A DNA stretch of 64,000 nucleotides. Origin: an uncultured Campylobacter sp. (lineage in GTDB: Bacteria; Campylobacterota; Campylobacteria; Campylobacterales; Campylobacteraceae). A program made the position numbers and the translations under genes. The first letter of the stretch is position 1. The number at the start of each line of letters is the position of its first letter. The stretch covers positions 38,516 through 102,515 of the forward strand of contig NZ_CALJPG010000022.1 of NCBI RefSeq assembly GCF_937980635.1, read 5' to 3'. This document shows, piece after piece, positions 1 through 64,000 of this stretch. The notes beneath the pieces are model-generated. The model was not told the origin of the DNA. It was given only the letters and a program-made list of their open reading frames with translations, and did not search any database.

Positions 1-756
1 GACGACGGCTTTATGCGACTATGAAATTTAGCCTCGAAGCGGCGTGATAAAACCAGCAAAGCAACGCCGTGCTTTGTTATTTCACACTCTTGGCGCGGAT
101 TCCAAAATACTTTCTAAGCCGCCGATGCTAAGTTTCAAGACACTTCTTGGCTACTCAATATCGGCTTACAAAAAATACTTTCTTGATGCAAGCCGTAAAT
201 TCAGACTAAATTCCAAAGACGAAATTTTAATTTGCTCCGCGCTGATCGCGCGCAAATGCGATCTATTTTCGCACTCTGTTTTGCAGTGCGACATAGGCTA
301 CAAGCAAAATTAAAGACGCAAATTTAACCGCGCTTAGAATTTAATCTTTTATGAAATCTAAATTTAGCCGCACATTCAAAGCCGCAAGCGCCGCTCTTTG
401 TAAATTTTAAAATTTAAAAGCCGTAAATTTAATCCCCTTGCTACGCAGCGATTTTTTCCAAAATCAAAAAGCGAACTATTTTTACTCTCGCAACACACTC
501 ATCTCGCACATTTAGCGGCGTGGCTCTTACGCTGCAAACGAGCTTTCTCAAAGCTTTGTAACGCGCGCCAAATTAGACATGTCAGATGCTTTGCCAAGCG
601 CCTTTCAAAGCTCATTTATAGCGCTTGCTATAAGTAGAATTTTGCGCGGCACAGTAACGATTGTGACCTTTTTAAAGAACGTGCCGCGAGAGTTTAAGCT
701 TATTTAAATTTTCTCAAAAACGCGCGCCGTAAGGCTCAAAGTCCATTTTCACGCGC

Positions 757-1773
757 TTAATCAACTACCGCGATCCCCGCATCTGCGCATGCTTTTCGCG
801 CCTTTTTCGATATACCGATGCCGGTCGTTTCGATTTTTTTAAGATTTTTGAATTGCGCAAGCTCGGCAGCATCGATATTTTTGATGTCAAAAAGCCCGTC
901 CTCGCCGTCCCAATCAGGCGCGATTTTCAGATAAATTTCATTTCCGCCGTCAAGATAGAGCTCGCTCACCCGCTCCGCCAGATTTGCGGGGATCGGGTAG
1001 TTCTTAAACCACTTTTTGGCTTGTGGCAGGGCGCCAAAATCCGCATACGGATCGATGCCGCGCTCCTCGCAGTACTCAAACACGTCAAATTTAGGCTGTA
1101 GCAGGGCTTTTTCATACATCAGCTCGTTCATCACGGCGATTTTGAAATTGAAATTTTTAAACAGAAGCGTCTCGCCAGCCGCGCACGGAAGCTTAAATTT
1201 ATCGCTCGGCTTTCGCTTTAGCTTTTTCTCTTTTTGATTGATGCAGACGCGCCCTATCGGCATTTTCGCAGCTCGCACGATGTCTGCGATCTCGTCGGTG
1301 TCGCGCTTAGCGAAGCGCTCGGCGAAATCCATCGCGCCTATACGCTCCTGCACGGCCTCGGCTAAAGCTAGCGATACTTCGAATTTGCCCAGGCTAAGCT
1401 CCAAAAATATATATGCGCCGCGCAGCTCCTGCTCTGGCACCGCCTCAAGCGGCGGCCTGCCCTCTAGCGTGAACGCGCCGCCGTAGAGCTTGCGCGGAAC
1501 CTCGTGCTGCACGCCTTTTGCGACCTCAAGCATCAAAATTATCTCGGCAAGCTTCGGTTCTGCGAGCTCGCCTGCGCGCACGAAAGCAAAAATCCCCGCC
1601 TCATCCCAAAAATAGCGGCTTTTACCCTCTCCGTCATCAATCACGCGCGGCTGGCCCAGGGCTTCGTTAAATTTAGCCAGACCAAACCCGCAGTTTACGC
1701 CGCCAATAGAAACGCCGTCCGAACGTACATCGACGTCAAAATTTTGCTTTTTAAAAATGTCAAACAGTCCCAT
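757..1773 (-). CDS. hypothetical protein (possible immunity-type protein, unassigned family)
   Basis: 338-aa ORF. ATG is preceded by an AGGAGA-type RBS. It lies 35 nt downstream of the SMI1-like gene on the same strand. I can name no catalytic motif. Confidence 0.6.
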   Translation of the reverse strand: MGLFDIFKKQNFDVDVRSDGVSIGGVNCGFGLAKFNEALGQPRVIDDGEGKSRYFWDEAGIFAFVRAGELAEPKLAEIILMLEVAKGVQHEVPRKLYGGAFTLEGRPPLEAVPEQELRGAYIFLELSLGKFEVSLALAEAVQERIGAMDFAERFAKRDTDEIADIVRAAKMPIGRVCINQKEKKLKRKPSDKFKLPCAAGETLLFKNFNFKIAVMNELMYEKALLQPKFDVFEYCEERGIDPYADFGALPQAKKWFKNYPIPANLAERVSELYLDGGNEIYLKIAPDWDGEDGLFDIKNIDAAELAQFKNLKKIETTGIGISKKARKACADAGIAVVD

Positions 1774-1808
1774 TTCGCCTCTCCTGATTTTTTGCTCTAA
1801 ATTTCATC

Positions 1809-2603
1809 TTAAAATTTTTCCAAAAACCCATAAAAATCGTCTGCGAACAGCCTATCCTCACTCTGCGCGTAGTCGCGCACATAGACCTTGTATTCGCACG
1901 GCGCATCGCCTGCCGCTTCGCTCGCTATCTCTTTCGTCGCTCCATTTGCCGCCTCGTCTGCCATCTCGCTCGTTGTCGCGCCTGCAATTTTACACGTCGT
2001 TTCATCTGCCGCCTCGACATTCATATCGTGCGCCGCATCCGGCGATCTCTCCGCGCGCGCTTCGTCGCCAGATGCCCTATTTTCCGCACCGTCGGCTACC
2101 GTCGCGACGACCGTATCACGCGCCGTCGCGCCCATGGCTTTGCCGCTCGTACTCTTCGCCGTCTTGCCGCGCGCCGTATTGGGCGAGCCGTCCGCTATGT
2201 CGCTTGCAGGCGAAATTTTAAAATAATACTCCTCGTCCTCGAGCTGCAAAAACACAAGCTCGTCCGCGGCGAATAGCCCGTTTTTTAGATTTACATCATG
2301 CGTGTAGCAGATGTCGGCGTCGGCACTATCCGCAAACTCGGGCGGCGCGATCGTTTTTAGCTCCGTCCCCGCCGCGCTGACGCTGGCGTATCTTAGCAGC
2401 ATCTGCTTATAGCTCGCAGGCAGCGCGAAACCGAGCCGCCGCTGTGCCTGCGCGATCCATGCGGGCTCTATGTCGCTGCGCCCCGCGGCTGCGATATTTT
2501 TAGATTTTTGAATAAGTTTTTCTATCGTTTTGATCCCGTTTCGAGCGAAAAATTTTAATGCCTTAGCGCACCAGACGCGCTGTTTGCATAAACCCGCGAG
2601 CAT
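1809..2603 (-). CDS. SMI1/KNR4 (SUKH-1) family protein with internal low-complexity insert
   Basis: The N-terminal segment AWIAQAQRRLGFALPASYKQMLLRYA resembles the SMI1_KNR4 signature (LP.dYk.fL..yNG). The C-terminal VYVRDYAQSEDRLFADDFYGFLEKF is typical of the family. An Ala/Asp/Ser/Thr-rich insert spans about aa 135-235. Confidence 0.65.
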   Translation of the reverse strand: MLAGLCKQRVWCAKALKFFARNGIKTIEKLIQKSKNIAAAGRSDIEPAWIAQAQRRLGFALPASYKQMLLRYASVSAAGTELKTIAPPEFADSADADICYTHDVNLKNGLFAADELVFLQLEDEEYYFKISPASDIADGSPNTARGKTAKSTSGKAMGATARDTVVATVADGAENRASGDEARAERSPDAAHDMNVEAADETTCKIAGATTSEMADEAANGATKEIASEAAGDAPCEYKVYVRDYAQSEDRLFADDFYGFLEKF

Positions 2604-2745
2604 TTGGCGCGGCTTTGAAAATCTAAATTTAAAAGCACGCTCGGCTTCAAAACCAAAGCTAGCCGTTTAAAATTTCGAGCAGTCCGCGCATAAAATTTTG
2701 ACCGCAAACGCGAACCGGCAGAGTTCTAGCGATCTAAATTTAGCG

Positions 2746-3123
2746 CTAAGCCCTAGCCAGCGCTATTACTTCGATCTCCACAAGCGCGCCTTTGGGGAGC
2801 ATGGCGACCTGCACCGTGCTGCGAGCGGGCTTGTGCTCGCCGAACGCCGCTGCGTATATCTCGTTCACCGCGGCAAAATCGCCCATATCGGCCAGAAAAA
2901 TCGTCGTTTTGACGGCATCCTGCAGCGTCGCGCCCGCTTCTTTCAGGATCGCGGCGAGGTTTTGCAAAACCTGCCTGCTTTGCGCCTCCACGCCGCCCGC
3001 GACAAACTCGCCGTCCGGCTTAAGCGCGATCTGCCCCGAGGTAAAGATGAGTCCGCCCGCCTTGATCGCCTGGGAGTACGGTCCGATGGCCTGCGCCGCA
3101 TCGGGAGTCGAGATGATCTGCAT
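2746..3123 (-). CDS. ridA: RidA/YjgF family reactive-intermediate deaminase
   Basis: MQIISTPDAAQAIGPYSQAIKAGGLIFTSGQI...LPKGALVEIEVIA is a near-canonical RidA sequence. Start trimmed to the internal ATG at 3123. Confidence 0.88.
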   Translation of the reverse strand: MQIISTPDAAQAIGPYSQAIKAGGLIFTSGQIALKPDGEFVAGGVEAQSRQVLQNLAAILKEAGATLQDAVKTTIFLADMGDFAAVNEIYAAAFGEHKPARSTVQVAMLPKGALVEIEVIALARA

Positions 3124-3219
3124 AGTAAATCCTTTGTGAAAAATTTCGACCATTTTATCGCAAAATATTTTAACTTTGTTTTAGGCGGCGGAATTTCGCG
3201 AACGAGGTTGCGGGTGTAG

Positions 3220-4500
3220 AGGGCGCGACGGTGCAGCTAAAATTAATGGGCGAAAAAGCGGTGGCACGGTAAAATTAATAAGCGCGGGGCGGCTAAATTT
3301 CGTTTATGCAAACACTGCAATGCGGTGAAATTTAAATGGCATGGATGGGCAAAATTTCGCCTACGATAGCAGAATGAAATGGCAAACGCAGCGGTGCGGT
3401 TAAATTTATCGCACAAAATACAGCGGACAATATGCGAGAAGCTAGCGCGGAATAGCGAGCTGTGGCGGCGAAACGGCAAATTTAAAAGAGCTGACGGGCA
3501 CAGAAAACAGAGCGTGAAAGTGCGGCTAAATTTAATCGATACGGGCACGGCGGCGAATCTGCACAGCAAATGGTTGAACTGTGGGCACGAGCACAGGGCG
3601 AGTAAAACGACTCGCTAACGGTGGCGTGTATTTTAAAAAGCAAGTAAGCGGGAAAGAGGCGTACGTGACGGTGCCCGATTAAATTTCATCAATGCGAGCA
3701 TGATAACGCCACGCGCTCGGCAATACGACAACTCTATCAGCGGCACTGAATGAATGCATGGCGATACGACAAAATAGATACGGACAGTACGGCTAAATTT
3801 AGCCGATGCGAATGGACGAAACTTCATCGGCATCGTTACGGTAATAAATTAAATTCCTTGCGGTAGTAAGATCATCAATGTCTCGACCAGTAAAATCAAG
3901 CCGCCTATGGTAGTGATACGGGCGAAGGGGCGGTAAAAGCAGCGCCAAAATCGCTACCATCGCAGCAGAAAGAACAGCGCCGTCATAAAAAAATCAATGC
4001 GACACCGCGCAACGCAATTAAAATCCTCTCAGTAGCAAGCGCGACAACGAAGTTGTCGATGTAGCGGAGCAAAATCAGCGCCACCAAAATAATAAAATCA
4101 AAGACCTCATGACAAGCAAGGCATCCGACGTAACGCCAATAAAATCAACATCGCAGCAGCGGGAAATTAGTGCCATCAAAGCGAGACTGGCGCGACCCTA
4201 CAGCAAGATCTGCGCTACTGCGGCAAGTTCGGTGCGACGTTACGACAATATTCGCGCGTTATTCCAGCAACAAGCTAGGCTCCGTCGCAGCACAATAGAT
4301 ACGGAAGCTACGATAAAATCGACACTACAATTAAATTTGCAGTGTAGCAGTAAATTTGGTGCGACACTGCGGCAAGATGGCGCCGCAGCAGCAAACTAAG
4401 CACCATCGAGGCGGCAAGATCGGCGCTGCCGTAGCATATCGGCGAGGGTTCATAAAATTTTACGCGAAATTTTATACGAAATCCTGTATAAAATTCTATG
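3220..4500. repeat. ORF-poor, purine-skewed spacer with degenerate GGTGC-N-TAAATT(A/T)AT modules
   Basis: Repeated modules include gacggtgcagctaaaattaat, gcggtggcacggtaaaattaat, gcggtgcggttaaatttatc, agtgcggctaaatttaatc and gacggtgcccgattaaatttcatc. No convincing ORF on either strand. Confidence 0.5.
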
Positions 4501-4546
4501 ATTTTGGCTTGAGATTGGTCTGCGATCGGCCTTCAATCGGTCTGTA

Positions 4547-5308
4547 TCAATTTGCAATCAGTCCGTAAAGTAGCTTTAAAATCGTCGCGGCAACGACGAA
4601 CAGAAGCATCTTGCGCACGAATTTCACGTCGCATCGCATCACTAGACTTGAGCCTGCGAAGCTGCCTGCGATCTGTCCGACCGCCATCACCGCTCCGACG
4701 AGCCATAAAATTTGCCCGCCGATGATAAAAACGCCCAAAGAGACGATATTTGAGGTGAAATTTAAAACCTTCGTGTGCGCGACCGCCTTTTTCATATAAA
4801 GCCCTAAAATTCCAACCATCGCAAACGTCCAAAAAGAGCCTGTGCCCGGACCGAAAAATCCGTCGTAAAAGCCCAAAACAAGCCCAAAAATCGCGTAAAA
4901 GCTATTTTTTGACATCTTGGGTTTTGCGGGCACTTCGCCTAGGTTTGGCGAAAAAATCATATAAAAGAAAAGTGCCAGTAGCAGGATCGGAATGAGGTAA
5001 TTTAGGAATTTCGCATCAATTAGAAGCAGGACATAAGCGCCTACGAGTCCGCCGATAAACGTAAAAACTACGCCGCGCAAGATCTCCGCCGCATCGACGT
5101 AACCCTTGCGGATGAAATTTAAAGCGGCGGTGAAGCTTCCGAAACTGCCTTGAAATCTATTTGTAGCGATCGCTACATGCGGCGGAACGCCCACGGCAAG
5201 CAGCGCAGGCAGCGAAATCAACCCGCCTCCGCCCGCGATCGAGTCGATAAATCCGCCGAAAAACGCCGCTGCAAAAAGCACCGCAAACTGCCAAAGCTCA
5301 AGCTCCAT
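4547..5308 (-). CDS. TSUP (TauE/SafE, YfcA-like) family membrane transporter
   Basis: FFGGFIDSIAGGGGLISLPALL...ATNRF motif; polytopic hydrophobic protein of 253 aa. Confidence 0.85.
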   Translation of the reverse strand: MELELWQFAVLFAAAFFGGFIDSIAGGGGLISLPALLAVGVPPHVAIATNRFQGSFGSFTAALNFIRKGYVDAAEILRGVVFTFIGGLVGAYVLLLIDAKFLNYLIPILLLALFFYMIFSPNLGEVPAKPKMSKNSFYAIFGLVLGFYDGFFGPGTGSFWTFAMVGILGLYMKKAVAHTKVLNFTSNIVSLGVFIIGGQILWLVGAVMAVGQIAGSFAGSSLVMRCDVKFVRKMLLFVVAATILKLLYGLIAN

Positions 5309-5845
5309 TTTTGTCCTTTTTTTTCAAATCACGCAGGCACGTGCTATGAACGCCTGTCAGAATTCTCGCAATTACGATCGCAAACCGCTCATGCACCGCA
5401 AAGTGCATACGAGCGCCTGCTAGAATTCCATGCAATTTTATAAAATTCCACGGAATTATATCGGATTTTGCCGCACGGCTCCTGCTTAAATTTTATGAAA
5501 TTTACCGCGCGATTGCCGTTTTAGCTCCATGCATTTTATCGCGTCACGCACAAGCTGCAAAATTCTATAAAATTTTAGCAATGCAAAGCGGCGAAATTTT
5601 ACCCAAATTCTACAAGATAGCCCTATAAATTTCGCGCAGCTATCCGTGAAATTTGCAGAATTTTATAAAGCGATCTTTTGCTAAAATTTTATGAAATTTC
5701 GACGCGCTATACTTAAGGCGCGCGGCAAAATCCATAAAGCCAGCCCTACTTATGCGGCAAAACAGCGCAAAATTCCGCCGCACAGCCGCACTAAAACTTC
5801 ATAAAATTTCATCGCCCCGCTCGTACCAGATAAAATTTCGCCGAC

Positions 5846-6634
5846 TTACTTCGCAGTTTTACCTAAACTCGCGCTTAGTTCGGGTAAAATTTTATCTATC
5901 TCGCCGCTCTGCCCGAGGCGATACAGCGCGAAGTCGTATTTGATGGGATCGCTCGGATCGAAGCGTCTTAAGCTTTGCGTAAGCTGCAAAACCGCCTCAA
6001 AATCGTAACTCTTGCGATCGATCAGCCCAAGCTTAAGCGAAACTTTATGCGTATGGGTATCGAGCGGGATGAGGAGGCGCGATTTTTCGATCTTTCTGTA
6101 CAGCCCCAGATCGATGTCGCTGTCGCGCACCGCCCAGCGCAGGAAGAGATTGTAGCGCTTGTACGGCGACGTGGGCTTTTGCGCGAAACCGCGCCCGAAA
6201 AAAAACTCATACCCAGGGCTACGGTAGGGATTTAATCTGTAAATCTCGCCGATTAAAAAATTTATCCCATCCTCGATCCGTCCGCTTTTTTGCATGCCGC
6301 GAAGCACGCTCTCCTCGATGCTAAGACTATTTTTAAGCCGCTTTAAAGTTATAAAAATTTCAGCGACGTCGCGCGAGCTTTGAAATCTATATTTTTTGCC
6401 CGCAAGCTCCGCTCTCATGCGCTCATCGCTCCCATCTAAAAGCGAAAAATCAAGCGAGTGGAGAAATTTTAAAATTTGAGCCGCGTTACCGTAAGCAAAC
6501 AGCGCGCAAATAAGCGCTACGACGTCGTTTCGATGTTGCTTTGCGACCTGCAGCGGATCGGGCGCGCCGAAAAGATCCGCGTCGCAATTTTTCAAATCGG
6601 CGTAATAATCTAAAATTTGCTTTAAATTTTTCAT
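5846..6634 (-). CDS. TIGR02757/DUF2400 family protein
   Basis: 262-aa ORF. It resembles the Campylobacter/Helicobacter TIGR02757 family (recalled, not searched). It has a 4-nt overlap with the upstream gene in the same operon. Confidence 0.6.
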   Translation of the reverse strand: MKNLKQILDYYADLKNCDADLFGAPDPLQVAKQHRNDVVALICALFAYGNAAQILKFLHSLDFSLLDGSDERMRAELAGKKYRFQSSRDVAEIFITLKRLKNSLSIEESVLRGMQKSGRIEDGINFLIGEIYRLNPYRSPGYEFFFGRGFAQKPTSPYKRYNLFLRWAVRDSDIDLGLYRKIEKSRLLIPLDTHTHKVSLKLGLIDRKSYDFEAVLQLTQSLRRFDPSDPIKYDFALYRLGQSGEIDKILPELSASLGKTAK

Positions 6635-7908
6635 TTTGCGTAGTAGCTCATCGTCGTAGCGCCGAATTTACGCGATTTAAGCAGCACGAAATCGCCGATT
6701 TTAAGCGGCAACCCAAGCTCGCTCATATGCTCGATCGCGATTAGCAGCTCGAACTGCGCGGAGCCTAGGCGCGCTATCAGCGCCAGCATCCGCTCATAAA
6801 TCCCGCCAAAGCCCTGTCTGATCGCAAACGGCGGGTCCAGATAGACAAACACTCTGCGCGCAGGATCGAAGACGGAATTTTCTATGGAATTCGCAGTAGA
6901 ATTTTTTCTTGAATCATAGATGAAATTTGCGTTTGAATGTAAATTTTCTCCGTAGCTAGCGTTAAAATTCTCGCCTAAATTTAAGATTTCTTTCTCTTCG
7001 CAGCTCACGTCTAAGCCCACACCGCGATTTGCGTCAAAATTAGAACTTACGCCGCATTTTGAGCTTAAATTTACGTTGCAATTAACGGTCTCGGTGCCGC
7101 TTGCATCGTATTGCGAAGCGGAGCTCGCGTCAAACTTTTCGCTAAAGCTCGCGGCGTCCGTAGCTAGCGAATCCACGCAGTATTTTATGCTAGTAGCACC
7201 CGCGTAATCGAGAATCTGGGCACAACCGCCAAAGCTCTCATCGCCTGCGTAATCACCATTTGCGCCGCTCTGCGCGCCATTTTGCGCTCTGTCAGACATA
7301 CTACTTCGCGTGCTGCATTTAGCCAAATCTTTCACGCCGCTTTGCGTGTCGCTTTCCGCTCCGATGCCTTGCGCGGCGCAGTATCCGTTCTCGCCCTGCT
7401 CTACGCTACTAAAGCTTTTGCGACAACCCTCTTTTTCGCTGCTTAAATTCTCACAGCAGGCGGCATCGGAAGCGCGGTTTTTGTCTAAATTTTTGCCGCT
7501 CAAATTTAGCGAATTCGCGCCCGAGCGTCCGTTCATATCCGCTTGTAGCTCATGCAAAATTTCGCTCAGTCGCTCGAAGCAATCGCCCAAAATCGCATTT
7601 GCGCCGAGCCCGAAAAACTCGAAATTTTTCTGCATTATCTTATGCGCCGCAGCGTCCTTTTCGATCGCATAAACGTTTTTTGCGCCGTTACTTAGCGCTT
7701 CAAGCGCCATCGCGCCGCTACCGCCGAAGCACTCGATAAACGCCGCGCCGCGCAACTCCGCCCGCCAAGTATCGAAAAACGAACCCTTTACGATGCTTTT
7801 CGTGCTGCGCGTGCTCGAAAGTGCGGGCAGAGCGAGCTTTTTGCCCTTATAAATGCCGCTTGAAATTTGCGTAAAGAGCGTGCCGGCGGGTTTGGAAAAT
7901 TTAGCCAT
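6631..7908 (-). CDS. rsmD: RsmD-like 16S rRNA (guanine-N2) methyltransferase with a ~230-aa internal insert
   Basis: N-terminus GKKLALP...RSTKSIVKGSFFD...FIECFGGSGAMALEALSNGAKNVYAIEKD (SAM motif I). C-terminus VFVYLDPPF (DPPF/DPPY motif IV). The two are separated by Ser/Asn/Ala/Gly-rich sequence. Confidence 0.75.
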   Translation of the reverse strand: MAKFSKPAGTLFTQISSGIYKGKKLALPALSSTRSTKSIVKGSFFDTWRAELRGAAFIECFGGSGAMALEALSNGAKNVYAIEKDAAAHKIMQKNFEFFGLGANAILGDCFERLSEILHELQADMNGRSGANSLNLSGKNLDKNRASDAACCENLSSEKEGCRKSFSSVEQGENGYCAAQGIGAESDTQSGVKDLAKCSTRSSMSDRAQNGAQSGANGDYAGDESFGGCAQILDYAGATSIKYCVDSLATDAASFSEKFDASSASQYDASGTETVNCNVNLSSKCGVSSNFDANRGVGLDVSCEEKEILNLGENFNASYGENLHSNANFIYDSRKNSTANSIENSVFDPARRVFVYLDPPFAIRQGFGGIYERMLALIARLGSAQFELLIAIEHMSELGLPLKIGDFVLLKSRKFGATTMSYYAK

Positions 7909-8230
7909 TTTGTCTTCTTAAAATTTCGATAATTCTTGCCTTAAACTCATCAAACAGCGCACAAATTTCCTCTTCCGCCGCGTCGTATTCGCTAAGATCC
8001 TGCTTTAGCGAGCCTTGAAAATCTTCTAACTTCAATAGCAGAGTATTCTTTGAGAACGGTAGCGCCAAATCTCCGCCCTCGCCGATCAAAAATAGCGGTT
8101 TTGCCGAGCTTTGCGGCTCATCGCTTATCACAAAGTCGCAATCCTGCGCGCTTACGGTATGGTCCTTCAAAAATAGCTCCAGCGTCTTTTGCAAAATTTC
8201 GCAGTCGCAATCGATAAAAGCTTTCATCAA
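7901..8230 (-). CDS. hypothetical protein
   Basis: 109-aa ORF overlapping both neighbours by 4-8 nt in a tightly packed minus-strand operon. Confidence 0.55.
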   Translation of the reverse strand: MMKAFIDCDCEILQKTLELFLKDHTVSAQDCDFVISDEPQSSAKPLFLIGEGGDLALPFSKNTLLLKLEDFQGSLKQDLSEYDAAEEEICALFDEFKARIIEILRRQNG

Positions 8231-9318
8231 AGCCCCTTTTTAAATTTTATCATCTTAAACTTCTCGCCAAACTCCGCGCGCAGGTGATTGAACTGCAAAA
8301 GCGCGTTGTGATAGCCCTTCTCGCCGCTTTTTTGCATAAAAAGCTCTAAAAGCTGGACCGCGCCGAAGTCTATCAAAGCCGCGATCTGTCTTTTAAAATC
8401 CGTCGTCACGGCGCCCGCGTCCTCAAACGCCGCGCGTAAAATTTCAAAATTTACGTCGTAGGTAAGATCGCTTTTGCCGTAAAAATCGCTCAAGTTTTGC
8501 ACCTCAAAGAAGCTAAAAACTTCGTGATTTCGGTAAATTCGCAGGCTAAAATCGCCGCTAGAGCCCATCTGTCCGTAATCAAAGACGATGAAATAAAACC
8601 GCTGCGCGCTGGCACAAATTTCGCGCGCGAAGCGAAAGTATCCGATCGGGATTTCGCCGCGCGATATGCCGAATCTGCGTGCGAGGGTCAAAATTTCGCG
8701 TTCTTTTATGGGGGCAAATTTTACCGCGCCGCTTTCGATAAAAAGCATATTTTCGCCGTCCACCGCCTCGCATTTAAAGGCGTCGAAAAGCTCGTTTGCC
8801 ACAAAGATCGCATCTTTAAATTTCGCCTCGTGTACGCTCGCAAAGTGCTTTAGCGCGATTTCGTCACCGAAGCTCTCTGCAAAGCTCGCTCGCTGCAGCT
8901 CGCGCAGGCGCTCGTGCGGCTCGATAATCGCAAAGCTAAATTTATCAAGCGCCGCCGCACCGCCCAGCGTAAAGATCGCTTGCGCTATGTCGCAAAGCAG
9001 CCGCCCGTCGTGCGAGCCGATCTCTACGATAGCGATTTTGGCGCTCTTTTGCGGCTTTTTTGCAGGCGCAGCGTCTAAATTTAACTCGCTCGCCGCAAGG
9101 TTTTGCCGCGACCTATCTGGGTTCGCCGCCGCGTCTAGGCTTAACTCTTGCGCCGCGCAAAAATCCGCGCTTAGGCGTAAAATTTCGCGTGCGATGCAGA
9201 TCCCAAAAAAGCTTCCTACGCTTACGGCAGTGTAAAAATCGCCGATCTTGCCGATTTTAGCGGCATTTGCGTAGTAACTCTCGTTAAGCCAGCCCTCGAA
9301 AAAATCGCTAAATTTCAC
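8227..9318 (-). CDS. MidA/NDUFAF7-like (DUF185) SAM-dependent methyltransferase
   Basis: N-terminus GDFYTAVSVGSFFGICIAREI and IVEIGSHDGRL match the DUF185 layout (recalled). Operon context. Confidence 0.65.
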   Translation of the reverse strand: MKFSDFFEGWLNESYYANAAKIGKIGDFYTAVSVGSFFGICIAREILRLSADFCAAQELSLDAAANPDRSRQNLAASELNLDAAPAKKPQKSAKIAIVEIGSHDGRLLCDIAQAIFTLGGAAALDKFSFAIIEPHERLRELQRASFAESFGDEIALKHFASVHEAKFKDAIFVANELFDAFKCEAVDGENMLFIESGAVKFAPIKEREILTLARRFGISRGEIPIGYFRFAREICASAQRFYFIVFDYGQMGSSGDFSLRIYRNHEVFSFFEVQNLSDFYGKSDLTYDVNFEILRAAFEDAGAVTTDFKRQIAALIDFGAVQLLELFMQKSGEKGYHNALLQFNHLRAEFGEKFKMIKFKKGL

Positions 9319-10484
9319 GCCCGCACTATCTCGTCCAGGCTCTTGCGCAGGCGCGCAAAGCCCTCTTTGATCTCCGGTTTTTTGATATTTAGCGCAGGCA
9401 AAAATCTAAGGGTGCGCTTGCCGGATTTTAGGATCAAAAGTCCGTTTTGCAGGGCTTTGTTAAAGATCTCGCTCAGATTTTTTTCATCGCGCAGCACGAG
9501 GCCTTGCATCAGACCGAGCCCCACGCGCTTTTCGATCAGGCTAGGATAGTCTGCGGCGAGCCCGTCTAATTTTTTGATAAATCTTTTTATAGTCTTATCA
9601 AGCTTGCCGCTCGCTTTTAAAAACTGAAGCTGCGAAAGCACCGCAAGCGCCGTAGAGGTCGCCAAAAAGTTACCGCCGAAGGTGCTGCCGTGCTCGCCCG
9701 GAGCGAAAATGTTTTGCTGCGCCACGCACGCGCCGATCGGCACGCCGCCCGCAAGACCTTTGGCAAAGGTGATGATGTCGGGGCGGATATCGTAAATTTG
9801 CGACGTCGCGAACTCGCCCGTGCGATATACGCCGCACTGCACCTCATCGGTGATCAAAAGCAGCTTTTTCTCTTTCAAAACCGCCGCCAGCCTTTGCACG
9901 CTCGCCTTATCCAGAGGCTTGATACCGCCCTCGCCCTGGACTAGCTCGATCATCACGGCGACGCTGTTTTCATCGATATGCGCGATGATATCCTCGATAT
10001 CGTCGAAAAATTTAAATCCGGGCATATAGGGCGCAAAAATTTCCGGATGAAATTTTTCCTGCCCGGTAGCTTGCAGCGTCGCTAGCGTGCGGCCGTGGAA
10101 GGAATTTCGCAGAGTTAGAATTTCAAATTTCTTATTAGGGAAGTTTACTGTGCCGTATTTACGCGCCATTTTGATCGCCGCTTCGTTCGCCTCCGCGCCA
10201 GAGTTACAAAACACGGCGTAACTGCGATACCCCAAAAGCTCGCTAATCTTTTGAGCCAGGGCTTCTTGAGGCAGAATTCTATAGATATTTGAGCCGTGGA
10301 TGATCTGCGCAGCTTGCGTGCCGATCGCTTCTAAGACGATTTCGTTTGCGTGCCCCAGGCAGTTTACGCCGATGCCCGCGCCAAAATCCACGTAGTCCTT
10401 GCCCGCTTCATCATAGACTATCGAGCCCTCGCCTCTTACTAGCGCTACGTTTACGCGCGCAAAATTATCCATCAAATAGTTCAT
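9315..10484 (-). CDS. argD: acetylornithine aminotransferase (class III PLP aminotransferase)
   Basis: VRGEGS.VYD..G..Y.DF..GIGVN.LGH, DEVQCG..RTG and TFAKGLAGG (PLP lysine) motifs. Confidence 0.85.
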   Translation of the reverse strand: MNYLMDNFARVNVALVRGEGSIVYDEAGKDYVDFGAGIGVNCLGHANEIVLEAIGTQAAQIIHGSNIYRILPQEALAQKISELLGYRSYAVFCNSGAEANEAAIKMARKYGTVNFPNKKFEILTLRNSFHGRTLATLQATGQEKFHPEIFAPYMPGFKFFDDIEDIIAHIDENSVAVMIELVQGEGGIKPLDKASVQRLAAVLKEKKLLLITDEVQCGVYRTGEFATSQIYDIRPDIITFAKGLAGGVPIGACVAQQNIFAPGEHGSTFGGNFLATSTALAVLSQLQFLKASGKLDKTIKRFIKKLDGLAADYPSLIEKRVGLGLMQGLVLRDEKNLSEIFNKALQNGLLILKSGKRTLRFLPALNIKKPEIKEGFARLRKSLDEIVRA

Positions 10485-11098
10485 TTTTTATACTCCACTT
10501 TAGGCAGATGCCAAGATTTGTAATAAGCCACCATGCGAAACGCAACCCCTAAAACCAGCAAAATAAGCACCGAAACTACGCCGCTAAGCCCCAATCCATC
10601 AAGCACGAAATATATCAAGCCCACGCCCATGCTTATCGTGCCATAAAGCCCCGTATGTAAAAACCACGGCACTTCGTTCAGCAGTACGTCGCGTAAAATG
10701 CCGCCGCCCACGCCGTTGCAAAATGCGATTAGCACCACGCCAAAAACATTATGATTATAGCTTAGCGCAACCATCGCTCCCACGATCGAAAAGCTTACGA
10801 CGTCGATCGCATCGGTTAGAATAAATAAAAATTTACCCTCCAAATCGCGGTTTTCGTAAAGTTTGGCAAAAATGGCTACGGCGCTTACCGCGAGCACGAT
10901 GGTTACGGGCGCGTAGTGCGTGAACGAGTAGATCTCGCGACTTACCAAGGTATCGCGCATGATCCCGCCGCCAAGCGCAGTCAAAAACGCCGCGATAAAG
11001 ATCCCAAGCCAATCGCAGCCCTTCTTTACGCCGAATAAAAACCCGCTAAGCGCCGCCGAAGCGATGCCTACGCACTCAGTAAGCTCTAAAATACTCAT
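10481..11098 (-). CDS. TRIC/UPF0126 (YadS-like) trimeric intracellular cation channel family membrane protein
   Basis: Duplicated GGGI(M/L)RD motif (LGGGIMRDTL and VGGGILRDVL). Start moved to ATG 11098 (MSILEL...). The upstream 108 codons of the long ORF run through AAATTT-rich spacer. Confidence 0.8.
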   Translation of the reverse strand: MSILELTECVGIASAALSGFLFGVKKGCDWLGIFIAAFLTALGGGIMRDTLVSREIYSFTHYAPVTIVLAVSAVAIFAKLYENRDLEGKFLFILTDAIDVVSFSIVGAMVALSYNHNVFGVVLIAFCNGVGGGILRDVLLNEVPWFLHTGLYGTISMGVGLIYFVLDGLGLSGVVSVLILLVLGVAFRMVAYYKSWHLPKVEYKK

Positions 11099-11664
11099 AT
11101 CACAAACCGCTAAAATCCTTTTAAAAACGCATTTTACAACAACTAAATATAAATTTCGGTAAAGCGCGATGAGCGGGAGAAATTTAGGCGCTGCGGGATA
11201 AATTTCGGAACGTCGGATAAAATTTGAGCGCGATGAATTGAAATCTACGCAGCAGAATTTTGTTAGGCAGTATTTTATGCGGCAAAATTCTACACGGCTA
11301 AAATACGGCGCCGTCAGGGCGCAAATATAAAATTTAGACTTGAAATTTGTAAACGGCTGCGGAGATAAAATTTCACAGAATTTTATCGCGGCTAAAACAT
11401 ACGGCGTCGCAGTCTGGCGCAAATTTTAGCTTTAAATTTACGGCACGTGCGCACTAGAAATAATTTAGCGCCAACAAGACGGGCTCTATATTTACACTAA
11501 TGGCACATAAATTTTGATTTGAAATTGCGCCCTTGTTTTGGCGCCGTGTTTTGCCGCTATAAAATTTTATGAAATTTTACGACGACCTAGCCCGCGCGGA
11601 ATTATACGTAAAATTTTAAAATTTAGCGATCGAATTCTGCGTGGAATTTTACGCCCCCGCTAGA

Positions 11665-12711
11665 TTATTGCAGTCTTTCTTTTAAAATTTCCCAAATACC
11701 GGGCATTGCCAGCAGTCCGTTATGCCGCGCATCTGGTATTTCATAAAATAGATCGCCCGCCTTAAGAGATCCCGCAAGATCATACGAGTGATGCACCGGT
11801 ATCAGCTCGTCGGCGGCGCCGTGGATGAGCGTGATCTGCGTGCTGCGCGCCGCTTGCAAAAATTCCGCAGTCGGAATCTTGTAGCGGATCAAAAATTTCG
11901 GCACGAAGGGGATCTTTTCGTGCGCAAGCCGCTCGAAGCTAAAATAGGGTGCGAGCAAAATCAGCCGTGCCGCATCCCACTTCGCGGCCTGCTGCGCCGC
12001 GATGCCGCTTCCGATCGAGTAGCCGATCATCGCGAGCTTTCTTGGTGGATGCTGCTCAAAAACGTAGCGGCTCATCGCATCCGCACTCGCCAAAAGCTGC
12101 TGCTGCGATGAAATTTTGCCGTCCGATTTACCGTAGCCCGGGTAATCGAAAATATAAAAATCGTATCCCAAAGCCGCAAAATCCGCGCCGTATGCGCCCC
12201 AGCCGCTCACGTCGCCGAAGTTGCCGTGAAAGAATAAAATCGCGCCTTTAGGCTCTGCCGCGCTAAATTTCAGCCCGTTTATAGACCCGCCCCCAAACGG
12301 GATATTGATCTCTTGAAATTTTATCACAGCAGCGTTTGCGTTATTGCCTGCAGCGACGTCCTGAGAAGTATTTTCGCCGATATGCTCGCCGTTAGTTTGA
12401 GCGTTTTTGTTTTTGATCTTATCAGCTGCGGCGGCGTTTTCTTTTGTACCGCTCGCTGCAGAAGCGCTTTCATCTGCGCTGCTCTTCGTAGAGGCGCTAT
12501 TTTGCGTAGCGGACGCCTGCATATCTAAATGCGCGCCGCTCTCGGGCGCGTTCACAAGTCCTGCAAATTCGGAATTTTCAAAGCTAAATTTGAAGTTTTT
12601 ATCCAGCGGCTCGCCCAAAAATATCAGCCGCTCCTGAAAGATATAAAGTGCCACCGCGATCGCCGCATAAAGGCATGCCGCGATAACGCACAGCCTAAAT
12701 AAAACTTTCAT
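11665..12711 (-). CDS. alpha/beta hydrolase with N-terminal membrane anchor and low-complexity insert
   Basis: Nucleophile elbow GYSIGSG, FFHGN oxyanion region and HGAADELIP...H at the C-terminus. Insert at about aa 50-128 (Ala/Ser/Asn-rich). Confidence 0.75.
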   Translation of the reverse strand: MKVLFRLCVIAACLYAAIAVALYIFQERLIFLGEPLDKNFKFSFENSEFAGLVNAPESGAHLDMQASATQNSASTKSSADESASAASGTKENAAAADKIKNKNAQTNGEHIGENTSQDVAAGNNANAAVIKFQEINIPFGGGSINGLKFSAAEPKGAILFFHGNFGDVSGWGAYGADFAALGYDFYIFDYPGYGKSDGKISSQQQLLASADAMSRYVFEQHPPRKLAMIGYSIGSGIAAQQAAKWDAARLILLAPYFSFERLAHEKIPFVPKFLIRYKIPTAEFLQAARSTQITLIHGAADELIPVHHSYDLAGSLKAGDLFYEIPDARHNGLLAMPGIWEILKERLQ

Positions 12712-12830
12712 CGCCGTCCTTTAAATTTAAAGCCGAGACGCAAAATTCCGCCTCGGTACGCAAACGTGACACGCGAAATTTAGCCGTGAGCGCAAAAGCG
12801 CGCAGCAGCATGCAAAATCCAGTCTCGCCG

Positions 12831-13418
12831 CTAAGCTTTAAACTCGCTCAAAAACCACTGAAACGCCAAGATCAGCCCCGGCGCGCGCACGATCTTTTCG
12901 TCAAACATAAACTCCCGCGCCTTAGCCGCAGGCAGGTAGAAAAGCTCGATCTTCTCGCCGTCCACGCCGCCGCTGCTACCGATCTTCATCGATTCGTCGA
13001 TGCACGCGAAGTATAAAATTTGACGGTTCGCTGCAAAGCCCAGGGCGCTGTAGTAGCTCGTGATAAATTTCAAATCCTTCACGGCATAGCCTGTCTCCTC
13101 GAGCACCTCTTCGATCGCCGTTTGCTCCTCGCTGATGCCCTTGTCTAAAATGCCCGCGCAAAGCTCATAGGTGTAGCCCTTCTCGGGCGAATTTATCAAA
13201 TTTTCCTCTTGATAAAACCACACGCTGGGGCGAAACTGCTTAACGAGCAAAAGCGCGTCGCGCTGCGTATGGTAGAGCAAAATCGAGACGCTATCGTGCA
13301 CCTTTACGCAGTCCCATGCGCGCGCTACGCCGTCCATTTCGAAATTTAAGCGAAAGGGTTTAACGAAATTTGAGCTTTTAAGCTCGGAAATTTTGAAATT
13401 TTTTATAGTAGTATCCAC
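12831..13418 (-). CDS. NUDIX hydrolase (ADP-ribose pyrophosphatase-like)
   Basis: Nudix box AGILDKGISEEQTAIEEVLEETGY (G-x5-E-x7-REUxEExGU pattern). Confidence 0.85.
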   Translation of the reverse strand: MDTTIKNFKISELKSSNFVKPFRLNFEMDGVARAWDCVKVHDSVSILLYHTQRDALLLVKQFRPSVWFYQEENLINSPEKGYTYELCAGILDKGISEEQTAIEEVLEETGYAVKDLKFITSYYSALGFAANRQILYFACIDESMKIGSSGGVDGEKIELFYLPAAKAREFMFDEKIVRAPGLILAFQWFLSEFKA

Positions 13419-14782
13419 GTCGCAAGTCCTAAAAAGCTAAAAAATCCTACGATATCCGTTACCGTGGTAAGCAGGACGGAGCTGCCGACGGCGGGGTCGA
13501 TATTTAATTTTTTAAGCGTGATTGGAATGACGGCGCCAAAAAGCCCCGCAAGAGTTAAATTTAGCACCATCGACATCGCAATCACTAGCCCCAAAAGCTT
13601 AATACCGAACCAAAAATACGCCACAAACCCCATCAGCGTGGCAAAAATGAGGCCATTTATGAAAGCGATCGTGATCTCGCGAAAGAGAACCTGCTTTTTG
13701 TCTTTAAACGCTATCTCGCCCAAGGCTAGGCGGCGCACGGTTACCGTAAGCGCCTGCGTGCCGGTATTGCCGCCCATGGAGGCGACTATTGGCATAAGCA
13801 CGGCGAGTGCGACCAACTTCTCGATAGTGGCGTCAAAAAGCCCGATGATCGTGGAGCTTACGATCGCCGTGCATAAATTTACCGCTAGCCACAAGGCGCG
13901 CGCGCGACCCGCTTTAAAGATCGTAGTTTCATCGTCCTCCGCTTCGTCATCGACGCCCGCGAGGTTGTAAATTTGCTCGGTGGCGCGCTCTTGGATGAGA
14001 TCGTGGATATCATCGGCGGTAATCCGCCCGATAAGCACGCCGTTAGCATCGACTACAGGAATGACATTAAGATCGAATTCCTCAAAATCCTTGATCACAT
14101 CGTCGATCTTATCGGTATCGGTGGCGAAGTGGATTTTATTTTCGGCGCCGAATTTTTGTGAAATTTCTTCCAGCGTGAGCGAAAAATCGTATAAAATCAG
14201 ATCGGACGTCGAAAAGGTAGTAAGCAGATGTCCCTTTTTATCGAGCACGAAGAGCTGAAAGACATTCTCGATCTCGTCCTTTTCGCGCATAACGCGCAGC
14301 ATCTCGACCGCCTGCCCCAAGGTCTGATCCTGCCTCGTGCTAAAGACCTCGGTCTGCATATACGCGCCCGCCTCATCTTCGCTATATTTGGAGATAGTAA
14401 GAATATCGTGGCGATCGTCCTCATCAAGCCCGTAGAAAATCTGCTCGGCCTTGTCCTCGTCGATTTCGCCGATATTTTGCAAAAGCTCCGCCTGATCGTC
14501 GCTTTCGAGCTCCTCGATCGCTTTGACGATCTTTTCGTGAGGCAGAGTTTCGATGACGTCTTCGAGCATATGCTCGGGCATCTCAAGCGCAGCATCGGCA
14601 AGATCCTCAGGATCTAGCTTTTTTAAGAATTCTACGTATTTTTCTTCGTCGTGCTTCTTTAGAGTTTTTAAATGCTCCGTAAGATCGGCGGCACTCAGCT
14701 CATGCTCAAGCGTATCGCCTAGATGCGCATCAAGAAGCGCCTTAGCTTCCTCGACGTCGTCCAGCTGCTCTTTATTTTCCAT
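13403..14782 (-). CDS. mgtE: magnesium transporter MgtE
   Basis: MgtE N-domain, tandem CBS region and C-terminal TM domain with MGGNTGTQ and DIVGFFSFLG motifs. Confidence 0.95.
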   Translation of the reverse strand: MENKEQLDDVEEAKALLDAHLGDTLEHELSAADLTEHLKTLKKHDEEKYVEFLKKLDPEDLADAALEMPEHMLEDVIETLPHEKIVKAIEELESDDQAELLQNIGEIDEDKAEQIFYGLDEDDRHDILTISKYSEDEAGAYMQTEVFSTRQDQTLGQAVEMLRVMREKDEIENVFQLFVLDKKGHLLTTFSTSDLILYDFSLTLEEISQKFGAENKIHFATDTDKIDDVIKDFEEFDLNVIPVVDANGVLIGRITADDIHDLIQERATEQIYNLAGVDDEAEDDETTIFKAGRARALWLAVNLCTAIVSSTIIGLFDATIEKLVALAVLMPIVASMGGNTGTQALTVTVRRLALGEIAFKDKKQVLFREITIAFINGLIFATLMGFVAYFWFGIKLLGLVIAMSMVLNLTLAGLFGAVIPITLKKLNIDPAVGSSVLLTTVTDIVGFFSFLGLATWILL

Positions 14783-14790
14783 TTTTGGCC

Positions 14791-15960
14791 TTAATTTATC
14801 GTGATAAGCGACTCGTAGTTTTCAAATTTAGCAGGGTTTTTCGAGCCGTCTTTAGCCGCAGCTATTCTAGCATCCATATCTTTGACGAGAGCTTTAAATT
14901 TAAGCTCCTCAGCGCTTATAACGTTAGTTTTTTCAATCTTGACTACTTTAAGGGGATCTATCGCCTGCTTATTTTTATAAAGTCCGAAGTGCAGATGCGG
15001 TCCCGAACTAAGCCCGGTCGAGCCCACGTAGGCGATTAATTGACCTTGCTTGACGCTAACGCCTGCTTTCGTGCCGCTAGCAAAGCCGCTAAGATGCGCA
15101 TAAAGCGTGCTAATACCGCCTCCGTGGTTGATTTCAACGGTATTGCCGTAGCCGTTTTTACGCCCTACGAAGCTAATCTTGCCCGCCCCTGCGGCATTTA
15201 CCCTAGTGCCTTTGGGGGCTGCATAATCTACGCCTAAGTGCGCGCGATATCGCTTTAAAATCGGATGAAATCTTTTAGGAGTAAAATAGGATGAAATTCT
15301 AGTATAAACAAGCGGTGTGATTAGTAGAAAAGATTCGACCTTTTTACCGCTTCGGTCGTAGTATTTATCGTCGAAAAAATATAGCGATTTGGGCTTTTTA
15401 TTTTCCTCGATCATTCCTGCGGTAATATTTACTCCGCCAAAAGGCTTGCCAAGGCGCGTTTTTTGTTCGTATAGGATCACGAGCCGATCGCCCTTTTGCA
15501 GCTTTTTAAAATTTACCTCATTTTTAAAAACAAGCATAAACTCATTCGCTAAAGCCGCATTGCCCGTAGCTTTGATGATGTCTTGATAGGGCGAGCTTTC
15601 GATCTGAATTCCTAAAGAGTAGCTGTTTTCCTCATAAACTATCGGAGTATAAACGAATCTAAAAGTGCCGAATTTATCTCGGTAGATGTGGATCTGAAGC
15701 TCCTCACTAACGGGGATTAGCAGCTGGGAGACACGGCCTGCGGGATCACGCAAAATTTGACACTCCACGCCCGCGCGCACCTCGGCGGCAAGCTCCTGAT
15801 CCTCTTTATCCAGGTCGTAATATACAGATGCGGGGATGCCCGCGGTTTCCATAAATTGCAGCAGACTCACGCCATCGGGCCAGGCAAACTTCTCTACGCT
15901 GGGGTTGTTCGCAAAAACTACGCCTATCCACAGAAAAAGCAATATAAAAATTCTAGTCAT
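14791..15960 (-). CDS. M23 family metallopeptidase (secreted)
   Basis: Signal peptide. HLGVDYAAPKGT and GSTGLSSGPHLHF (HxxxD ... HxH zinc ligands). Confidence 0.9.
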   Translation of the reverse strand: MTRIFILLFLWIGVVFANNPSVEKFAWPDGVSLLQFMETAGIPASVYYDLDKEDQELAAEVRAGVECQILRDPAGRVSQLLIPVSEELQIHIYRDKFGTFRFVYTPIVYEENSYSLGIQIESSPYQDIIKATGNAALANEFMLVFKNEVNFKKLQKGDRLVILYEQKTRLGKPFGGVNITAGMIEENKKPKSLYFFDDKYYDRSGKKVESFLLITPLVYTRISSYFTPKRFHPILKRYRAHLGVDYAAPKGTRVNAAGAGKISFVGRKNGYGNTVEINHGGGISTLYAHLSGFASGTKAGVSVKQGQLIAYVGSTGLSSGPHLHFGLYKNKQAIDPLKVVKIEKTNVISAEELKFKALVKDMDARIAAAKDGSKNPAKFENYESLITIN

Positions 15961-16098
15961 ATAAAACCGCTTTGAAATATTATTTTAAGGCGGGATTGTA
16001 ACGAAAAAACGCTTATATTTCGTAAATACCGCGGAATTTTATCGCTAATTTCAAAGTTTTATGTATAATTAGCCGAAATTTTATTCAGGAGCAGAATT

Positions 16099-16827
16099 TT
16101 GAAAAAAGCTTTACTTATTTTAGGTCTATTTTTAAGTGCGGCGATAGGAGCGGAATTTAATATGCCGCGATACGAAACCGCCTTACTTAGCGTAAAGGAT
16201 GGTTCGGGCGAGATCACAGATAGCCCTACGATTGCCGTAGGTAGCAGCGGAGTGGTGATGCATAATTTCGGTAGCGGCGCAAGCTCCATCATCGCGCGCG
16301 CAGTCGTGACGCAAAAAAGCGCAGGCAAGGCAAAGGTGCGATTTGAGGTCTTTGATATGTTAACTCAAGAGGCGCTGCCACTGCCTAAAATTTTACCCTC
16401 AAGCGGCGATAAAGTGATCTTAAATTTCCTCTATGACCGCGCCATAATCGTCGCGCCTAACGCTGAAATTTACGAGCAGGTTATCAAGGCTTTTCCGAAT
16501 ATAAATTTTATCCACCCGGATCTTGGCGGCGCCTATCTTAGCTATAACCACAAGCCAAATCCTAGCCGCGACGATTTTCGTAAAATTTGCGCGCAAAACA
16601 GCGCCGGACTGATTTTTATCGCGATGGATAAACAAGGCGTATTTGCCGACTGCGGCAGCTTCAAGCCTTTGCGCACGTTCGCTAGTGGCAGCGTAGCTTA
16701 TTATCAGCTGCCATTTTACTCACGCGTAGGCGAGATAAAGACCGTCATTTGGGATTTTACTAACGGCCCGATCAGCGATTACGACAAGCACTACCGTTAT
16801 TTGCTGGGCTTAGACGGCGATGAATAG
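16099..16827 (+). CDS. secreted protein, plasminogen-binding PgbA N-terminal-like
   Basis: TTG start after a GGAG RBS, with a signal peptide. Similarity to the epsilonproteobacterial PgbA_N family is recalled, not verified. Confidence 0.5.
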   Translation: MKKALLILGLFLSAAIGAEFNMPRYETALLSVKDGSGEITDSPTIAVGSSGVVMHNFGSGASSIIARAVVTQKSAGKAKVRFEVFDMLTQEALPLPKILPSSGDKVILNFLYDRAIIVAPNAEIYEQVIKAFPNINFIHPDLGGAYLSYNHKPNPSRDDFRKICAQNSAGLIFIAMDKQGVFADCGSFKPLRTFASGSVAYYQLPFYSRVGEIKTVIWDFTNGPISDYDKHYRYLLGLDGDE

Positions 16828-18202
16828 CGCCGCGCGAGCGTTTTTTACAAATCTATTAGGCGCAGATAACGCCTATTTTGACGAGGCTCATCGCACGGCA
16901 TACTGCTACGACGCGACGAAAAGACGCTGCCTGCCGGACGGCGTGCTTTTCCCGCGAAGTGAGGACGATGTCAGTCAAATTTTAAAATTCTGCAACGAAA
17001 ATTTAATCCCCGTAGTTCCAAGAGGCGCAGGTAGCGGTTTTACGGGTGGATCTTTAGCTGCAAACGGCGGAGTGATTTTGGCATTTGAAAAGCATATGAA
17101 TAAAATTCTAGAAATCGACATGCAAAATCTACTCGCCGTAGTCCAACCCGGCTGTATAAATATCGATCTGCAAAAAGCAGCCGCAGCGCGCGGGCTGTTT
17201 TATCCACCCGATCCTGCAAGCCAGGATTATTCCACGCTAGGAGGCAATGTCGCCGAAAACTCAGGCGGTATGCGCGCGGCAAAATACGGCATCACCAAAG
17301 ACTACGTAATGGCACTGCGAGCGGTACTGCCTAATGGCGAGGTAATTCGAGCGGGTAAACGCACTATAAAAGATGTCGCAGGCTTCAACGTGGCAGGAAT
17401 TTTAATCGCAAGCGAAGGTGCGCTTGCTGTCATCACCGAAATCACGCTCAAGCTCATCCCAATGCCAAAGCTTAAAAAGACCGCGATGGGCGTTTTTCCT
17501 AGCGTAGATGCGGCAATGAATGCCGTGTATAAGACGATGGCTGCCGGTATCACGCCCGTGGCGATGGAATTTTTAGACGCGCTGTGCATAGCCGCGGTCG
17601 AGGAGAAATTTCACAAGGGCTTGCCGAAGGGTGCGGGCGCGATTTTGATCTGCGAAACAGACGGCAATTTAGAAGCAGTGCTTTTGGAGGAGCTCGCGCT
17701 CATAAAAGAAATTTTCGTTCAAAACGGCGCGAGCGACTTTCGCATCGCAGAAAGCGAAGAGGAGCGCGCGGGCATTTGGTTTGCGAGACGCAACTGCTCG
17801 CAGGCGATCAATATCTACGGCACGCTTAAGCTAAATGAGGACATCACCGTCCCGCGCTCGCAGCTGCCCGAGCTACTGCGCCGTATCGCGTGCATCGGCG
17901 ATAAATACGGCGTGCGCGTGCCCTGTTTCGGGCACACGGGCGACGGCAATGTCCACACCAACGTCATGGTCGCCGACAAAAAAGATGAAGCTCAAGTGCG
18001 ACGCGGACATGACGCAATCACCGAAATTTTCAAAGCTGCAGTTGGTCTTGGCGGTACGCTCAGCGGCGAGCACGGCATCGGGCTAAGCAAAGCAGAATTT
18101 ATGCCACTAGCTTTTAGCGCAGCAGAGATGGAGCTATTTCGCGCAATCAAAAGGGCTTTTGATCCAAAAGGCATCTTAAATCCCGGAAAAATGGGGCTTT
18201 AA
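16820..18202 (+). CDS. glcD: FAD-linked oxidase, glycolate oxidase subunit GlcD-like
   Basis: FAD_binding_4 motifs PRGAGSGFTGG and C-terminal GEHGIGLSK...DPKGILNPGK. Confidence 0.9.
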   Translation: MNSAARAFFTNLLGADNAYFDEAHRTAYCYDATKRRCLPDGVLFPRSEDDVSQILKFCNENLIPVVPRGAGSGFTGGSLAANGGVILAFEKHMNKILEIDMQNLLAVVQPGCINIDLQKAAAARGLFYPPDPASQDYSTLGGNVAENSGGMRAAKYGITKDYVMALRAVLPNGEVIRAGKRTIKDVAGFNVAGILIASEGALAVITEITLKLIPMPKLKKTAMGVFPSVDAAMNAVYKTMAAGITPVAMEFLDALCIAAVEEKFHKGLPKGAGAILICETDGNLEAVLLEELALIKEIFVQNGASDFRIAESEEERAGIWFARRNCSQAINIYGTLKLNEDITVPRSQLPELLRRIACIGDKYGVRVPCFGHTGDGNVHTNVMVADKKDEAQVRRGHDAITEIFKAAVGLGGTLSGEHGIGLSKAEFMPLAFSAAEMELFRAIKRAFDPKGILNPGKMGL

Positions 18203-18837
18203 AATTAAAATCCTCATCCAACTTCTACGGTGATTTGAAATCGATTTATCCCGCTTACCCCATCTAAAATTCTACTTTCTTACAATATGCCTGCTTAAAA
18301 TTTATCTTGCTTGCAATTTAGCTTATTTACAGGCTACTTCGAGTTAGTTTTAAGCTTGATCTACCCATTGACAGATCGATTTTGCTTGCTTTGCAATGAA
18401 TAATTTTACTTGTTTATTGATAGATTCCATCCACTTGAGAATTGATTTTACTTACTTCGCAGATTGATTATCCCGTGCGATCTTTTTCGGATATTTTTGC
18501 CATATCAGCTGTGATTGCATAGCTACTCGCTAATTTGCACAATTTTTTCTCTTTCAGGGATGCGCTAGGATTATGATGAAATCCCTATATCGCGATGGAT
18601 AAGTCTATGACAAATTAAAATTATGTCAATAAAATCCATAGCATAGATTAAATTCCAAACTTCCAAAATACTGAAATTTTAAAATCACTATCTATCGCCA
18701 TTATCGCAATATGCGAAATTTCAGCAATAAAATTTAAAGATAAAATTCCGCAAAATTTCATAAAATCCCATAAAGCTCCGCAAAATTTCTAAGTTAATTT
18801 CGATCTCGCCGTGTTATCATCTAGTTAGCCCTGCCAT
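18203..18837. repeat. AT-rich noncoding spacer with degenerate 20-25 nt pyrimidine-rich repeats
   Basis: Series gatttatcccgcttac / aaattctactttcttac / aaatttatcttgcttgc / aatttagcttatttac / gattttgcttgctttgc / aattttacttgtttattg / gattttacttacttcgc. No ORF of 60 aa or more. Confidence 0.4.
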
Positions 18838-19524
18838 CTATTTAGTAGCATTAGCCTCGCTTGCATTTATTTTATTCATCGCGGCTACTACGTTGCAGCT
18901 AAACTCCGCTCCCAGCTTGCAGGCTTTGTCGTAGTAGATCATCGCTTTATCCAGATCCGGCTCGCCAAATTCCTTCTTTGAATACGCTAGCCCGACCCTC
19001 TGGCATCCCTCCGCCAAAGCAGCATCGCAAGATTTGAGGAAAAACTTAAGAGCGCTCTGATAGTCTTTTTCTTCGTAGCTAGCGACCGCAGCGTTTAAGC
19101 AGCCCTCGCCTAGTCCCAAATCGCATGATTTAGCAAAAAAAGTGAACGTATTTTTCTTATCCGCATTTTTATAAGAGATTATCGCGGCGTTGTAGCAAGC
19201 TTTGGCGGCTCCCAGCTCGCACGCTTTGGAATAAAACCGCGCGGACTTGCCCTTATCTTTCGTAGTTTTATATAAATTCTGCTCGTCGTAATATAAATCT
19301 CCCGCGATAGCACAGCTATTTTCCAGCCCCGCTTCACAAGCTTTTTCAAACGGCTTTTTTGCTGCCTCATAATCGCGCTCCTCAAGCAAATATGCTCCGT
19401 AATCTTCGCACGAATTAGCCCTACCGATGCCGCATCCGACAAATGAGACCGCCTGCGGGAAAAATATCTGCGCGAGCAAGTAGGCTGCTACGATTAGTGC
19501 GGCAATCGACGCTAAAATTTTCAT
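18838..19524 (-). CDS. Sel1-like repeat, Hcp-type cysteine-rich secreted protein
   Basis: Signal/anchor helix followed by repeated A..FY.KAC.LG...C motifs with paired cysteines spaced about 36 aa apart. Confidence 0.85.
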   Translation of the reverse strand: MKILASIAALIVAAYLLAQIFFPQAVSFVGCGIGRANSCEDYGAYLLEERDYEAAKKPFEKACEAGLENSCAIAGDLYYDEQNLYKTTKDKGKSARFYSKACELGAAKACYNAAIISYKNADKKNTFTFFAKSCDLGLGEGCLNAAVASYEEKDYQSALKFFLKSCDAALAEGCQRVGLAYSKKEFGEPDLDKAMIYYDKACKLGAEFSCNVVAAMNKINASEANATK

Positions 19525-20303
19525 TTTTGCTCCTTTTAAATTTTAAAAATAATTATAGCAAAAAGCGAGGGATAAAATTTTAATTTTTGATAATAGCTGT
19601 GAAATTTCCGGCGAATTCTCGTAAAATTCCTATCAAAATCCCAAGCAAAATTTTAAATAAAATTCTAAACGGAGCTTTGAGCGGAATTTTAAAAAGGCAA
19701 ATTAAAATTTTACTTGCAAGATTGTTTTTATGGCTGGCTTGCCTCAATTTTTACTCGCACGTCTATGCGGTATCCACGGCGCCTGCAGTATTTATAATAA
19801 AGCATTTAATCCTGAGGTCTGAAACACCTACAGCCTCTACAATGGTGATTTATCAGAGCGATAATCTAGTGTGTAAAATATTTTGTCGCGTACCAAGCCC
19901 GCAACAAGCATCTTGCCACGCCCTAGAAAACTTTTGAAAATTTCGCATTGTTGCTTAGAAATTTTAAAAAATTTTACGCCACCATCTTTTAAATTTTATC
20001 TTAGAAATCGGCTTGCCTATGCCAAAATCGCAGGCGTAATGCGTCTTTAGGCATTTTGGCTCAATACCCATGATTCTTAGATCCACACCACTTAGATATG
20101 TGAGTCTTAAAATAATCAAGGCCGCGCAGTATCTGTATCGCGCATGTAAATTTCATCTATGTAGGCGCACCCACACATCATCCATGAGCACCATATTTAC
20201 CGCGATTCCGCGTGCTGTATCCAAAGCGTATCGGCTGCGAACGATAAATTTCCACCTCTTACCGCCTGCGCGATCCATAAAATTTATCCTCTCAGCCTTG
20301 CAT

Positions 20304-20681
20304 TTACGCTTCCTTGGCGCCGAATTCTATCACAGCCTCCTCCTCGCCGAACCACATCACGGAATTTTTGATATCGCAAAACCTCACCTCATCTGCCATC
20401 AGCTCCGCTAGCACCGCTCGCGCCGCCTCACTGTTTCGCGCATCCGCAAATGCCTGCACGCTCTCATACCACAGCTCGCCCATCGCATCGTAGTCAAACG
20501 CTGCCGTCTCGCGCTCGGTGCTCTGTCCCTCGATAAAGATAGGCATAGTTTTTGCATAGCGGACGATATTTAGCGCCTTTTGATTAGCCAAAACCTTTTG
20601 CGAATGCGCCGCCCAGTGCGCCACAAACTCCTGCTGCGTGATTCCAGGCGCCTTTTTCACCAACATCGTGATCTTAAACAT
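20304..20681 (-). CDS. EthD domain-containing protein
   Basis: MFKITMLVKKAPGITQQEFVAHW... matches the typical EthD N-terminus and size (125 aa). Confidence 0.7.
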   Translation of the reverse strand: MFKITMLVKKAPGITQQEFVAHWAAHSQKVLANQKALNIVRYAKTMPIFIEGQSTERETAAFDYDAMGELWYESVQAFADARNSEAARAVLAELMADEVRFCDIKNSVMWFGEEEAVIEFGAKEA

Positions 20682-21125
20682 AACCGCTCCCTAAATGAAA
20701 TTTATCGCAAAATTTACGCCCTATTTTATGATACCCGCGCCTTTTTGCGATTTTTACTTCACGTTCTTTGCGTCTAAATAGACCTTGCAAAAACTTAAAA
20801 TAGCAACCGTGCACGCTATCACAGATCGCCAAAATACATAAACCTCGCCGATTAAAACTTAAATCGCCGTCAATCTCCACTCGGTTTAACCACCTAAAGC
20901 GTCATTTACGGCTACCGCCAAAATAAATTCCGCAGGCTCTTTGCAGGCAAAGCAAAATTATATCAAGCTTTAGCGGGCGATGAAATTTTACCAATCTCTA
21001 ACAAGCATAAAATTCCGTCCGTTTAGGCGGGCAAGATAAAATTTTGCGAGCATTAAGTGGTCGGCAAAACAGACGAGTGGCAATTCTCTCTTACGTCGCC
21101 GCGTGTAAATTACGTTGCTACGCGC

Positions 21126-21518
21126 CTAACCCTTGCTTGCCAAAAACCTCTGCAAAATTATCGTCGCGGCGATGCTATCAAAGCGCGGATCCTTGCCGCC
21201 CCCCTTAGCGCTTTTGCTCGCAAACTCCGCCGCTTCGGCGCTCGAAAAGCTCTCGTCTTGAAATTTTATCTCGCCGTCAAAATCCAGCAGCGAGGCGAAG
21301 TGGCGTATGCGCCTGCTCATCTCCTCCTCGCTTGCCCCGCCGCGCGGCACGCCAAGCACCAGCACGCTGGCACCCTTTTCGCGCAGCAGTTCGCTTAGCT
21401 CGCGCGCGGCTTGGGTGCGATTTTTGCGCAGGATCGGCTCGCACGGAAGCGGCGTCTTATCATCCGGTGCCGCCGCCACGCCGATACGTTTAAGCCCAAG
21501 ATCAATCGCAACTATCAA
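21126..21518 (-). CDS. ruvX: Holliday junction resolvase-like protein RuvX/YqgF
   Basis: MIVAIDLGLKRIGVA... and LVLGVP...G...E motifs; 130 aa. Confidence 0.9.
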   Translation of the reverse strand: MIVAIDLGLKRIGVAAAPDDKTPLPCEPILRKNRTQAARELSELLREKGASVLVLGVPRGGASEEEMSRRIRHFASLLDFDGEIKFQDESFSSAEAAEFASKSAKGGGKDPRFDSIAATIILQRFLASKG

Positions 21519-22163
21519 AATTTATCCTTTGCTAACATCAAATTTTGCGGAATTCCGCCATTAAAATTCTATCGCCGAAATTCCGCGATCGGAATTTCAT
21601 AGCTAAATTTTATCGCAGAATTTAGCTGCGGATTTATGAAATTTTATACGAAATTGACATAAATTTCACTCGCTCGCGGCGCTTGCGAGCCTATTAATTT
21701 ATCGTCCGCAAGCTTCAAATTTCAAAATTTCGATCGCCACGCCGGCTTGGTACATCTGCACTGAGTCCGCGCGAGCCGCATGTAAGCGACACTCAAACGC
21801 ACGACGGACATAAACCCTGCCGCACAGATACGGACGCGATCGACGCACCCCGCGCGAAATTAAAATTTTAAAATGGGTCCGCATCTGCACGACGACCGAA
21901 CGCAAGCTCGCCTCATCGTTAGTAAAATTCTGTCGCCACAACCAAAATTTTTCCTTGCAGCAAATTTAGCCTACCACGCTTATGCTGAAATCCGCAGCCA
22001 AATTTACCCACAAAAAATTAGCACGATGGGCAAACAAACATTTAAACGCTATTTCAGAAAATTTCATGCATTTTAACGCTTAAATTCTGCGCCGAAAAGT
22101 ATTTATAAATCGCGCGCGGCATTCACAAACCGATCATTACCACAAACGAGCGGCGGCGCACGG

Positions 22164-22185
22164 ACAAACCACGCGGGTTTGTTTT
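22164..22185 (+). terminator. orphan rho-independent terminator-like hairpin
   Basis: ACAAACC-acgcg-GGTTTGT followed by TTT. It lies in the 0.8 kb ruvX-dprA spacer with no plus-strand ORF upstream. Confidence 0.35.
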
Positions 22186-22335
22186 AAGCTCAAGTGCTAC
22201 TTGTAGAAAGTAAAATTTTATCAAGCCGCCTTTTTCTAAATTTAAACTCCGACCGCGCAGACTACGCGCAGTGCAAACAAGCCGCACTAGCGGGCGGCGC
22301 CGATTAAACTACGGCAATCAAACGCCGATCATCGG

Positions 22336-23124
22336 CTATTTTGCCACGATCTTTGCGCCTAAAATTTCGATCCTACCTTCAAGCTCGTATTCGTAAATTT
22401 TCTCTCCGAAGCGCTCGATCGCCGCTTGCAAATCGGAATTTAGAGCTAAAAATTCCATCACCTCATCCTGCGCGCGCTCAGTGTTTTGCGGCGTCTGCGG
22501 AGCCAAAGACGCGACAAACTCCCCAAAATCCGCGATCAGTCGCGCCTGAGATTTTGCGAGCAGATCATTCGTGCCCGCGCTCTCGTCCATTCGGTGCGGC
22601 AGCACGTACACGGGCACGCCCATCTCGCGAGCCAGGCGCGCACTTTGCAGCGAGCCGCTGCGGGGCTCTGCCTGAGCGACGATAAGCGCTTCGGACAGTG
22701 CCACGACGATACGGTTGCGCTGCAAAAACTGAAATCCGCGCGCGCTCACGCCGTCCTCATACTCGCTAAGCGCGAGGCTACGCTCGTAAATTTTGCTGAT
22801 CATGGCGGCGTTTTGCGCGGGATAAATTTGATCAAGGCCGTTTCCAAAAACCGCGATCGTGTTTGGAAACGCCCCTTCGTGCGCGGCTATGTCGCAGCCG
22901 ATCGCCGCGCCGCTTACGACGCAAAAGTCCGCATTGCTTAGCTCGCGCGCGAGACGCAGGATCAAATTTTTGCTATAAACGCTCATCTTGCGCGACCCCA
23001 CGATCGAGATGCGGCGCTTTTGAAGCAGCGCCGGCTCGCCCCTAAAATATAGCTGCGCAGGCTCGCTCGCACCGAGCCTTGCTAGGCTTGGAATTTTAAA
23101 ACTAAGCTCACTCGTAGTACTCAT
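22336..23124 (-). CDS. dprA: DNA processing/protecting protein DprA (short epsilonproteobacterial form)
   Basis: ISIVGSRK.S.Y....L.REL......VVSG.A.G.DIAAH.GA Rossmann-like DprA core. Confidence 0.9.
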   Translation of the reverse strand: MSTTSELSFKIPSLARLGASEPAQLYFRGEPALLQKRRISIVGSRKMSVYSKNLILRLARELSNADFCVVSGAAIGCDIAAHEGAFPNTIAVFGNGLDQIYPAQNAAMISKIYERSLALSEYEDGVSARGFQFLQRNRIVVALSEALIVAQAEPRSGSLQSARLAREMGVPVYVLPHRMDESAGTNDLLAKSQARLIADFGEFVASLAPQTPQNTERAQDEVMEFLALNSDLQAAIERFGEKIYEYELEGRIEILGAKIVAK

Positions 23125-24298
23125 AAATTTCGTCCAAATACACTAAATCGACCTCGCCTAGGATGTCGGCGCTGTTTGCAAGCGCGCGCAGAGTGGAGCT
23201 TTTGGGATGGCCGATAGCGATGGCGTAACCCTGCTTTTTAGCAAGCGCGACGGCCTCGCGCAGCTTTTTGCGCACCGCGGCGACGCTGTTTTGATTATCT
23301 AAAAATACGTCGCGATGTACGTATCGCATGCCAAGCCCATTCATCGCCGCTTTGGCCTTGGTAGCGGGGCTCGTGCGAGAGTCGATAAATAAAAATCCAT
23401 GCTCGTTCATCGCGCGCAGCAGATTTTGCATCGCGCGCTCGTCGGCGGTAAATTTAGAACCGGTGTGGTTGTTTATAAATTTAGCGTTCGGAAAGTCCGC
23501 GCGCAGCTTGGCTATGACGCCGCGCATCTTCTCGTAATTATCCGAAGCTCGCAGCGTCGCGGAGTTATTTTTAGCAGAGCTCGCCTCCATCGGCAGGTGG
23601 ATCGCGTAATGCTCAAAGCCGCGAGCGAGCGAGCGCGTGTCCTTGCGCTGATACTCGGACGGGAAGATGGACGGCGTCACGCGCACGGGCAGAGCGGCGA
23701 TCTTTTGCGCCTGCTCGCCGGTGCCTACGTCGTCGATGATGATCGCTAGCTTTGCGCGAGAGCCTGCGGGCAAAGCCTTGCGCGGCGATTTAGAAAGATC
23801 GTCCGCGCCGCTAGAAGCATGGCTTTGCGCGGTAGAATTTATGGAATTTTCTAAAGCGGAATTTGACGCGGTAAAATTTACATCAGGTCCGTCGCTCGCC
23901 GAATTTACGGTGGCGGAATTTGCGGAAGCGATAGAATTTACGGAATTTTGCAAATTGTCATTTGTAGGATTTTGTCTTGCGGAATTTTGCGAGGCAGGCT
24001 CTACGGGAAGCTTCGGCGCGGTTACATTTTGCTCGGCGATCTTATCAAGCTCCTTTTGAATCAGGGCTTCCTTCTGTGCAGCGCTTAAACGCGGCTTTTT
24101 ACCGCGAGAATCGGAAGCGCTCTTGGAGGCTTGTTTGCGTGAGCTTTGCTGCAACGCGGCTTTATTGCCCGAAAATACGAGATCCAAAACCGCGTAGGTA
24201 ATCGCACCGCTTAAAAAGCATAAGATTACGACAAAGGCGATCGCTATGTAATTGATCGGGCGCTTTTTGCGGCGCCCGCGTGGATTTGCATTAGCCAA
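23108..24298 (-). CDS. divergent polysaccharide deacetylase (YibQ-like) family protein
   Basis: N-terminal TM anchor, a long disordered linker, then AIIIDDVG..., H.PME and F.DS.TS motifs. Confidence 0.8.
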   Translation of the reverse strand: MANANPRGRRKKRPINYIAIAFVVILCFLSGAITYAVLDLVFSGNKAALQQSSRKQASKSASDSRGKKPRLSAAQKEALIQKELDKIAEQNVTAPKLPVEPASQNSARQNPTNDNLQNSVNSIASANSATVNSASDGPDVNFTASNSALENSINSTAQSHASSGADDLSKSPRKALPAGSRAKLAIIIDDVGTGEQAQKIAALPVRVTPSIFPSEYQRKDTRSLARGFEHYAIHLPMEASSAKNNSATLRASDNYEKMRGVIAKLRADFPNAKFINNHTGSKFTADERAMQNLLRAMNEHGFLFIDSRTSPATKAKAAMNGLGMRYVHRDVFLDNQNSVAAVRKKLREAVALAKKQGYAIAIGHPKSSTLRALANSADILGEVDLVYLDEIYEYYE

Positions 24299-24311
24299 AG
24301 CTCAGCCGAAA

Positions 24312-25385
<1,074 letters not shown>

Positions 25386-25472
25386 TTATGCAGATAAACC
25401 GCGCACCGCAAGGGCGGATAAAGAAATTTTGAGCTATCATTGAGACATAATTTAGCTTTAAAAGGAGCGAAA

Positions 25473-26450
25473 ATGAAAGTGGGATTTATCGGCGGCGGAA
25501 ATATGGGCGAGGCGATGATCGCAGCACTTTGCGGAGCCGGCGGACTAGATTGCGCGGCGAGCGGAGAAAATTTTGCAGAGGATAAAGAAAATTGCACGTC
25601 TGGCGGAGAAAATTCCGCGCACGACGGGCAAAATTTTATGCCAGATACTCAAAGCTTTGCGGCTTGCGGGCAGAATTCCGCAAATTTAGAGCAGAATTTT
25701 GCGAGCCGCGAGCGTGATTCCGCCTGCGCGCAGCCCACCTCCGATACGAAGTTTCAAGTCCTAGCTTATGCTAGAAGCAAAAACGAAGTCTTACGCAAGC
25801 GCTACGGCGTACAAATTTTACAAGGCGAGACGCAGGTGGCGCACGCGGCGGATATTATCGTGCTCGCGACCAAGCCCGCCAGCTACGAGGGGATTTTACG
25901 CCTAATCGCGCCTGAGCTCGCGGGCAAAATCCTGCTTCTTTTGGCGCCGAATTTCAAGCTGGAGCGTGCCCAAAATATCGTAGGTGCGGACGTTTTCGTA
26001 GCCCGCGCGATGCCAAACGTCGCCGCTGGCATCGGCGCGTCGGCTACGGCGCTGTGCTACGGCGAGTATTTTGATGAGGCTAGTCGGGAGATCGTGCGAG
26101 CTCTAGCCGCCAAAATTGGCAAATTTTACGAGATAGACGAGGCTGGCTTTGCTGCATTTACGGGGATTGCAGGTAGCCTACCTGCGTATGTGTGCGCCTT
26201 TATCGAGGCGGCGGCGGACGCGGGCGTGCGGGGCGGACTGCCGCGGGCGCTGTGCTACGACGCGGTAGCGGCGGCGGTAGAGGGCACGGCGCGCCTACTG
26301 CAAAGCGGCAAGCTCCCATCGGAGCTTAAAGACGCGGTCTGCTCGCCTGCGGGCACGACGATAGAGGGACTCGCAGCGCTGGAGGCGGCGGGGTTTCGCG
26401 CAGCGGTGATGGCGACGATCGAGGCGTGCATCACCAAAGCTCGCGGTTAG
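25473..26450 (+). CDS. proC: pyrroline-5-carboxylate reductase with ~75-aa insert after the dinucleotide-binding loop
   Basis: AAGGAG RBS then ATG. MKVGFIGGGNMGEAMI ... SPAGTTIEGL signature. Insert at about aa 20-95. Confidence 0.85.
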   Translation: MKVGFIGGGNMGEAMIAALCGAGGLDCAASGENFAEDKENCTSGGENSAHDGQNFMPDTQSFAACGQNSANLEQNFASRERDSACAQPTSDTKFQVLAYARSKNEVLRKRYGVQILQGETQVAHAADIIVLATKPASYEGILRLIAPELAGKILLLLAPNFKLERAQNIVGADVFVARAMPNVAAGIGASATALCYGEYFDEASREIVRALAAKIGKFYEIDEAGFAAFTGIAGSLPAYVCAFIEAAADAGVRGGLPRALCYDAVAAAVEGTARLLQSGKLPSELKDAVCSPAGTTIEGLAALEAAGFRAAVMATIEACITKARG

Positions 26451-27153
26451 CCTTTCACCGCACCTCGTCGGTTTCGGATTTCAAACATAGCGCGTTTGCG
26501 TTCGCTCTAACATAGGGATTCTGTGCGGGCGCGCTAGCTAGAATTTTGTCTTATTTTTAAATCAAATGAGCTTGCCGCTTTAGTTGCAGCAGAATTCGTG
26601 AGCCTTATGACAAGCGAGCCGGCAAGCTCGTATCGCATTTAAAATTTTAAAATTTAGAGATTTTAGAAATTTTAGTTTAAAATTTTACGCTTAAAATTTT
26701 AAATTTACAGGATTATAAATTTAGTGATCGCAACAGAGCTAAATTTTGATTTTAACGAAATAGGCTTGATGTCTGTGACCATTAAAATCAAAATTTAGCG
26801 TAGCATGAACGGATACGTCCACGACTGCGAACTTGAGAGGCAAAAACGTAAAAGCGGAATGCAAGCGCTAAAAGAGCGCGTCCTGCACTATGGTCTTGCG
26901 AAATACAAACGCAAGCCGCAAAATTTCGCCGCTCGCGTGAATAGAAAACCAAAACTAGCCGCGCCGAAGCGTATTTGATTACCAGAGCGAGCCGCATCGA
27001 AACATATTCCGCCGCCCAAGCGAGCCTTAAATTTAAACTGCGCTTCGTCGCCGAGCTGCAAACCAAACCTGTGCGCCAAATCCTGCCGAGTTGCGCAATA
27101 AATTTGACTTTCATCCGGCCAGAACTTCGCACGCAAAACCGCGATAAGCAAGA

Positions 27154-27792
27154 TCAGATAAATTCCTTCTCTAAAGGCTGCATCGCATTGCCGTCTGCGT
27201 CGAAAAGCACCCGCCCACAAACCTCGCAAACCTCATCTCTAGGAGAGGGCTCGTCCGCATCCAGCTGCCACGCGGACATCTCGCCGCACTCGCAGTTTAT
27301 GACGTAAAGGATCTGCCTTTTGCGGCGCTTGCCCCACGGCGCGATATCCCAAAACAGCTCTTCACGCTTGCCTAGCTTTTTAAAATCTTTCTCGGCGTCC
27401 TTGTGCGCGATAAGCAGATAATAAGCGTCGCTATGAAGCTCCAGAGTAAAGAGTCTAAAATCGCTCTTCTTCAGCGCCTTTTGAAACTCGTTCATCAAAA
27501 ATAGGCTCGCATCGCCGCGTTCGAAACCCTCTTTTTTCGCTTCTTTTTCGAGCCTTGCGTAAATTTTATCGCACTCTAGTGACACGCCGCTTTGCAGCGC
27601 ATCAAGCCTAGAGCTGATAAATTTGCCCACATCGCCCGTCTCGTCCTCGCCGGCCCAGTCAAGCATCCGAACAAGCCCTTTTCCGATAAGCGCGTTCAAA
27701 AACTCGCCGTCATTCATCTCGCCTATCTTGTCAAAACCGTCCGTCTCGCCTGCCGTCAGATGCTTTAGGACGCAACACTGATCTTTCGTCAT
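27154..27792 (-). CDS. hypothetical protein with C-terminal CxC...CxxC zinc-ribbon-like motif
   Basis: 212-aa ORF with a GGAG-containing leader. C-terminal NCECGEMS...VCEVCGRV. Confidence 0.6.
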   Translation of the reverse strand: MTKDQCCVLKHLTAGETDGFDKIGEMNDGEFLNALIGKGLVRMLDWAGEDETGDVGKFISSRLDALQSGVSLECDKIYARLEKEAKKEGFERGDASLFLMNEFQKALKKSDFRLFTLELHSDAYYLLIAHKDAEKDFKKLGKREELFWDIAPWGKRRKRQILYVINCECGEMSAWQLDADEPSPRDEVCEVCGRVLFDADGNAMQPLEKEFI

Positions 27793-27954
27793 TTTCGCTC
27801 CTTTGATTAAATTTACCGTCTATGTGGGTCTGTTTAAATTTTACTCCCAAAAAGCTTTAAGCTTACTTTTCGCAACTCCTTGCGCTGCAAATTTAGCTCG
27901 CGGCGGCGGGTAAAATTTCGCTATAATTTTGCCAATTTAACAAAGGAGAAAGTG

Positions 27955-28884
27955 ATGAGCGTAGAATTTCGCGTCAAAAACAAAAAGCGCCCGCTATTTA
28001 TGGGCTATTCGGACGCCATGAGCGTAGGCAAGACATTGGAGCTCCTGCCCGATCTATCGGTATTTGACATAGACGAGAGCGCCGAGGGCTTTGACGAAAG
28101 GGCGTTTTTAAAATCGCCTTTGAGCGAGCAGGAGTGCTTGATTTTGGGCGTGCGGGGCAAGAGCGGGCGCGGAATGGAGCTAAGATATGACGAGGAGCGG
28201 CAAAGCTACGCCGTGCGCATAAATACGCCCGCGACGGTATTTGATTGGGTTTTGGCGATCTCATATCTACAGGCGCTATCCAAGCAGCTGCAAAGCGAGA
28301 TCACGGATGAAAACGGCGAAATTTACACTCACGACAGGATAGAGCAATTCGACTACGAGCGCGATATAGCGGCGGGGCTACATTCGATAGATCAGCACTT
28401 AAGCGGCGATACGGAGGTAAATTTTTGCTACGGCGTAGAGAGGCCTTTTGCGATAAACCGCGCGATGATGGATGAAATTTTAGCCTCGTATAACCCCGCC
28501 GCCGAGTTTAGCAAGCGGCTGACCGAGGTGCAGTACCTTGGCGCTTACAGCGCGCACCAGAGGTTTTACCGAAATGGAGATGACGGCACGATAATGGGCT
28601 CATACGCGCTCACGCAGGACCTACCCACTATCCTGCCCTACAAACCGTTTGTGGAGTGGCAAAACGCGGAGATGCTGAAAAATAACGACGTAGCGCGCTG
28701 GCAGATCGCGCTCATAGGCATAGAGGGCGACGAAAACGACGCAGGTAACTACCATGCAATCGCCGAGCTGGAATACGACGAGTTTATCGCGCGCCTGCCG
28801 AAGCAAAACTACCGCTTCATCGATGCAAGCTATATTTTGGTGGATGGGCTAAGCACCGAGCAGCTAAAGGCGCTGGCAGGCTAA
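27955..28884 (+). CDS. hypothetical protein (DUF4299-like, tentative)
   Basis: AAGGAGA RBS then ATG 27955 (MSVEFRVKNKK...). Family assignment is from memory only. Confidence 0.55.
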   Translation: MSVEFRVKNKKRPLFMGYSDAMSVGKTLELLPDLSVFDIDESAEGFDERAFLKSPLSEQECLILGVRGKSGRGMELRYDEERQSYAVRINTPATVFDWVLAISYLQALSKQLQSEITDENGEIYTHDRIEQFDYERDIAAGLHSIDQHLSGDTEVNFCYGVERPFAINRAMMDEILASYNPAAEFSKRLTEVQYLGAYSAHQRFYRNGDDGTIMGSYALTQDLPTILPYKPFVEWQNAEMLKNNDVARWQIALIGIEGDENDAGNYHAIAELEYDEFIARLPKQNYRFIDASYILVDGLSTEQLKALAG

Positions 28885-29090
28885 ATTTTACTTGCGGTGA
28901 AATTATACAGAATTTTATCGAGGATTGACGCCGCAAAATTTAAAGGGGCGAAATTCGCGGTAAATTTTGCGGTGCACAGAATTTTAAAATTCTAAATCCA
29001 GCTTACAGAATTTTATATCGGTAAAATTTTAAGAAAGCAGAACTTTATCGCGGCAGAATTTCGTAGATATAAAATTTAGAAAGGTTAAAA

Positions 29091-29366
29091 ATGGAAATGA
29101 CTTATTATGATTTAAAAATTTACGATAACGGCACAATGCGAGGTGTACTGCAAGATGACATCGAGGCGTTGCCGTTTTTCGACTACTGGCAAAAGATGAG
29201 CCTATGCTCAACGCAAGGCATCTACATAGACGAAAATGGTAAAGAGCACAGGCTCGTCTATCTGCACGACTGGAAGAAATTTTGCAGATTATTCGCTCGC
29301 GAACAGGAGCTACTTAATCGCACCCTCGCCGGTAGCAAAAATGAGCGATCCGATCAGCGCATCTAG
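29091..29366 (+). CDS. small hypothetical protein
   Basis: 91-aa ORF with a weak RBS (aaaggt). Ordinary amino-acid composition. Confidence 0.4.
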   Translation: MEMTYYDLKIYDNGTMRGVLQDDIEALPFFDYWQKMSLCSTQGIYIDENGKEHRLVYLHDWKKFCRLFAREQELLNRTLAGSKNERSDQRI

Positions 29367-29551
29367 GTAAGTAGCATAGAAGCAATCCAGGCTTTAGCGC
29401 ATCTCGATAGGCGGTGGAGGATACGACCAAAGCGTAGCACATTTTGGCTGGCGGATAAATAGCACTCGAGCCGCCATGTATTTCGATAGGCGACAAGTAA
29501 TGCGCCCTCTCACAGTGCAAGCGGATTTTATCCGCCAAATAGCGTCGCGCG

Positions 29552-30532
29552 TTAATCAGCCAAAATCGCCGCTTCGCTTAAATCCGGGTTCAAGCTTAGC
29601 TCATCTATGACCCGCAAAAGCTCTAAAATTTCATTTTTGATCCCAGCGGCGTCCTCTAAGCTCGGCGGCGGCGAAAAGAGCGTTGTTTCAAACTTATTTT
29701 TCGCTCCGTTTAAAAATAGATAAAGCTTATCGTCCATAAACGCCGCGCTCAGCCCCATTTTCCCCGCGAATTTTTCCTTTAGCTCTCGCAGACGCTGCAT
29801 AAACGCGGGCATCAAAAGATAACGCGCCTCTACTCTATCATCCGCAAAGACCCTAAATTCTTTGCTAAAAAACAGGTCGTCCATCTGCTCTTTTTCGCCT
29901 AAAAATCTGGTGTTTAGCGTGCGGCTCGCGACTATAGTTTGTCCGTTAAATTTCTTGTAAAACTCGCAGACCAAGACCGAGCCGCTGAATGCCTGCATAT
30001 CCTTCATCGTCGACCACGCAAAAATTATCGCGGATAGCAAATTTAGCGCCGCCGAATCGCTTAGCTCCAGCGTCGCGCCGTTTGGGATATCGATCGCTTC
30101 GCTGAGGCTAAATTTGACGCCGTTATAAATGCCGCTGATTTGATCTTCTGCGCGAAATTCATCCGGCGAGTAAATGCCGATTTTGCGAAATTCCTTACGG
30201 CTGATGCCGGCAAACGGATCGTAGTTAAAATTTGGATCTACCCCGCGGATGGCGGCGCGGACGAAAACGTCTTTATAAAACGCTTTGTAGTCCCCCAGCT
30301 CGCTGGTCACTCGGCTAGCATTAGCCATTAGCGCGGCTAGAAAAAACGGAATATAGATAATGATGAAAAATAGCGGTGCAAGGCGATTTTCAAAAAGATG
30401 CCCTACGGCAAATCCGCCGCCCACGGGCAGTATAATTATAAATAAAATCCCCAAAAACAGATACTTTGCAAACGCGCGCCTGCACTCTTTTTGCTTTTTG
30501 GCGGTGACAACTATCGCTTCGTTTATATTCAA
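29552..30532 (-). CDS. DUF3137 domain-containing membrane protein
   Basis: Two N-terminal TM helices followed by a region resembling DUF3137 (recalled): ...ISGIYNGVKFSLSEA... FRVFADD...ARYLL.P.FM..L. Confidence 0.65.
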   Translation of the reverse strand: MNINEAIVVTAKKQKECRRAFAKYLFLGILFIIILPVGGGFAVGHLFENRLAPLFFIIIYIPFFLAALMANASRVTSELGDYKAFYKDVFVRAAIRGVDPNFNYDPFAGISRKEFRKIGIYSPDEFRAEDQISGIYNGVKFSLSEAIDIPNGATLELSDSAALNLLSAIIFAWSTMKDMQAFSGSVLVCEFYKKFNGQTIVASRTLNTRFLGEKEQMDDLFFSKEFRVFADDRVEARYLLMPAFMQRLRELKEKFAGKMGLSAAFMDDKLYLFLNGAKNKFETTLFSPPPSLEDAAGIKNEILELLRVIDELSLNPDLSEAAILAD

Positions 30533-30676
30533 AATTTACCTTTTTCTAAATTTGCGCGGCGGATTTCGCGCTCGGAGCAAATTTTAGCAAAATTTACGTT
30601 GCAAAGATACAGCGGGCGCGAGTAAATTTTATTCGGCGGATTTGTAAATCTATGAAATTTACGTCGAGGCGGCGAT

Positions 30677-31105
30677 CTACTCGGACGTGCGCTGATTTAG
30701 CCACATTTTAAGATTGCCCGCGCCCTCTTTTAGCACCCCAAATCCTGCCGCGGCGACACAGACAGAATTAATTAGCGAGCCCCTCCCGCCGACGTTTAAA
30801 ACCCCAAAGCCTACAATCCACAGCGCCGCGCCGAAACCAAGCGTACACACGGCAGTCGCGATCCCCAGCTTGCGGCGCAAGGGGCTTGGTTTGCGCGCTA
30901 CCCAAACTCGCGTAACTACGTAGCTGCCCGCGTATCCTCCGCGGATGAAATACGCGCGCGCAAGTTCGCCCTCCTCCACGGGGATATCGTTAAACTCGCC
31001 GCACAGCTTCACGCTGTCTATTTCGAAAAATACCCAAATTTTGCTATTTCCTCTTGCAGCGTGGACGCGGAGATTTTGAACCTCGCCCGTGATCTCATAT
31101 TCCAA
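30677..31105 (-). CDS. hypothetical membrane protein
   Basis: 142-aa ORF with a soluble N-domain and two predicted TM helices. GGAGG RBS upstream. Confidence 0.55.
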   Translation of the reverse strand: MEYEITGEVQNLRVHAARGNSKIWVFFEIDSVKLCGEFNDIPVEEGELARAYFIRGGYAGSYVVTRVWVARKPSPLRRKLGIATAVCTLGFGAALWIVGFGVLNVGGRGSLINSVCVAAAGFGVLKEGAGNLKMWLNQRTSE

Positions 31106-31348
31106 TTTACCTCCTCAAACAGCTTCGCGCTTTACTTCCGCGCTAAATTTCGCGCTGTAAAAACTCACAAATCCGTCGCGGCAATATCACAGGCAAGCCC
31201 ATCGCAAAAACCGATACCGCGCGACGAGCAGCGTAGATAGACGGTGCAAGGCGGATAGCACAATAGACACCATACGACAGACGGTGCACGGCGAGTAATA
31301 CAAAACAGATGCCTCGCGACGGATAATGTGCCCCGGGCTACTAAGCGC

Positions 31349-32131
31349 CTACTTCTTTAAAATTTGCTCTTTCATGAATTCGTAGAGCTGGCAGGATTTT
31401 TTATTGCCCGCGTCGCAGCCCTTTTTGACGCATCCGAGCCCCTTGGAAAATCCGCGCAGATCCCCCTTGCTCACATACAAATAGCCTAAATTATTGCAGG
31501 CGTCGCCGTAGCCCAGCTCGCAGGATTTGGTGTAAAGCTTCTCCGCCTTGTCACGATCCTGCGGCGCGCCGAGACCCTTATCATACGCAACGCCGGCGTT
31601 ATAGCAGCTATCCACTAGCCCGCCGTCGCAACCTCGCTCGAAAAAGCTCACCGCCTTTGCCAGGTCCGCCGCAAGCCCAAAACCGCCCGTGAAATAGACC
31701 ACGGCCGCATTATGACAGCTCTTAGCATAGCCCAAATCGCAGGCCTTAATGTAGCGCTGCGCGGCGGCAACGAAGTCCCTACCCAGGCGCCCCCTTTGAT
31801 ACAGGTTGCCTAGCTTATGGCAAGCTATGGCGACGTTTTTATCGCACGCTGCGGCATAAAATACGCCCGCTTGCGTCGCATTGCCCTCGCCATCGTATAG
31901 GGCCCCCAAATCAAAGCAGCTATCTTTTTCGCCCGCTTTGCAAGCCCTGATAAAAGCGAGCCTGGCGCCTTCGTAATCTCCGCGGGAGAGCTTGTCGCGC
32001 CCCAGCTTCGCGCAGCTTACGCCGTCGCCGCGGTAGCATTTAAACGACAGAACGGGCGACGGCAAAAAAAGCACCATAACCAAGATACAAACGGCAATCG
32101 AAAGCGCTGCTATGTCGATGATCTTTCTCAT
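31349..32131 (-). CDS. Sel1-like repeat, Hcp-type cysteine-rich secreted protein
   Basis: N-terminal anchor and six or more repeats of A..(F/Y)..AC..G...(C/S)C.NLG motifs. Confidence 0.85.
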   Translation of the reverse strand: MRKIIDIAALSIAVCILVMVLFLPSPVLSFKCYRGDGVSCAKLGRDKLSRGDYEGARLAFIRACKAGEKDSCFDLGALYDGEGNATQAGVFYAAACDKNVAIACHKLGNLYQRGRLGRDFVAAAQRYIKACDLGYAKSCHNAAVVYFTGGFGLAADLAKAVSFFERGCDGGLVDSCYNAGVAYDKGLGAPQDRDKAEKLYTKSCELGYGDACNNLGYLYVSKGDLRGFSKGLGCVKKGCDAGNKKSCQLYEFMKEQILKK

Positions 32132-32524
32132 ATCTATCCTTTTTGCGACGATGCGCCGCGGGGCTTAAGGAGTACTCTTGCAGGCAAATCCCGCCAAGGA
32201 GAATTTTACGAATTAAATTTCGTCACATGAAATTTAATCTACACAAAAATTTTAGTACCTCAAGCCTTGTTTTAAAATTTTACTTCGAACCTCTACGCCG
32301 TAAAATTTTAAAATTTTGAAATTCCGCAAGCGGTAAATTTGCAGCCGAATTTTAAATTTTACGAACGACGCAGTAACAATACCGCGAAACCGTCCGCAAA
32401 ATTCTAAAATTGAAATTTTACGAGCCGTAAATTTAGAACTAGCTTTAAAATTTAGTAGCGATAAAATTTTAAGTAAATTTCGTTCGTGAGATTTAGGCTA
32501 TCGGCGCGAATGTAGCCTGTGCGG

Positions 32525-34321
32525 CTACATTTTCTCTTTCGCGTTTAGGCCCATCAGGGCAAACGCCGTGCGGATACTAAGCGCCACGAGCGCAAACAGC
32601 TTGAGCTTCGCATCCTCGTTCTCGCTGCCTACGACGCGGTTTTCGTTATAGTATTTATGAAAGTCCGCCGCGAGCGCCTTTAGGAAATCGGGCAGCTTCT
32701 GCAAGCCGCGAGAGTTAAAAGCGTCGTTTAAAATTTCATTCAAGCCAAGCGCCGCAAAAGCTAGGCCGAGCCCCGCTTCATCCAGCGTGCCAAAGTCCGC
32801 ACCTAGGACGTCCGCCTCGCGCTTGCCCGCTTTGGTAAAAATTTGATTGACCCGCGCGTGGGCGTAGTTGATGTAAAAGATCGGGTTACTGCTGTCCTCG
32901 CGCGCGAGCTCGTCCACGTCGAACTCAAGCGGCGTCTCGCCCTTTTTGCTGATGAAGATAAATCGCATCGCGTCCCTACCGATCGCGGCGAGCACGTCAC
33001 TCATCAAAATCGCGTTGCCCGCGCGCTTGCTCATCTTGTAGGTCTGCCCGTCTTTGAGCAAATTTACCATCTGCATTAGGATGATCTCAAGCCTGCTTTC
33101 GTCGTAGCCCAGAAAATGCACGGCGGCCTTTAGGCGCGCGATGTAGCCGTGATGATCGGCTCCCCAGATGTTGATGCAGCGCTCATATCCGCGCTCAAAT
33201 TTGTTGTTGTGATAGACGATGTCGCCCGCAAGATAGGTCGGGCGCGCATCCTCGCGGATGACGACGCGATCTTTTTCGTCGCCGAGCTGCGATGAGCGGA
33301 TCCAAATTTTGCCCTCCTGCTCATACATCTTGCCGCTACGCTCAAGCTTCTTAATCGTAGGCTCAAGCTCGCCATAGAGGCTCTTTTCGCTAGCCCAGTT
33401 TTGGATATGAATGCCGGCGTCCGCGAGATCTTTTTGGATGATCTTTAGCACCTCGTCTTTAGCAAACTCCGCAAGGATCAAAACGCGCGATTCGTCGCGG
33501 AAAATTTCATCGCCGAATTGGGCGCGCGCAAGAGGGATGATCTCGTCGATATACTCGCCGCGGTAGTATTTCTCGGGGTAGCTCACGTCCTCGCCCGCTA
33601 GCTCGCGCGCACGAAGCGCGATCGAAGTGCCCAAAAGCTCGATCTGATTGCCCGCGTCGTTGATGTAATACTCGGTATCGACGCGGTGCCCCAGATAGCC
33701 TCCGATACGTGCGAACGTATCGCCGTAAACGGCGCCGCGCACGTGCCCGATATGAAGCGGGCCTGTAGGATTAGCGCTGATGTATTCAAGCAAAATTTTT
33801 TGCGGCATAGCGGCGGAATTCCGCGCCTCATCGCAATTTGATGCTGCGATGGAATTTGACGCCTCTTCGGAATTCTGCGAAATAAAATTTTGCCTAGCGG
33901 CGGAATTCTGCGATTTAGCGGTGTCATTGCCGCTCGCAGCTAGATTTGCAGCGCAACCTTTGCTAGCAGGCTCACTCGCGCAAATCTTTTTTGAAGCTGG
34001 TAAAATTCCACGTCCAAGCTCGGCGTCGTTTTTCGCAAAATTGCCGCCCAGTCTAAGGGCGTTTTCAGCAAGAGCGCCCAACACGGCGGGTTTTAGATGA
34101 AAATTTAGATAGCCGTTCACCGCCGTAGCGCTTAGAATTTCGCTATCTTTAAATTTAGCCGCAAGCTCCTCAGCGATGAGCTTAGGCGCCTTTCGCAGCT
34201 CCTTAGCCAGCGCAAAAGCCTCGGGCGAGGCGTAATGAGCCAAACTTTTATCTTTGGGTCTTTCTAAAACGACTTTGCGAGATAAAATTTTAAAAATTTC
34301 ATTTAAGACTAAATTTTTCAA
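32525..34321 (-). CDS. argS: arginine--tRNA ligase with ~80-aa insert upstream of the HIGH motif
   Basis: TTG start. SANPTGPLHIGHVRG (HIGH), KMSKRAGN (KMSKS-like) and the anticodon-binding DALR C-terminus. Confidence 0.95.
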   Translation of the reverse strand: MKNLVLNEIFKILSRKVVLERPKDKSLAHYASPEAFALAKELRKAPKLIAEELAAKFKDSEILSATAVNGYLNFHLKPAVLGALAENALRLGGNFAKNDAELGRGILPASKKICASEPASKGCAANLAASGNDTAKSQNSAARQNFISQNSEEASNSIAASNCDEARNSAAMPQKILLEYISANPTGPLHIGHVRGAVYGDTFARIGGYLGHRVDTEYYINDAGNQIELLGTSIALRARELAGEDVSYPEKYYRGEYIDEIIPLARAQFGDEIFRDESRVLILAEFAKDEVLKIIQKDLADAGIHIQNWASEKSLYGELEPTIKKLERSGKMYEQEGKIWIRSSQLGDEKDRVVIREDARPTYLAGDIVYHNNKFERGYERCINIWGADHHGYIARLKAAVHFLGYDESRLEIILMQMVNLLKDGQTYKMSKRAGNAILMSDVLAAIGRDAMRFIFISKKGETPLEFDVDELAREDSSNPIFYINYAHARVNQIFTKAGKREADVLGADFGTLDEAGLGLAFAALGLNEILNDAFNSRGLQKLPDFLKALAADFHKYYNENRVVGSENEDAKLKLFALVALSIRTAFALMGLNAKEKM

Positions 34322-34326
34322 ATCCT

Positions 34327-34539
34327 TTACGCCTTTTTAGTATCGCTGATTTCGGCGTCTTTAACCTCTTGCTCCATCTTTTTCTCGACCTTTTGCGGCT
34401 CGTCGTCCTCTTCCATCTCTTTTTTGAAGGTCTTAATGCCCTTGCCCACGCCCTTTGCGAGCTCAGGGATCTTTTTAGCTCCGAAAAGTAACACGATGAT
34501 CGCTAAGATAATTAGCAATTGTTGAACACTTACGCCCAT
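34327..34539 (-). CDS. tatA: twin-arginine translocase subunit TatA/E
   Basis: 70 aa. [29 protein letters not shown] motif. Confidence 0.9.
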
Positions 34540-34549
34540 TTTTTCTCCT

Positions 34550-35164
34550 TTAAATTTTCCAAATTTCGATTAGTTTGCCTATGTCGCGGCTCGCCGTTTC
34601 TAATTTGATAGTTTTATAGATTGATCTTAAATTTTCATACGCCGCTTCCAGGCGGTCGTTTATTATGAAATAATCATACTCGCCTAGGCGCTCCATCTCC
34701 TCTTGCGCGTTTTGCAGGCGTAAAGCAATATCGGCAGGATCATTATCGCCGCGAGCGCGTAACCTATCTCTAAGCTCCGACAAGCTCGGCGTAGTAATAA
34801 ATACGCTAGTAAGCTCGCTTTTAGGCACTTTACTGCGCACGATCTCATATCCTTGCACATCGATGTCAAAAATCACGATCTTACCCCGCTCAAGCTCGCT
34901 CGTAGCGGCTTTTAGCGAAGTACCGTAGTATTTGCCGTGGACCAATGCCCACTCTAAAAACTCTCCGCGCTCGATGCCTGCGCGAAACTCGCTCTCGCTT
35001 ATGAAATGATAATTCACGCCGTCCGCTTCACCCGCACGCATTTCGCGCGTCGTAGAGGAGATCGAGAAGTATATCTGCTCGCCAAATTCTGTGATAAGAC
35101 GCTTTATAAGCGTGCTTTTGCCGCTGCCGCTGGGACCGGAGACGAGCAAAATTTTGCCTTTCAC
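34550..35164 (-). CDS. gmk: guanylate kinase
   Basis: P-loop [20 protein letters not shown]. Confidence 0.95.
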
Positions 35165-37242
35165 TATCTATCTCCAAACGATATGTCGATATTGATCTTA
35201 AAGTCTTTCAGCGCGTCTTTGGCGTCCTTGCTACCCGCGAATCTCTCGATTGTACTTGCGATGCCCGCTTCCAGATCATCGCGCAGTTTGGTTTTCAGCT
35301 CCTCGGCGCTCGGTTTTTTACCGTGCTCGTTACGCAGCGGCTCGCTTTTGGCGCTGGGCTCTAACTCGCTTGCCATAAGGCTGGCAAACTCCGCCGCAGC
35401 CGAAGCGGCAAGCTCATTCGGCATAGCTTGTGCGCCAAATTTCATCTCATTTACCTGCTCGGACGCACCGAATTTATGCGCTTTAAATTCTGCGCGCTCC
35501 GAAGGCTTTGATATAGGCTTTGAAGCATTAAATTTTATCTGCTGCGCGGCGCTCTTTGCGGGCTTGCCGGATTTAAATTGCTCGCTATCCGCAGAGTTTG
35601 CGGCAAACGAGTTTGCAAAATCGCCCTCCATAGCGCGTAAAAATCCGTCCGCAAACCCGCCGGCAACGCTATTGGCTTGCTCGCTTTGCTTCGGTAAATC
35701 TGAGGCATCTAATATGTGCGGCAAGTTTAGCTCCGAAAAATTCGGCGCAGGAGTGGAATTTGCAGAAGCTACGAAATTCGCGGAAGCCGCAAAATTGGCG
35801 CTAATTGAATCCCCCGCTTCATTATGAGCAGACATAGGCGTATTCTGTGCAAGTCCGCCAGTAAATTCCATACTTTGAAACGGAACGGCGTTATAAAGAT
35901 TTTCGCGAGGTATATCGCCCGCACCCGCTAACGCAATCGGCGTATCTGAAGCGACCTCGTATTGAGACGAAATTTGCGTTTTTTGAGAATTTACAGCCGC
36001 TTTATTTTTATCATGCGCAGATCTTTTATCCTCTTTTTCATCAGAAGCAAACGCAGCCGCAGCAAAATTATCATATCCGCCAAACTCCTCCACGGGCATG
36101 CCAGCACTATCGAAAAGCCTGGAAAAATCCATATCAAATCCACTGTTAACAGGCATGCCAGCTGCATCTTGCACTACTTGCGAGGCAGATTTTTTTTCCT
36201 CTGTTTTATAGGCAAATGAGCCGTCTGATTCATGCTGTTTAAGCGTAACGTCCGCAGGACCTTTCGTTTCCTCTAGATTAGGCGCAACGTCTGCCTTTTT
36301 TTCAACAGCAGTTTCATTAGAGCTGCCAGCTCTTTGCGACTCGTCTTGCTGCGCAAGCGGTAAAGTTTCGCTTGCCCGTGTGGCGGGAATTTCATCTTCT
36401 GTCTGTGATTTATCTGTTTTAAAATTCTTAGGATTTTCATCATCTAGCGCTGCTAGAGCTATCGGAGCGTCATCTTTTGCGAGCGAAATTTCGCCCTGGA
36501 GTGTGTGATTATTTTCAGCGGGCTCGCTTGTGCTGATACTATTTAGCGGCATATCCTCAGGAATATCGCTAGCAGCTAAGTTTAGAGGCATATCGTCTGC
36601 GATATTATCCGCAATCTTTTCTGCGACTGCACTAAGCGGCGTATCATCGGCGATGGTGTCCGCAAGAGCCGCTTCATCTGCAAGCTGCGAGAGCGGAATA
36701 TCATCTGCGATCTCGTCCGTGCGCGGCATATCGCCTACCAACTGCGAAAGCGGCACATCATCTGCAATCTCGGGCGCTATGTCGCTTGCCAGCTGTGAAA
36801 GCGGTATATCCTTGCCAGAGTCATAAAAACTATCCACAAGCTCTTCAAAATTACTGCCCGAAGCGGAATTTGCCTGATCAATCGCATCGATCTCTTTCAT
36901 CACAGAGCTTGCATCAGCAAATTCTTTCGCCATTTTTTCTTTCGCCTGCACACTCATATTTTGAACCGAAAACTCGCTGATAAACGTGATGAGCTCAAGC
37001 GGCGAAAAAGGCTTAGTAAGGGTGTATCGCGCTCCTGGCGCCGAAACATTCTTAGGCGTCAGAAACAGCGTTTTATTAAGATCAAATTTTGAAATATCAT
37101 CGCCATCTTCATAATTTTTTATCGTCAAATCATATTCACTCTCGTCCGCACTATATGCTACTAGGTCCGCACCGATGCGCTCGCAGCAAATATTTACGAC
37201 ACTTGCAACCTGCTCATTGTGATTGTCAAGTAGAATTTTCAT
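35164..37242 (-). CDS. highly acidic protein with receiver-like N-terminus (Cj1178c-like by position)
   Basis: 692 aa. N-terminal about 95 aa resemble a degenerate CheY-like receiver (MKILL..., TKPFSPLEL). The remainder is Asp/Glu/Ala/Ser-rich with tandem repeats. It occupies the same position as C. jejuni Cj1178c, upstream of gmk. Confidence 0.75.
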   Translation of the reverse strand: MKILLDNHNEQVASVVNICCERIGADLVAYSADESEYDLTIKNYEDGDDISKFDLNKTLFLTPKNVSAPGARYTLTKPFSPLELITFISEFSVQNMSVQAKEKMAKEFADASSVMKEIDAIDQANSASGSNFEELVDSFYDSGKDIPLSQLASDIAPEIADDVPLSQLVGDMPRTDEIADDIPLSQLADEAALADTIADDTPLSAVAEKIADNIADDMPLNLAASDIPEDMPLNSISTSEPAENNHTLQGEISLAKDDAPIALAALDDENPKNFKTDKSQTEDEIPATRASETLPLAQQDESQRAGSSNETAVEKKADVAPNLEETKGPADVTLKQHESDGSFAYKTEEKKSASQVVQDAAGMPVNSGFDMDFSRLFDSAGMPVEEFGGYDNFAAAAFASDEKEDKRSAHDKNKAAVNSQKTQISSQYEVASDTPIALAGAGDIPRENLYNAVPFQSMEFTGGLAQNTPMSAHNEAGDSISANFAASANFVASANSTPAPNFSELNLPHILDASDLPKQSEQANSVAGGFADGFLRAMEGDFANSFAANSADSEQFKSGKPAKSAAQQIKFNASKPISKPSERAEFKAHKFGASEQVNEMKFGAQAMPNELAASAAAEFASLMASELEPSAKSEPLRNEHGKKPSAEELKTKLRDDLEAGIASTIERFAGSKDAKDALKDFKINIDISFGDR
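36537..36810. repeat. in-frame tandem repeats encoding DD(I/V/T/M)PL(S/N)(Q)L units
   Basis: Peptide IPLSQLASD...DDVPLSQLVGD...DDIPLSQLADE...DDTPLSAVAE...DDMPLNLAASD..EDMPLNSI (aa 145-235). Confidence 0.8.
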
Positions 37243-37299
37243 TTATGACCTTTTAGAAAGAATTTGGGCTATTGTAAGATATTTTTGGTTATTAATTGC

Positions 37300-37941
37300 T
37301 TATATTTGCGCTAAATTTCGGTTATTTAGGCGATAAACTTTGCAGCATTTTTGCGCTAAATTCTCATCGTGGGTCACGAGCACGAGCGCGCCACGGCTGA
37401 ATTTTACGTAATCAAAAATCACGCCCATGACCTCGCCAGCGGTATCCTTATCTAAATTTCCGGTCGGCTCGTCGGCAAAGATTATGCGCGGCTTTTTGCA
37501 AAGTATGCGAGCAATACTCACGCGCTGCTGCTGTCCGCCGCTAAGTTCGCCCACGCCTTGCTTTAAAGTATGTTCGATTTTAAGCTTTTTTAAAATTTCA
37601 TCATCTATCGCATTATTCGTAAGTTTGGCGGCGAGTTCGATATTTTCGCCAGAGGAAAAGCCCTTAAAAAGGTAGTGGGATTGAAATATTATGCCGAAGT
37701 CGTTGCGGCGGATTTTAAGTCTCTCATCGGAGCTTAGCTCGTAAATACTGCGCCCGCCGTAGATCACCTCACCCGAGTTCGGTTTTAAAAGCGTGCATAA
37801 AATATGAAGCAGGGTCGATTTGCCGCAGCCGCTAACGCCCAAAATAGCGATGCTCTCGCTCTCCCCAACGCTTAAGCTTACATTTTCAAAGAGCGTATAA
37901 TCATACGCGTGAGTAAGATTTACGCCCTTTAGAAGTTCCAT
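37300..37941 (-). CDS. ABC transporter ATP-binding protein
   Basis: Walker [10 protein letters not shown], signature LSGGQQQRV, Walker B IIFADEPT. Position equals Cj1180c. Confidence 0.9.
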
Positions 37942-37943
37942 AT

Positions 37944-39008
37944 TTAGCCGATTTGAGCCGCTACTTCGGCAGCGAAGTCTTCGCTCTTTTTCTCTAGACC
38001 CTCGCCCACTTCGAAGCGGACGTATTTTACGATCTCGATCTTGCCGCCTAGTTTTTTAGCTTCTTCGTCAATCACCTGCTCGACGGTTTTCTTATCGTCC
38101 ATGACGTAAAATTGCCCTAGCAGCGTGAGTCGCTGATCGATTTGAGTGTTATCGGCGATGAAGCGATCGATCTGACCCGGCAAAATTTTATCCCAAATTT
38201 TTTCAGGTTTATTTTGCTTGCGAAGTTCATCTTTTAAAGCTTCGATCTCTTTGGCTAAAATTTCATCGCTTAGATGCGCGCGCGAGCCAAACTGCGGGAT
38301 CTTATGAAGCGGCTTACCTAAACGCACAAACTCCTCGTTTTCCTTCTCAAACTCGCCTTTAAGAGCCAAGAATTCTTTTTCGATAAAATCTGGGTCAAGC
38401 TCTTTATAGCTGATGACCTGCGGTTTCATCGCGGCTGCGTGCATGCAGAGATTTTTTATAAGCTCCTTCGCACCCTCCGCAGTCCGCTCGCTGTCGCAAG
38501 CTGCTGCGATGATGACGCCTACACGGCCGTTTGAGTGCAGGTAGCCGTTTACCACGCCGTTTGCGCCCGCTTTAATCGTCTCAAATCTTCTAACGACCAA
38601 ATTTTCGCCGATCGTAGCGATCTGACTCTTTAGGTGCTCGTCAAATTTAACGCCGTTAATGACGCTGGAATTTAGCTCATTAATGCTGCTAATGCCCTTG
38701 CTTTGGATATGTAGAGTAGTATTTTTAACTAAATTTATAAAATTTTGATTTTTAGCTACGAAGTCGGTTTCGGAATTTATCTCGCTTATGGTGGCGATCT
38801 TGTGATCCGCTCCCACTTCGACACTCACTAGACCCTCGCTAGCTAGACGGTCGGCTTTTTTAGCAGCCTTTCCAAGGCCCTTTTCGCGAAGCAGATCGAC
38901 GGCCTTATCCATATCGCCATCTGTTTCAACCAAAGCCTTTTTGCAATCCATCATCCCCGCTCCGGTGCTTTCGCGGAGCTCTTTTACCATTTGCGCGCTG
39001 ATTTCCAT
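37944..39008 (-). CDS. tsf: translation elongation factor Ts
   Basis: VKELRE.TGAGMMDCKKAL UBA-like N-terminus; 354 aa. Confidence 0.97.
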   Translation of the reverse strand: MEISAQMVKELRESTGAGMMDCKKALVETDGDMDKAVDLLREKGLGKAAKKADRLASEGLVSVEVGADHKIATISEINSETDFVAKNQNFINLVKNTTLHIQSKGISSINELNSSVINGVKFDEHLKSQIATIGENLVVRRFETIKAGANGVVNGYLHSNGRVGVIIAAACDSERTAEGAKELIKNLCMHAAAMKPQVISYKELDPDFIEKEFLALKGEFEKENEEFVRLGKPLHKIPQFGSRAHLSDEILAKEIEALKDELRKQNKPEKIWDKILPGQIDRFIADNTQIDQRLTLLGQFYVMDDKKTVEQVIDEEAKKLGGKIEIVKYVRFEVGEGLEKKSEDFAAEVAAQIG

Positions 39009-39805
39009 TACTCTTCGTCCTCGCTTACGTCAAAATCCTCTTCGCTCATCGCCTCGGCTACGACTTCCTCTTTCTCTTCGTCGCTGACGGCTTCGCTCTG
39101 CTCGCCGTCCTCGCTCGCATCTTGATCGCGAAGCGCCTTGCCCTCGTTGATCGCCTCAGCCATCTCTTGGCAGAAAAGCTGAACCGAGCGGATCGCATCG
39201 TCGTTGCCGGGTATTGGGAAATCGACTACATCCGGATCGCAGTTCGTATCCAAAGGCGCGATAACCGGCATTTTTAGGCGGTTAGCTTCCGCTACGGCGA
39301 TCTTTTCTTTTACAACGTCGATGACGAAGATCATATCGGGAAGGCCCTTCATATTGCGAATGCCGCCTAGATAAAGCTCGAGCTTCTCTTTTTTGCGGCG
39401 AAGCATTAGCGCCTCTTTTTTAGTTAGTAAATTTATCGAGCCGTCCTCTTCCATAGTCTCGATTACTTCGAGCTTGCGGATCGATTGCTTGATAGTGGAA
39501 AAATTCGTCAGCATGCCGCCTAGCCATCTGTGGCTCACATAAGGCATGCCGCATTTTTCGGCGTACTCTTTTAGCGTCGCGCCGGCTTGTTTTTTGGTGC
39601 CTACGAAAAGTATCGTCTTGCCCTCGGCAGCCGCGTCGCGCACGATATTATAAGTGTAGCGAAAGTAGCGGATAGTTTTTTGTAGATCTATGATATAGAT
39701 ACCTTTTCTCTCGCCGAAAATGAATTTTTTCATCTTCGGATTCCATCTGCGTGTTTGGTGTCCGAAATGAACGCCGCACTCTAGCAAATCTCTCATTGTT
39801 ACCAT
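39008..39805 (-). CDS. rpsB: 30S ribosomal protein S2
   Basis: [25 protein letters not shown]; acidic C-terminal tail. Confidence 0.97.
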
Positions 39806-40113
39806 GAGTTTTCTCCTTGTGGGTTGCCCCGAAATTTAGGTTTCTCCTCCACACCCGTTAACATTTGTTTTTGACAAACGCAACCAAATTTTAGGATTGG
39901 TGTGTGTGAATTGAAGCTGGGATTATATTTAAATCTTTATTAAAATAAGCTTGATTATATAAAGATGAGAGATCGAGAGTAATATAATGATGTAAAGTTT
40001 ATTATTTCATCAAGGCATCCTTATATTGAAATTTCGTAATTTTTTGATAGTATACAAAAAAGGTCTAACAATTTTAAAAATCAATAAAAAATTCTATCGT
40101 TTATTTTTAGCGC

Positions 40114-40794
40114 TTAATACATCAACCTTGGCAAGAAATTTTCAAATTCATTCACTATAAATTCACGAGTTTTTGTTTTATCTGCACCATTAATAATATT
40201 GATACTATAGACTGTAGCGAATATGCTAAGTTGATTTACGCAAGTTAAAATTGTTGAAATTTGTCGTCCGTATGTCATATAAAGCAAAGCTGATACAAAT
40301 CCATCATTCTCAGAATAGTTTCTAATTACGCATACCTTAACTTCGTTGTCAATTTCACCATTTAGAATTCCGCAAATTTTAAATGCGATATCGATGAAAT
40401 AGTATATATAGGCTATATCCGTATCGTTATAGTCATATTTCAATCTTACTTGCCATTGCGATTCGAAAAAAGCGCAGACATCGGAAAAATTATGAAATTG
40501 TTTTTTAGACCCACGCAAAAGCACATCAATAACAAAATTTGAAATTCCAACTTTGCCAAGTTTAAAACCATAGAATTCATCTAAAAATTCTATAAAAATA
40601 TTTTTGGCTTTACCTTTGTTTTTTAAAAATCTTTCAAAGTCCATATATGTATTAGACATTTTCATTGTAACATCTGTATTCTCTTTATCTATGTCTATGC
40701 TGCTACTAGTATCATTTCTATTATTGGTTTTTATATCATCACTAGTTGCCCAGCCTATTGCAGTTAAAATTATAAAAAATATGATAACTTCCAT
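40114..40794 (-). CDS. hypothetical membrane-anchored protein (orphan)
   Basis: 226 aa. Strong AGGAG RBS 6 nt before ATG. One N-terminal TM helix. No recognisable motif. Confidence 0.65.
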   Translation of the reverse strand: MEVIIFFIILTAIGWATSDDIKTNNRNDTSSSIDIDKENTDVTMKMSNTYMDFERFLKNKGKAKNIFIEFLDEFYGFKLGKVGISNFVIDVLLRGSKKQFHNFSDVCAFFESQWQVRLKYDYNDTDIAYIYYFIDIAFKICGILNGEIDNEVKVCVIRNYSENDGFVSALLYMTYGRQISTILTCVNQLSIFATVYSINIINGADKTKTREFIVNEFENFLPRLMY

Positions 40795-40820
40795 AAAATA
40801 CTCCTAATAAAAAATGACTA

Positions 40821-41294
40821 TTAGAAATTTGGAAAATCAGATATAATACGATCATAATCGCCAATTCTATATATTTTCATTATGGCTGCGATTATGGCGT
40901 ATGAAAAAAACTGCACCGTCAAAGGGGTATCTGCCAACGTCAGCATACATTCCCCATCGGTTGATGTTCTTATACACATTGTAGTAATAAAATTTTGTCG
41001 TAAATTCATCTGCATATCAAGCAATATATCACCCGCAACAGTATCATATGTCATAAGCGGTACTTGATATTTATCCTTTGAAATTCCGCTATCCTCGCAA
41101 AATCTTAACGATATACGATCATCACTATGATACATAGGACATAATTGCTCATAAATAAATTCTTCAGCATCTGATTTGATATTAAATTCATGCATGATCT
41201 TTTCGAAAGCAATTTGAACATATGATGGGATTAGTAGTATCTTTTTGGTTTCTAATATCTCTTTTAAAATTTTTATATTTTCCATAATTTGCAT
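40821..41294 (-). CDS. hypothetical protein (orphan)
   Basis: 157 aa. First gene of the two-gene minus-strand unit, 26 nt upstream of the next gene. No recognisable motif. Confidence 0.55.
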   Translation of the reverse strand: MQIMENIKILKEILETKKILLIPSYVQIAFEKIMHEFNIKSDAEEFIYEQLCPMYHSDDRISLRFCEDSGISKDKYQVPLMTYDTVAGDILLDMQMNLRQNFITTMCIRTSTDGECMLTLADTPLTVQFFSYAIIAAIMKIYRIGDYDRIISDFPNF

Positions 41295-41310
41295 CCAAAT
41301 TTTAAAATTT

Positions 41311-41324
41311 CTAACTATAGTTAG
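41311..41324. promoter_or_regulatory. perfect 14-bp palindrome CTAACTATAGTTAG, candidate XRE operator
   Basis: Located in the 90-120 bp divergent intergenic region, next to overlapping TATAAT-like boxes (attataat at 41335-41342). A GTTAG half-site recurs at about 41358. Confidence 0.4.
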
Positions 41325-41413
41325 TTGATAGCGGATTATAATCCAAATATACTTATGGTTAGTTTAATTATAGGTAGGCGTATTTGAAGGATTGCACGAT
41401 AACCGATGAGAAG

Positions 41414-41644
41414 ATGGACGCTATTTACAAGGCTATCGGCGATAATGTCAAGCGCATCAGAACGGTAAAAGGCGTTTCGCAGCTTTCGCTCGCCCTTGCC
41501 ATCGGACACAAAGCCGTAGGAACGATCTCAATGGCTGAACTTCATATCAATAAAAAACATTTCAATATTGAGCATTTGATAAAAATAGCAGATGTTTTGG
41601 AGGTAAATATTTCGGAATTTTTTGTTTTTGATCCACAACTCTAA
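41414..41644 (+). CDS. XRE-family helix-turn-helix transcriptional regulator
   Basis: IGDNVKRIRTVKGVSQLSLALAIG...ISMAE...HLIKIADVLEVNISEFF is a classic HTH_3 pattern. ATG 41414 preferred. A TTG at 41384 is an alternative start. Confidence 0.8.
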   Translation: MDAIYKAIGDNVKRIRTVKGVSQLSLALAIGHKAVGTISMAELHINKKHFNIEHLIKIADVLEVNISEFFVFDPQL

Positions 41645-41649
41645 ATTGA

Positions 41650-42381
41650 TTAAATTTTATTCATCACAAAGCCGCAGAAGCGCCCGGTAGCGCCGTCTTT
41701 TCGGTATGAAAAATGCCGCTCGCTCTCGAAGGTACAGCGCGGATCAAATTTAACGTTTCGCACCCCCGCAGCTGCGAGCTCGTCGCGCAGCGCGGCGTTC
41801 ATATCGAAATGCCCCTGCGTTTTGTAGCGCTCAAACTCGCCCAGATCAAGCCCGCCGAGTTCGTAGTTTCGCGCCTTGATATTCGCGCCCACGAATACTT
41901 TCAGCTCCGCAGCGACGCAGCCGAAGCGCTCGTTCATCAAATTTATCGCATTGGTGCAGATCCGCTGGATTACGCCTGCGCGCCCCGCATGCACCGCAGC
42001 GACCACTCCGCGCCGCTCGTCCGCGATCAGCACGGGCGAGCAGTCCGCTACCAGCACGCACAGCGCCACGCCGCGCAGATCGGTCACGAGCCCGTCGCAG
42101 GGCGGGATTTCAACGCCACCTGCGCGTAAAATTTCAACTTTGTTTGAGTGGATCTGACGCATAAATTTTAAATTTCGCGGCGCGATACCGAGTGCGGCAG
42201 CTAAAATTTCGCGGTTTTGCGCGACGTTTTGCGGATCGTCGCCTACGTGATCTCCTAAATTTAAGCTCGCGTATGCTCCGCCGCTTACGCCGCCAAGCCG
42301 CGTGCTAAAGCCCGCCAACACGCCGCATCCGTCCAATACAAACTCAAGATTTTCTCTGCAAATTTCGATTTTGCCCATCAT
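41650..42381 (-). CDS. pgeF: peptidoglycan editing factor PgeF (YfiH/laccase-domain protein)
   Basis: GFSTR.GGVS..y.slNlg.hvgD, QIHSNKV, ADC.PV and HAGRAG motifs. Confidence 0.85.
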   Translation of the reverse strand: MMGKIEICRENLEFVLDGCGVLAGFSTRLGGVSGGAYASLNLGDHVGDDPQNVAQNREILAAALGIAPRNLKFMRQIHSNKVEILRAGGVEIPPCDGLVTDLRGVALCVLVADCSPVLIADERRGVVAAVHAGRAGVIQRICTNAINLMNERFGCVAAELKVFVGANIKARNYELGGLDLGEFERYKTQGHFDMNAALRDELAAAGVRNVKFDPRCTFESERHFSYRKDGATGRFCGFVMNKI

Positions 42382-42388
42382 GCGCCGC

Positions 42389-43240
42389 TTAATACAGGCT
42401 CAAAATTTTATCTACTGCGTCCCACGAAAGCCCCTCTTTTTCGCCCTCGGCGCTCTCATCGCGCACCGTGTCCATACCGCAGACGGGCTGTCCGCCGGCA
42501 AAGCCTAGCTGCGCCGCGACGTATCGCGCGAGCAGATCAGTTTCGATATTTACGCGGCGCCCAATTTTGTAGCTCCCAAAGAGCGTATCTTTAAGCGTGA
42601 GCGGGATGATCGTAAGGCGAATGGCGCAGCTTTGCGCTTTACTCTTTAAATTTGCGCCCAAGGAGTTCGGATCGCGAACGGAATTCGAGCCGCTATAATT
42701 TAGCCCGCGCAAGCTTGCGCCGTTAAAATTTGCGCCGCGCGGCTCTTTATGAGTAAAATTTTCGCCGTCAAGACATTGGTCTTTAAAATTTCGCCCGTGC
42801 GAGCCGCCGATTTCAAGCACTTCGTTTATCGTTAAACTCACGCCGTCGATCGCCACCGAGCCCTTCGGCGCTAGTAGCGGCGCTATGTGCAGCGGTGCGC
42901 GGATAAAAAAATCGACTCCGCTTGCGAGCTTTGAAATTTTATAAATTTCGCCCACGGCATCGACGTGCCCTTGGATCAAATGCCCGTCTATGCGCTCGCC
43001 TAGCCGCATCGCTGGCTCGATATGCACCGGGCCGCGCAAGTTTTGTGCGGCGATGACGCGCGCCGTTTCACTCGAAAGCTGCACCGTAAATCCGTCTGCA
43101 AAAAGCCGCGTCACGCTCAGGCACGCGCCGTTTACCGCGACGCTATCTCCGAGCGCGGGGCGGTATTTCGCGCGCAGTCGCAGCAAATCGCCGCTAAAGC
43201 TCGCAACCTGCGCGATCTCTCTGATCAGTCCGTTAAACAT
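42389..43240 (-). CDS. ribE: riboflavin synthase alpha chain with ~60-aa insert in the second lumazine-binding repeat
   Basis: MFNGLIREIA..., GDSVAVNGACLSV and SVAIDGVSLTI duplicated barrels. Confidence 0.85.
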   Translation of the reverse strand: MFNGLIREIAQVASFSGDLLRLRAKYRPALGDSVAVNGACLSVTRLFADGFTVQLSSETARVIAAQNLRGPVHIEPAMRLGERIDGHLIQGHVDAVGEIYKISKLASGVDFFIRAPLHIAPLLAPKGSVAIDGVSLTINEVLEIGGSHGRNFKDQCLDGENFTHKEPRGANFNGASLRGLNYSGSNSVRDPNSLGANLKSKAQSCAIRLTIIPLTLKDTLFGSYKIGRRVNIETDLLARYVAAQLGFAGGQPVCGMDTVRDESAEGEKEGLSWDAVDKILSLY

Positions 43241-43304
43241 TATGAGCCTTTGGAATTTTTACGTGATATTAGCGTAGAATTTTGAAATTTTAAATTAAGC
43301 GAAG

Positions 43305-43329
43305 TTCGGCGAGCGCGAAGCCCGCCGAA
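43305..43329 (-). terminator. hairpin downstream of the cytochrome c gene
   Basis: TTCGGCG-(11 nt)-CGCCGAA, 13 nt after the stop. No clear U-tract. Confidence 0.3.
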
Positions 43330-43341
43330 TGAAGTTTGAAA

Positions 43342-43662
43342 TTATTTTTTAGAAACGATGAAATCGGCTAGCGCTTCGATCGATTCATCGTTAAGCGAAG
43401 CTGCTTGACCTTTCATAACGCCCATCATGCCAAATTTTCCCTTGCCCTCGCCTAGAGTGCCGTCTTTGTAGCCTTTTAGGCTAGCGATGATATCTTCCTT
43501 GCTTAGGGTGTTTAGCGCAGGTACTTTGCCGCCAAGATAAGGCTTCTCGGCGTTAGCTCCATGACAGGCCACGCATTTTTTATATAAAGTAGCGCCGTCA
43601 GCGGCGAATACACTCGAACTAAACGCCGCAACCGCAGCACATGCAATAAGAACTTTTTTCAT
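43342..43662 (-). CDS. periplasmic class I c-type cytochrome (c553-like)
   Basis: Signal peptide, a single CVACHG haem site and a distal Met region; 106 aa. Confidence 0.85.
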   Translation of the reverse strand: MKKVLIACAAVAAFSSSVFAADGATLYKKCVACHGANAEKPYLGGKVPALNTLSKEDIIASLKGYKDGTLGEGKGKFGMMGVMKGQAASLNDESIEALADFIVSKK

Positions 43663-43941
43663 TCCTATCCTTTCTTTTTAAATTGTGTGTGCAGTATAAT
43701 CAAAATTTAGTAAATTTCGGTTAAATTTTTGCAATTTGCGCCAAAGAGGCAAAATTCTATCTACTGCAAACTTTAGCATAGGGGCTTGAAGCGGAATTTG
43801 CGCTGTAAAATTTTAAGCGAATTTCGCCTTACCACTTAAATTTCAATCGTAAAATTTCGCGGCGAAATTCTACGGCGGAATTTCATCTAGATGTCAAATT
43901 CCATCGCGAAATTTTGCGCAGAATTTTAAAATTTCGCCGCT

Positions 43942-45495
43942 TTACTTTATGCGCGAAATTTCGCCTCTTTGCATCTTATAAATTTTATCTGCGGCGCCGA
44001 AGTATTTATCATCGTGCGAGATCGCAAAGATCGTGTATCCGCGCGATTTCAGCTCCGGCAAAATCCGCTCGTAAAACTCCGCGCGAAACTGCGGATCGAG
44101 ATCGGCCGCAAACTCATCGAGCATCAAAAATTTTCGCCCGTCCATCAGCACGCTTACGAGCGCCAAACGCTTGCACTGCCCGCTAGATAGGCTCGTGGTG
44201 CTAAATTTAGCCCCCTTTAGCTCAACCTTATCCTGCAGGTGCGTAAGCGCCAACCACTCGCGCGCGATCTCCGCATCACCCGTAGCGTAGTCGAAGAGAT
44301 AAAAATCGCTGAAAACAGCGCTTATGTTATTGCTGTAGGCGCGCAGATCAGAGGGTTTGAGGGCCGCGCCGTCGGCTAAAATTTCGCCCGCTTGCGGCGT
44401 ATAAAGACCCGCTAAAATCATAAAAAGCGTCGATTTTCCGCTGCCGTTTTCGCCGATTAAAAACACCGTCTCGCCCGCATTTAGCTGCAAGCTTACCCCT
44501 TTGATGCCGAATTTCCCGTCTGGATACGAAAAGCCCACGTCTTTAAGCTCCAAGCTGCGCCACGGCTGCATTTGAGCAAGATCAAAGCCCTGCACGAATG
44601 GATCTAAGCCCAGCTCATTGATCTTTGCGTAGGCGATCTTGGCGCGCAGCACGCTAGGAAGCGAGAATATGAGCATCATCAAAGGCGCACGCAAAAAAAG
44701 CACCGTAAGCGCGATCGTTACGGCGTTTGCAAGCTCTGCTTTGCCGCCGCTAAGCCCGAAATAAAGCACAAAGCCTACGGCGCCTAGCATCATTACGTTC
44801 ATAAAATTACTCGCAAACGCGCCGTAGACCTCGGCTCGCAGCGAGCTTTGGCGTAAATTTTGCGCATTGGGCAAAAAGTCGTTTTCGTATAGGCTTTTTG
44901 CTTTGGCTAGGCTTAGCGACAGCTCCTTGTGCCCCTCGATCGCCGCGGCGTAGTTTTTATACAAAACGTCCTCGTTTTGGCGGTACAGATCGTAATTTTG
45001 CATGACCTTTTTCATCAAAAAGCGATTAAAAATCATCAGCGCGCCGATCCAGACGAATAAAAACGCAAACATCATAGGCGCGATGTACAGCACGTAGATG
45101 CTGCAAAATAGCACTATCATCGCGCCTTGAATGAGCTCGGAGATGCGCATAAAGCCCTCGGTCAGGCGCGAAATATCGCTAGAAAGGGACGCAAGCAGGT
45201 TTGCCTTCGACGCAGCCTCGATGCGCTCGAACTTCGTATCGATGATCTGCTTGATGATCTTGGTGCGCAGATCGAATACGAAGTCGTTTTCCATCTTGCA
45301 AAGCATGATACGGCTTAGCACCGAAAGCAGCAGAAATAGCGCCAAGAGCGCGAAAAATAGCGCGATGATCCTGCCGCCTCTTTCGGCGCCGTCAAGTAGA
45401 TATTTATTAATAAAGCTTAAAATCAAGATCCCAGAGCCGCTGTAGATCGCGTTTAGCGCGAGCATCGCGAGGATTTGTTTGGTATATTTTTTCAT
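43942..45495 (-). CDS. fused permease/ATPase ABC exporter (cyclic-peptide/YojI-like)
   Basis: Six-TM N-domain. Walker A GENGSGKST, signature LSSGQCKRL, Walker B LMLDEFA. ATG 45495 preferred over TTG 45507. Confidence 0.85.
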   Translation of the reverse strand: MKKYTKQILAMLALNAIYSGSGILILSFINKYLLDGAERGGRIIALFFALLALFLLLSVLSRIMLCKMENDFVFDLRTKIIKQIIDTKFERIEAASKANLLASLSSDISRLTEGFMRISELIQGAMIVLFCSIYVLYIAPMMFAFLFVWIGALMIFNRFLMKKVMQNYDLYRQNEDVLYKNYAAAIEGHKELSLSLAKAKSLYENDFLPNAQNLRQSSLRAEVYGAFASNFMNVMMLGAVGFVLYFGLSGGKAELANAVTIALTVLFLRAPLMMLIFSLPSVLRAKIAYAKINELGLDPFVQGFDLAQMQPWRSLELKDVGFSYPDGKFGIKGVSLQLNAGETVFLIGENGSGKSTLFMILAGLYTPQAGEILADGAALKPSDLRAYSNNISAVFSDFYLFDYATGDAEIAREWLALTHLQDKVELKGAKFSTTSLSSGQCKRLALVSVLMDGRKFLMLDEFAADLDPQFRAEFYERILPELKSRGYTIFAISHDDKYFGAADKIYKMQRGEISRIK

Positions 45496-46200
45496 CTTTC
45501 GCCCCAATGAAATTTGAGCGCAATTGTGGCAAAATTCGCTTGAAAAAACGGTTAAATTTTAAATCCGTTCTCATTTCGTCGGCTAAATTTCGCCTTAATT
45601 TACGCAAAATTTTATCGCGAATCACATCGTTTACGGGGCATGCTGCTATTTATATGTATCACATAGCGATAATTTCATCCGCATTCTTATTTTAATTCGC
45701 TTCGTTTATATGCAACACTTGCCAATCTCCACTACGTCGATATACCGCCAGATACCCATACATTATACCTCGACGACAGAACGCGCTGTCGTTAAATTTT
45801 ACCCACGCCAAAATTAAAATTTTAAAATTACTCATCGCCACAGTCTTAACAAGCCGTATAAAATTTAAAGCCGCGCATCAACCAAAACGATCACGTTTAA
45901 ATTTAGACGCCCCCATACCGTACTCTACTAAAATTTTATCTTTTCTACACGACGAAAGAGCCGTTAAATTTTAGCGTGCGTGTGTGAATTCTTCTTCAGC
46001 TACCTTATTGTGGCTTCTGCGGAGTGACTAAATATCTAAAAAATCTCGGAATTATCGTAAACCAAAAAAATATGGCGGATATCACAGAGGCGCCATTGTA
46101 CTATTAATAACAGATTTGTTAGGCTTTATAAATGAATTAATCAGCACAAATAACGAGCTTAAAATAATTTATAAGTATTAATAAACAAGTTATTTTTAGA

Positions 46201-47478
46201 TCAAGTGTTTATGAAACATATTAGAAAAATATTTTTACCGTCTTCGTACTTGTATTTTAAGGTGTGGCCGTGTTTTATAAAAATTTGGTTTGCGATATAA
46301 AGCCCAAGGCCAAGTCCAGAATTTGAGGTCTCGAATTTCCTGTTAAAAGCTCTTTCAAAATCAAGTCTTTCCGGTTCAAGCTCATCTCCTGCGCTACTTA
46401 TGCAGACGGCGTTTTTATCTATATTTACAAGGACTTTGCCGCTAGAGTATTTTAAGGCGTTATCGATTAAATTTTTAATTCCGGTTGCATAAAGCTCAAA
46501 ATCAACCTCAACCGCACTTATTTCCGCATCCGCTCGCACTTCTATGCGGCTCGTGTCTTTTAGTAAAAGCATATCTACCGAGTGATCGACGATGTCTATA
46601 ACTCGGTGCTTGTTTTTCTTAAGCTCCCACTCATTGGATACTAGTTTTTCTACCTTGACGACTTCGCCCAGTATCATCTCAAGCCGTATAAAAATTTGTT
46701 TTAACCTATCTTTGACCTTATCGTCTTGTAAAATTTCGGCTATCATGTCCGCCATGATTCGCCCTTTCATTATCGGGTTGCGAAATTCGTGCAAGATGTT
46801 ACGTAAAAATAGCGCTCTAGCCTCTTTTATCGCATCTATTTTTTGCATCGTCGTATTAAATTCGCTAGCGATTTGGCCTATTTCATCATTTGCTTCTACT
46901 TTTATCAGTCTAAATTTGTCTTCTTCTCCCGCCCTTCTTATCATATTTTTTAAATTTCTGAGTCTCAGCAATTTTTTTAAGACGACTATGAAAAATGCAG
47001 CCATTACGATATTTACTATAAGCCAAAGTATCCAAATGTTATGCAAAGAAATTTCTTCTAAATTTTCTAAAGGCACATCGTTTTTCGCAATGTCATCTTT
47101 GCTTGATAGATCAAGCCCTGCCGCATCCATAATGCGCGAAAACATTTTAGGATCAATAGAAGAAAATCTAGGTACAAAGTAGAGCTTTTTGTTGTATCTT
47201 ATCATATCGGCATACGAATCGCTAAAAATTTTCTCACCATTTTGCCTGATCTCATTTGGATCGAGATCACTATTTTTAAGTCCGATTTGCGCTAGCTGCT
47301 TGGTTATATTGCCATCTTCTTGCCCGCGTATACGCATACCTAACATAAAGCGCTGAAAAGTAAAATACTCCGCATCCTTTATTTGCCTCTTGGATTCGAT
47401 GAAAAACGCCGAATTTACTATAACTAGAGCGACAAAAAAGAAAAATGATATTAATTTGATTATGGATATATTACGCAT
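46201..47478 (-). CDS. sensor histidine kinase
   Basis: Two TM helices flank a periplasmic domain. H-box LHEFRNP, N-box IDNALKYS, G-box SGLGLGLYI. Confidence 0.88.
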   Translation of the reverse strand: MRNISIIKLISFFFFVALVIVNSAFFIESKRQIKDAEYFTFQRFMLGMRIRGQEDGNITKQLAQIGLKNSDLDPNEIRQNGEKIFSDSYADMIRYNKKLYFVPRFSSIDPKMFSRIMDAAGLDLSSKDDIAKNDVPLENLEEISLHNIWILWLIVNIVMAAFFIVVLKKLLRLRNLKNMIRRAGEEDKFRLIKVEANDEIGQIASEFNTTMQKIDAIKEARALFLRNILHEFRNPIMKGRIMADMIAEILQDDKVKDRLKQIFIRLEMILGEVVKVEKLVSNEWELKKNKHRVIDIVDHSVDMLLLKDTSRIEVRADAEISAVEVDFELYATGIKNLIDNALKYSSGKVLVNIDKNAVCISSAGDELEPERLDFERAFNRKFETSNSGLGLGLYIANQIFIKHGHTLKYKYEDGKNIFLICFINT

Positions 47479-48142
47479 TGATAAATTTATACCCTATACC
47501 GCGCACGGGGTGAATGAATCGCGGATTTTTAGGATCGTCTCCTATTTTTTGACGCAAGCGCCCTATGGCAACATCGATGCTTTTTAGTCCGCTTTGAAAT
47601 TTCGCCTGACCCAAATTTATCAAAATATCTTCCCTTGGCACGACCAACCCCTCTTTTTCATAAAGGTAGATAAAGATGTCAAATTCCGCTTTCGTTAGCG
47701 CTATCTCCTCTTTGTTTTTTATGACGATACGCCTTTGTTTATCGACGCAAAAGGTTTTGGAGTCGTTGCTGGTTTGTATCCCTCGACGGAGTATCGCTCT
47801 TAGCCTAAATGCAAGCTCTATGGGTTCGTACGGCTTTGCCATATAGTCATCCGCCCCAAGCTCAAAGCCCTTTATCTTATCTAGCGTTTCGCTGCGGGCC
47901 GACGATATGATGATAGGTAACGATGGATAGCTGTGTCTTACGTGCTTGCACACTTCAAGGCCGTCCATGTCGGGCAAGCCAAGATCAAGCACCAATGCGT
48001 CAAAAGCATTTTTTGCGTCTAGAATTTTAAGTCCTTCAACCGGATTTGTGACTATGGTTACGCCAATCTCGCTTTTTGCCAATGCAAATTTTAAAAGCTC
48101 GGCCAGTTCAAGATCGTCTTCTATAAGCAAAATTTCTATCAT
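47471..48142 (-). CDS. OmpR-family response regulator
   Basis: MIEILLIEDD..., phospho-acceptor context DALVLDLGLPDMDG, KPY, and winged-helix C-terminus VRGIGYKF. Start trimmed to ATG 48142. Confidence 0.9.
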   Translation of the reverse strand: MIEILLIEDDLELAELLKFALAKSEIGVTIVTNPVEGLKILDAKNAFDALVLDLGLPDMDGLEVCKHVRHSYPSLPIIISSARSETLDKIKGFELGADDYMAKPYEPIELAFRLRAILRRGIQTSNDSKTFCVDKQRRIVIKNKEEIALTKAEFDIFIYLYEKEGLVVPREDILINLGQAKFQSGLKSIDVAIGRLRQKIGDDPKNPRFIHPVRGIGYKFINA

Positions 48143-48291
48143 AGTAGCTATTATATCAAATTTAAAATTTAAAACTAAAAAATATTTTTTAGTTAATGTT
48201 ACCAAAATCTTACCGTTTTTGATAGGCCTACATGTTATAATTTCGCTCATAAATCCAAAGATGATGGTGTAAAAATTTAAAGGAGGTTATA

Positions 48292-49716
48292 GTGAAAACA
48301 TGTTTTTTGACGATCGGCAAGAGTAAATTTGCTCTTAGTTTGGCTGCGTTTATGGCTATGGCGTCCAGCGCTAGCGCTAGCGATAGCTTGGCGGAGGCTT
48401 TACAAACAAGCACTATGGGTGCGACAGTATTTTCATACTACGATATGGACTCGACAGAGTACTTCCCGCCAGCTAGCAGAACAAATAAAATTCGTGAGCA
48501 CATCGGCGGCCTAGGTGCTGAGCTTAGGTTTTTAACTGGCTCTTACTATGGCTTTAAGCTTGGTCTTACGGCTCAGGGCTTAGTAAATTTCGGTCCGTCA
48601 AAGGCTGCAAAAGAGTATTTTGCCTATGACTGGAATAGCGAAGGTGTAGCACTTTCAGAGGCCTACTTAGGATATGAAAATGACTATATCGACTTTAAAC
48701 TAGGTCGCCAGTACTACAACTCAAAATACACAGGCCTAGTGCCGCCACTTGTGGCAACAAACACGGACGTGGGCTACAAAGAGGCATTTGAGGGCGTGAG
48801 CGCTAGGATAAAGCTTGATAGTATAAATACCGTTATCGGCCTAGCTGACTTTTGGAAATTTGCCGGTAGATCAAGCGCGGTAACGGGCGGCGATCATGGT
48901 GCGCCAAGATTTAAAGACAGAGTTGTTATCGGCGGCTTTGGGCCTTACGGCTATAAATTTGACAATATCTTTAACTCATTTGTGACATATAGCGGCCTTC
49001 CCGGCGTCTCGCTCACGGCCGGTTATGCAAACGTATCTGGTCTTGAATACGATGACGCGGCCAATTCAAAAGGCGATATAAATTTCTACTTCGCAGCTAC
49101 TGGCTACAAAACGCCTACGCTTTTTGAAAACGCGGTAGTTGGAATAGACTTTATGTATAAAGGCTCAAGAACAAACGGTACTTTAAAAGAGAATTTCGAC
49201 TTTAACGGCAACTACTACGCAGGCATGATAGGGCTTTATAACGCTTACGGCTTTGATCTTAGATATGCATATTCAACCGTTAGCAAAAACCAAATGTCGC
49301 TTCAAGGTATAGGTAACGACGTTGGCTCATTTACGGCTACTCCGATCTACGGTCCGTTTTTATTTATGAATTTTGCTGGTATGAATTTACATAAATTTAG
49401 CGCAGGCTACGACTTTAGCAACGTAGGCGCCGAGGGTCTTAGAGTGGACGCTGACTACTGGTATGGCAAGCAGCATAACGGCAGCAACGTTCGCTCAGGC
49501 GGCCTTCATGGTCAAGCGCCAGGAACTAGGATAGATGTAGAGGGCTGGGACGTGCAAGTTAGCTATAAAGTTCCTGCAGTAAAAGGCTTAAAGCTATCTG
49601 CTATCTACGAAACTATGGATAGAAAGCTAAAATATACAAACGGTGGCTCTGACGGCAAAACGACGGATGAAGAGCTTTGGCTAAGAGCCTCTTATGACTT
49701 TGACATATTAAAATAA
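48292..49716 (+). CDS. outer-membrane beta-barrel porin (OprD-like, tentative)
   Basis: GGAGG RBS with GTG start. Signal peptide ending ASA-SD. Alternating aromatic/Gly-rich beta-strand pattern, including LGRQYYNS. Confidence 0.6.
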   Translation: MKTCFLTIGKSKFALSLAAFMAMASSASASDSLAEALQTSTMGATVFSYYDMDSTEYFPPASRTNKIREHIGGLGAELRFLTGSYYGFKLGLTAQGLVNFGPSKAAKEYFAYDWNSEGVALSEAYLGYENDYIDFKLGRQYYNSKYTGLVPPLVATNTDVGYKEAFEGVSARIKLDSINTVIGLADFWKFAGRSSAVTGGDHGAPRFKDRVVIGGFGPYGYKFDNIFNSFVTYSGLPGVSLTAGYANVSGLEYDDAANSKGDINFYFAATGYKTPTLFENAVVGIDFMYKGSRTNGTLKENFDFNGNYYAGMIGLYNAYGFDLRYAYSTVSKNQMSLQGIGNDVGSFTATPIYGPFLFMNFAGMNLHKFSAGYDFSNVGAEGLRVDADYWYGKQHNGSNVRSGGLHGQAPGTRIDVEGWDVQVSYKVPAVKGLKLSAIYETMDRKLKYTNGGSDGKTTDEELWLRASYDFDILK

Positions 49717-49738
49717 AACTTGAAACAAGGAGTATAAA

Positions 49739-51496
49739 ATGGTAGAAAAAAATGAACTATCACGCCGCTCGTTTTTAAAACGTAGCGGAGCGCTCACGCT
49801 TGGCTCGGTTGTGGCTGGATCTGCGCTACTAACAGGCTGTGATAACCCGAACAATCACCTCATCCATCCAAAAAAGGAAGTTGCAAAAGCCCCTGAAGTG
49901 CCAAAATGGCTGGGCGCTGAGCCGCAAATTTCAGACAAAGATATCAAAGAGACGCTTGAAACCGATGTACTTATCATAGGTGCCGGCGTTTCGGGACTCC
50001 ACGCTGCGCGCGCTGCAACTGAAAAAGGTGCAAGGGTTATCGTCCTAGAAAAAGCCGGTCGCTTTCAAGTTAGAAGCGGTCAGTACGGCACTCTAGGCAA
50101 TAAATTTCAAAGAGAGCTTGGTATCAAATATGACAAGAATGCAGCTATAAATGAGCATTTAAAACAGATGGGATACCGCGCCGATCAGCGCGTATGGAAC
50201 TACTGGGCAGATCACAGCGGCGAGGACTTTGACTGGATGATAGAGCTTGCTCCTGCGGTGCATTTTATGAAAGAGACCGATACGCAGCTTGATAGAAGTA
50301 AGATAAATTTGATGCTCATGCACTATCCGCTCCCGGCAGGATACGATCCAAGCAAAGAAAATAGCCCAAGCTATCCAACCGTTATGACATTTTTGCCTAG
50401 CCAAGAGCCGATGATGGAGCTAGTTTATGAAAAATCTATAAAGCAAGGCGCAAAATATATCTTCAAAACTCGTGCGAAAAAGCTACTTCGCGACAAAACA
50501 ACTGGCAAAATGCAAGGAGCAATCGCACAAAATATGGCTGATGGCTCATATATCAAGATAAATGCTAAGTCGGTGATACTTGCTACGGGCGATTATATGA
50601 ACGACCCTGAGATGGTAAAGACATTTGTGCCGTGGGTGGCAAATTTCTTCTGTCCGTTTCCAAACAGAGACTACAAAAACAATCCGACAAACACGGGAGA
50701 CGGGCATAAGCTTGGCTCATGGATAGGCGCAAAGCTAGAAGACGGACCGCACGCACCAGTCGCTCACACGCTTGGCGGACCGCTTGGCGTTGATGCGTTT
50801 TTACTAACAAATGCAAAGGGAGAGCGCTTTACAAATGAAGATCTAAGCGGTCAGCAAGTCACTCAGCCGCTCTCTCGCCAACCAGGAGGCTTTGGCTGGC
50901 AGGTATTTGACTCTAAATTTCCAGAGCAAGTCGGCCTCATGGGCGTATCACACGGCAGTGTAAACCACTGTGTAGAAGATAATCCAAAGCTTCCACCTGA
51001 CTGCCAGTGGGCGATAGGCAAAACATCGTATATATCGGTAAAAGATATTGAAGAGATGCCTGATGTATTTAAAGCAAACAGCATAGAAGAACTTGCCGGT
51101 ATGCTATACCCTAATAATCAAAAGGCACAAACGCAGTTTTTAGCAACTATAAAACGCTACAACGAGCTATGCGACAAAGGTTACGATGATGACTTTGGTA
51201 AGACCGCAAAGAGGATGTTTCCAGTACGTCACGCGCCGTTTTACGCCGGCAAAATGGGCGTGGGCGCTAGCCTGGTCGTAATGGGTGGCTTTACCGTTGA
51301 GCCAAGTACCGCAAACGTGCTAGATACCGACTATAACGAAATTTCTGGACTTTATGCCTGCGGTAACGTCATGGGCGGACGCTTTTTGGGTGACTATCCG
51401 GTAGTTTTAGCCGGCACTAGCCACGGAACATGCCTATGCTACGGACGCTTAGCAGGCTATCAGGCTGCGGCAAACGCAAAAGGAGTACAAGCATGA
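49739..51496 (+). CDS. Tat-exported FAD-dependent oxidoreductase, fumarate-reductase/flavocytochrome-c flavoprotein-like
   Basis: Twin-arginine motif SRRSFLKRSG, lipobox-like LLTGC, FAD motif DVLIIGAGVSGLHAA, and C-terminal GLYACGNVMGG. Confidence 0.85.
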   Translation: MVEKNELSRRSFLKRSGALTLGSVVAGSALLTGCDNPNNHLIHPKKEVAKAPEVPKWLGAEPQISDKDIKETLETDVLIIGAGVSGLHAARAATEKGARVIVLEKAGRFQVRSGQYGTLGNKFQRELGIKYDKNAAINEHLKQMGYRADQRVWNYWADHSGEDFDWMIELAPAVHFMKETDTQLDRSKINLMLMHYPLPAGYDPSKENSPSYPTVMTFLPSQEPMMELVYEKSIKQGAKYIFKTRAKKLLRDKTTGKMQGAIAQNMADGSYIKINAKSVILATGDYMNDPEMVKTFVPWVANFFCPFPNRDYKNNPTNTGDGHKLGSWIGAKLEDGPHAPVAHTLGGPLGVDAFLLTNAKGERFTNEDLSGQQVTQPLSRQPGGFGWQVFDSKFPEQVGLMGVSHGSVNHCVEDNPKLPPDCQWAIGKTSYISVKDIEEMPDVFKANSIEELAGMLYPNNQKAQTQFLATIKRYNELCDKGYDDDFGKTAKRMFPVRHAPFYAGKMGVGASLVVMGGFTVEPSTANVLDTDYNEISGLYACGNVMGGRFLGDYPVVLAGTSHGTCLCYGRLAGYQAAANAKGVQA

Positions 51497-52020
51497 GCAA
51501 TAGAAAAAAATATACGATAATAGGGCTAATAATAGCTGCCGTCATAGGTTTTATAGCGTTTCACCAGGTACAAGCAGCTAGCCACAAGGCTGAATTTTGT
51601 ATCTTGTGTCACAACATGCAGCCAGAGTACGACTCCTATACAAAAGGAAATTTGTTAGCTAAAAAGCATAACGACGCAAATGTAACATGCCACGACTGCC
51701 ACGTCCCAACCATAGCAGAGCAACTAAACGAGGTCAGGATGTATGCGATGGGCGATTTTGAGATGCCAACAAAACAAAGAGGATTTACAAACGAGCAGTG
51801 CACCAGCTGTCATAAGATAGACGATATCAGGAAAAAGACTGCGCACTATGGTTTGTCTAACCCGCATAATGGTGTCCATAATAGAGACAATGAAATGCTT
51901 CAGTGCCAATCATGTCACGCAGTGCATCATCCGCAAAAGCTAAATACTTGCATGTCTTGCCACCCGATAGACTGGAAAGTAGATAGTAGCTGGAAGATGT
52001 ATCCGCCTAGCGAAAAATAA
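51493..52020 (+). CDS. membrane-anchored multihaem c-type cytochrome (NapC/NirT/NrfH-like), five CXXCH
   Basis: ATGA overlap with the flavoprotein gene. N-terminal TM helix. CILCH, CHDCH, CTSCH, CQSCH, CMSCH. Confidence 0.85.
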   Translation: MSNRKKYTIIGLIIAAVIGFIAFHQVQAASHKAEFCILCHNMQPEYDSYTKGNLLAKKHNDANVTCHDCHVPTIAEQLNEVRMYAMGDFEMPTKQRGFTNEQCTSCHKIDDIRKKTAHYGLSNPHNGVHNRDNEMLQCQSCHAVHHPQKLNTCMSCHPIDWKVDSSWKMYPPSEK

Positions 52021-52025
52021 TCTTT

Positions 52026-52049
52026 AATCCGCCTCGCTCGGGGCGGATT
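52026..52049 (+). terminator. rho-independent terminator-like hairpin after the cytochrome gene
   Basis: AATCCGCC-(8 nt)-GGCGGATT, 6 nt after the stop, followed by a T-containing tail. Confidence 0.5.
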
Positions 52050-52074
52050 TATCTCCTCTGTAAATATAAATAGC

Positions 52075-52428
52075 TCAAGATAAGTTAAGCGGATTTTCTC
52101 TTATCAATTTTAGCAAAAAGCAATGGATCTCTCTTTTATATCTGTAGTTTAGTAGCTCAAATTTAAAACAATTTAGATATTTAATGCCGTCTATATATCG
52201 TTCGACTATTTCTTCAAAAATAGTAGGTATTTCTTCTTCTCGTATAACGTCTTTTAATATGAATATGTTGTTTATTCCTGAGGTGTCAATACTAAAACCT
52301 AATTCTTGAATGTTGTTGTCGGCCGCGTCCTTTAATTTATGCTGTTCGAGAAATAATTTTGAACCAGGAAGTGAATAAAAAAGAATTTCGGCGACATACC
52401 GTATGTAAAAAAAGTATTTTTTGAGCAA
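52075..52428 (-). CDS. hypothetical protein (AT-rich orphan, possibly a gene fragment)
   Basis: 117-aa ORF with only a TTG start and no clear RBS. Confidence 0.3.
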   Translation of the reverse strand: MLKKYFFYIRYVAEILFYSLPGSKLFLEQHKLKDAADNNIQELGFSIDTSGINNIFILKDVIREEEIPTIFEEIVERYIDGIKYLNCFKFELLNYRYKREIHCFLLKLIRENPLNLS

Positions 52429-52573
52429 TTCTTGACAATGAATCTAAATTTACTATTGGCGTAATTATCAAAACATAGTTTTAGTTCAAACTGAAACATA
52501 TGTTAAAATATCGTCCAGATTTTTCACTATAAATTTTAAAATTACTTTATTAAGCCTTTTATACTTTAGCATT

Positions 52574-54466
52574 CTATTCTCGCTTTATCCCAAGCTTATC
52601 GCCAAAATTTTGTTTGATGTAGATATGCAAAATATCGATCGCGGCGGGCGTTACGCCGCTGATCTCGCTCGCGGCAAAAAGCGTCGGCGGCGCGAAGTGG
52701 TTTAGCTTCTGCACGATCTCGTTGCTAAGCCCTCCGATCTTGCTAAAATCGATCTGCGGCGGGATCGCGACGCCAAGCAGCCCCTTCATCCTCTCAACTT
52801 CGGCGCGCTGCATCGCGATGTAGAAGTGATACTTGCACTGCGTTAAAATTTCATCCAAAACCTCATCGCCAAAGCCCTCAAAATGCGGCGCCAGAGCGAG
52901 CAGACCCGCCTTTGAAAAGCCGCTTTTGGCTACGATTTTTTGCAAGCTACAGCTTTGCGAAATTGGCTCTACGCTGATACTTTGCAGCAGGCTAAGCGTC
53001 TGTTTCGAAGGAGTAATCTGCGTTTTTAGCAAAAATTCCATTCCGCTTTCCACATCGAGCTTAAGCTTACGCGCCCTCTCGTAGCTCGCCTCGTCTAAAA
53101 GCCCGATCTCGCGGCCGTATTCGCTTAGGCGCAGCACGGCGTTGCCCTCGCGCAGCAGCAGGCGAAATTCCGCGCGCGAAGTAAACATTCGGTAGGGCTC
53201 GTTCGTGCCCTTGGTAACCAGATCGTCGATCAAAACCCCTACATACGCCTCATCTCTGCGCAAAATCAAAGGCTGCCGCCCGCGCAAATCAAGCACGGCG
53301 TTGATGCCCGCCATCAGCCCCTGCGCTGCGGCCTCCTCGTAGCCGGTGGTGCCGTTGATCTGGCCTGCCAAAAACAGCCCGCGGATCTTTTTGGTTTCGA
53401 GGTTATGTTTAAGCTCGGTAGGATCGATAAAATCGTACTCGATTGCATAGCCCGGGCGGACGATTTTAGCATTTTCAAAGCCTCTGATCGTGCGCAAAAA
53501 TGCAATCTGCACGTCGTAAGGAAGGCTCGTAGAGAGGCCGTTTACGTAATACTCCGTAGCCTCGCGCGTCTGTGGCTCGACGAAGACGTGATGGCGGTCT
53601 CGATTTGGGAATTCGTAAATTTTAGTCTCGATGCTCGGGCAGTAGCGCGGGCCCGTGCTTGAAATTTGTCCCGTAAACATCGGCGCGCGGGCGAAATTTT
53701 CGCGGATGATCTCGTGCGTGCGCTCGTTCGTATAAGCGATAAAGCAAGCAAGCTGCTTCGGCGCAAAATCTTTGCTGCGAAAGCTGAAAGGGTGCGGATC
53801 CGCGTCGCCGTCTTGGCGCTCAAGCACGCTAAAATCGATCGTCTTAGCATCGATCCTTGGGCAGGTGCCGGTCTTTAGCCGCCCCATTTGCAGCCCCAGA
53901 CTTCGCAGCGATTCGGCTAGCTCCACGCTCGCTAGCTCGCCCACGCGCCCCGCTTGCAGCTTGTTCTCGCCCACATGAATTAGCCCGTTTAAAAAGGTGC
54001 CGGCGGTGATTATCAGACGCTCGGTCTCATAAACGTTGCCAAGATGGGTCTTAACGCCGCAAATGCGCAGAGCGCCGCCTCGCTCGCAGGTTAAAATTTC
54101 GCTCGCGATCTCCTGGCTCACGTCCAGCCCCTGCGTGTTTAGCAGCAAATTTCGCATATAGATGCGGTATTCGTCCATATCGATCTGAGCACGCGAGCCG
54201 CGCACGGCTGGACCCTTGCTCTCGTTTAAAATTCTAAACTGCAGCCCGCACGCATCCGCCGCAAGCCCCATCTGACCGCCCAGTGCGTCGATCTCCTTTA
54301 CCAGATGCCCCTTAGCAAGGCCACCGATTGCGGGGTTACAGCTCGCAGCGCCGATCTGCTCGGCCAAGATCGTAATTAGCAGCGTCTTTGCGCCCATTTT
54401 TGCGGCGGCCAAGCTTGCCTCGATGCCCGCGTGTCCGCCGCCCACAACGATAACGTCGTATTTCAT
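52574..54466 (-). CDS. mnmG: tRNA uridine 5-carboxymethylaminomethyl modification enzyme MnmG (GidA)
   Basis: [41 protein letters not shown]. Confidence 0.97.
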
Positions 54467-54702
54467 TTTTTGCCTTTAAATTTAAAGCCGCAATTTTAGC
54501 CAAAATAAAATTTCAAAACGATAAATCGCACGCAGATACCGCAGACAAGCCGTCCGCAAAAGCTGCGGACACAAAATCGGCGAGCAAGGGCGTGAAATTC
54601 CGCGTAAATTTTTAGCGCAAAATTCCCGCGCCAAAATTTTGCGCGCGAGCTTTGCTTTAAATTTCGCATTGTATAATTACGCATTTTTATCAAAAAGGAT
54701 GA

Positions 54703-55695
54703 ATGCTGATAGATAAAGCTTATGTTTGCGCGCTGAAAGATCGCGTGATAGGCGGCTGCGAGATTGCAAAGCAGCAGGCGTTAGAGCTGGCGCAGTGCGA
54801 GGATTTGGGCGCGCTTTTTGCGGCGGCGGATGAGATCAGACGCGCTTTTTGCGGCGATAAATTTAATCTCTGCACGATCATAAACGTAAAATCGGGGCGC
54901 TGTAGCGAGGACTGCAAATACTGCGCGCAGTCGGCGCATTTTAACACGGGCTGCGAGACTTACGGAATTTTGAGCGAGCGGCAGGTGCTAAGCGCCGCGC
55001 TTGCGAACGAAGCCGAGCAGACACACCGCTTCTCGCTCGTCGCCAGCGGGCGCGGAATTTCTCAAAAAAGCTCCGATCTGAGGGCATACTGCGCGATCTA
55101 TGAGCGGCTGCGAAGCCAGACGCGGCTGCATCTGTGCGCCTCGCTGGGGATCGCTTCAAAGCCTGCGCTGGCGCTGCTTAAAGCAAGCGGCGTGCAGACC
55201 TATCATCACAATCTCGAGACTTCGCGCAAATTTTATCCGCAGATCTGCACGACGCACAGCTACGACGACCGCATTCAAACGATACAAAACTGCCGCGCCG
55301 TAGGGCTTGACGTATGTAGCGGCGGGATTTTTGGGCTGGGCGAGGGCATGGAGGATCGCATCGATATGGCGCTGCAACTGCGAGAGCTGGGCGTTAGCTC
55401 CGTGCCGATCAATATCCTGACCCCGATTAAAGGCACTCCGCTGCAAGACGCCGCGCCGCTAGCGCACGATGAAATTTTAAAATCGATCGCGATCTACCGC
55501 TTTATCTTGCCGCGCGCGTATCTGCGCTTCGCAGGCGGCAGGCGAAATTTGGGCGAGCACGTACGCACGGCGCTTGGATGCGGCATCAACTCGGCGCTTA
55601 CGGGCAATTTCCTAACCACCACCGGCGATAGCATCGCAAGCGATAAGGCGCTTGTAGCGCAGTGCGGATTCGACCTCGCAAAGGGCGCGGATTAG
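54703..55695 (+). CDS. bioB: biotin synthase
   Basis: Radical-SAM CSEDCKYCAQS, plus YHHNLETS and the C-terminal [2Fe-2S] ligand region. Confidence 0.93.
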   Translation: MLIDKAYVCALKDRVIGGCEIAKQQALELAQCEDLGALFAAADEIRRAFCGDKFNLCTIINVKSGRCSEDCKYCAQSAHFNTGCETYGILSERQVLSAALANEAEQTHRFSLVASGRGISQKSSDLRAYCAIYERLRSQTRLHLCASLGIASKPALALLKASGVQTYHHNLETSRKFYPQICTTHSYDDRIQTIQNCRAVGLDVCSGGIFGLGEGMEDRIDMALQLRELGVSSVPINILTPIKGTPLQDAAPLAHDEILKSIAIYRFILPRAYLRFAGGRRNLGEHVRTALGCGINSALTGNFLTTTGDSIASDKALVAQCGFDLAKGAD

Positions 55696-55733
55696 CGCCG
55701 GTCTGGAATTAAAGATAAAATTTAAGAGGCGCT

Positions 55734-56159
55734 ATGAAGTTAAAATTTTTCCTTGCCCTTATTTTGGTCGTCTTGCTTGGAGGTTGCTCGCTGCTCCCGC
55801 AGGGCGACGAGGAAGCTCCATTCTTGGCGGACGCAAGCAGATGCGATGTCGCAAACCCGCTAAATAAGGAGCAGCCAAACCGCTGCGCGAAGCGGCAAAA
55901 GATTGACGCCGAAGTCGCGCGAAAGGCGCAAGAGCAAGCGGCGTCGCAAGACGCGTTTAATTCATTCAAGGAGAATAGCGCGCAAGCTCAGCAAATAGCG
56001 CAAGAGCAATATATTGCCGCGCGACAAAGCCTAATGCAACAGCAATCGCAGCAGCAACTGGAGCAGATGCAGCAGCGACAAAATATGAGAAATTTACAAA
56101 ACGAGCAGAACTGGAACAGGCTGCGCAATCTAGAAAATATAAGTAACGGCGGGATTTAG
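55734..56159 (+). CDS. Gln-rich lipoprotein
   Basis: Lipobox LLGGC after a signal peptide. C-terminal QQ-rich coiled segment. Confidence 0.7.
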   Translation: MKLKFFLALILVVLLGGCSLLPQGDEEAPFLADASRCDVANPLNKEQPNRCAKRQKIDAEVARKAQEQAASQDAFNSFKENSAQAQQIAQEQYIAARQSLMQQQSQQQLEQMQQRQNMRNLQNEQNWNRLRNLENISNGGI

Positions 56160-56339
56160 CCGTGAATTTTACAATTTGATCTAAATTTTAATTCGCGCGA
56201 CTTTAATTCTAGAGCAATTAGCCTAGATAAAAAAATATGATGAAATTTTAATCAACATACTACAAAATCAAATGAGGTCTTAATTTCAAGGGCAGACAGC
56301 TGAATGCTAGAAAATTTTAATTGATTTTAAGTGATGAAA

Positions 56340-56361
56340 TGGTGACCCACAGGGGGTTTGG
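56340..56361 (-). other. tRNA 3'-end-like fragment (candidate att core)
   Basis: The reverse complement reads ccaaaCCCCCTGTGGGTCACCA, which fits T-stem 3' half + 7-nt acceptor strand + discriminator + CCA. No D or anticodon arms are adjacent. Confidence 0.3.
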
Positions 56362-56516
56362 CTTTAGTGTATATATCGCCTAAAATAGGTAATATGTAAA
56401 TTTTAGTTATACACTTTTTTATACAAAAATTTTAGTAAGCATCTAACGGGATTTATAAATTTTATGAAAAAACCAATTATACCAAAGATGCACAAAATCA
56501 AAAGAAAGGGTAGCTA

Positions 56517-58073
56517 GTGAAAATTCCTCCAAAGCTTTACTTAAAATTTGCAAAAGATATAGAACCGGAAATCTTTGAGAACAAAACGCCTAAATTTCAC
56601 CTGGATGTCCTGAAATTTATCGATGGCGAAGATCAATACAAAGCCGTAGTCATATTTCGCGGTAGTGCAAAAACTACACTGCTTAACAAAATTTATGTCG
56701 TTAGCAGGCTGTATTTTTATGCAGAGCCTTTCATTATGATAGCTTCCGCAAACGATACGAAAGCAAAGCTATTCGTCGAAGCAATAAAAAATTCAATCGA
56801 TAAAGCGGCCGCCAGAGGCTACGCGATAGAGCGCGGTAAAGTTTGGAACAAAGACCGTATAGAGGTCGTCGTTAATCGCGGCAAAAAAGACGGGAACGGA
56901 AAAGATATCGAGCGGACCTGTCACGTAGTATCGCTCAGCTCCGGGCAAGATCCGCGCGGCGCCAACATCGACAACATGCGCCCAACTCTTATCATCATCG
57001 ATGATTTGGAGAGCAAAGACGGGCAATTCCCGGTTGGGAACAAGGCGAGTCGCCAAAAGCTTAGAGGTTGGTTTTATGCGGATCTATTGCCCGCCGTGCA
57101 CCCCGCTCGCGGCAAAGTGGTAGTGTTAGGCACAATCCTGCACGAGGATAGCATCTTAAACAATATCGTGAACAATGAGAATATAGAAGAAACCAGCAAA
57201 CAAGGATGGCGACATATAAAAATTCCTATCATAGAAAACGGCGCGAGCGCCTGGCCGTCTCGTTTCCCTTTATCGCGCATAAAAGCAATACAAAATCAAC
57301 TCGTTTCAAAAGGGCTTGCAAATGAATTTTACCAGGAATATATGTGCGCGGCGATCGATCCACAAAGAGCGATTTTCAAACGCGAGTATTTCCGCTACTT
57401 CGATCGCGTAGAATACGACATCAGCGCAGAACCAGAAGCTCTAAATATTACAGACGGCGTAAATATACGAACGCTGCAAATTAGAAAGGCCATAAATTTA
57501 ACGCTAGGCGGCGAAAAAATAGAGCTTGCAAAATGTCAAATTTTTACAACAATCGACCTGGCAAGCGCGAATGGTCGCGACCAAACAGCAATGATAACTT
57601 CGGCTGTCGATAACAGAAATCGCATATTCATAATAGACATCAGCGCCGGGCACTGGACGCCGTTTGAAAAGAGCGTCGAGATCATACGGATTTTTCAAAT
57701 ATTCGGCTGCACCAGGATAGGAATCGAAAAGGCCGGAATGCAAAACGATTTTTTCTATACGATTGACATCATACAAAAAATGACGGGAGTGCACCTACCC
57801 ATTGATCAACTTAGCCACGGCGGAAAGGCAAAAAATACCCGCATATCAAACCTAGAGCCATATTATCGCACAGGGCAAATTTATCACAACGCAAGCATAG
57901 ACTCAAGCACTGAGCTAGAGGCGCAACTCCTCAGCTTCGATAGCGAAGTCGAGAGCAAAGAGGATGATCTGATGGATGCGCTCGCGTATTTACAACAATA
58001 TATCGTGGGGCGAGAATTTGATGAGCCAGACTACGAGGACGAGGACTACGAGGGCGCCGAGGCATGGGCGTGA
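56517..58073 (+). CDS. phage terminase large subunit
   Basis: Walker-A-like FRGSAKTTLL, Walker B LIIIDDLES, and a C-terminal RNase-H-like nuclease region (TTIDLAS..., DDLMDAL). GTG start. Confidence 0.85.
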   Translation: MKIPPKLYLKFAKDIEPEIFENKTPKFHLDVLKFIDGEDQYKAVVIFRGSAKTTLLNKIYVVSRLYFYAEPFIMIASANDTKAKLFVEAIKNSIDKAAARGYAIERGKVWNKDRIEVVVNRGKKDGNGKDIERTCHVVSLSSGQDPRGANIDNMRPTLIIIDDLESKDGQFPVGNKASRQKLRGWFYADLLPAVHPARGKVVVLGTILHEDSILNNIVNNENIEETSKQGWRHIKIPIIENGASAWPSRFPLSRIKAIQNQLVSKGLANEFYQEYMCAAIDPQRAIFKREYFRYFDRVEYDISAEPEALNITDGVNIRTLQIRKAINLTLGGEKIELAKCQIFTTIDLASANGRDQTAMITSAVDNRNRIFIIDISAGHWTPFEKSVEIIRIFQIFGCTRIGIEKAGMQNDFFYTIDIIQKMTGVHLPIDQLSHGGKAKNTRISNLEPYYRTGQIYHNASIDSSTELEAQLLSFDSEVESKEDDLMDALAYLQQYIVGREFDEPDYEDEDYEGAEAWA

Positions 58074-58427
58074 ATTCGCGCTGGCAAGACAAATGCAGGC
58101 GGACACCGCTCCCGCAGGCGCAAAGCCCTAATGCTTACGCTCGTTTTGCAGATCGTGGGACAAAAAATGCGGGCTTAAATTTTAAGCAGATAATAAAACG
58201 TGCTCGTATCTTTCGCGGGACAAAAAGTCTAAATTTTGAAATTTTTCTCTACACCGTCAGTATTCGGCGGAAAAATTCTGAGTGGGGTCATAGCCCCCCA
58301 TCAAGAGAGCAGGTGGGCGCTATCAAATCCCCACAGCAGCGCGCCCGCAATAGATTATGACATAGGCGCGGGCAGGTACATAGGATTTTAAGCAAATAGT
58401 TATCAAGACCGAGCCGAAATTGCGCGC

Positions 58428-58620
58428 GAAACTTAAACGGCTCACGTCTAAATTTTCACAGTTTCCTTAAGCGAAAACGGACAAATTCGCGTCATTTTTG
58501 CCGCTTGAAACTTAAACTTAATTTTCACGGCTCTTTCAAATGCCTATTTTAGGGCGTTTTATAAAATTAACTATTGAAAATAATTCTTTTCAAAAATACG
58601 CATTTTCACGAAACTTGACC
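58428..58620. repeat. three spaced copies of the GAAACTT(A/G)A(A)C / ATTTTCAC word pair
   Basis: Copy 1: gaaacttaaac (58428) with aattttcac (58451). Copy 2: gaaacttaaac (58507) with attttcac (58521). Copy 3: attttcac-gaaacttgacc (58602-58620). Confidence 0.4.
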
Positions 58621-59321
58621 CCAGACCCCGCCCAGAACCTTAAACCGAATTCGCTTAAATTTTGATAGATTTTTTGCCGCAAATCCGCGCTCTGTCCCAA
58701 AAACGGAGCGGTGCACCCCCGAAAAACCCGCTTGCCGCCCCTCCCCCGTCGGTATTTCCTACTATCTGCTTTGCGAAGCTTCGTGCGCTGGTTCTCGCGC
58801 CAAGGTGCATACGTAAGCAGGCGGCGTTGGCGCTTGCCCGGCGCGGGCGCGCTTGCGGACGCTAGAGGGCTTCGGCTCGATCAAAGCGGCATGCCAAGCG
58901 CCATATACCGCTCACGAGCACAGCCCGGAGTGCCTAGACGTTTTAACAAGTCTATGTAGAGGGCGCTTGCCCGGCGTGGTTGCGAGGATCGCAAAAGCCG
59001 CCTGCTCCGTCCGTGTGGCGATGTTGCGCGGGCGAGTGCGCGGTTTTGCATGGGTTAAATTTGGCTGGATTTCGTTATTTGTGGCAGCGGGGTCGTTACG
59101 AATGTGTGCGGCGATTGGTGCGCCAATTCGCGCCCGGGCGCTGCATGATGAGCCGTATCGTCGTGACAGACCTAAAGCTCCGCGGCTATTTCATCTTTGA
59201 TGAGCTCTTTGATCTTGTCAGCGAAGATAATTCTCTATTAAGGTTCACAAAGCTCGCACGCTTGAGTTTTTTTAAAAAAATGGAGTTATAGTATTCATCA
59301 CTATCTTGCCTGAATTTATAG

Positions 59322-61355
59322 CTATGTAAAATTAGGGATATTTTTTTCTTTATTAATTATATTAATAAAGTCCGCATAAGATCTATAAGCCCTTTCTATA
59401 AGCATATTATATTTTAAAACCTCTATATTATAACTTTTAAACACATCCATGTCGTCTTTTCTGAATTCAATGGTATTAGCACCATTAACACCAGCGTCTT
59501 CTGAAATAATAAAGTATACTTTTATATCTCTGGGGTCTATCATTTTTAAGCTGCTATCGCTTTGCATTACAGCATCTTTATATTTTCGTATTTGATCTAT
59601 CATTACTCCAGTAGTAACATTGGCGTGTCCTGTTGGTGTATTCTTTTTTAGTTCTACTATTATAGGATATGGTTCTTCTGCGACCTTTATTAATAGATCA
59701 ATATAGTTTTTCTTAAGTTTATTGTTCTTATCAATAGCCTTTAAATATCTATTTTTAGTAATTTCAAAGCTTGTACTGGCATTTAAGTCCTGATTCCAGT
59801 GCGGGTTTATAAGCCAAGGATGTTTATGCAAATGGTTATTAAAGAAACTTTCTAATGTATTGTTTTCTTCCATCATTCTTTTTAATTCATTAATAGCAGC
59901 GATTCTCTCTTTAACTAGTTCAAAAATATTTATTTCTTCGGAGCGCCCTATTTTAGACATAAGCTTATTTATAAGTTTGACATAATTTTTATCAATCATA
60001 TCTATTGAGGATAGGCTTTTTTGTATTTCTGAAAATTCTATATTATCCACAGTTCTAACTATAGAAGACACGATATTTTGGATTTCATTCTTCTGTATAC
60101 CCTCGCTTTGATCTGCAAAAGACTTATTAATAAGCAACGCAAGCATTTTTTCATTCATCTCTCTTTTATCGTCACTTAACCCATCAAGCCATTTTTTATA
60201 GCTTTCGTTTTCTCTTATAAAATCTGGTAATTTTAAAACGGCTTCTTTTTGTCTGAAATTCGTCCAAAGTTCAGCAAATTTATTTCTTATTTTTCCTAGT
60301 ATCTCTATAAATTCTTCAACATATTCATTTGACTGATCTAGTCCATCCCTGCTTGATGTTATCGGAACCTGCAAAATATCTAACAAAAAATCCGCATGAA
60401 CTTCACCAACCAAGTATTGATTTGCCATTCTTGCACTACCGCTATTTTTAAAAATATTTTCATCGGCTATTTTCTTGTTTATATATACGACAGTTGAATT
60501 GAAATTATAGTCTTTTGTTTGAAGTTGTCCGGGAGTTAGAACACTGCCAAACCAGCCTTTTAGTCCTTTGTTCTTCTCAAAATAGTCTTTTAAATCTTTG
60601 CTATTCGTATCATATTTTACTTTTTTGGTTTTATCTATATTTGGGAACATATCGTTGATTTCTTCTTCGTTATATCCAAAATAAACAAGGAATTCTATAT
60701 TTTTATAGTATTCGTGTGTTAGTAAGTCAACTTCCTCTCCATTTAAAAACACTTGAAATTTATCAATATGCGAAGCTATATAAAATCTTCTGGATAGCTG
60801 TATACTTAAATTTTCATACGCATTTCTACTATTTCTTATAAGATCATCAATCTTAACTATAAAACCTGATTTGTATTTTGCGTAATCCCTAAGCTCGCAG
60901 GGCAAATCATCAACAAAATCATAATCTACCGAGTGGGTTATTTCATCTTTTATAAAATCATCATATACTAATTCAAAAGTAAGCCATTGTTTTGAGGATA
61001 ACGTTTTTGTGTATACTTTATATTTTCCACCTAGACTAAATGCAGCGAGTTTTCCTATTCCTTTTTGCCCCATTGGAGCTCTTTCGCTTAGATTATTAAA
61101 CGATTCTTCTATTTGTTTTTCTATACCTATAATCGCATATTTATGTTCTATCTCATCTAAAGACATCCCTTTTCCATTATCAATAATATATATTTCTCTA
61201 TTGCTTAGTTTGATATCAACTCTCGTTGCATATGCATCATATGAATTTGCAACTAACTCGGCTAGAGCTGGTGGATTACTGCTATACAAGTTTCTTCCTA
61301 AATGGGTAGCTACTCGCCCAGCAATAGAAAATTTAATTTGATTGTTACTAGCCAT
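59322..61355 (-). CDS. GHKL (HATPase_c_3/MORC-like) ATPase fused to a Shedu/DUF4263-like PD-(D/E)xK nuclease
   Basis: Bergerat motifs ELVANSYDA (aa 33-41), DNGKGM (59-64), GQKGIGKLA (96-104). C-terminus HKHPWLINPHW, then ID553LL...IVE568LK570 and Q588IRKY (D...ExK...QxxxY). Confidence 0.85.
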   Translation of the reverse strand: MASNNQIKFSIAGRVATHLGRNLYSSNPPALAELVANSYDAYATRVDIKLSNREIYIIDNGKGMSLDEIEHKYAIIGIEKQIEESFNNLSERAPMGQKGIGKLAAFSLGGKYKVYTKTLSSKQWLTFELVYDDFIKDEITHSVDYDFVDDLPCELRDYAKYKSGFIVKIDDLIRNSRNAYENLSIQLSRRFYIASHIDKFQVFLNGEEVDLLTHEYYKNIEFLVYFGYNEEEINDMFPNIDKTKKVKYDTNSKDLKDYFEKNKGLKGWFGSVLTPGQLQTKDYNFNSTVVYINKKIADENIFKNSGSARMANQYLVGEVHADFLLDILQVPITSSRDGLDQSNEYVEEFIEILGKIRNKFAELWTNFRQKEAVLKLPDFIRENESYKKWLDGLSDDKREMNEKMLALLINKSFADQSEGIQKNEIQNIVSSIVRTVDNIEFSEIQKSLSSIDMIDKNYVKLINKLMSKIGRSEEINIFELVKERIAAINELKRMMEENNTLESFFNNHLHKHPWLINPHWNQDLNASTSFEITKNRYLKAIDKNNKLKKNYIDLLIKVAEEPYPIIVELKKNTPTGHANVTTGVMIDQIRKYKDAVMQSDSSLKMIDPRDIKVYFIISEDAGVNGANTIEFRKDDMDVFKSYNIEVLKYNMLIERAYRSYADFINIINKEKNIPNFT

Positions 61356-62388
61356 TTATATATCCTTCTAAATGTTTTAAGATGCTTTTACCTATATGCT
61401 CTCCTAGCTTAGGCGGAACGGCATTGCCTATTTGTTTGGCAATTTTGCGCATGCATATTTTTTCATTTTTGTCTATAAATTTATATCCCATTGGAAACGA
61501 CTGCAATAAGGCTCCTTCTCGTAAAGATATTGCCCTATCTTGCTCTGGATGTCCAAATCTACCTGTACCATAATTAATAAACTGCGTTGTAAGGGTGGGA
61601 GCAACATCATCCCAGCTCATTCTACCATATACCGACTTATAACTTTGCCCAGTTGCTTTTTTGTAACAATTAGGTAGAATTGCCTCGTCCCAGTCATGCC
61701 ATGATCCACCAGGTTTGGATTGTTTGATTCTTTGAATATTTATATCTGTTAGCGTAGGGCTTATATGTAGCCTATCTTTTTTATTATCAACTGCTCCGGC
61801 AACTATCTTATCAATTTTATATATCATATCCCTAACGGTTACTTTTTTAAATTTGGACTCTAAGAAATCAATATTCCCGAATTTAGATGCCAGAAGTAAA
61901 AGCCTCTTTCTTCTTTGTGCTACGCCATAATCGCTAGCATCATGAATCTTAAAATTTACGCTATAGCCTTGCGCTTTTAAATCGTCTACAAAATCAGCAA
62001 AAACCTTTTCTTTTTTAAGCTCTGGAACATTTTCCATTGAAACTATTTGAGGTGAAGTTTCTTTAATAAGTCTTAAAAAATCATACAATAATCCCCAGTC
62101 TTTATGTAACGATCGATCTTTTTTATTTTTCTGGTGCGCTGAAAAAGGCTGGCAAGGAGCACAACCGACTAAAATTTTGATATTTGCGTCACCAAATAAA
62201 TTATTGACTTCTTCGCCACCCACTTCACAAATGCTTCTGTGCAAAAATTTTCCATGATTATTTTGTTCATAGGCAAATTTGCAGCTTTCGTCAAAATCAA
62301 TTCCAGCTACAACTTCAATGCCGGCCTGGCTGAGCCCATAGGTTAATCCACCTATACCACAAAATAGATCTACTGCAGATATTTTCAT
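61348..62388 (-). CDS. dcm: DNA (cytosine-5)-methyltransferase
   Basis: Motif I DLFCGIGG, IV GCAPCQPFS, VI ENVPEL, VIII QRRKRLLL, IX RAISLREGALLQSFP, X GNAVPP. Confidence 0.93.
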   Translation of the reverse strand: MKISAVDLFCGIGGLTYGLSQAGIEVVAGIDFDESCKFAYEQNNHGKFLHRSICEVGGEEVNNLFGDANIKILVGCAPCQPFSAHQKNKKDRSLHKDWGLLYDFLRLIKETSPQIVSMENVPELKKEKVFADFVDDLKAQGYSVNFKIHDASDYGVAQRRKRLLLLASKFGNIDFLESKFKKVTVRDMIYKIDKIVAGAVDNKKDRLHISPTLTDINIQRIKQSKPGGSWHDWDEAILPNCYKKATGQSYKSVYGRMSWDDVAPTLTTQFINYGTGRFGHPEQDRAISLREGALLQSFPMGYKFIDKNEKICMRKIAKQIGNAVPPKLGEHIGKSILKHLEGYING

Positions 62389-62413
62389 TTTTACCCACCG
62401 GTTTAAATGTTTA

Positions 62414-62419
62414 ATTATA
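62414..62419 (-). promoter_or_regulatory. candidate -10 box (TATAAT on the minus strand) for the methyltransferase operon
   Basis: TATAAT lies 24 nt upstream of the ATG in an AT-rich leader. No experimental support. Confidence 0.3.
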
Positions 62420-62759
62420 ACTTGAAATAGCTTTTAAAATAATTATTTAAACATAATGTATCTAAAATCATCCAGACAACACGCCTTACGAATTTGCTCC
62501 TCCATGCCATTTAGGGAGCAATCTTTAGATTTCGTTTTATAGCGCCCAAGGAGGAGAGAGGACCCCTTGAGCGCGGTAATTGTATGGAGGCGCGTCCTAA
62601 AAAATATAAACTCGCCGCCGCAGATATTGCAAGTCTAGCCGAACCCTCGCAAGCTCGCGGGGTTCACTCATCAACTCTCGGATTTAATTAGCCAATCCTC
62701 AGATGATGGCTGCGAGCGAGCCGCGGTTTACGAAGTCATAAACTCGCCGCGGCGGGCTA

Positions 62760-64000
62760 CTATTGTGAAAACTTCCCGATCTGCGGGCGGGAGATTAGCG
62801 CGGGATCGAATTTCTTAGGCGCGAATTTGCGCTGCTTTTTCTCGTCACGTAGCCGCTTGAGGCTCTGCACGTCAAACTCGAAGCCCTCCGCGTCCGCCAC
62901 CTCTTTGAAAATTTCAAGCTTCCGATCGATCTGCTTCTGCTTTTCGGCTTTTTCCGAAGCGCTCATCTTTTCGAGTTTTTCATTGTGCTTGATCGCCTTT
63001 TCGACCTTGTCGGCGTCTTTGCTATCGGGCACTTTGACGTATTCGAGCTCCTCGCGCTGCTTGCGTAGCTTGCCGAGTTCGGCGTTGAGCTCCTTTTGCT
63101 GATTGAAGCGGCGCGCGCCCACGCCTCGCTTCAGGATGCCCGCGTATCCCAGCTCGTCCTTGTTGTAGTCTTTCGGCGCGAAATCTTTATCCCCCGTGAT
63201 GTCGCTAAGAGCCTGCTCGCCGAGCTGCTGCCCGTATCTGCCGATCGTAAGCGTAGGTAGATAGTTTTTCGCAGCTTCTTTGACGCTCTTGGCGACTTTC
63301 ACGGCCTTTGGATCGTCCTCGGATGTGATGTTGTAGCCCAGCGTCGATTTGCCGTTTGCGATATTGACTAGACCGCCCACGAAGCCCCAGCCGCCCTCAA
63401 AAACGTCGTCGAAACGGAAGCCGGGCGCGGCTCGTCCTGCGTTGAAATATGTATCGCTATCCCCTATCCTCGCCCACGCTTTGAGTCCGAAAACGTTAGG
63501 GAATTTCGAGCTTTGCGCCCATTTTGGCTTGGTTAGATTTTCCTTTTCGGTATCTGCGATAATCGAGCTTAGCGATAGCCCCGCGGCGTCCGCGGCGATA
63601 AAGGCCGCCTGCATCATCGCGAAACGATGCGGATTTTTGAGTATCGCCTTGATCACCATCGGCGTCGATTTGACGGAGTAGTGCAAAAACGGCATCAATC
63701 CCCACTTATCGCTCTTACGCAAGAAGCCGTTGAAATGGGTGCTGTAATCGACATAGTGATACTGCGCGTCGCTCATCGCCGCAGCAAGCTCCTTTTCGCT
63801 AAATTTGCTTAGATCTCCCGCAGCGTATCCTCGCTTTGCGGCGATCGCGTCAAGATTTTTCTTAAATCGCGCGATCTTGAAAATTTCATCCTCCCAAGCG
63901 TAAGCCTTTCTGGCCGCTCTGCCCACCGCCGAGCCCTCGCTCATGTAGATATTTTTGCCCGCGGTGCTTAGAAAATCCATAGCCTTGCCGACGATGCCGA
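62760..64000 (-). CDS. phage-associated large protein, C-terminal part (5' end outside the window)
   Basis: The frame stays open to the window edge. Gly/Ala-rich globular part followed by a Lys/Glu coiled-coil tail. Function unassigned. Confidence 0.6.
   Translation of the reverse strand, partial: GIVGKAMDFLSTAGKNIYMSEGSAVGRAARKAYAWEDEIFKIARFKKNLDAIAAKRGYAAGDLSKFSEKELAAAMSDAQYHYVDYSTHFNGFLRKSDKWGLMPFLHYSVKSTPMVIKAILKNPHRFAMMQAAFIAADAAGLSLSSIIADTEKENLTKPKWAQSSKFPNVFGLKAWARIGDSDTYFNAGRAAPGFRFDDVFEGGWGFVGGLVNIANGKSTLGYNITSEDDPKAVKVAKSVKEAAKNYLPTLTIGRYGQQLGEQALSDITGDKDFAPKDYNKDELGYAGILKRGVGARRFNQQKELNAELGKLRKQREELEYVKVPDSKDADKVEKAIKHNEKLEKMSASEKAEKQKQIDRKLEIFKEVADAEGFEFDVQSLKRLRDEKKQRKFAPKKFDPALISRPQIGKFSQ

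Follow-up and report, generated by a model that had tools for sequence, protein, structure and literature searches.

The AT-rich islet between pgeF and rpsB in an uncultured Campylobacter genome is read here, with moderate confidence, as a self-contained accessory cassette gated by its own repressor, and as one of at least seven alternatives that can occupy the pgeF-rpsB site, a recombination hot spot, in an oral Campylobacter clade. Small AT-rich islets made of an XRE repressor and orphan genes recur in bacterial genomes, and to our knowledge a function has been found for almost none of them. The present islet is a well-described acquired cassette and not a new mechanism, and none of the results identify it as a defence or toxin system.

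The islet and its features (Table 1) were studied within a window of 64,000 nucleotides, the whole stretch of DNA analysed. Between 39957 and 41648, the G+C content is 0.304, against a window mean of 0.471 (sd 0.054, 1692-bp windows), and equally low values are found elsewhere in the window only in an element at 59-61 kb. The block of low G+C in a housekeeping neighbourhood described by the initial annotation is thus borne out (30% against 47%, with both flanking genes confirmed), as are the XRE gene lying divergent from two minus-strand ORFs of 157 and 226 aa and the strong AGGAG ribosome-binding site of the second. The surrounding genes (tsf, rpsB, pgeF and ribE) are housekeeping genes, and the location is not a defence island. 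By comparison with empty sites, one edge of the islet immediately follows the stop codon of pgeF, and the second lies near 39956, roughly 150 bp upstream of rpsB, where homology to the empty and other site states picks up again. The non-coding 3' tail of the islet is 100% identical among genomes with the fusion type described below, and a search for a terminator-like hairpin in it found none. No convincing integration repeats were found at the islet edges, there was no Rfam match in the islet, and no integrase, transposase or phage gene adjoins it.

Table 1. Positions of the islet features and flanking genes in the window.
Feature	Position	Strand	Remarks
rpsB	39008-39805		islet flank, identity confirmed
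Islet 3' tail, non-coding	39957-40113	-	downstream of o226 stop; left edge of AT-rich insert
o226, 226-aa ORF	40114-40794	-	ORF
o176 domain (o226 aa 51-226)	40114-40644	-	separate 176-aa gene in unfused islets
o226 N-terminal 50 aa	40645-40794	-	hydrophobic helix (MEVIIFFIILTAIGWA), then acidic polar linker
AGGAG ribosome-binding site of o226	40801-40805	-	6 nt ahead of ATG, read from sequence
o157, first cargo gene, 157 aa	40821-41294	-	ORF
Operator O1, perfect 14-bp palindrome CTAACTATAGTTAG	41311-41324	.	between palindromic -10 element and o157 start
Palindrome GGATTATAATCC	41333-41344	.	TATAAT -10 box on both strands; candidate cargo-operon promoter element
Operator-like site O3	41349-41362	.	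2 mismatches to O1 consensus
Operator-like site O2	41364-41377	.	2 mismatches to O1 consensus
XRE/Cro-C1-type helix-turn-helix repressor, 86 aa, TTG start	41384-41644	+	HTH_3 E=3.4e-5
pgeF (Cu-oxidase_4)	41650-42381		islet flank, identity confirmed

The site between the two flanking genes is occupied in different ways in human-associated, metagenome-assembled Campylobacter. Among 41 classified genomes of the genus, 17 carry an XRE islet, 17 an iadA-like gene encoding an amidohydrolase (a gene that the source genome does not have) and two a Sel1-like gene encoding a secreted Sel1/Hcp-like repeat protein; the remaining five are empty (283 bp), the state that the initial annotation had proposed to look for in related strains. 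The o157/o176 islet itself is present in 9 of 78 genus genomes, the site being otherwise empty or differently occupied, which agrees with the proposed horizontal acquisition and, together with the low G+C, contradicts ubiquitous core genes of host-like composition. The XRE islets are of four types that have the repressor and the operators in common and differ in their cargo. Each type encodes a protein with an N-terminal transmembrane segment, which is the 136-aa protein, the 226-aa fusion, a coiled-coil protein of 158 aa or a coiled-coil protein of 228 aa with two helices. Of the cargo proteins compared for paralogy, the 251-aa and 221-aa ones alone showed a relationship. In the type with the 251/158-aa cargo, three genomes have a frameshifted XRE gene and intact cargo; derepression is therefore tolerated there, and this speaks against a payload of strong toxicity, in this islet type at least.

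Exchange between species is seen in the fusion allele. Every base of it is the same in at least five species-level genomes, whose flanks differ by 3-7%; over about 0.85 kb there is no mismatch, whereas the flanks have 2-9 per 100 bp, and this contradicts an islet that follows the core-genome tree with flank-like divergence. The half of the islet that holds o157 and XRE is nearer to a different islet type. The fused allele is also the commonest form, its protein cluster being found on 51 contigs as compared with two for each of the unfused clusters. Atypical composition, presence/absence polymorphism at one site, alternative occupants and discordance between islet and flanks, the marks of a hot spot, are all found here. 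The cassette is AT-rich foreign DNA that species have swapped with one another, the conserved flanks serving for homologous recombination, and the fusion allele has reached several species unaltered.

The 226-aa gene is a recent in-frame deletion fusion of two genes, joining a membrane anchor to a whole 176-aa protein (o176). In unfused islets (G026, G013, G074 and contig L072), o176 has a gene with its own start and ribosome-binding site, and the N-terminus of o226 is near-identical to that of P0004, the 136-aa membrane protein of these islets. In the alignment, the anchor of the 136-aa protein is joined to the entire o176 through the in-frame loss of about 290 bp, with ATA(T) at the junction. 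The single N-terminal transmembrane helix that had been noted in the 226-aa protein is borne out, strong hydrophobicity being confined to aa 1-17 (Kyte-Doolittle 2.08), but the protein that carries it is a fusion.

Homologues of o176 with 26-35% identity adjoin XRE in a C. concisus-like genus and in C. majalis, where they are AT-rich too and divergent from XRE, and C. majalis has paralogues in tandem. As the pairing recurs in these two other lineages, XRE and o176 constitute the conserved core, and the conserved partner of XRE over three Campylobacter lineages is an o176-family protein and not the pair of 157-aa and 226-aa proteins. The suggestion of a repressor guarding an effector pair thus holds for the repressor, divergent and with its own operators, and fails for the pair. 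The family is found in Campylobacter only, and purifying selection acts on o176, for which 60 substitutions give a dN/dS of 0.16. The cargo looks non-enzymatic, since the only invariant polar residues of the o176 family are one Thr and one Tyr. A HEPN reading of o176 was rejected because its Rx6H motif (R44...H51) is not conserved in the family; an Imm44 match in one of eight family members (E=0.12, 13 bits against a cut-off of 25) and a weak Cmr1 match to the transmembrane stretch of the 136-aa protein were set aside as chance. Hydrophobic C-terminal motifs that look alike by eye had led us to suspect that o157, the C-terminal domain of the 136-aa protein and the 221/251-aa cargo were divergent paralogues of o176, an idea that we rejected as neither hhalign nor BLASTP supported it.

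The first cargo gene, o157, may start at a second ATG (41285), which would give a protein of 154 aa. A full HMMER scan of 1.84 billion representatives returned only its own cluster, and o157 has no relative beyond its own islet type; its dN/dS is 0.29-0.49, on few substitutions. A weak match of o157 to Ago_MID_bact (E=0.026, 15 bits) was set aside as chance. That the orphans match no known family agrees with the initial annotation: all cargo proteins, including those of the sister islet types, gave nothing usable against Pfam, PHROGs, NCBIfam and PADLOC, PDB sequence and profile searches with the cargo returned nothing, and no cargo protein matched a toxin or immunity family. The AlphaFold models were unusable (pLDDT 48 for o176 and 42 for o157), so that fold evidence is absent for both proteins. 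No cargo relatives were found in phage records, IMG/VR contigs or plasmids, and a phage or plasmid origin of the cargo was set aside on these grounds. A literature search on the pgeF-rpsB locus and the cargo families found nothing. In the defence search with PADLOC-DB 2.0, which covered the cargo of all four islet types, no cargo protein matched at a meaningful E-value and XRE alone hit HTH models; the earlier proposal of an abortive-infection or superinfection-exclusion module is left with nothing that shows defence.

The XRE protein consists of the HTH domain alone, without a sensor domain, and matches PHROG repressor families as well as PADLOC HTH and control-protein models (best HTH-model match PDC-M69A, 2.4e-7). 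A control region of 89 bp separates its plus-strand gene from the minus-strand o157 and o226, and three operator-like sites (CTAACYATAGKTAG) are clustered in this divergent region, with no further O1-type site of up to 2 mismatches in the 64-kb window. O1 is the sole site with at most 1 mismatch in the 2.2-Mb genome. It is kept in all islet types, the cargo sequences diverging directly beyond it, and its motif is also found next to the XRE homologues of G087 and of an Aliarcobacter plasmid. At the equivalent position, the XRE of the C. concisus type has another palindrome, ATCTCTATAGAGAT, with the same CTATAG core. O2 and O3 overlap the XRE -10 box predicted by a promoter scan (TATACT, 41348-41353) and the XRE ribosome-binding region, and the palindromic -10 element is a putative promoter element of the cargo. 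Based on this layout, we infer that XRE, encoded divergently, regulates its own locus through dedicated operators, the promoters and the repression being predictions from sequence. XRE dimers probably occupy O1, which directly follows the cargo -10 box, and so hold the o157-o226 operon largely silent, while dimers on O2 and O3, over the XRE promoter and ribosome-binding site, would provide autoregulation. As XRE has no sensor domain, expression of the cargo would be expected once the repressor is absent, diluted or destroyed.

This arrangement resembles the immunity switches of lambda (cI/OR) and CTX-phi (RstR), in which a small XRE-type HTH repressor on AT-rich acquired DNA likewise acts at a divergent region with three related operators, one at the cargo promoter and two at the repressor promoter (here O1-O3, 41311-41377), and in which the operator is unique in the genome. 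Unlike these prophage systems, the islet lacks an additional HTH gene of the Cro kind (o157 matches neither an HTH nor a phage family), its surroundings are free of phage, integrase and replication genes, phage records and IMG/VR gave no match, and the regulated genes are orphans, not lytic genes. The C proteins of type II restriction-modification systems are similar in being small HTH proteins that gate horizontally acquired genes through a palindromic operator, and XRE weakly matches the PADLOC 'Control_protein' models (E about 0.007). However, a C gene precedes the endonuclease gene and runs in the same direction, whereas XRE is divergent, the islet has no methyltransferase or recognisable nuclease domain, and its operator differs from C-boxes. 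Type II modules with XRE antitoxins (HipBA, HigBA, MqsRA) also place a small XRE beside small, narrowly distributed proteins on acquired DNA, but the islet genes are divergent and neither operonic nor co-directional with XRE, no recognised toxin fold or family was found for o157, o176 or o226, and XRE has no neutralising domain. P2/P4-like hot spots and chromosomal defence islands share the fixed site with many mutually exclusive cargo sets exchanged between lineages; here, unlike there, the flanks are core housekeeping genes and not a mobile element, and the occupants, which include the metabolic iadA-like and the Sel1-like genes, comprise no recognised defence system.

Conflict-gene-like traits at the site are the turnover of cargo behind a constant regulator, the tandem paralogues of C. 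majalis, lineage restriction and frequent pseudogenes; points against a conflict role are the lack of database matches, the housekeeping neighbourhood, the cargo frameshifts in G013, G074 and G098, and the tolerated loss of XRE.

A conflict-related role of the cargo is plausible, and the likeliest single role, though one that we put forward tentatively, is a conflict function exerted at the inner membrane, for example the exclusion of phages or abortive infection. We consider it unlikely that the full form of this idea is correct, namely that o176 is the effector of a new, Campylobacter-restricted, XRE-gated membrane exclusion or abortive-infection system, that pgeF-rpsB is a 'cassette socket' with one repressor-operator backbone and interchangeable conflict cargos, and that the tethered fusion swept several oral species through better function.

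The alternative that survives best, itself unlikely, is that the islet is a neutral or decaying hitch-hiker, the remnant of an unsampled mobile element whose cargo has no present function and which spreads by natural transformation. Decay is visible in o157, frameshifted in G013, G074 and G098, in o176, frameshifted in G074, and in the broken XRE genes of the sister type, and the 226-aa gene is itself a deletion product. The narrow distribution (9/78) and the XRE homologues of about 60% identity on Aliarcobacter and Sulfuricurvum plasmids, in unrelated contexts, would also fit. Against this, the dN/dS values of o176 and of XRE (0.08-0.13) point to selection, the XRE-o176 pairing has been maintained over three lineages whose proteins share 26-35% identity, the fused allele, identical between species, is the form most often found, and the islet has neither adjoining mobility or phage genes nor phage or IMG/VR matches.

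Somewhat less probable still would be an envelope or niche adaptation, with the membrane-anchored protein and its partners in a cell-surface, host-interaction or stress role and XRE as an ordinary local regulator. The membrane-anchored protein in every XRE islet type, the secreted repeat protein that can occupy the slot and the human association of the genomes are consistent with such a role. Yet the o176 homologues of the C. concisus-like genus are unanchored and alone with XRE, o176 was soluble prior to the fusion, and signal peptide, lipobox and adhesin-like features are all absent. Finally, a toxin-antitoxin-like addiction module, in which one toxic cargo protein neutralised or silenced by XRE or by another cargo protein would stabilise the cassette, is improbable, and the initial suggestion of such a module is not borne out. 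In its favour, XRE proteins are common antitoxins, one plasmid XRE homologue adjoins a HipA toxin gene, weak NCBIfam matches are to HipB/Y4mF-type antitoxins (E=0.001-0.009), and XRE is intact in 9/9 o157/o176 islets while cargo has decayed in three or four, but XRE is divergent from the cargo without co-transcription, unlike the genes of a type II operon, it is a bare 86-aa HTH without a toxin-binding extension, there is no toxin family match, the o176 family lacks invariant catalytic-type residues, a broken XRE is tolerated in the sister type, and a chromosomal location gains little from addiction.

In conclusion, the repressor-gated cassette lends itself unusually well to study: it offers one slot that exists in nature in an empty state, a metabolic-gene state and four XRE-cargo states, with a well-defined repressor and operators that act only locally and a core narrowed to one 176-aa, Campylobacter-only family. 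The membrane-tethered and free forms of o176 provide a natural experiment. If the exclusion or defence reading is true, the cassette would represent a new effector family and a case of defence-like cassettes exchanged behind one constant regulator in bacteria capable of natural transformation; if the islet is neutral, it would be an example of how recombination hot spots spread junk DNA between species.

The junction between pgeF and rpsB is a multi-allelic hot spot. We located pgeF in 60 of 61 related Campylobacter genomes and read the sequence from there up to rpsB, which allowed 41 genomes to be classified. Whether this slot is empty in relatives, a question raised by the initial annotation, is answered by five of the 41, which have a 283-bp spacer; the others hold alternative genes, namely an AT-rich XRE islet (17 genomes), a 379-aa amidohydrolase of host-like G+C, about 47% (iadA-like, Amidohydro_1/3; L045 and 16 further genomes), which is the most frequent occupant, or a secreted Sel1/Hcp-like repeat protein (two genomes). 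The Sel1/Hcp-like proteins are cysteine-rich, 200-207 aa long and about 38% G+C, and the slot of L037 additionally contains a 102-aa membrane ORF. The occupants are alternatives, since an iadA-like gene is missing altogether from the window's own genome, which is 99.9% complete. The simplest mechanism of exchange would be homologous recombination within the conserved flanks; no flanking repeats, integrase or transposase were found at the islet.

Positions of the islet, its features and related loci
Feature	Sequence	Positions	Strand	Description
Islet	window	39957-41648		AT-rich block
o226	window	40114-40794	-	226-aa ORF; AGGAG 6 nt 5' of ATG
o157	window	40821-41294	-	157-aa ORF
O1	window	41311-41324		perfect 14-bp palindrome CTAACTATAGTTAG; kept in all islet types
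XRE promoter	window	41325-41353		predicted, sigma-70-like; TTGATA-17-TATACT
O3	window	41349-41362		two mismatches to O1 motif
O2	window	41364-41377		two mismatches to O1 motif
XRE gene	window	41384-41644	+	86 aa; HTH_3, E=3.4e-5
ribE	window	42389-43240		riboflavin synthase
Second XRE paralogue	own genome, contig C1 (outside window)	30624-30848		89-aa frame
Slot occupant	L034 (G028)	799-1401		Sel1/Hcp-like
Slot occupant	L037 (G080)	781-1404		Sel1/Hcp-like
Slot occupant	L045 (G073)	1432-2571		iadA-like
XRE orthologue	L088 (G061)	880-1758		other chromosomal site
XRE orthologue	L089 (G087)	1077-1758		other chromosomal site
XRE + o176-family islet	L114	6931-7938		AT-rich
XRE + o176-family islet	L115	7166-8170		AT-rich
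XRE + o176-family islet	L116	7210-8217		AT-rich
XRE + o176-family islet	L117	3781-5552		AT-rich
XRE homologue region	L122 (Aliarcobacter cryaerophilus plasmid pM830MA)	115890-124129		60%-identical XRE

In the window, the islet lies between rpsB (ribosomal protein S2) and the gene for a Cu-oxidase_4/PgeF protein, with one edge immediately past the pgeF stop and the other about 150 bp upstream of rpsB. Its G+C is 30.4% against a window mean of 47.1% (sd 5.4%, windows of equal length), and within the window only a separate element at 59-61 kb is equally AT-rich, which bears out the initial description of an AT-rich block amid housekeeping genes. The neighbouring ribE has an internal Asn/Gly/Ser-rich segment whose length varies among relatives (L079, L085, L086), and one relative's copy has an additional GVGLNFNGASLRGLN-like repeat.

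Islets at the slot share the XRE gene and its divergent control region (92-99% DNA identity) and differ in the sequence behind, the types diverging directly past the operator-like palindrome O1. Four types of cargo were found: (i) proteins of 157 aa, 136 aa (with an N-terminal transmembrane helix) and 176 aa (o176) in G026, G013, G074 and G098; (ii) proteins of 157 and 226 aa in this window, G024, G065, G089 and G097; (iii) proteins of 251 aa and 158 aa (transmembrane helix plus coiled coil) in G009, G010, G067 and G068; and (iv) proteins of 221 aa and 228 aa (two transmembrane helices plus coiled coil) in G032 and G096. The 251-aa protein of type 3 and the 221-aa protein of type 4 are homologous along a collinear alignment (23% identity); o157 and o176 have no detectable relationship to either.

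The 226-aa gene is a fusion. Relative to type 1, about 290 bp are missing from the window in an in-frame deletion that has left the first 50 residues of the 136-aa membrane protein, comprising its helix and an acidic linker, directly continuous with the whole of the 176-aa protein. The junction reads ...MKMSNTY|MDFERF... and has an ATA(T) overlap; residues 1-17 are the sole strongly hydrophobic segment of o226. A metagenome contig carries the unfused parent allele, in which a 136-aa protein with a near-identical N-terminus precedes a 176-aa protein 95% identical to that of the window. Thus, the layout first described, with XRE divergent from ORFs of 157 and 226 aa and an AGGAG ribosome-binding site, stands, and its 226-aa gene model is corrected. 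The fused form is the commonest in public data (51 contigs vs 2 per unfused cluster). The species-level genomes G065, CAJPRT and CAURKZ match it without a mismatch from about 39.9 to 40.8 kb, a stretch of about 0.85 kb, and G024 is 100% identical over o226; in the flanking genes of these fused-allele genomes, every 100 bases contain 2-9 differences from the window. The window's islet is itself a recombinant, its o157-to-XRE half being closer to G026, a type 1 genome.

A profile search of 401 genomes of the class found o176 homologues (26-35% identity) in C. majalis and in a second genus, C. concisus-like by its protein labels; in 5.8 billion proteins, the profile retrieved Campylobacter members only, all without names. 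In the C. concisus-like genomes, a lone AT-rich homologue of 194-210 aa (27-30% vs 40-45% G+C) is divergent from an 85-aa XRE and sits between galE and a DNA ligase or luciferase-like gene, while in C. majalis a small ORF and two o176 paralogues in tandem point away from an XRE gene of 87 aa. Since o176 pairs with XRE in both, the conserved unit is XRE plus o176, and o157 and the 136-aa membrane protein are additions specific to the window's clade. The islets of these lineages at L114-L117 lie between galE and the DNA ligase/luciferase-like monooxygenase gene, and this site looks like a second variable slot, its gene content varying among genomes. For o157, no relative beyond its own cluster was retrieved when 1.84 billion representative proteins were scanned in full with HMMER. 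The only invariant polar residues of the o176 family are one Thr and one Tyr (best motif TCVNQLxxFATVYxIxIxxGxDK), a pattern that hardly suggests an enzyme active site.

In the control region, the 64-kb window has no site beyond O1-O3 within two mismatches of the operator motif, and the 2.2-Mb genome has no further site within one. Two distant genus members whose XRE homologues are 83-85% identical also have the O1 motif beside the gene, as does an Aliarcobacter plasmid with a homologue of 60% identity. In the two genus members (L088 and L089, from smaller genomes), the operator-like motif is upstream, and the divergent neighbour of XRE is a DUF1643 gene in one and encodes a secreted-looking protein of 107 aa in the other; on the plasmid (L122), XRE is divergent from six small hypothetical genes, close to integrase fragments and an HNH endonuclease/AAA ATPase pair. 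For the C. concisus-type XRE, which is more distant, ATCTCTATAGAGAT occupies the corresponding position; the CTATAG core is shared and the arms differ, as would be expected from repressor-operator co-evolution. Between O1 and O3, GGATTATAATCC provides TATAAT on either strand. We infer that O1, situated immediately downstream of the -10 box of the cargo, blocks the o157-o226 operon, and that O2 and O3, which overlie the -10 box and the ribosome-binding region of XRE, would mediate autoregulation. Because XRE is a bare HTH protein, repression would have to be relieved by its loss or dilution rather than by a ligand. Acquisition of a repressor-guarded cassette, as initially proposed, is supported, the guarding being predicted from the divergent XRE and the operator-like sites. 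Homologues of XRE (about 60% identity) occur on Campylobacterota plasmids in unrelated contexts (HipA, small-ORF strings, a GGDEF gene); the regulator is portable, and little can be read from it about the cargo. A second paralogue (about 40% identity), also present in many genus members, lies elsewhere in the window's genome.

Cargo proteins of all islet types lack matches in Pfam, PHROGs, NCBIfam and PDB, and relatives in phage records, IMG/VR and plasmids, so that the orphans are, as first described, without known family; AlphaFold models of o176 and o157 are both of low confidence. PADLOC matched no cargo protein of any type, and the islet is not a catalogued defence system. A conflict function, exerted at the membrane by exclusion or abortive infection, is the likeliest of the readings weighed but a tentative possibility; it is favoured by the exchange of cargo while the regulator stays constant, the paralogues in tandem, the restriction to one lineage, the presence of a membrane-anchored component in all islet types at the slot and the sweep of one allele. 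Neutral hitch-hiking is rather unlikely. The dN/dS is 0.16 for o176 (60 substitutions, types 1 vs 2), 0.08-0.13 for XRE, 0.29-0.49 for o157 (few substitutions) and 0.03-0.09 for core neighbour genes. An envelope or niche role seems less probable still, and a toxin-antitoxin-like module is improbable. Frameshifts in o157 (G013, G074, G098) and o176 (G074), and three type 3 genomes with frameshifted XRE but intact cargo, argue against a strongly toxic payload.

In its predicted regulation, the islet resembles the immunity switches of phages and mobile elements (a Cro/C1-type repressor, three operators and a divergent region), but it has neither a Cro partner nor phage genes and therefore falls outside that family. 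The divergent orientation and the lack of a match to any toxin family exclude a type II toxin-antitoxin operon, and the lack of methyltransferase and nuclease excludes a restriction-modification controller unit. No new mechanism is demonstrated by the islet, which is best filed with the common, poorly understood small AT-rich cassettes of orphan genes guarded by an XRE repressor. Nevertheless, the hot-spot structure, the sweep of the fusion and the clean set of operators recommend it for experimental work.

Follow-up and report, generated by a model that had tools for sequence, protein, structure and literature searches.

The window analysed here, a stretch of 64,000 nt from a Campylobacter genome, carries two neighbouring genes that encode a Dcm-type cytosine methyltransferase (M) and a 677-aa protein in which a GHKL ATPase is joined to a nuclease (R; Table 1). 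This arrangement raises the question whether the pair represents a new kind of defence system or belongs to a family of restriction-modification (R-M) systems that has already been described. A first-pass annotation of the locus had favoured the former and regarded the combination as a candidate for an undescribed module.

Gene layout and mobile context

Both open reading frames and their 8-nt overlap (ATGGCTAG) were recovered exactly as annotated before. The methyltransferase gene terminates with a TAG stop codon, and a Shine-Dalgarno-like AAGGA precedes the start codon of the second gene. Overlaps, or gaps of a few nucleotides, between M and R are again present in homologous loci. A tight coupling of both genes as an operon, as proposed earlier, is supported.

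The cassette is located in a phage-like element of about 40 kb. A 39.6-kb IMG/VR contig that contains an REase 99% identical to the 677-aa protein is homologous to the window from position 63991 to 56335, where the homology ends, with the flanking DNA being about 95% identical. The same level of identity, 99%, is found for the protein in several independent metagenome-assembled genomes. The GC content of the cassette is 30–36% versus 45–54% for its neighbours. Promoter and terminator scans at the cassette were uninformative and revealed no convincing promoter.

Table 1. Positions of the cassette, its protein domains and the surrounding element in the window
Feature	Position	Strand	Basis or remark
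Phage-like mobile element, part	56335..64000	.	IMG/VR homology; left boundary about 56335
Terminase large subunit gene	56517..58073	+	phrog_38, E = 5e-74
Candidate restriction endonuclease (R subunit), 677 aa, HgiDII/BbrUII (paraMORC3) family	59322..61355	-	ORF
Shedu/NucS-type PD-(D/E)xK nuclease domain, about aa 497–677	59325..59867	-	Fold and profile
All-helical linker/arm, about aa 344–496	59868..60326	-	AF2 secondary structure
S5/transducer-like middle domain, about aa 201–343	60327..60755	-	Foldseek, conserved residues
GHKL (Bergerat-fold) ATPase domain, about aa 1–200	60756..61355	-	HATPase_c_3, motifs, fold search
C5 DNA methyltransferase (M subunit), 346 aa	61348..62388	-	ORF
8-nt M/R gene overlap	61348..61355	-	R start ATG within the end of the M gene
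AAGGA, Shine-Dalgarno-like, putative ribosome-binding site	61363–61367		8 nt upstream of the second (R) ATG
LPD23 polyvalent protein, 2476 aa, C-terminus in window	62760..64000	-	Extends beyond the window

Domain architecture of the two proteins

All motifs cited in the first-pass annotation for the two proteins were found again, and chance offers no explanation for the motif pattern of both genes. The 346-aa protein is a complete Dcm-type methyltransferase as claimed, which comprises motifs I, IV, VI and VIII, a target recognition domain (TRD, about aa 169–285) and motifs IX and X, with FCGIG at aa 9, PCQ at 78, ENV at 119, QRRKR at 158, RE at 290 and GNAV at 321. It matches Pfam DNA_methylase over positions 2–324 of the 324 profile positions (E = 3.4e-61), TIGR00675 dcm with 144 bits (cutoff 100.65 bits) and the PADLOC MTase_II model PDLC03378 (E = 2.5e-87).

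The 677-aa protein starts with the Bergerat-fold ATPase that had been recognized in the first pass, as judged from three motifs (E33-x3-N37-x2-D40-A41, D59-N-G-K-G-M and G96-Q-K-G-I-G) and a match to Pfam HATPase_c_3 (E = 4.4e-19). A fold search with the N-terminus using Foldseek identified MORC2/3/4, TRAP1/Hsp90 and SMCHD1; since the alignments to the MORC3/4 ATPase modules span about 390–450 columns (target-length-normalised TM-score 0.53–0.57), the likeness to MORC extends past the GHKL domain into an S5/transducer-like middle domain. Its boundaries are an estimate from the secondary structure of the predicted model, and its residues G317 and R336 (TSSRxGL) are invariant among 71 distant homologues. 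The subsequent arm consists of long helices in the AF2 model (aa 344–371, 418–438 and 455–496). GHKL plus transducer, i.e. aa 1 to about 400, resembles the ATPase modules of eukaryotic MORC, SMCHD1 and Hsp90 and of MutL best on the structural level, and weak sequence matches to MutL were also obtained. Unlike MORC, SMCHD1 and MutL, however, the protein contains no CW, SMC-hinge or coiled-coil chromatin domain and no MutL C-terminal dimerisation/endonuclease domain, and its effector is a PD-(D/E)xK nuclease, which distinguishes it from all four, Hsp90 included.

This C-terminus had been assigned to the PD-(D/E)xK nucleases of the Shedu SduA/DUF4263 type, an assignment with which the motifs, the predicted fold and a profile comparison to PDB sequences agree, whereas a direct match to DUF4263 was not obtained: neither Pfam SduA_C/DUF4263 (at E ≤ 1) nor the PADLOC SduA model matched the 677-aa protein, its only Pfam nuclease-domain match being PDDEXK_9 (E = 0.039). 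The nuclease motifs are E502 (I), D553 (II), E568-L-K570 (III) and Q588-x3-Y592 (IV), encoded by codons between 59580 and 59852, and the HPWLINPHW stretch is located at aa 512. None of E502, D553, E568, K570, Q588 and Y592 varies among 45 close and 71 distant homologues, the latter retrieved using the C-terminal domain alone. When the AF2 model of the C-terminus (pLDDT 80.7, pTM 0.80) was compared to the PDB, a check that the annotation had suggested, E. coli SduA (8ps5/8ps4) appeared on top (E = 4e-5, query-normalised TM-score 0.51–0.52), followed by AF1548, VC1899, McrC and MspJI. Likewise, the family profile matched B. cereus SduA (8ti8) best among PDB sequences (E = 0.0019, motifs aligned), while NucS (E = 0.016, motifs aligned) and EndoMS (E = 1.1) were also retrieved. 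Among the 71 distant relatives, 20 match Pfam SduA_C and three PADLOC SduA. Because of the profile match to 8ti8, the fold match to 8ps5/8ps4 and the presence of SduA_C in 20 of the relatives, we assign this domain as a Shedu-like PD-(D/E)xK nuclease. The GHKL motif residues are invariant among the 45 close homologues, and those of GHKL domain and nuclease are invariant or nearly so in 71 sequences with a mean identity of about 25%. From sequence conservation, both active sites look functional.

Family membership and linkage across genomes

The NCBIfam model NF050001 (BbrUII/HgiDII family restriction enzyme) matched aa 9–669 of the protein on model positions 3–647 of 659 (E = 2.7e-104), with a score of 350 bits that lies below the 550-bit equivalog cutoff, whereas the bona fide members 'ParaMORC3' of PhiR44_1 and a Deinococcus plasmid homologue reach 751 and 753 bits, respectively. 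Further matches comprise PHROG 6203 (E = 1e-83) and the PADLOC REase_II models PDLC03485 (E = 1.2e-32) and PDLC03419 (E = 1.5e-30). 'ParaMORC3' is the name given by the depositors to a gene of the P2-like phage PhiR44_1 that is adjoined by a Dcm gene, and its product aligns collinearly with aa 15–663 in BLASTP (27% identity, E = 7e-51). In RefSeq, the E. coli/P2-phage relative is named 'BbrUII/HgiDII family restriction enzyme' and stands beside a 'DNA cytosine methyltransferase'. Both NF050001 and REase_II recognise all of the 71 distant relatives, with best E values of 3.4e-238 and 3e-207, respectively. The searches proposed in the first-pass annotation hence return HATPase_c_3 and DNA_methylase from Pfam and REase_II next to MTase_II from PADLOC; the latter is what a PADLOC/DefenseFinder-style RM type II call takes, here based on single-gene model matches in adjacent genes.

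The literature points in the same direction. The paraMORC3 proteins were described in 2008 as GHKL, S5 and RE-fold nuclease combinations in R-M neighbourhoods with DCM (Iyer et al., PMC2292703), and a GHKL domain at the N-terminus of R.HgiDII was noted in the same year (PMC2441816), while the 2008 classification left the catalytic domain of R.HgiDII 'unassigned to any known fold'. GHKL-DUF4263 proteins were furthermore grouped as Shedu type 1D (Gu et al.). Although the architecture seen in the first pass thus holds, its novelty does not, since existing classifications already cover such a pair (NF050001, REase_II, paraMORC3, Shedu 1D), the very outcome that the annotation had listed as speaking against its claim. 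We therefore regard the pair as a new but divergent member of a Type II R-M family that is already known, and not as a new kind of defence.

When compared to HgiDII/BbrUII, the cassette shares an m5C methyltransferase, a 650–680-aa REase with N-terminal GHKL domain and collinear full-length homology, homologous methyltransferases including the TRD, and carriage on phages and plasmids. It differs in the low REase identity (about 27%), in the NF050001 score and in its gene order: the genes of the present low-GC clade are co-oriented and overlapping in the order M-then-R, whereas the pairs of PhiR44_1 and Deinococcus are convergent. Like paraMORC3, the protein combines GHKL, S5 and a C-terminal RE-fold nuclease with E-D-ExK motifs in R-M neighbourhoods with cytosine methylases, and its ATP-binding motifs are intact and aligned with MORC GHKL and S5 modules. 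Yet, according to Iyer et al. (PMC2292703), paraMORC3 prevails in proteobacteria and bacteroidetes and includes a standalone subset, whereas members of the present clade come from Campylobacterota, Firmicutes, Actinobacteria and Mollicutes and are without exception linked to a methyltransferase. With its NF050001 score below the equivalog cutoff, which counts against the assignment, the clade appears to be a divergent sister group or subfamily, whose specificity or behaviour may not be the same.

The neighbourhood survey called for in the first-pass annotation confirmed this linkage, as all 16 genome loci that include DNA upstream of R encode a closely related C5 methyltransferase immediately before it and in the same orientation; these loci belong to four phyla (Campylobacter, Lactococcus, Gemella, Gallicola, Streptococcus, Olsenella, Enterorhabdus and Acholeplasma); a further locus (L010) begins at R and was left out as uninformative on linkage. 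A Dcm gene also adjoins homologues in C. coli, Rhizobium, Burkholderia, Deinococcus plasmids and the phages P37 and PhiR44_1. R is fragmented beside an intact M in one locus (L018) and both genes are fragmented in another (L016), while no intact R with a missing or fragmented upstream M was found among the informative genome loci.

The TRD of the methyltransferase is 40–84% identical to those of methyltransferases partnered with family REases, with 52.6% identity for the Dcm of PhiR44_1 and 39.7% for the methyltransferase of Deinococcus, values similar to those of the catalytic core. By homology, the methyltransferase thus appears to be orthologous, TRD included, to the partners of bona fide HgiDII/BbrUII REases. 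M.HgiDII is a characterised m5C methyltransferase with the site GTCGAC (PMC5867850). Because the TRD is as conserved as the catalytic core relative to partners of bona fide members, GTCGAC would be our guess as the leading candidate target of the pair. The 56 kb of host sequence contain a single copy versus 5.5 expected (Poisson P = 0.027 for a single pre-specified site), and the 7.8 kb of element sequence contain none; this depletion is weak, as four of the 64 palindromic hexamers rank ahead of it and it loses significance once corrected for multiple testing.

Proposed mode of action and competing explanations

We consider it likely, with a probability of roughly 80%, that the pair is a phage-borne Type II R-M system of the HgiDII/BbrUII (paraMORC3 plus Dcm) family. 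A bicistronic M-then-R message would be translated into the methyltransferase first, which by homology would place 5-methylcytosine on a specific short site of the resident DNA. The R protein comprises a MORC-like GHKL ATPase, the S5/transducer domain, the helical arm and the Shedu/NucS-type PD-(D/E)xK nuclease. As suggested by MutL, MORC, GyrB and the VcSduA mutants, ATP binding may cause the N-terminal domains to dimerise into a clamp around DNA, which could set two C-terminal nuclease domains (E502, D553, E568, K570, Q588) to cut an unmethylated target, whereas a C5-methylated site would block cutting. The earlier idea that the methylase marks self while the ATPase-nuclease attacks unmodified DNA is supported, although the restriction mechanism itself is inferred. 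Probably, such a cassette would shield the lysogen and the element from other phages and plasmids and stabilise the element by post-segregational killing.

Alternatively, the R protein could act as a Shedu type 1D innate-immune nuclease, in which the GHKL domain responds to a sign of infection (for instance a phage protein, free DNA ends or DNA topology) by freeing a nuclease without sequence specificity, the methyltransferase being a safeguard, a discriminator or an independent neighbour. The SduA structures that are closest to the C-terminal domain, whose motifs I–IV (E, D, ExK, Q) agree with the list of Gu et al., and the SduA_C matches among its relatives would fit this explanation, and 602 Shedu genes lie within R-M loci (Gu et al.). 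Compared by description, the GHKL-DUF4263 protein VcSduA of Vibrio cholerae is alike in layout and length; its E27 and K557 are the counterparts of E33 and K570, its E27A and K557A variants lost phage defence, and it defends as a single gene with no linked methyltransferase (PMC12137116). A Rubrobacter homologue also has no annotated methyltransferase within 2.5 kb. That the Shedu nucleases studied so far are not known to be sequence-specific restriction enzymes speaks against the Type II reading as well. The present gene, however, is obligately paired with Dcm and translationally coupled, and the 677-aa protein escapes both SduA models. Moreover, the methyltransferase of the clade is always located upstream with overlapping or abutting frames in four phyla, a pairing that independent neighbours would not keep, and no informative locus retains an intact R next to a missing or fragmented M. 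Those relatives that have been named and characterised belong to the Type II enzymes and have a defined site. We thus regard this alternative as rather improbable.

Far less probable is a repair module, in which a MutL-like ATPase and a NucS/EndoMS-like nuclease nick T:G mismatches arising from deaminated 5-methylcytosine in analogy to Vsr. Dcm genes commonly come with a repair nuclease, and the MutL/MORC-like N-terminus as well as the NucS and EndoMS profile matches would be compatible with this idea; an occasional recruitment of paraMORC proteins to repair was raised by Iyer et al. (PMC2292703). A Deinococcus locus nevertheless encodes a separate Vsr beside the same Dcm-plus-homologue pair, so that the GHKL-nuclease is no Vsr replacement there. 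In addition, the enzymes from which the family was catalogued show restriction phenotypes, VcSduA acts against phage (PMC12137116), and the carriage on phages, plasmids and defence islands with patchy horizontal spread fits defence and not housekeeping repair. Equally hard to credit is a decaying cassette whose reading frames are intact through recent acquisition but whose function is gone: the fragmented relatives in L016 and L018, the uninformative promoter scan and the strongly atypical GC content, which suggests recent arrival, would be consistent with it, but both ORFs are full length with all catalytic residues kept, and the 99% identity of the REase across several metagenome-assembled genomes and the viral contig, with flanking DNA only about 95% identical, suggests purifying selection.

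Other known systems were rejected. DISARM, Druantia and Mza would require DrmA/B/C, DruE etc. or MzaA/C/D/E, none of which adjoins the cassette, its neighbours being the terminase, an ORF-free gap and the LPD23 protein; the PADLOC match to MzaB (E = 0.011) covers the GHKL domain only, and those to DrmMII and DruM are explained by generic homology among C5 methyltransferases. ATP-dependent Type I, III or ISP restriction does not apply either, as neither protein contains an SF2 helicase/translocase motor in Pfam, PADLOC and NCBIfam searches and the ATPase is of the GHKL type.

As a new defence system the pair carries no weight, being already catalogued, and its value is otherwise modest. The Shedu/NucS-type assignment would link HgiDII, a textbook family of Type II R-M systems, with the Shedu nucleases, whose part in defence was characterised recently. 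We know of no GHKL-containing Type II restriction enzyme that has been studied mechanistically. As a compact pair of genes that includes a clean methyltransferase partner, the system could serve as a tractable model of how a MORC-like ATP clamp controls a nuclease, a question that also bears on prokaryotic MORC ancestry. Since the clade scores below the NCBIfam cutoff, its members carry only the name 'ATP-binding protein' in genomes of Campylobacter, Helicobacter, Streptococcus and Lactococcus, so that surveys of R-M systems and predictions of transformation barriers in these genera may overlook them. More tentatively, a MORC-like ATP clamp might gate a Shedu/NucS-type nuclease in the R.HgiDII family as a whole, with the M-then-R subfamily having its own specificity and cleavage being ATP-dependent; jointly, these proposals are possible but doubtful. 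If true, HgiDII-type R-M and Shedu 1D would form one continuum that differs only in the use of a methyltransferase for self/non-self discrimination. A literature search found no paper linking HgiDII to Shedu; the components of this idea have all been published already.

The gene pair and its restriction-modification family

Both open reading frames proposed in the first-pass annotation, a C5 DNA methyltransferase (M) and a GHKL-PD-(D/E)xK protein (R), exist where it had placed them, and the 8-nt overlap of their reading frames (ATGGCTAG) was found as described. Upstream of the R start ATG, at a distance of 8 nt, is a ribosome-binding-like AAGGA site. All motifs that had been read from the sequence were recovered at the residue numbers claimed. 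In profile searches, M covers the entire Pfam DNA_methylase model (E 3.4e-61) and the N-terminus of R matches HATPase_c_3 (E 4.4e-19).

Features of the cassette (M + R gene pair) and its upstream neighbour, in window coordinates unless stated otherwise
Feature	Position	Strand	Basis
M, C5 methyltransferase, 346 aa	61348..62388	-	ORF
R, GHKL ATPase + nuclease, 677 aa	59322..61355	-	ORF
C-terminus of the LPD23 protein, 406-aa ORF	62760-64000, past window end; whole gene at 1166-8596 of locus L001	-	ORF; Pfam LPD23 in the 2476-aa whole protein

R aligns end to end with NF050001, the NCBIfam model of BbrUII/HgiDII family restriction enzymes (aa 9–669 on model positions 3–647 of 659, E 2.7e-104), but with 350 bits it stays below the equivalog cutoff of 550 bits. 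It also matches two PADLOC 'Type II restriction enzyme' models (E 1.2e-32 and 1.5e-30) and, over its full length, the phage protein family PHROG 6203 of unknown function (E 1e-83), and M matches PADLOC MTase_II (E 2.5e-87). When the C-terminal 198 aa of R alone were searched with phmmer against 1.8 billion representative proteins, 115 matches were obtained, nearly all of them 650–700 aa in length and with the domain likewise at the C-terminus; a search for other N-terminal partners among these matches showed that this version of the domain is not promiscuous. Since all 71 aligned full-length relatives match both NF050001 (best E 3.4e-238) and PADLOC REase_II (best E 3e-207), R forms a divergent branch within a single coherent family. 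In phage genomes, tblastn identified a homologue with 27% identity and 96% coverage in PhiR44_1, a P2-like Escherichia phage; depositors had named the protein 'ParaMORC3', and it adjoins a 'Dcm protein'. This ParaMORC3 exceeds the NF050001 cutoff with 751 bits and is collinear with R, all catalytic motifs included (BLASTP E 7e-51). The same gene pair is found in 30 complete E. coli genomes, where RefSeq names its products 'BbrUII/HgiDII family restriction enzyme' (in some records 'ATP-binding protein') and 'DNA cytosine methyltransferase'. BbrUII/HgiDII restriction enzymes and ParaMORC3 are names for one family, to which R belongs as a divergent member.

The pair is thus not the undescribed module that it had been suggested to be, as it falls into an already classified family: it is homologous to, and presumably works like, the HgiDII/BbrUII Type II restriction-modification (R-M) systems, that is, paraMORC3 plus Dcm. 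Iyer, Abhiman and Aravind (2008) described paraMORC3 as GHKL and S5 domains followed by a C-terminal nuclease of the RE fold with E-D-ExK motifs, and found it together with cytosine methylases in R-M neighbourhoods, also noting a standalone subset (PMC2292703). DISARM, Druantia and Mza were considered and set aside, as their core genes are missing.

We surveyed the linkage of the two genes by scanning one genome per species, which returned 20 loci. At all 16 loci that contain a homologue together with upstream DNA, the gene directly preceding R in the same orientation encodes a closely related C5 methyltransferase (371–800 bits, both fragments of the broken locus L016 counted), and the two frames overlap or abut. 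The genera represented are Campylobacter, Lactococcus, Gemella, Gallicola, Streptococcus, Olsenella, Enterorhabdus and Acholeplasma; more distant relatives adjoin Dcm on plasmids of C. coli, Rhizobium, Burkholderia and Deinococcus and in Yersinia phage P37, and for one Rubrobacter homologue, no methyltransferase is listed within 2.5 kb. One surveyed locus (L018) has a broken nuclease gene beside an intact methyltransferase, at L016 both genes are broken, and none combines an intact nuclease gene with a missing or fragmented upstream methyltransferase, observations that are indicative only, coming from metagenome assemblies. This asymmetry of decay is what a toxic restriction gene shielded by its methylase predicts.

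Fold of the nuclease domain

The full-length AF2 model of R has a mean pLDDT of 76. In fold searches its N-terminal ~400 residues match the ATPase modules of MORC2/3/4, TRAP1/Hsp90 and SMCHD1 with E-values down to 7e-13, and because these alignments extend over 390–450 columns we conclude that the N-terminus comprises a GHKL domain plus an S5/transducer domain. The model then shows a long stretch of helices at aa 344–496. As the N-terminal module swamped the full-length fold search, the C-terminal 198 aa were modelled separately (pLDDT 80.7, pTM 0.80). The top two PDB matches of this model are structures of E. coli Shedu SduA, 8ps5 (E 4e-5) and 8ps4 (E 7.5e-5), followed by the PD-(D/E)xK proteins AF1548, VC1899, McrC and MspJI. 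Likewise, a profile of the C-terminal domain was built from 31 family members because Hsp90/MutL GHKL matches swamped the full-length family profile; against PDB sequences its best match was B. cereus SduA 8ti8 (E 0.0019, profile positions 2–157), with NucS second (E 0.016). In the profile alignment, E502, D553, E568/K570 and Q588 of R fall on Shedu motifs I–IV as listed by Gu et al. Across the 71 sequences, with a mean identity of 25%, E502, D553, E568, K570, Q588, Y592, G317 and R336 are invariant, and conservation at the GHKL motif positions is 90% or higher.

The nuclease domain of R is of the Shedu type, as had been proposed, and the SduA matches and motif alignment add E502 as its motif I. 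Of the profile matches that the first-pass annotation had anticipated, those to HATPase_c_3 and DNA_methylase were obtained and that to DUF4263/SduA_C was not (no match to R at E≤1). Among the 71 distant relatives, 20 do match Pfam SduA_C (best E 2.2e-5), and the link to Shedu is supported only transitively, by profiles and by folds. A phmmer search with full R against PDB sequences gave only marginal matches to MutL, HtpG and PMS2, all in the GHKL domain. R shares the nuclease fold type and motifs I–IV with Shedu but matches neither the Pfam nor the PADLOC Shedu models; since it also scores below the NF050001 cutoff, we file it as a divergent member of the known family and not as Shedu proper.

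Gu et al. assigned DUF4263 proteins with HATPase_c_3 N-termini to Shedu type 1D and counted 602 Shedu genes within R-M loci (bioRxiv 10.1101/2023.08.10.552793). For R.HgiDII itself, Orlowski and Bujnicki (2008) reported that the N-terminal domain is GHKL and that the C-terminal domain could be assigned to no fold (PMC2441816). The catalytic domain of R.HgiDII-type enzymes is Shedu/NucS-like, and among the papers searched on HgiDII and on Shedu/GHKL we found none tying the two together. This link is a small addition; the kind of R-M system was already known.

Proposed mechanism and target site

Homology identifies M as an m5C methyltransferase and R as a GHKL ATPase with intact catalytic motifs joined to a PD-(D/E)xK nuclease with intact motifs I–IV, and likewise indicates that the M-then-R coupling is obligate. 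In the mechanism we favour, with a probability of roughly 0.8, M would be translated first and methylate the target site; ATP would then drive dimerisation of the GHKL domains into a DNA clamp, as in MutL, MORC and GyrB, and this clamp would unite two nuclease domains so that unmethylated sites are cut. Unlikely, though the foremost alternative, is that R is a sensing nuclease of the Shedu kind that cuts without sequence specificity, the methylase serving as a safeguard. VcSduA of V. cholerae, a GHKL-DUF4263 protein of a kind earlier annotated as paraMORC3, protects against T1-like phages, and its defence is abolished by E27A and K557A (PMC12137116). A Vsr-like repair role would suit the MutL-like and NucS-like halves of R, but the Deinococcus locus has a separate Vsr, and we consider this role very improbable. 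Equally remote is the view that the cassette is decaying.

The family methyltransferases align along their whole length, including the target-recognition domain (TRD), in which M and the Dcm paired with the PhiR44_1 enzyme are 52.6% identical (catalytic halves 49.7% and 56.7%). M.HgiDII is a characterised m5C methylase with the site GTCGAC (PMC5867850), and GTCGAC is our leading guess, though no more than a guess, for the target of the M/R pair. This site occurs once in 56 kb of host sequence (5.5 expected) and not at all in 7.8 kb of element sequence, a weak depletion with P 0.027 as a single pre-specified test that is unremarkable among all 64 palindromes. For M.BbrUII two secondary sources, PMC5829577 and PMC5867850, disagree on the type, one giving an N6-adenine methylase and the other a 5mC methylase homologous to M.HgiDII.

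In the host part (window 1–56200), the 4-bp palindromes GGCC (68 observed, 206 expected), CCGG (78/182) and GTAC (51/101) are strongly under-represented, and AGATCT is likewise low (9 observed versus 27 expected). This depletion suggests that this Campylobacter lineage has long been exposed to other R-M systems; since the cassette was recently acquired, the depletion of GGCC, CCGG and GTAC is not attributable to it.

Mobile element and surroundings

The host is an uncultured Campylobacter sp. known from metagenome-assembled genomes. R and M have GC contents of 30.4% and 36.1%, compared with 45–54% for their neighbours and 47% for the whole window. One neighbour encodes the large subunit of a terminase (phrog_38, E 5e-74); the other, directly upstream, encodes a 2476-aa 'polyvalent' protein with the Pfam domain LPD23. 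This 'large polyvalent protein-associated domain' is characteristic of polyvalent proteins of phages and conjugative elements. The C-terminus of the 2476-aa protein, which lies inside the window, has no Pfam or PHROG match. A nuclease gene 99% identical to R is present on an IMG/VR viral contig of 39.6 kb. Homology between this contig and the window, at ~95% identity, extends from 63991 to 56335 and no further; hence, the cassette rides a ~40-kb phage-like element. Position ~56335, ~180 bp upstream of the terminase start, is probably one element end or attachment site. It adjoins host bioB and a 141-aa glutamine-rich ORF, in a gap of 28.6% GC (56160–56516), and no tRNA was found near it. On the C. 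coli plasmid pSH89 (locus L023, NZ_CP047217.1 2953–6025), a conjugative multidrug-resistance plasmid with cfr(C), a 50%-identical M-then-R pair lies directly beside phage tail genes, from which we gather that the cassette also moves on plasmids in Campylobacter from livestock.

The 1.25 kb between the terminase gene and the cassette (58074–59321) contain no credible ORF on either strand, and 58700–59200 within them have 58–68% GC and are stop-poor in several of the six frames. No Rfam family, tRNA, plasmid match or notable repeat was detected in this gap, which could represent the remains of a phage gene or a non-coding element of unknown kind. Rfam and tRNA searches of the cassette neighbourhood returned nothing, and a promoter and terminator scan of it gave no excess over shuffled sequence. 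Further low-GC islands lie at 40001–42000 (35%), 46001–48000 (38%) and 18001–20000 (40%). Two ORFs without a Pfam match are found at 40114–41294, a Sel1-repeat protein is encoded at 18838–19524, and 46201–48250 harbour a histidine kinase paired with an OmpR-type response regulator.
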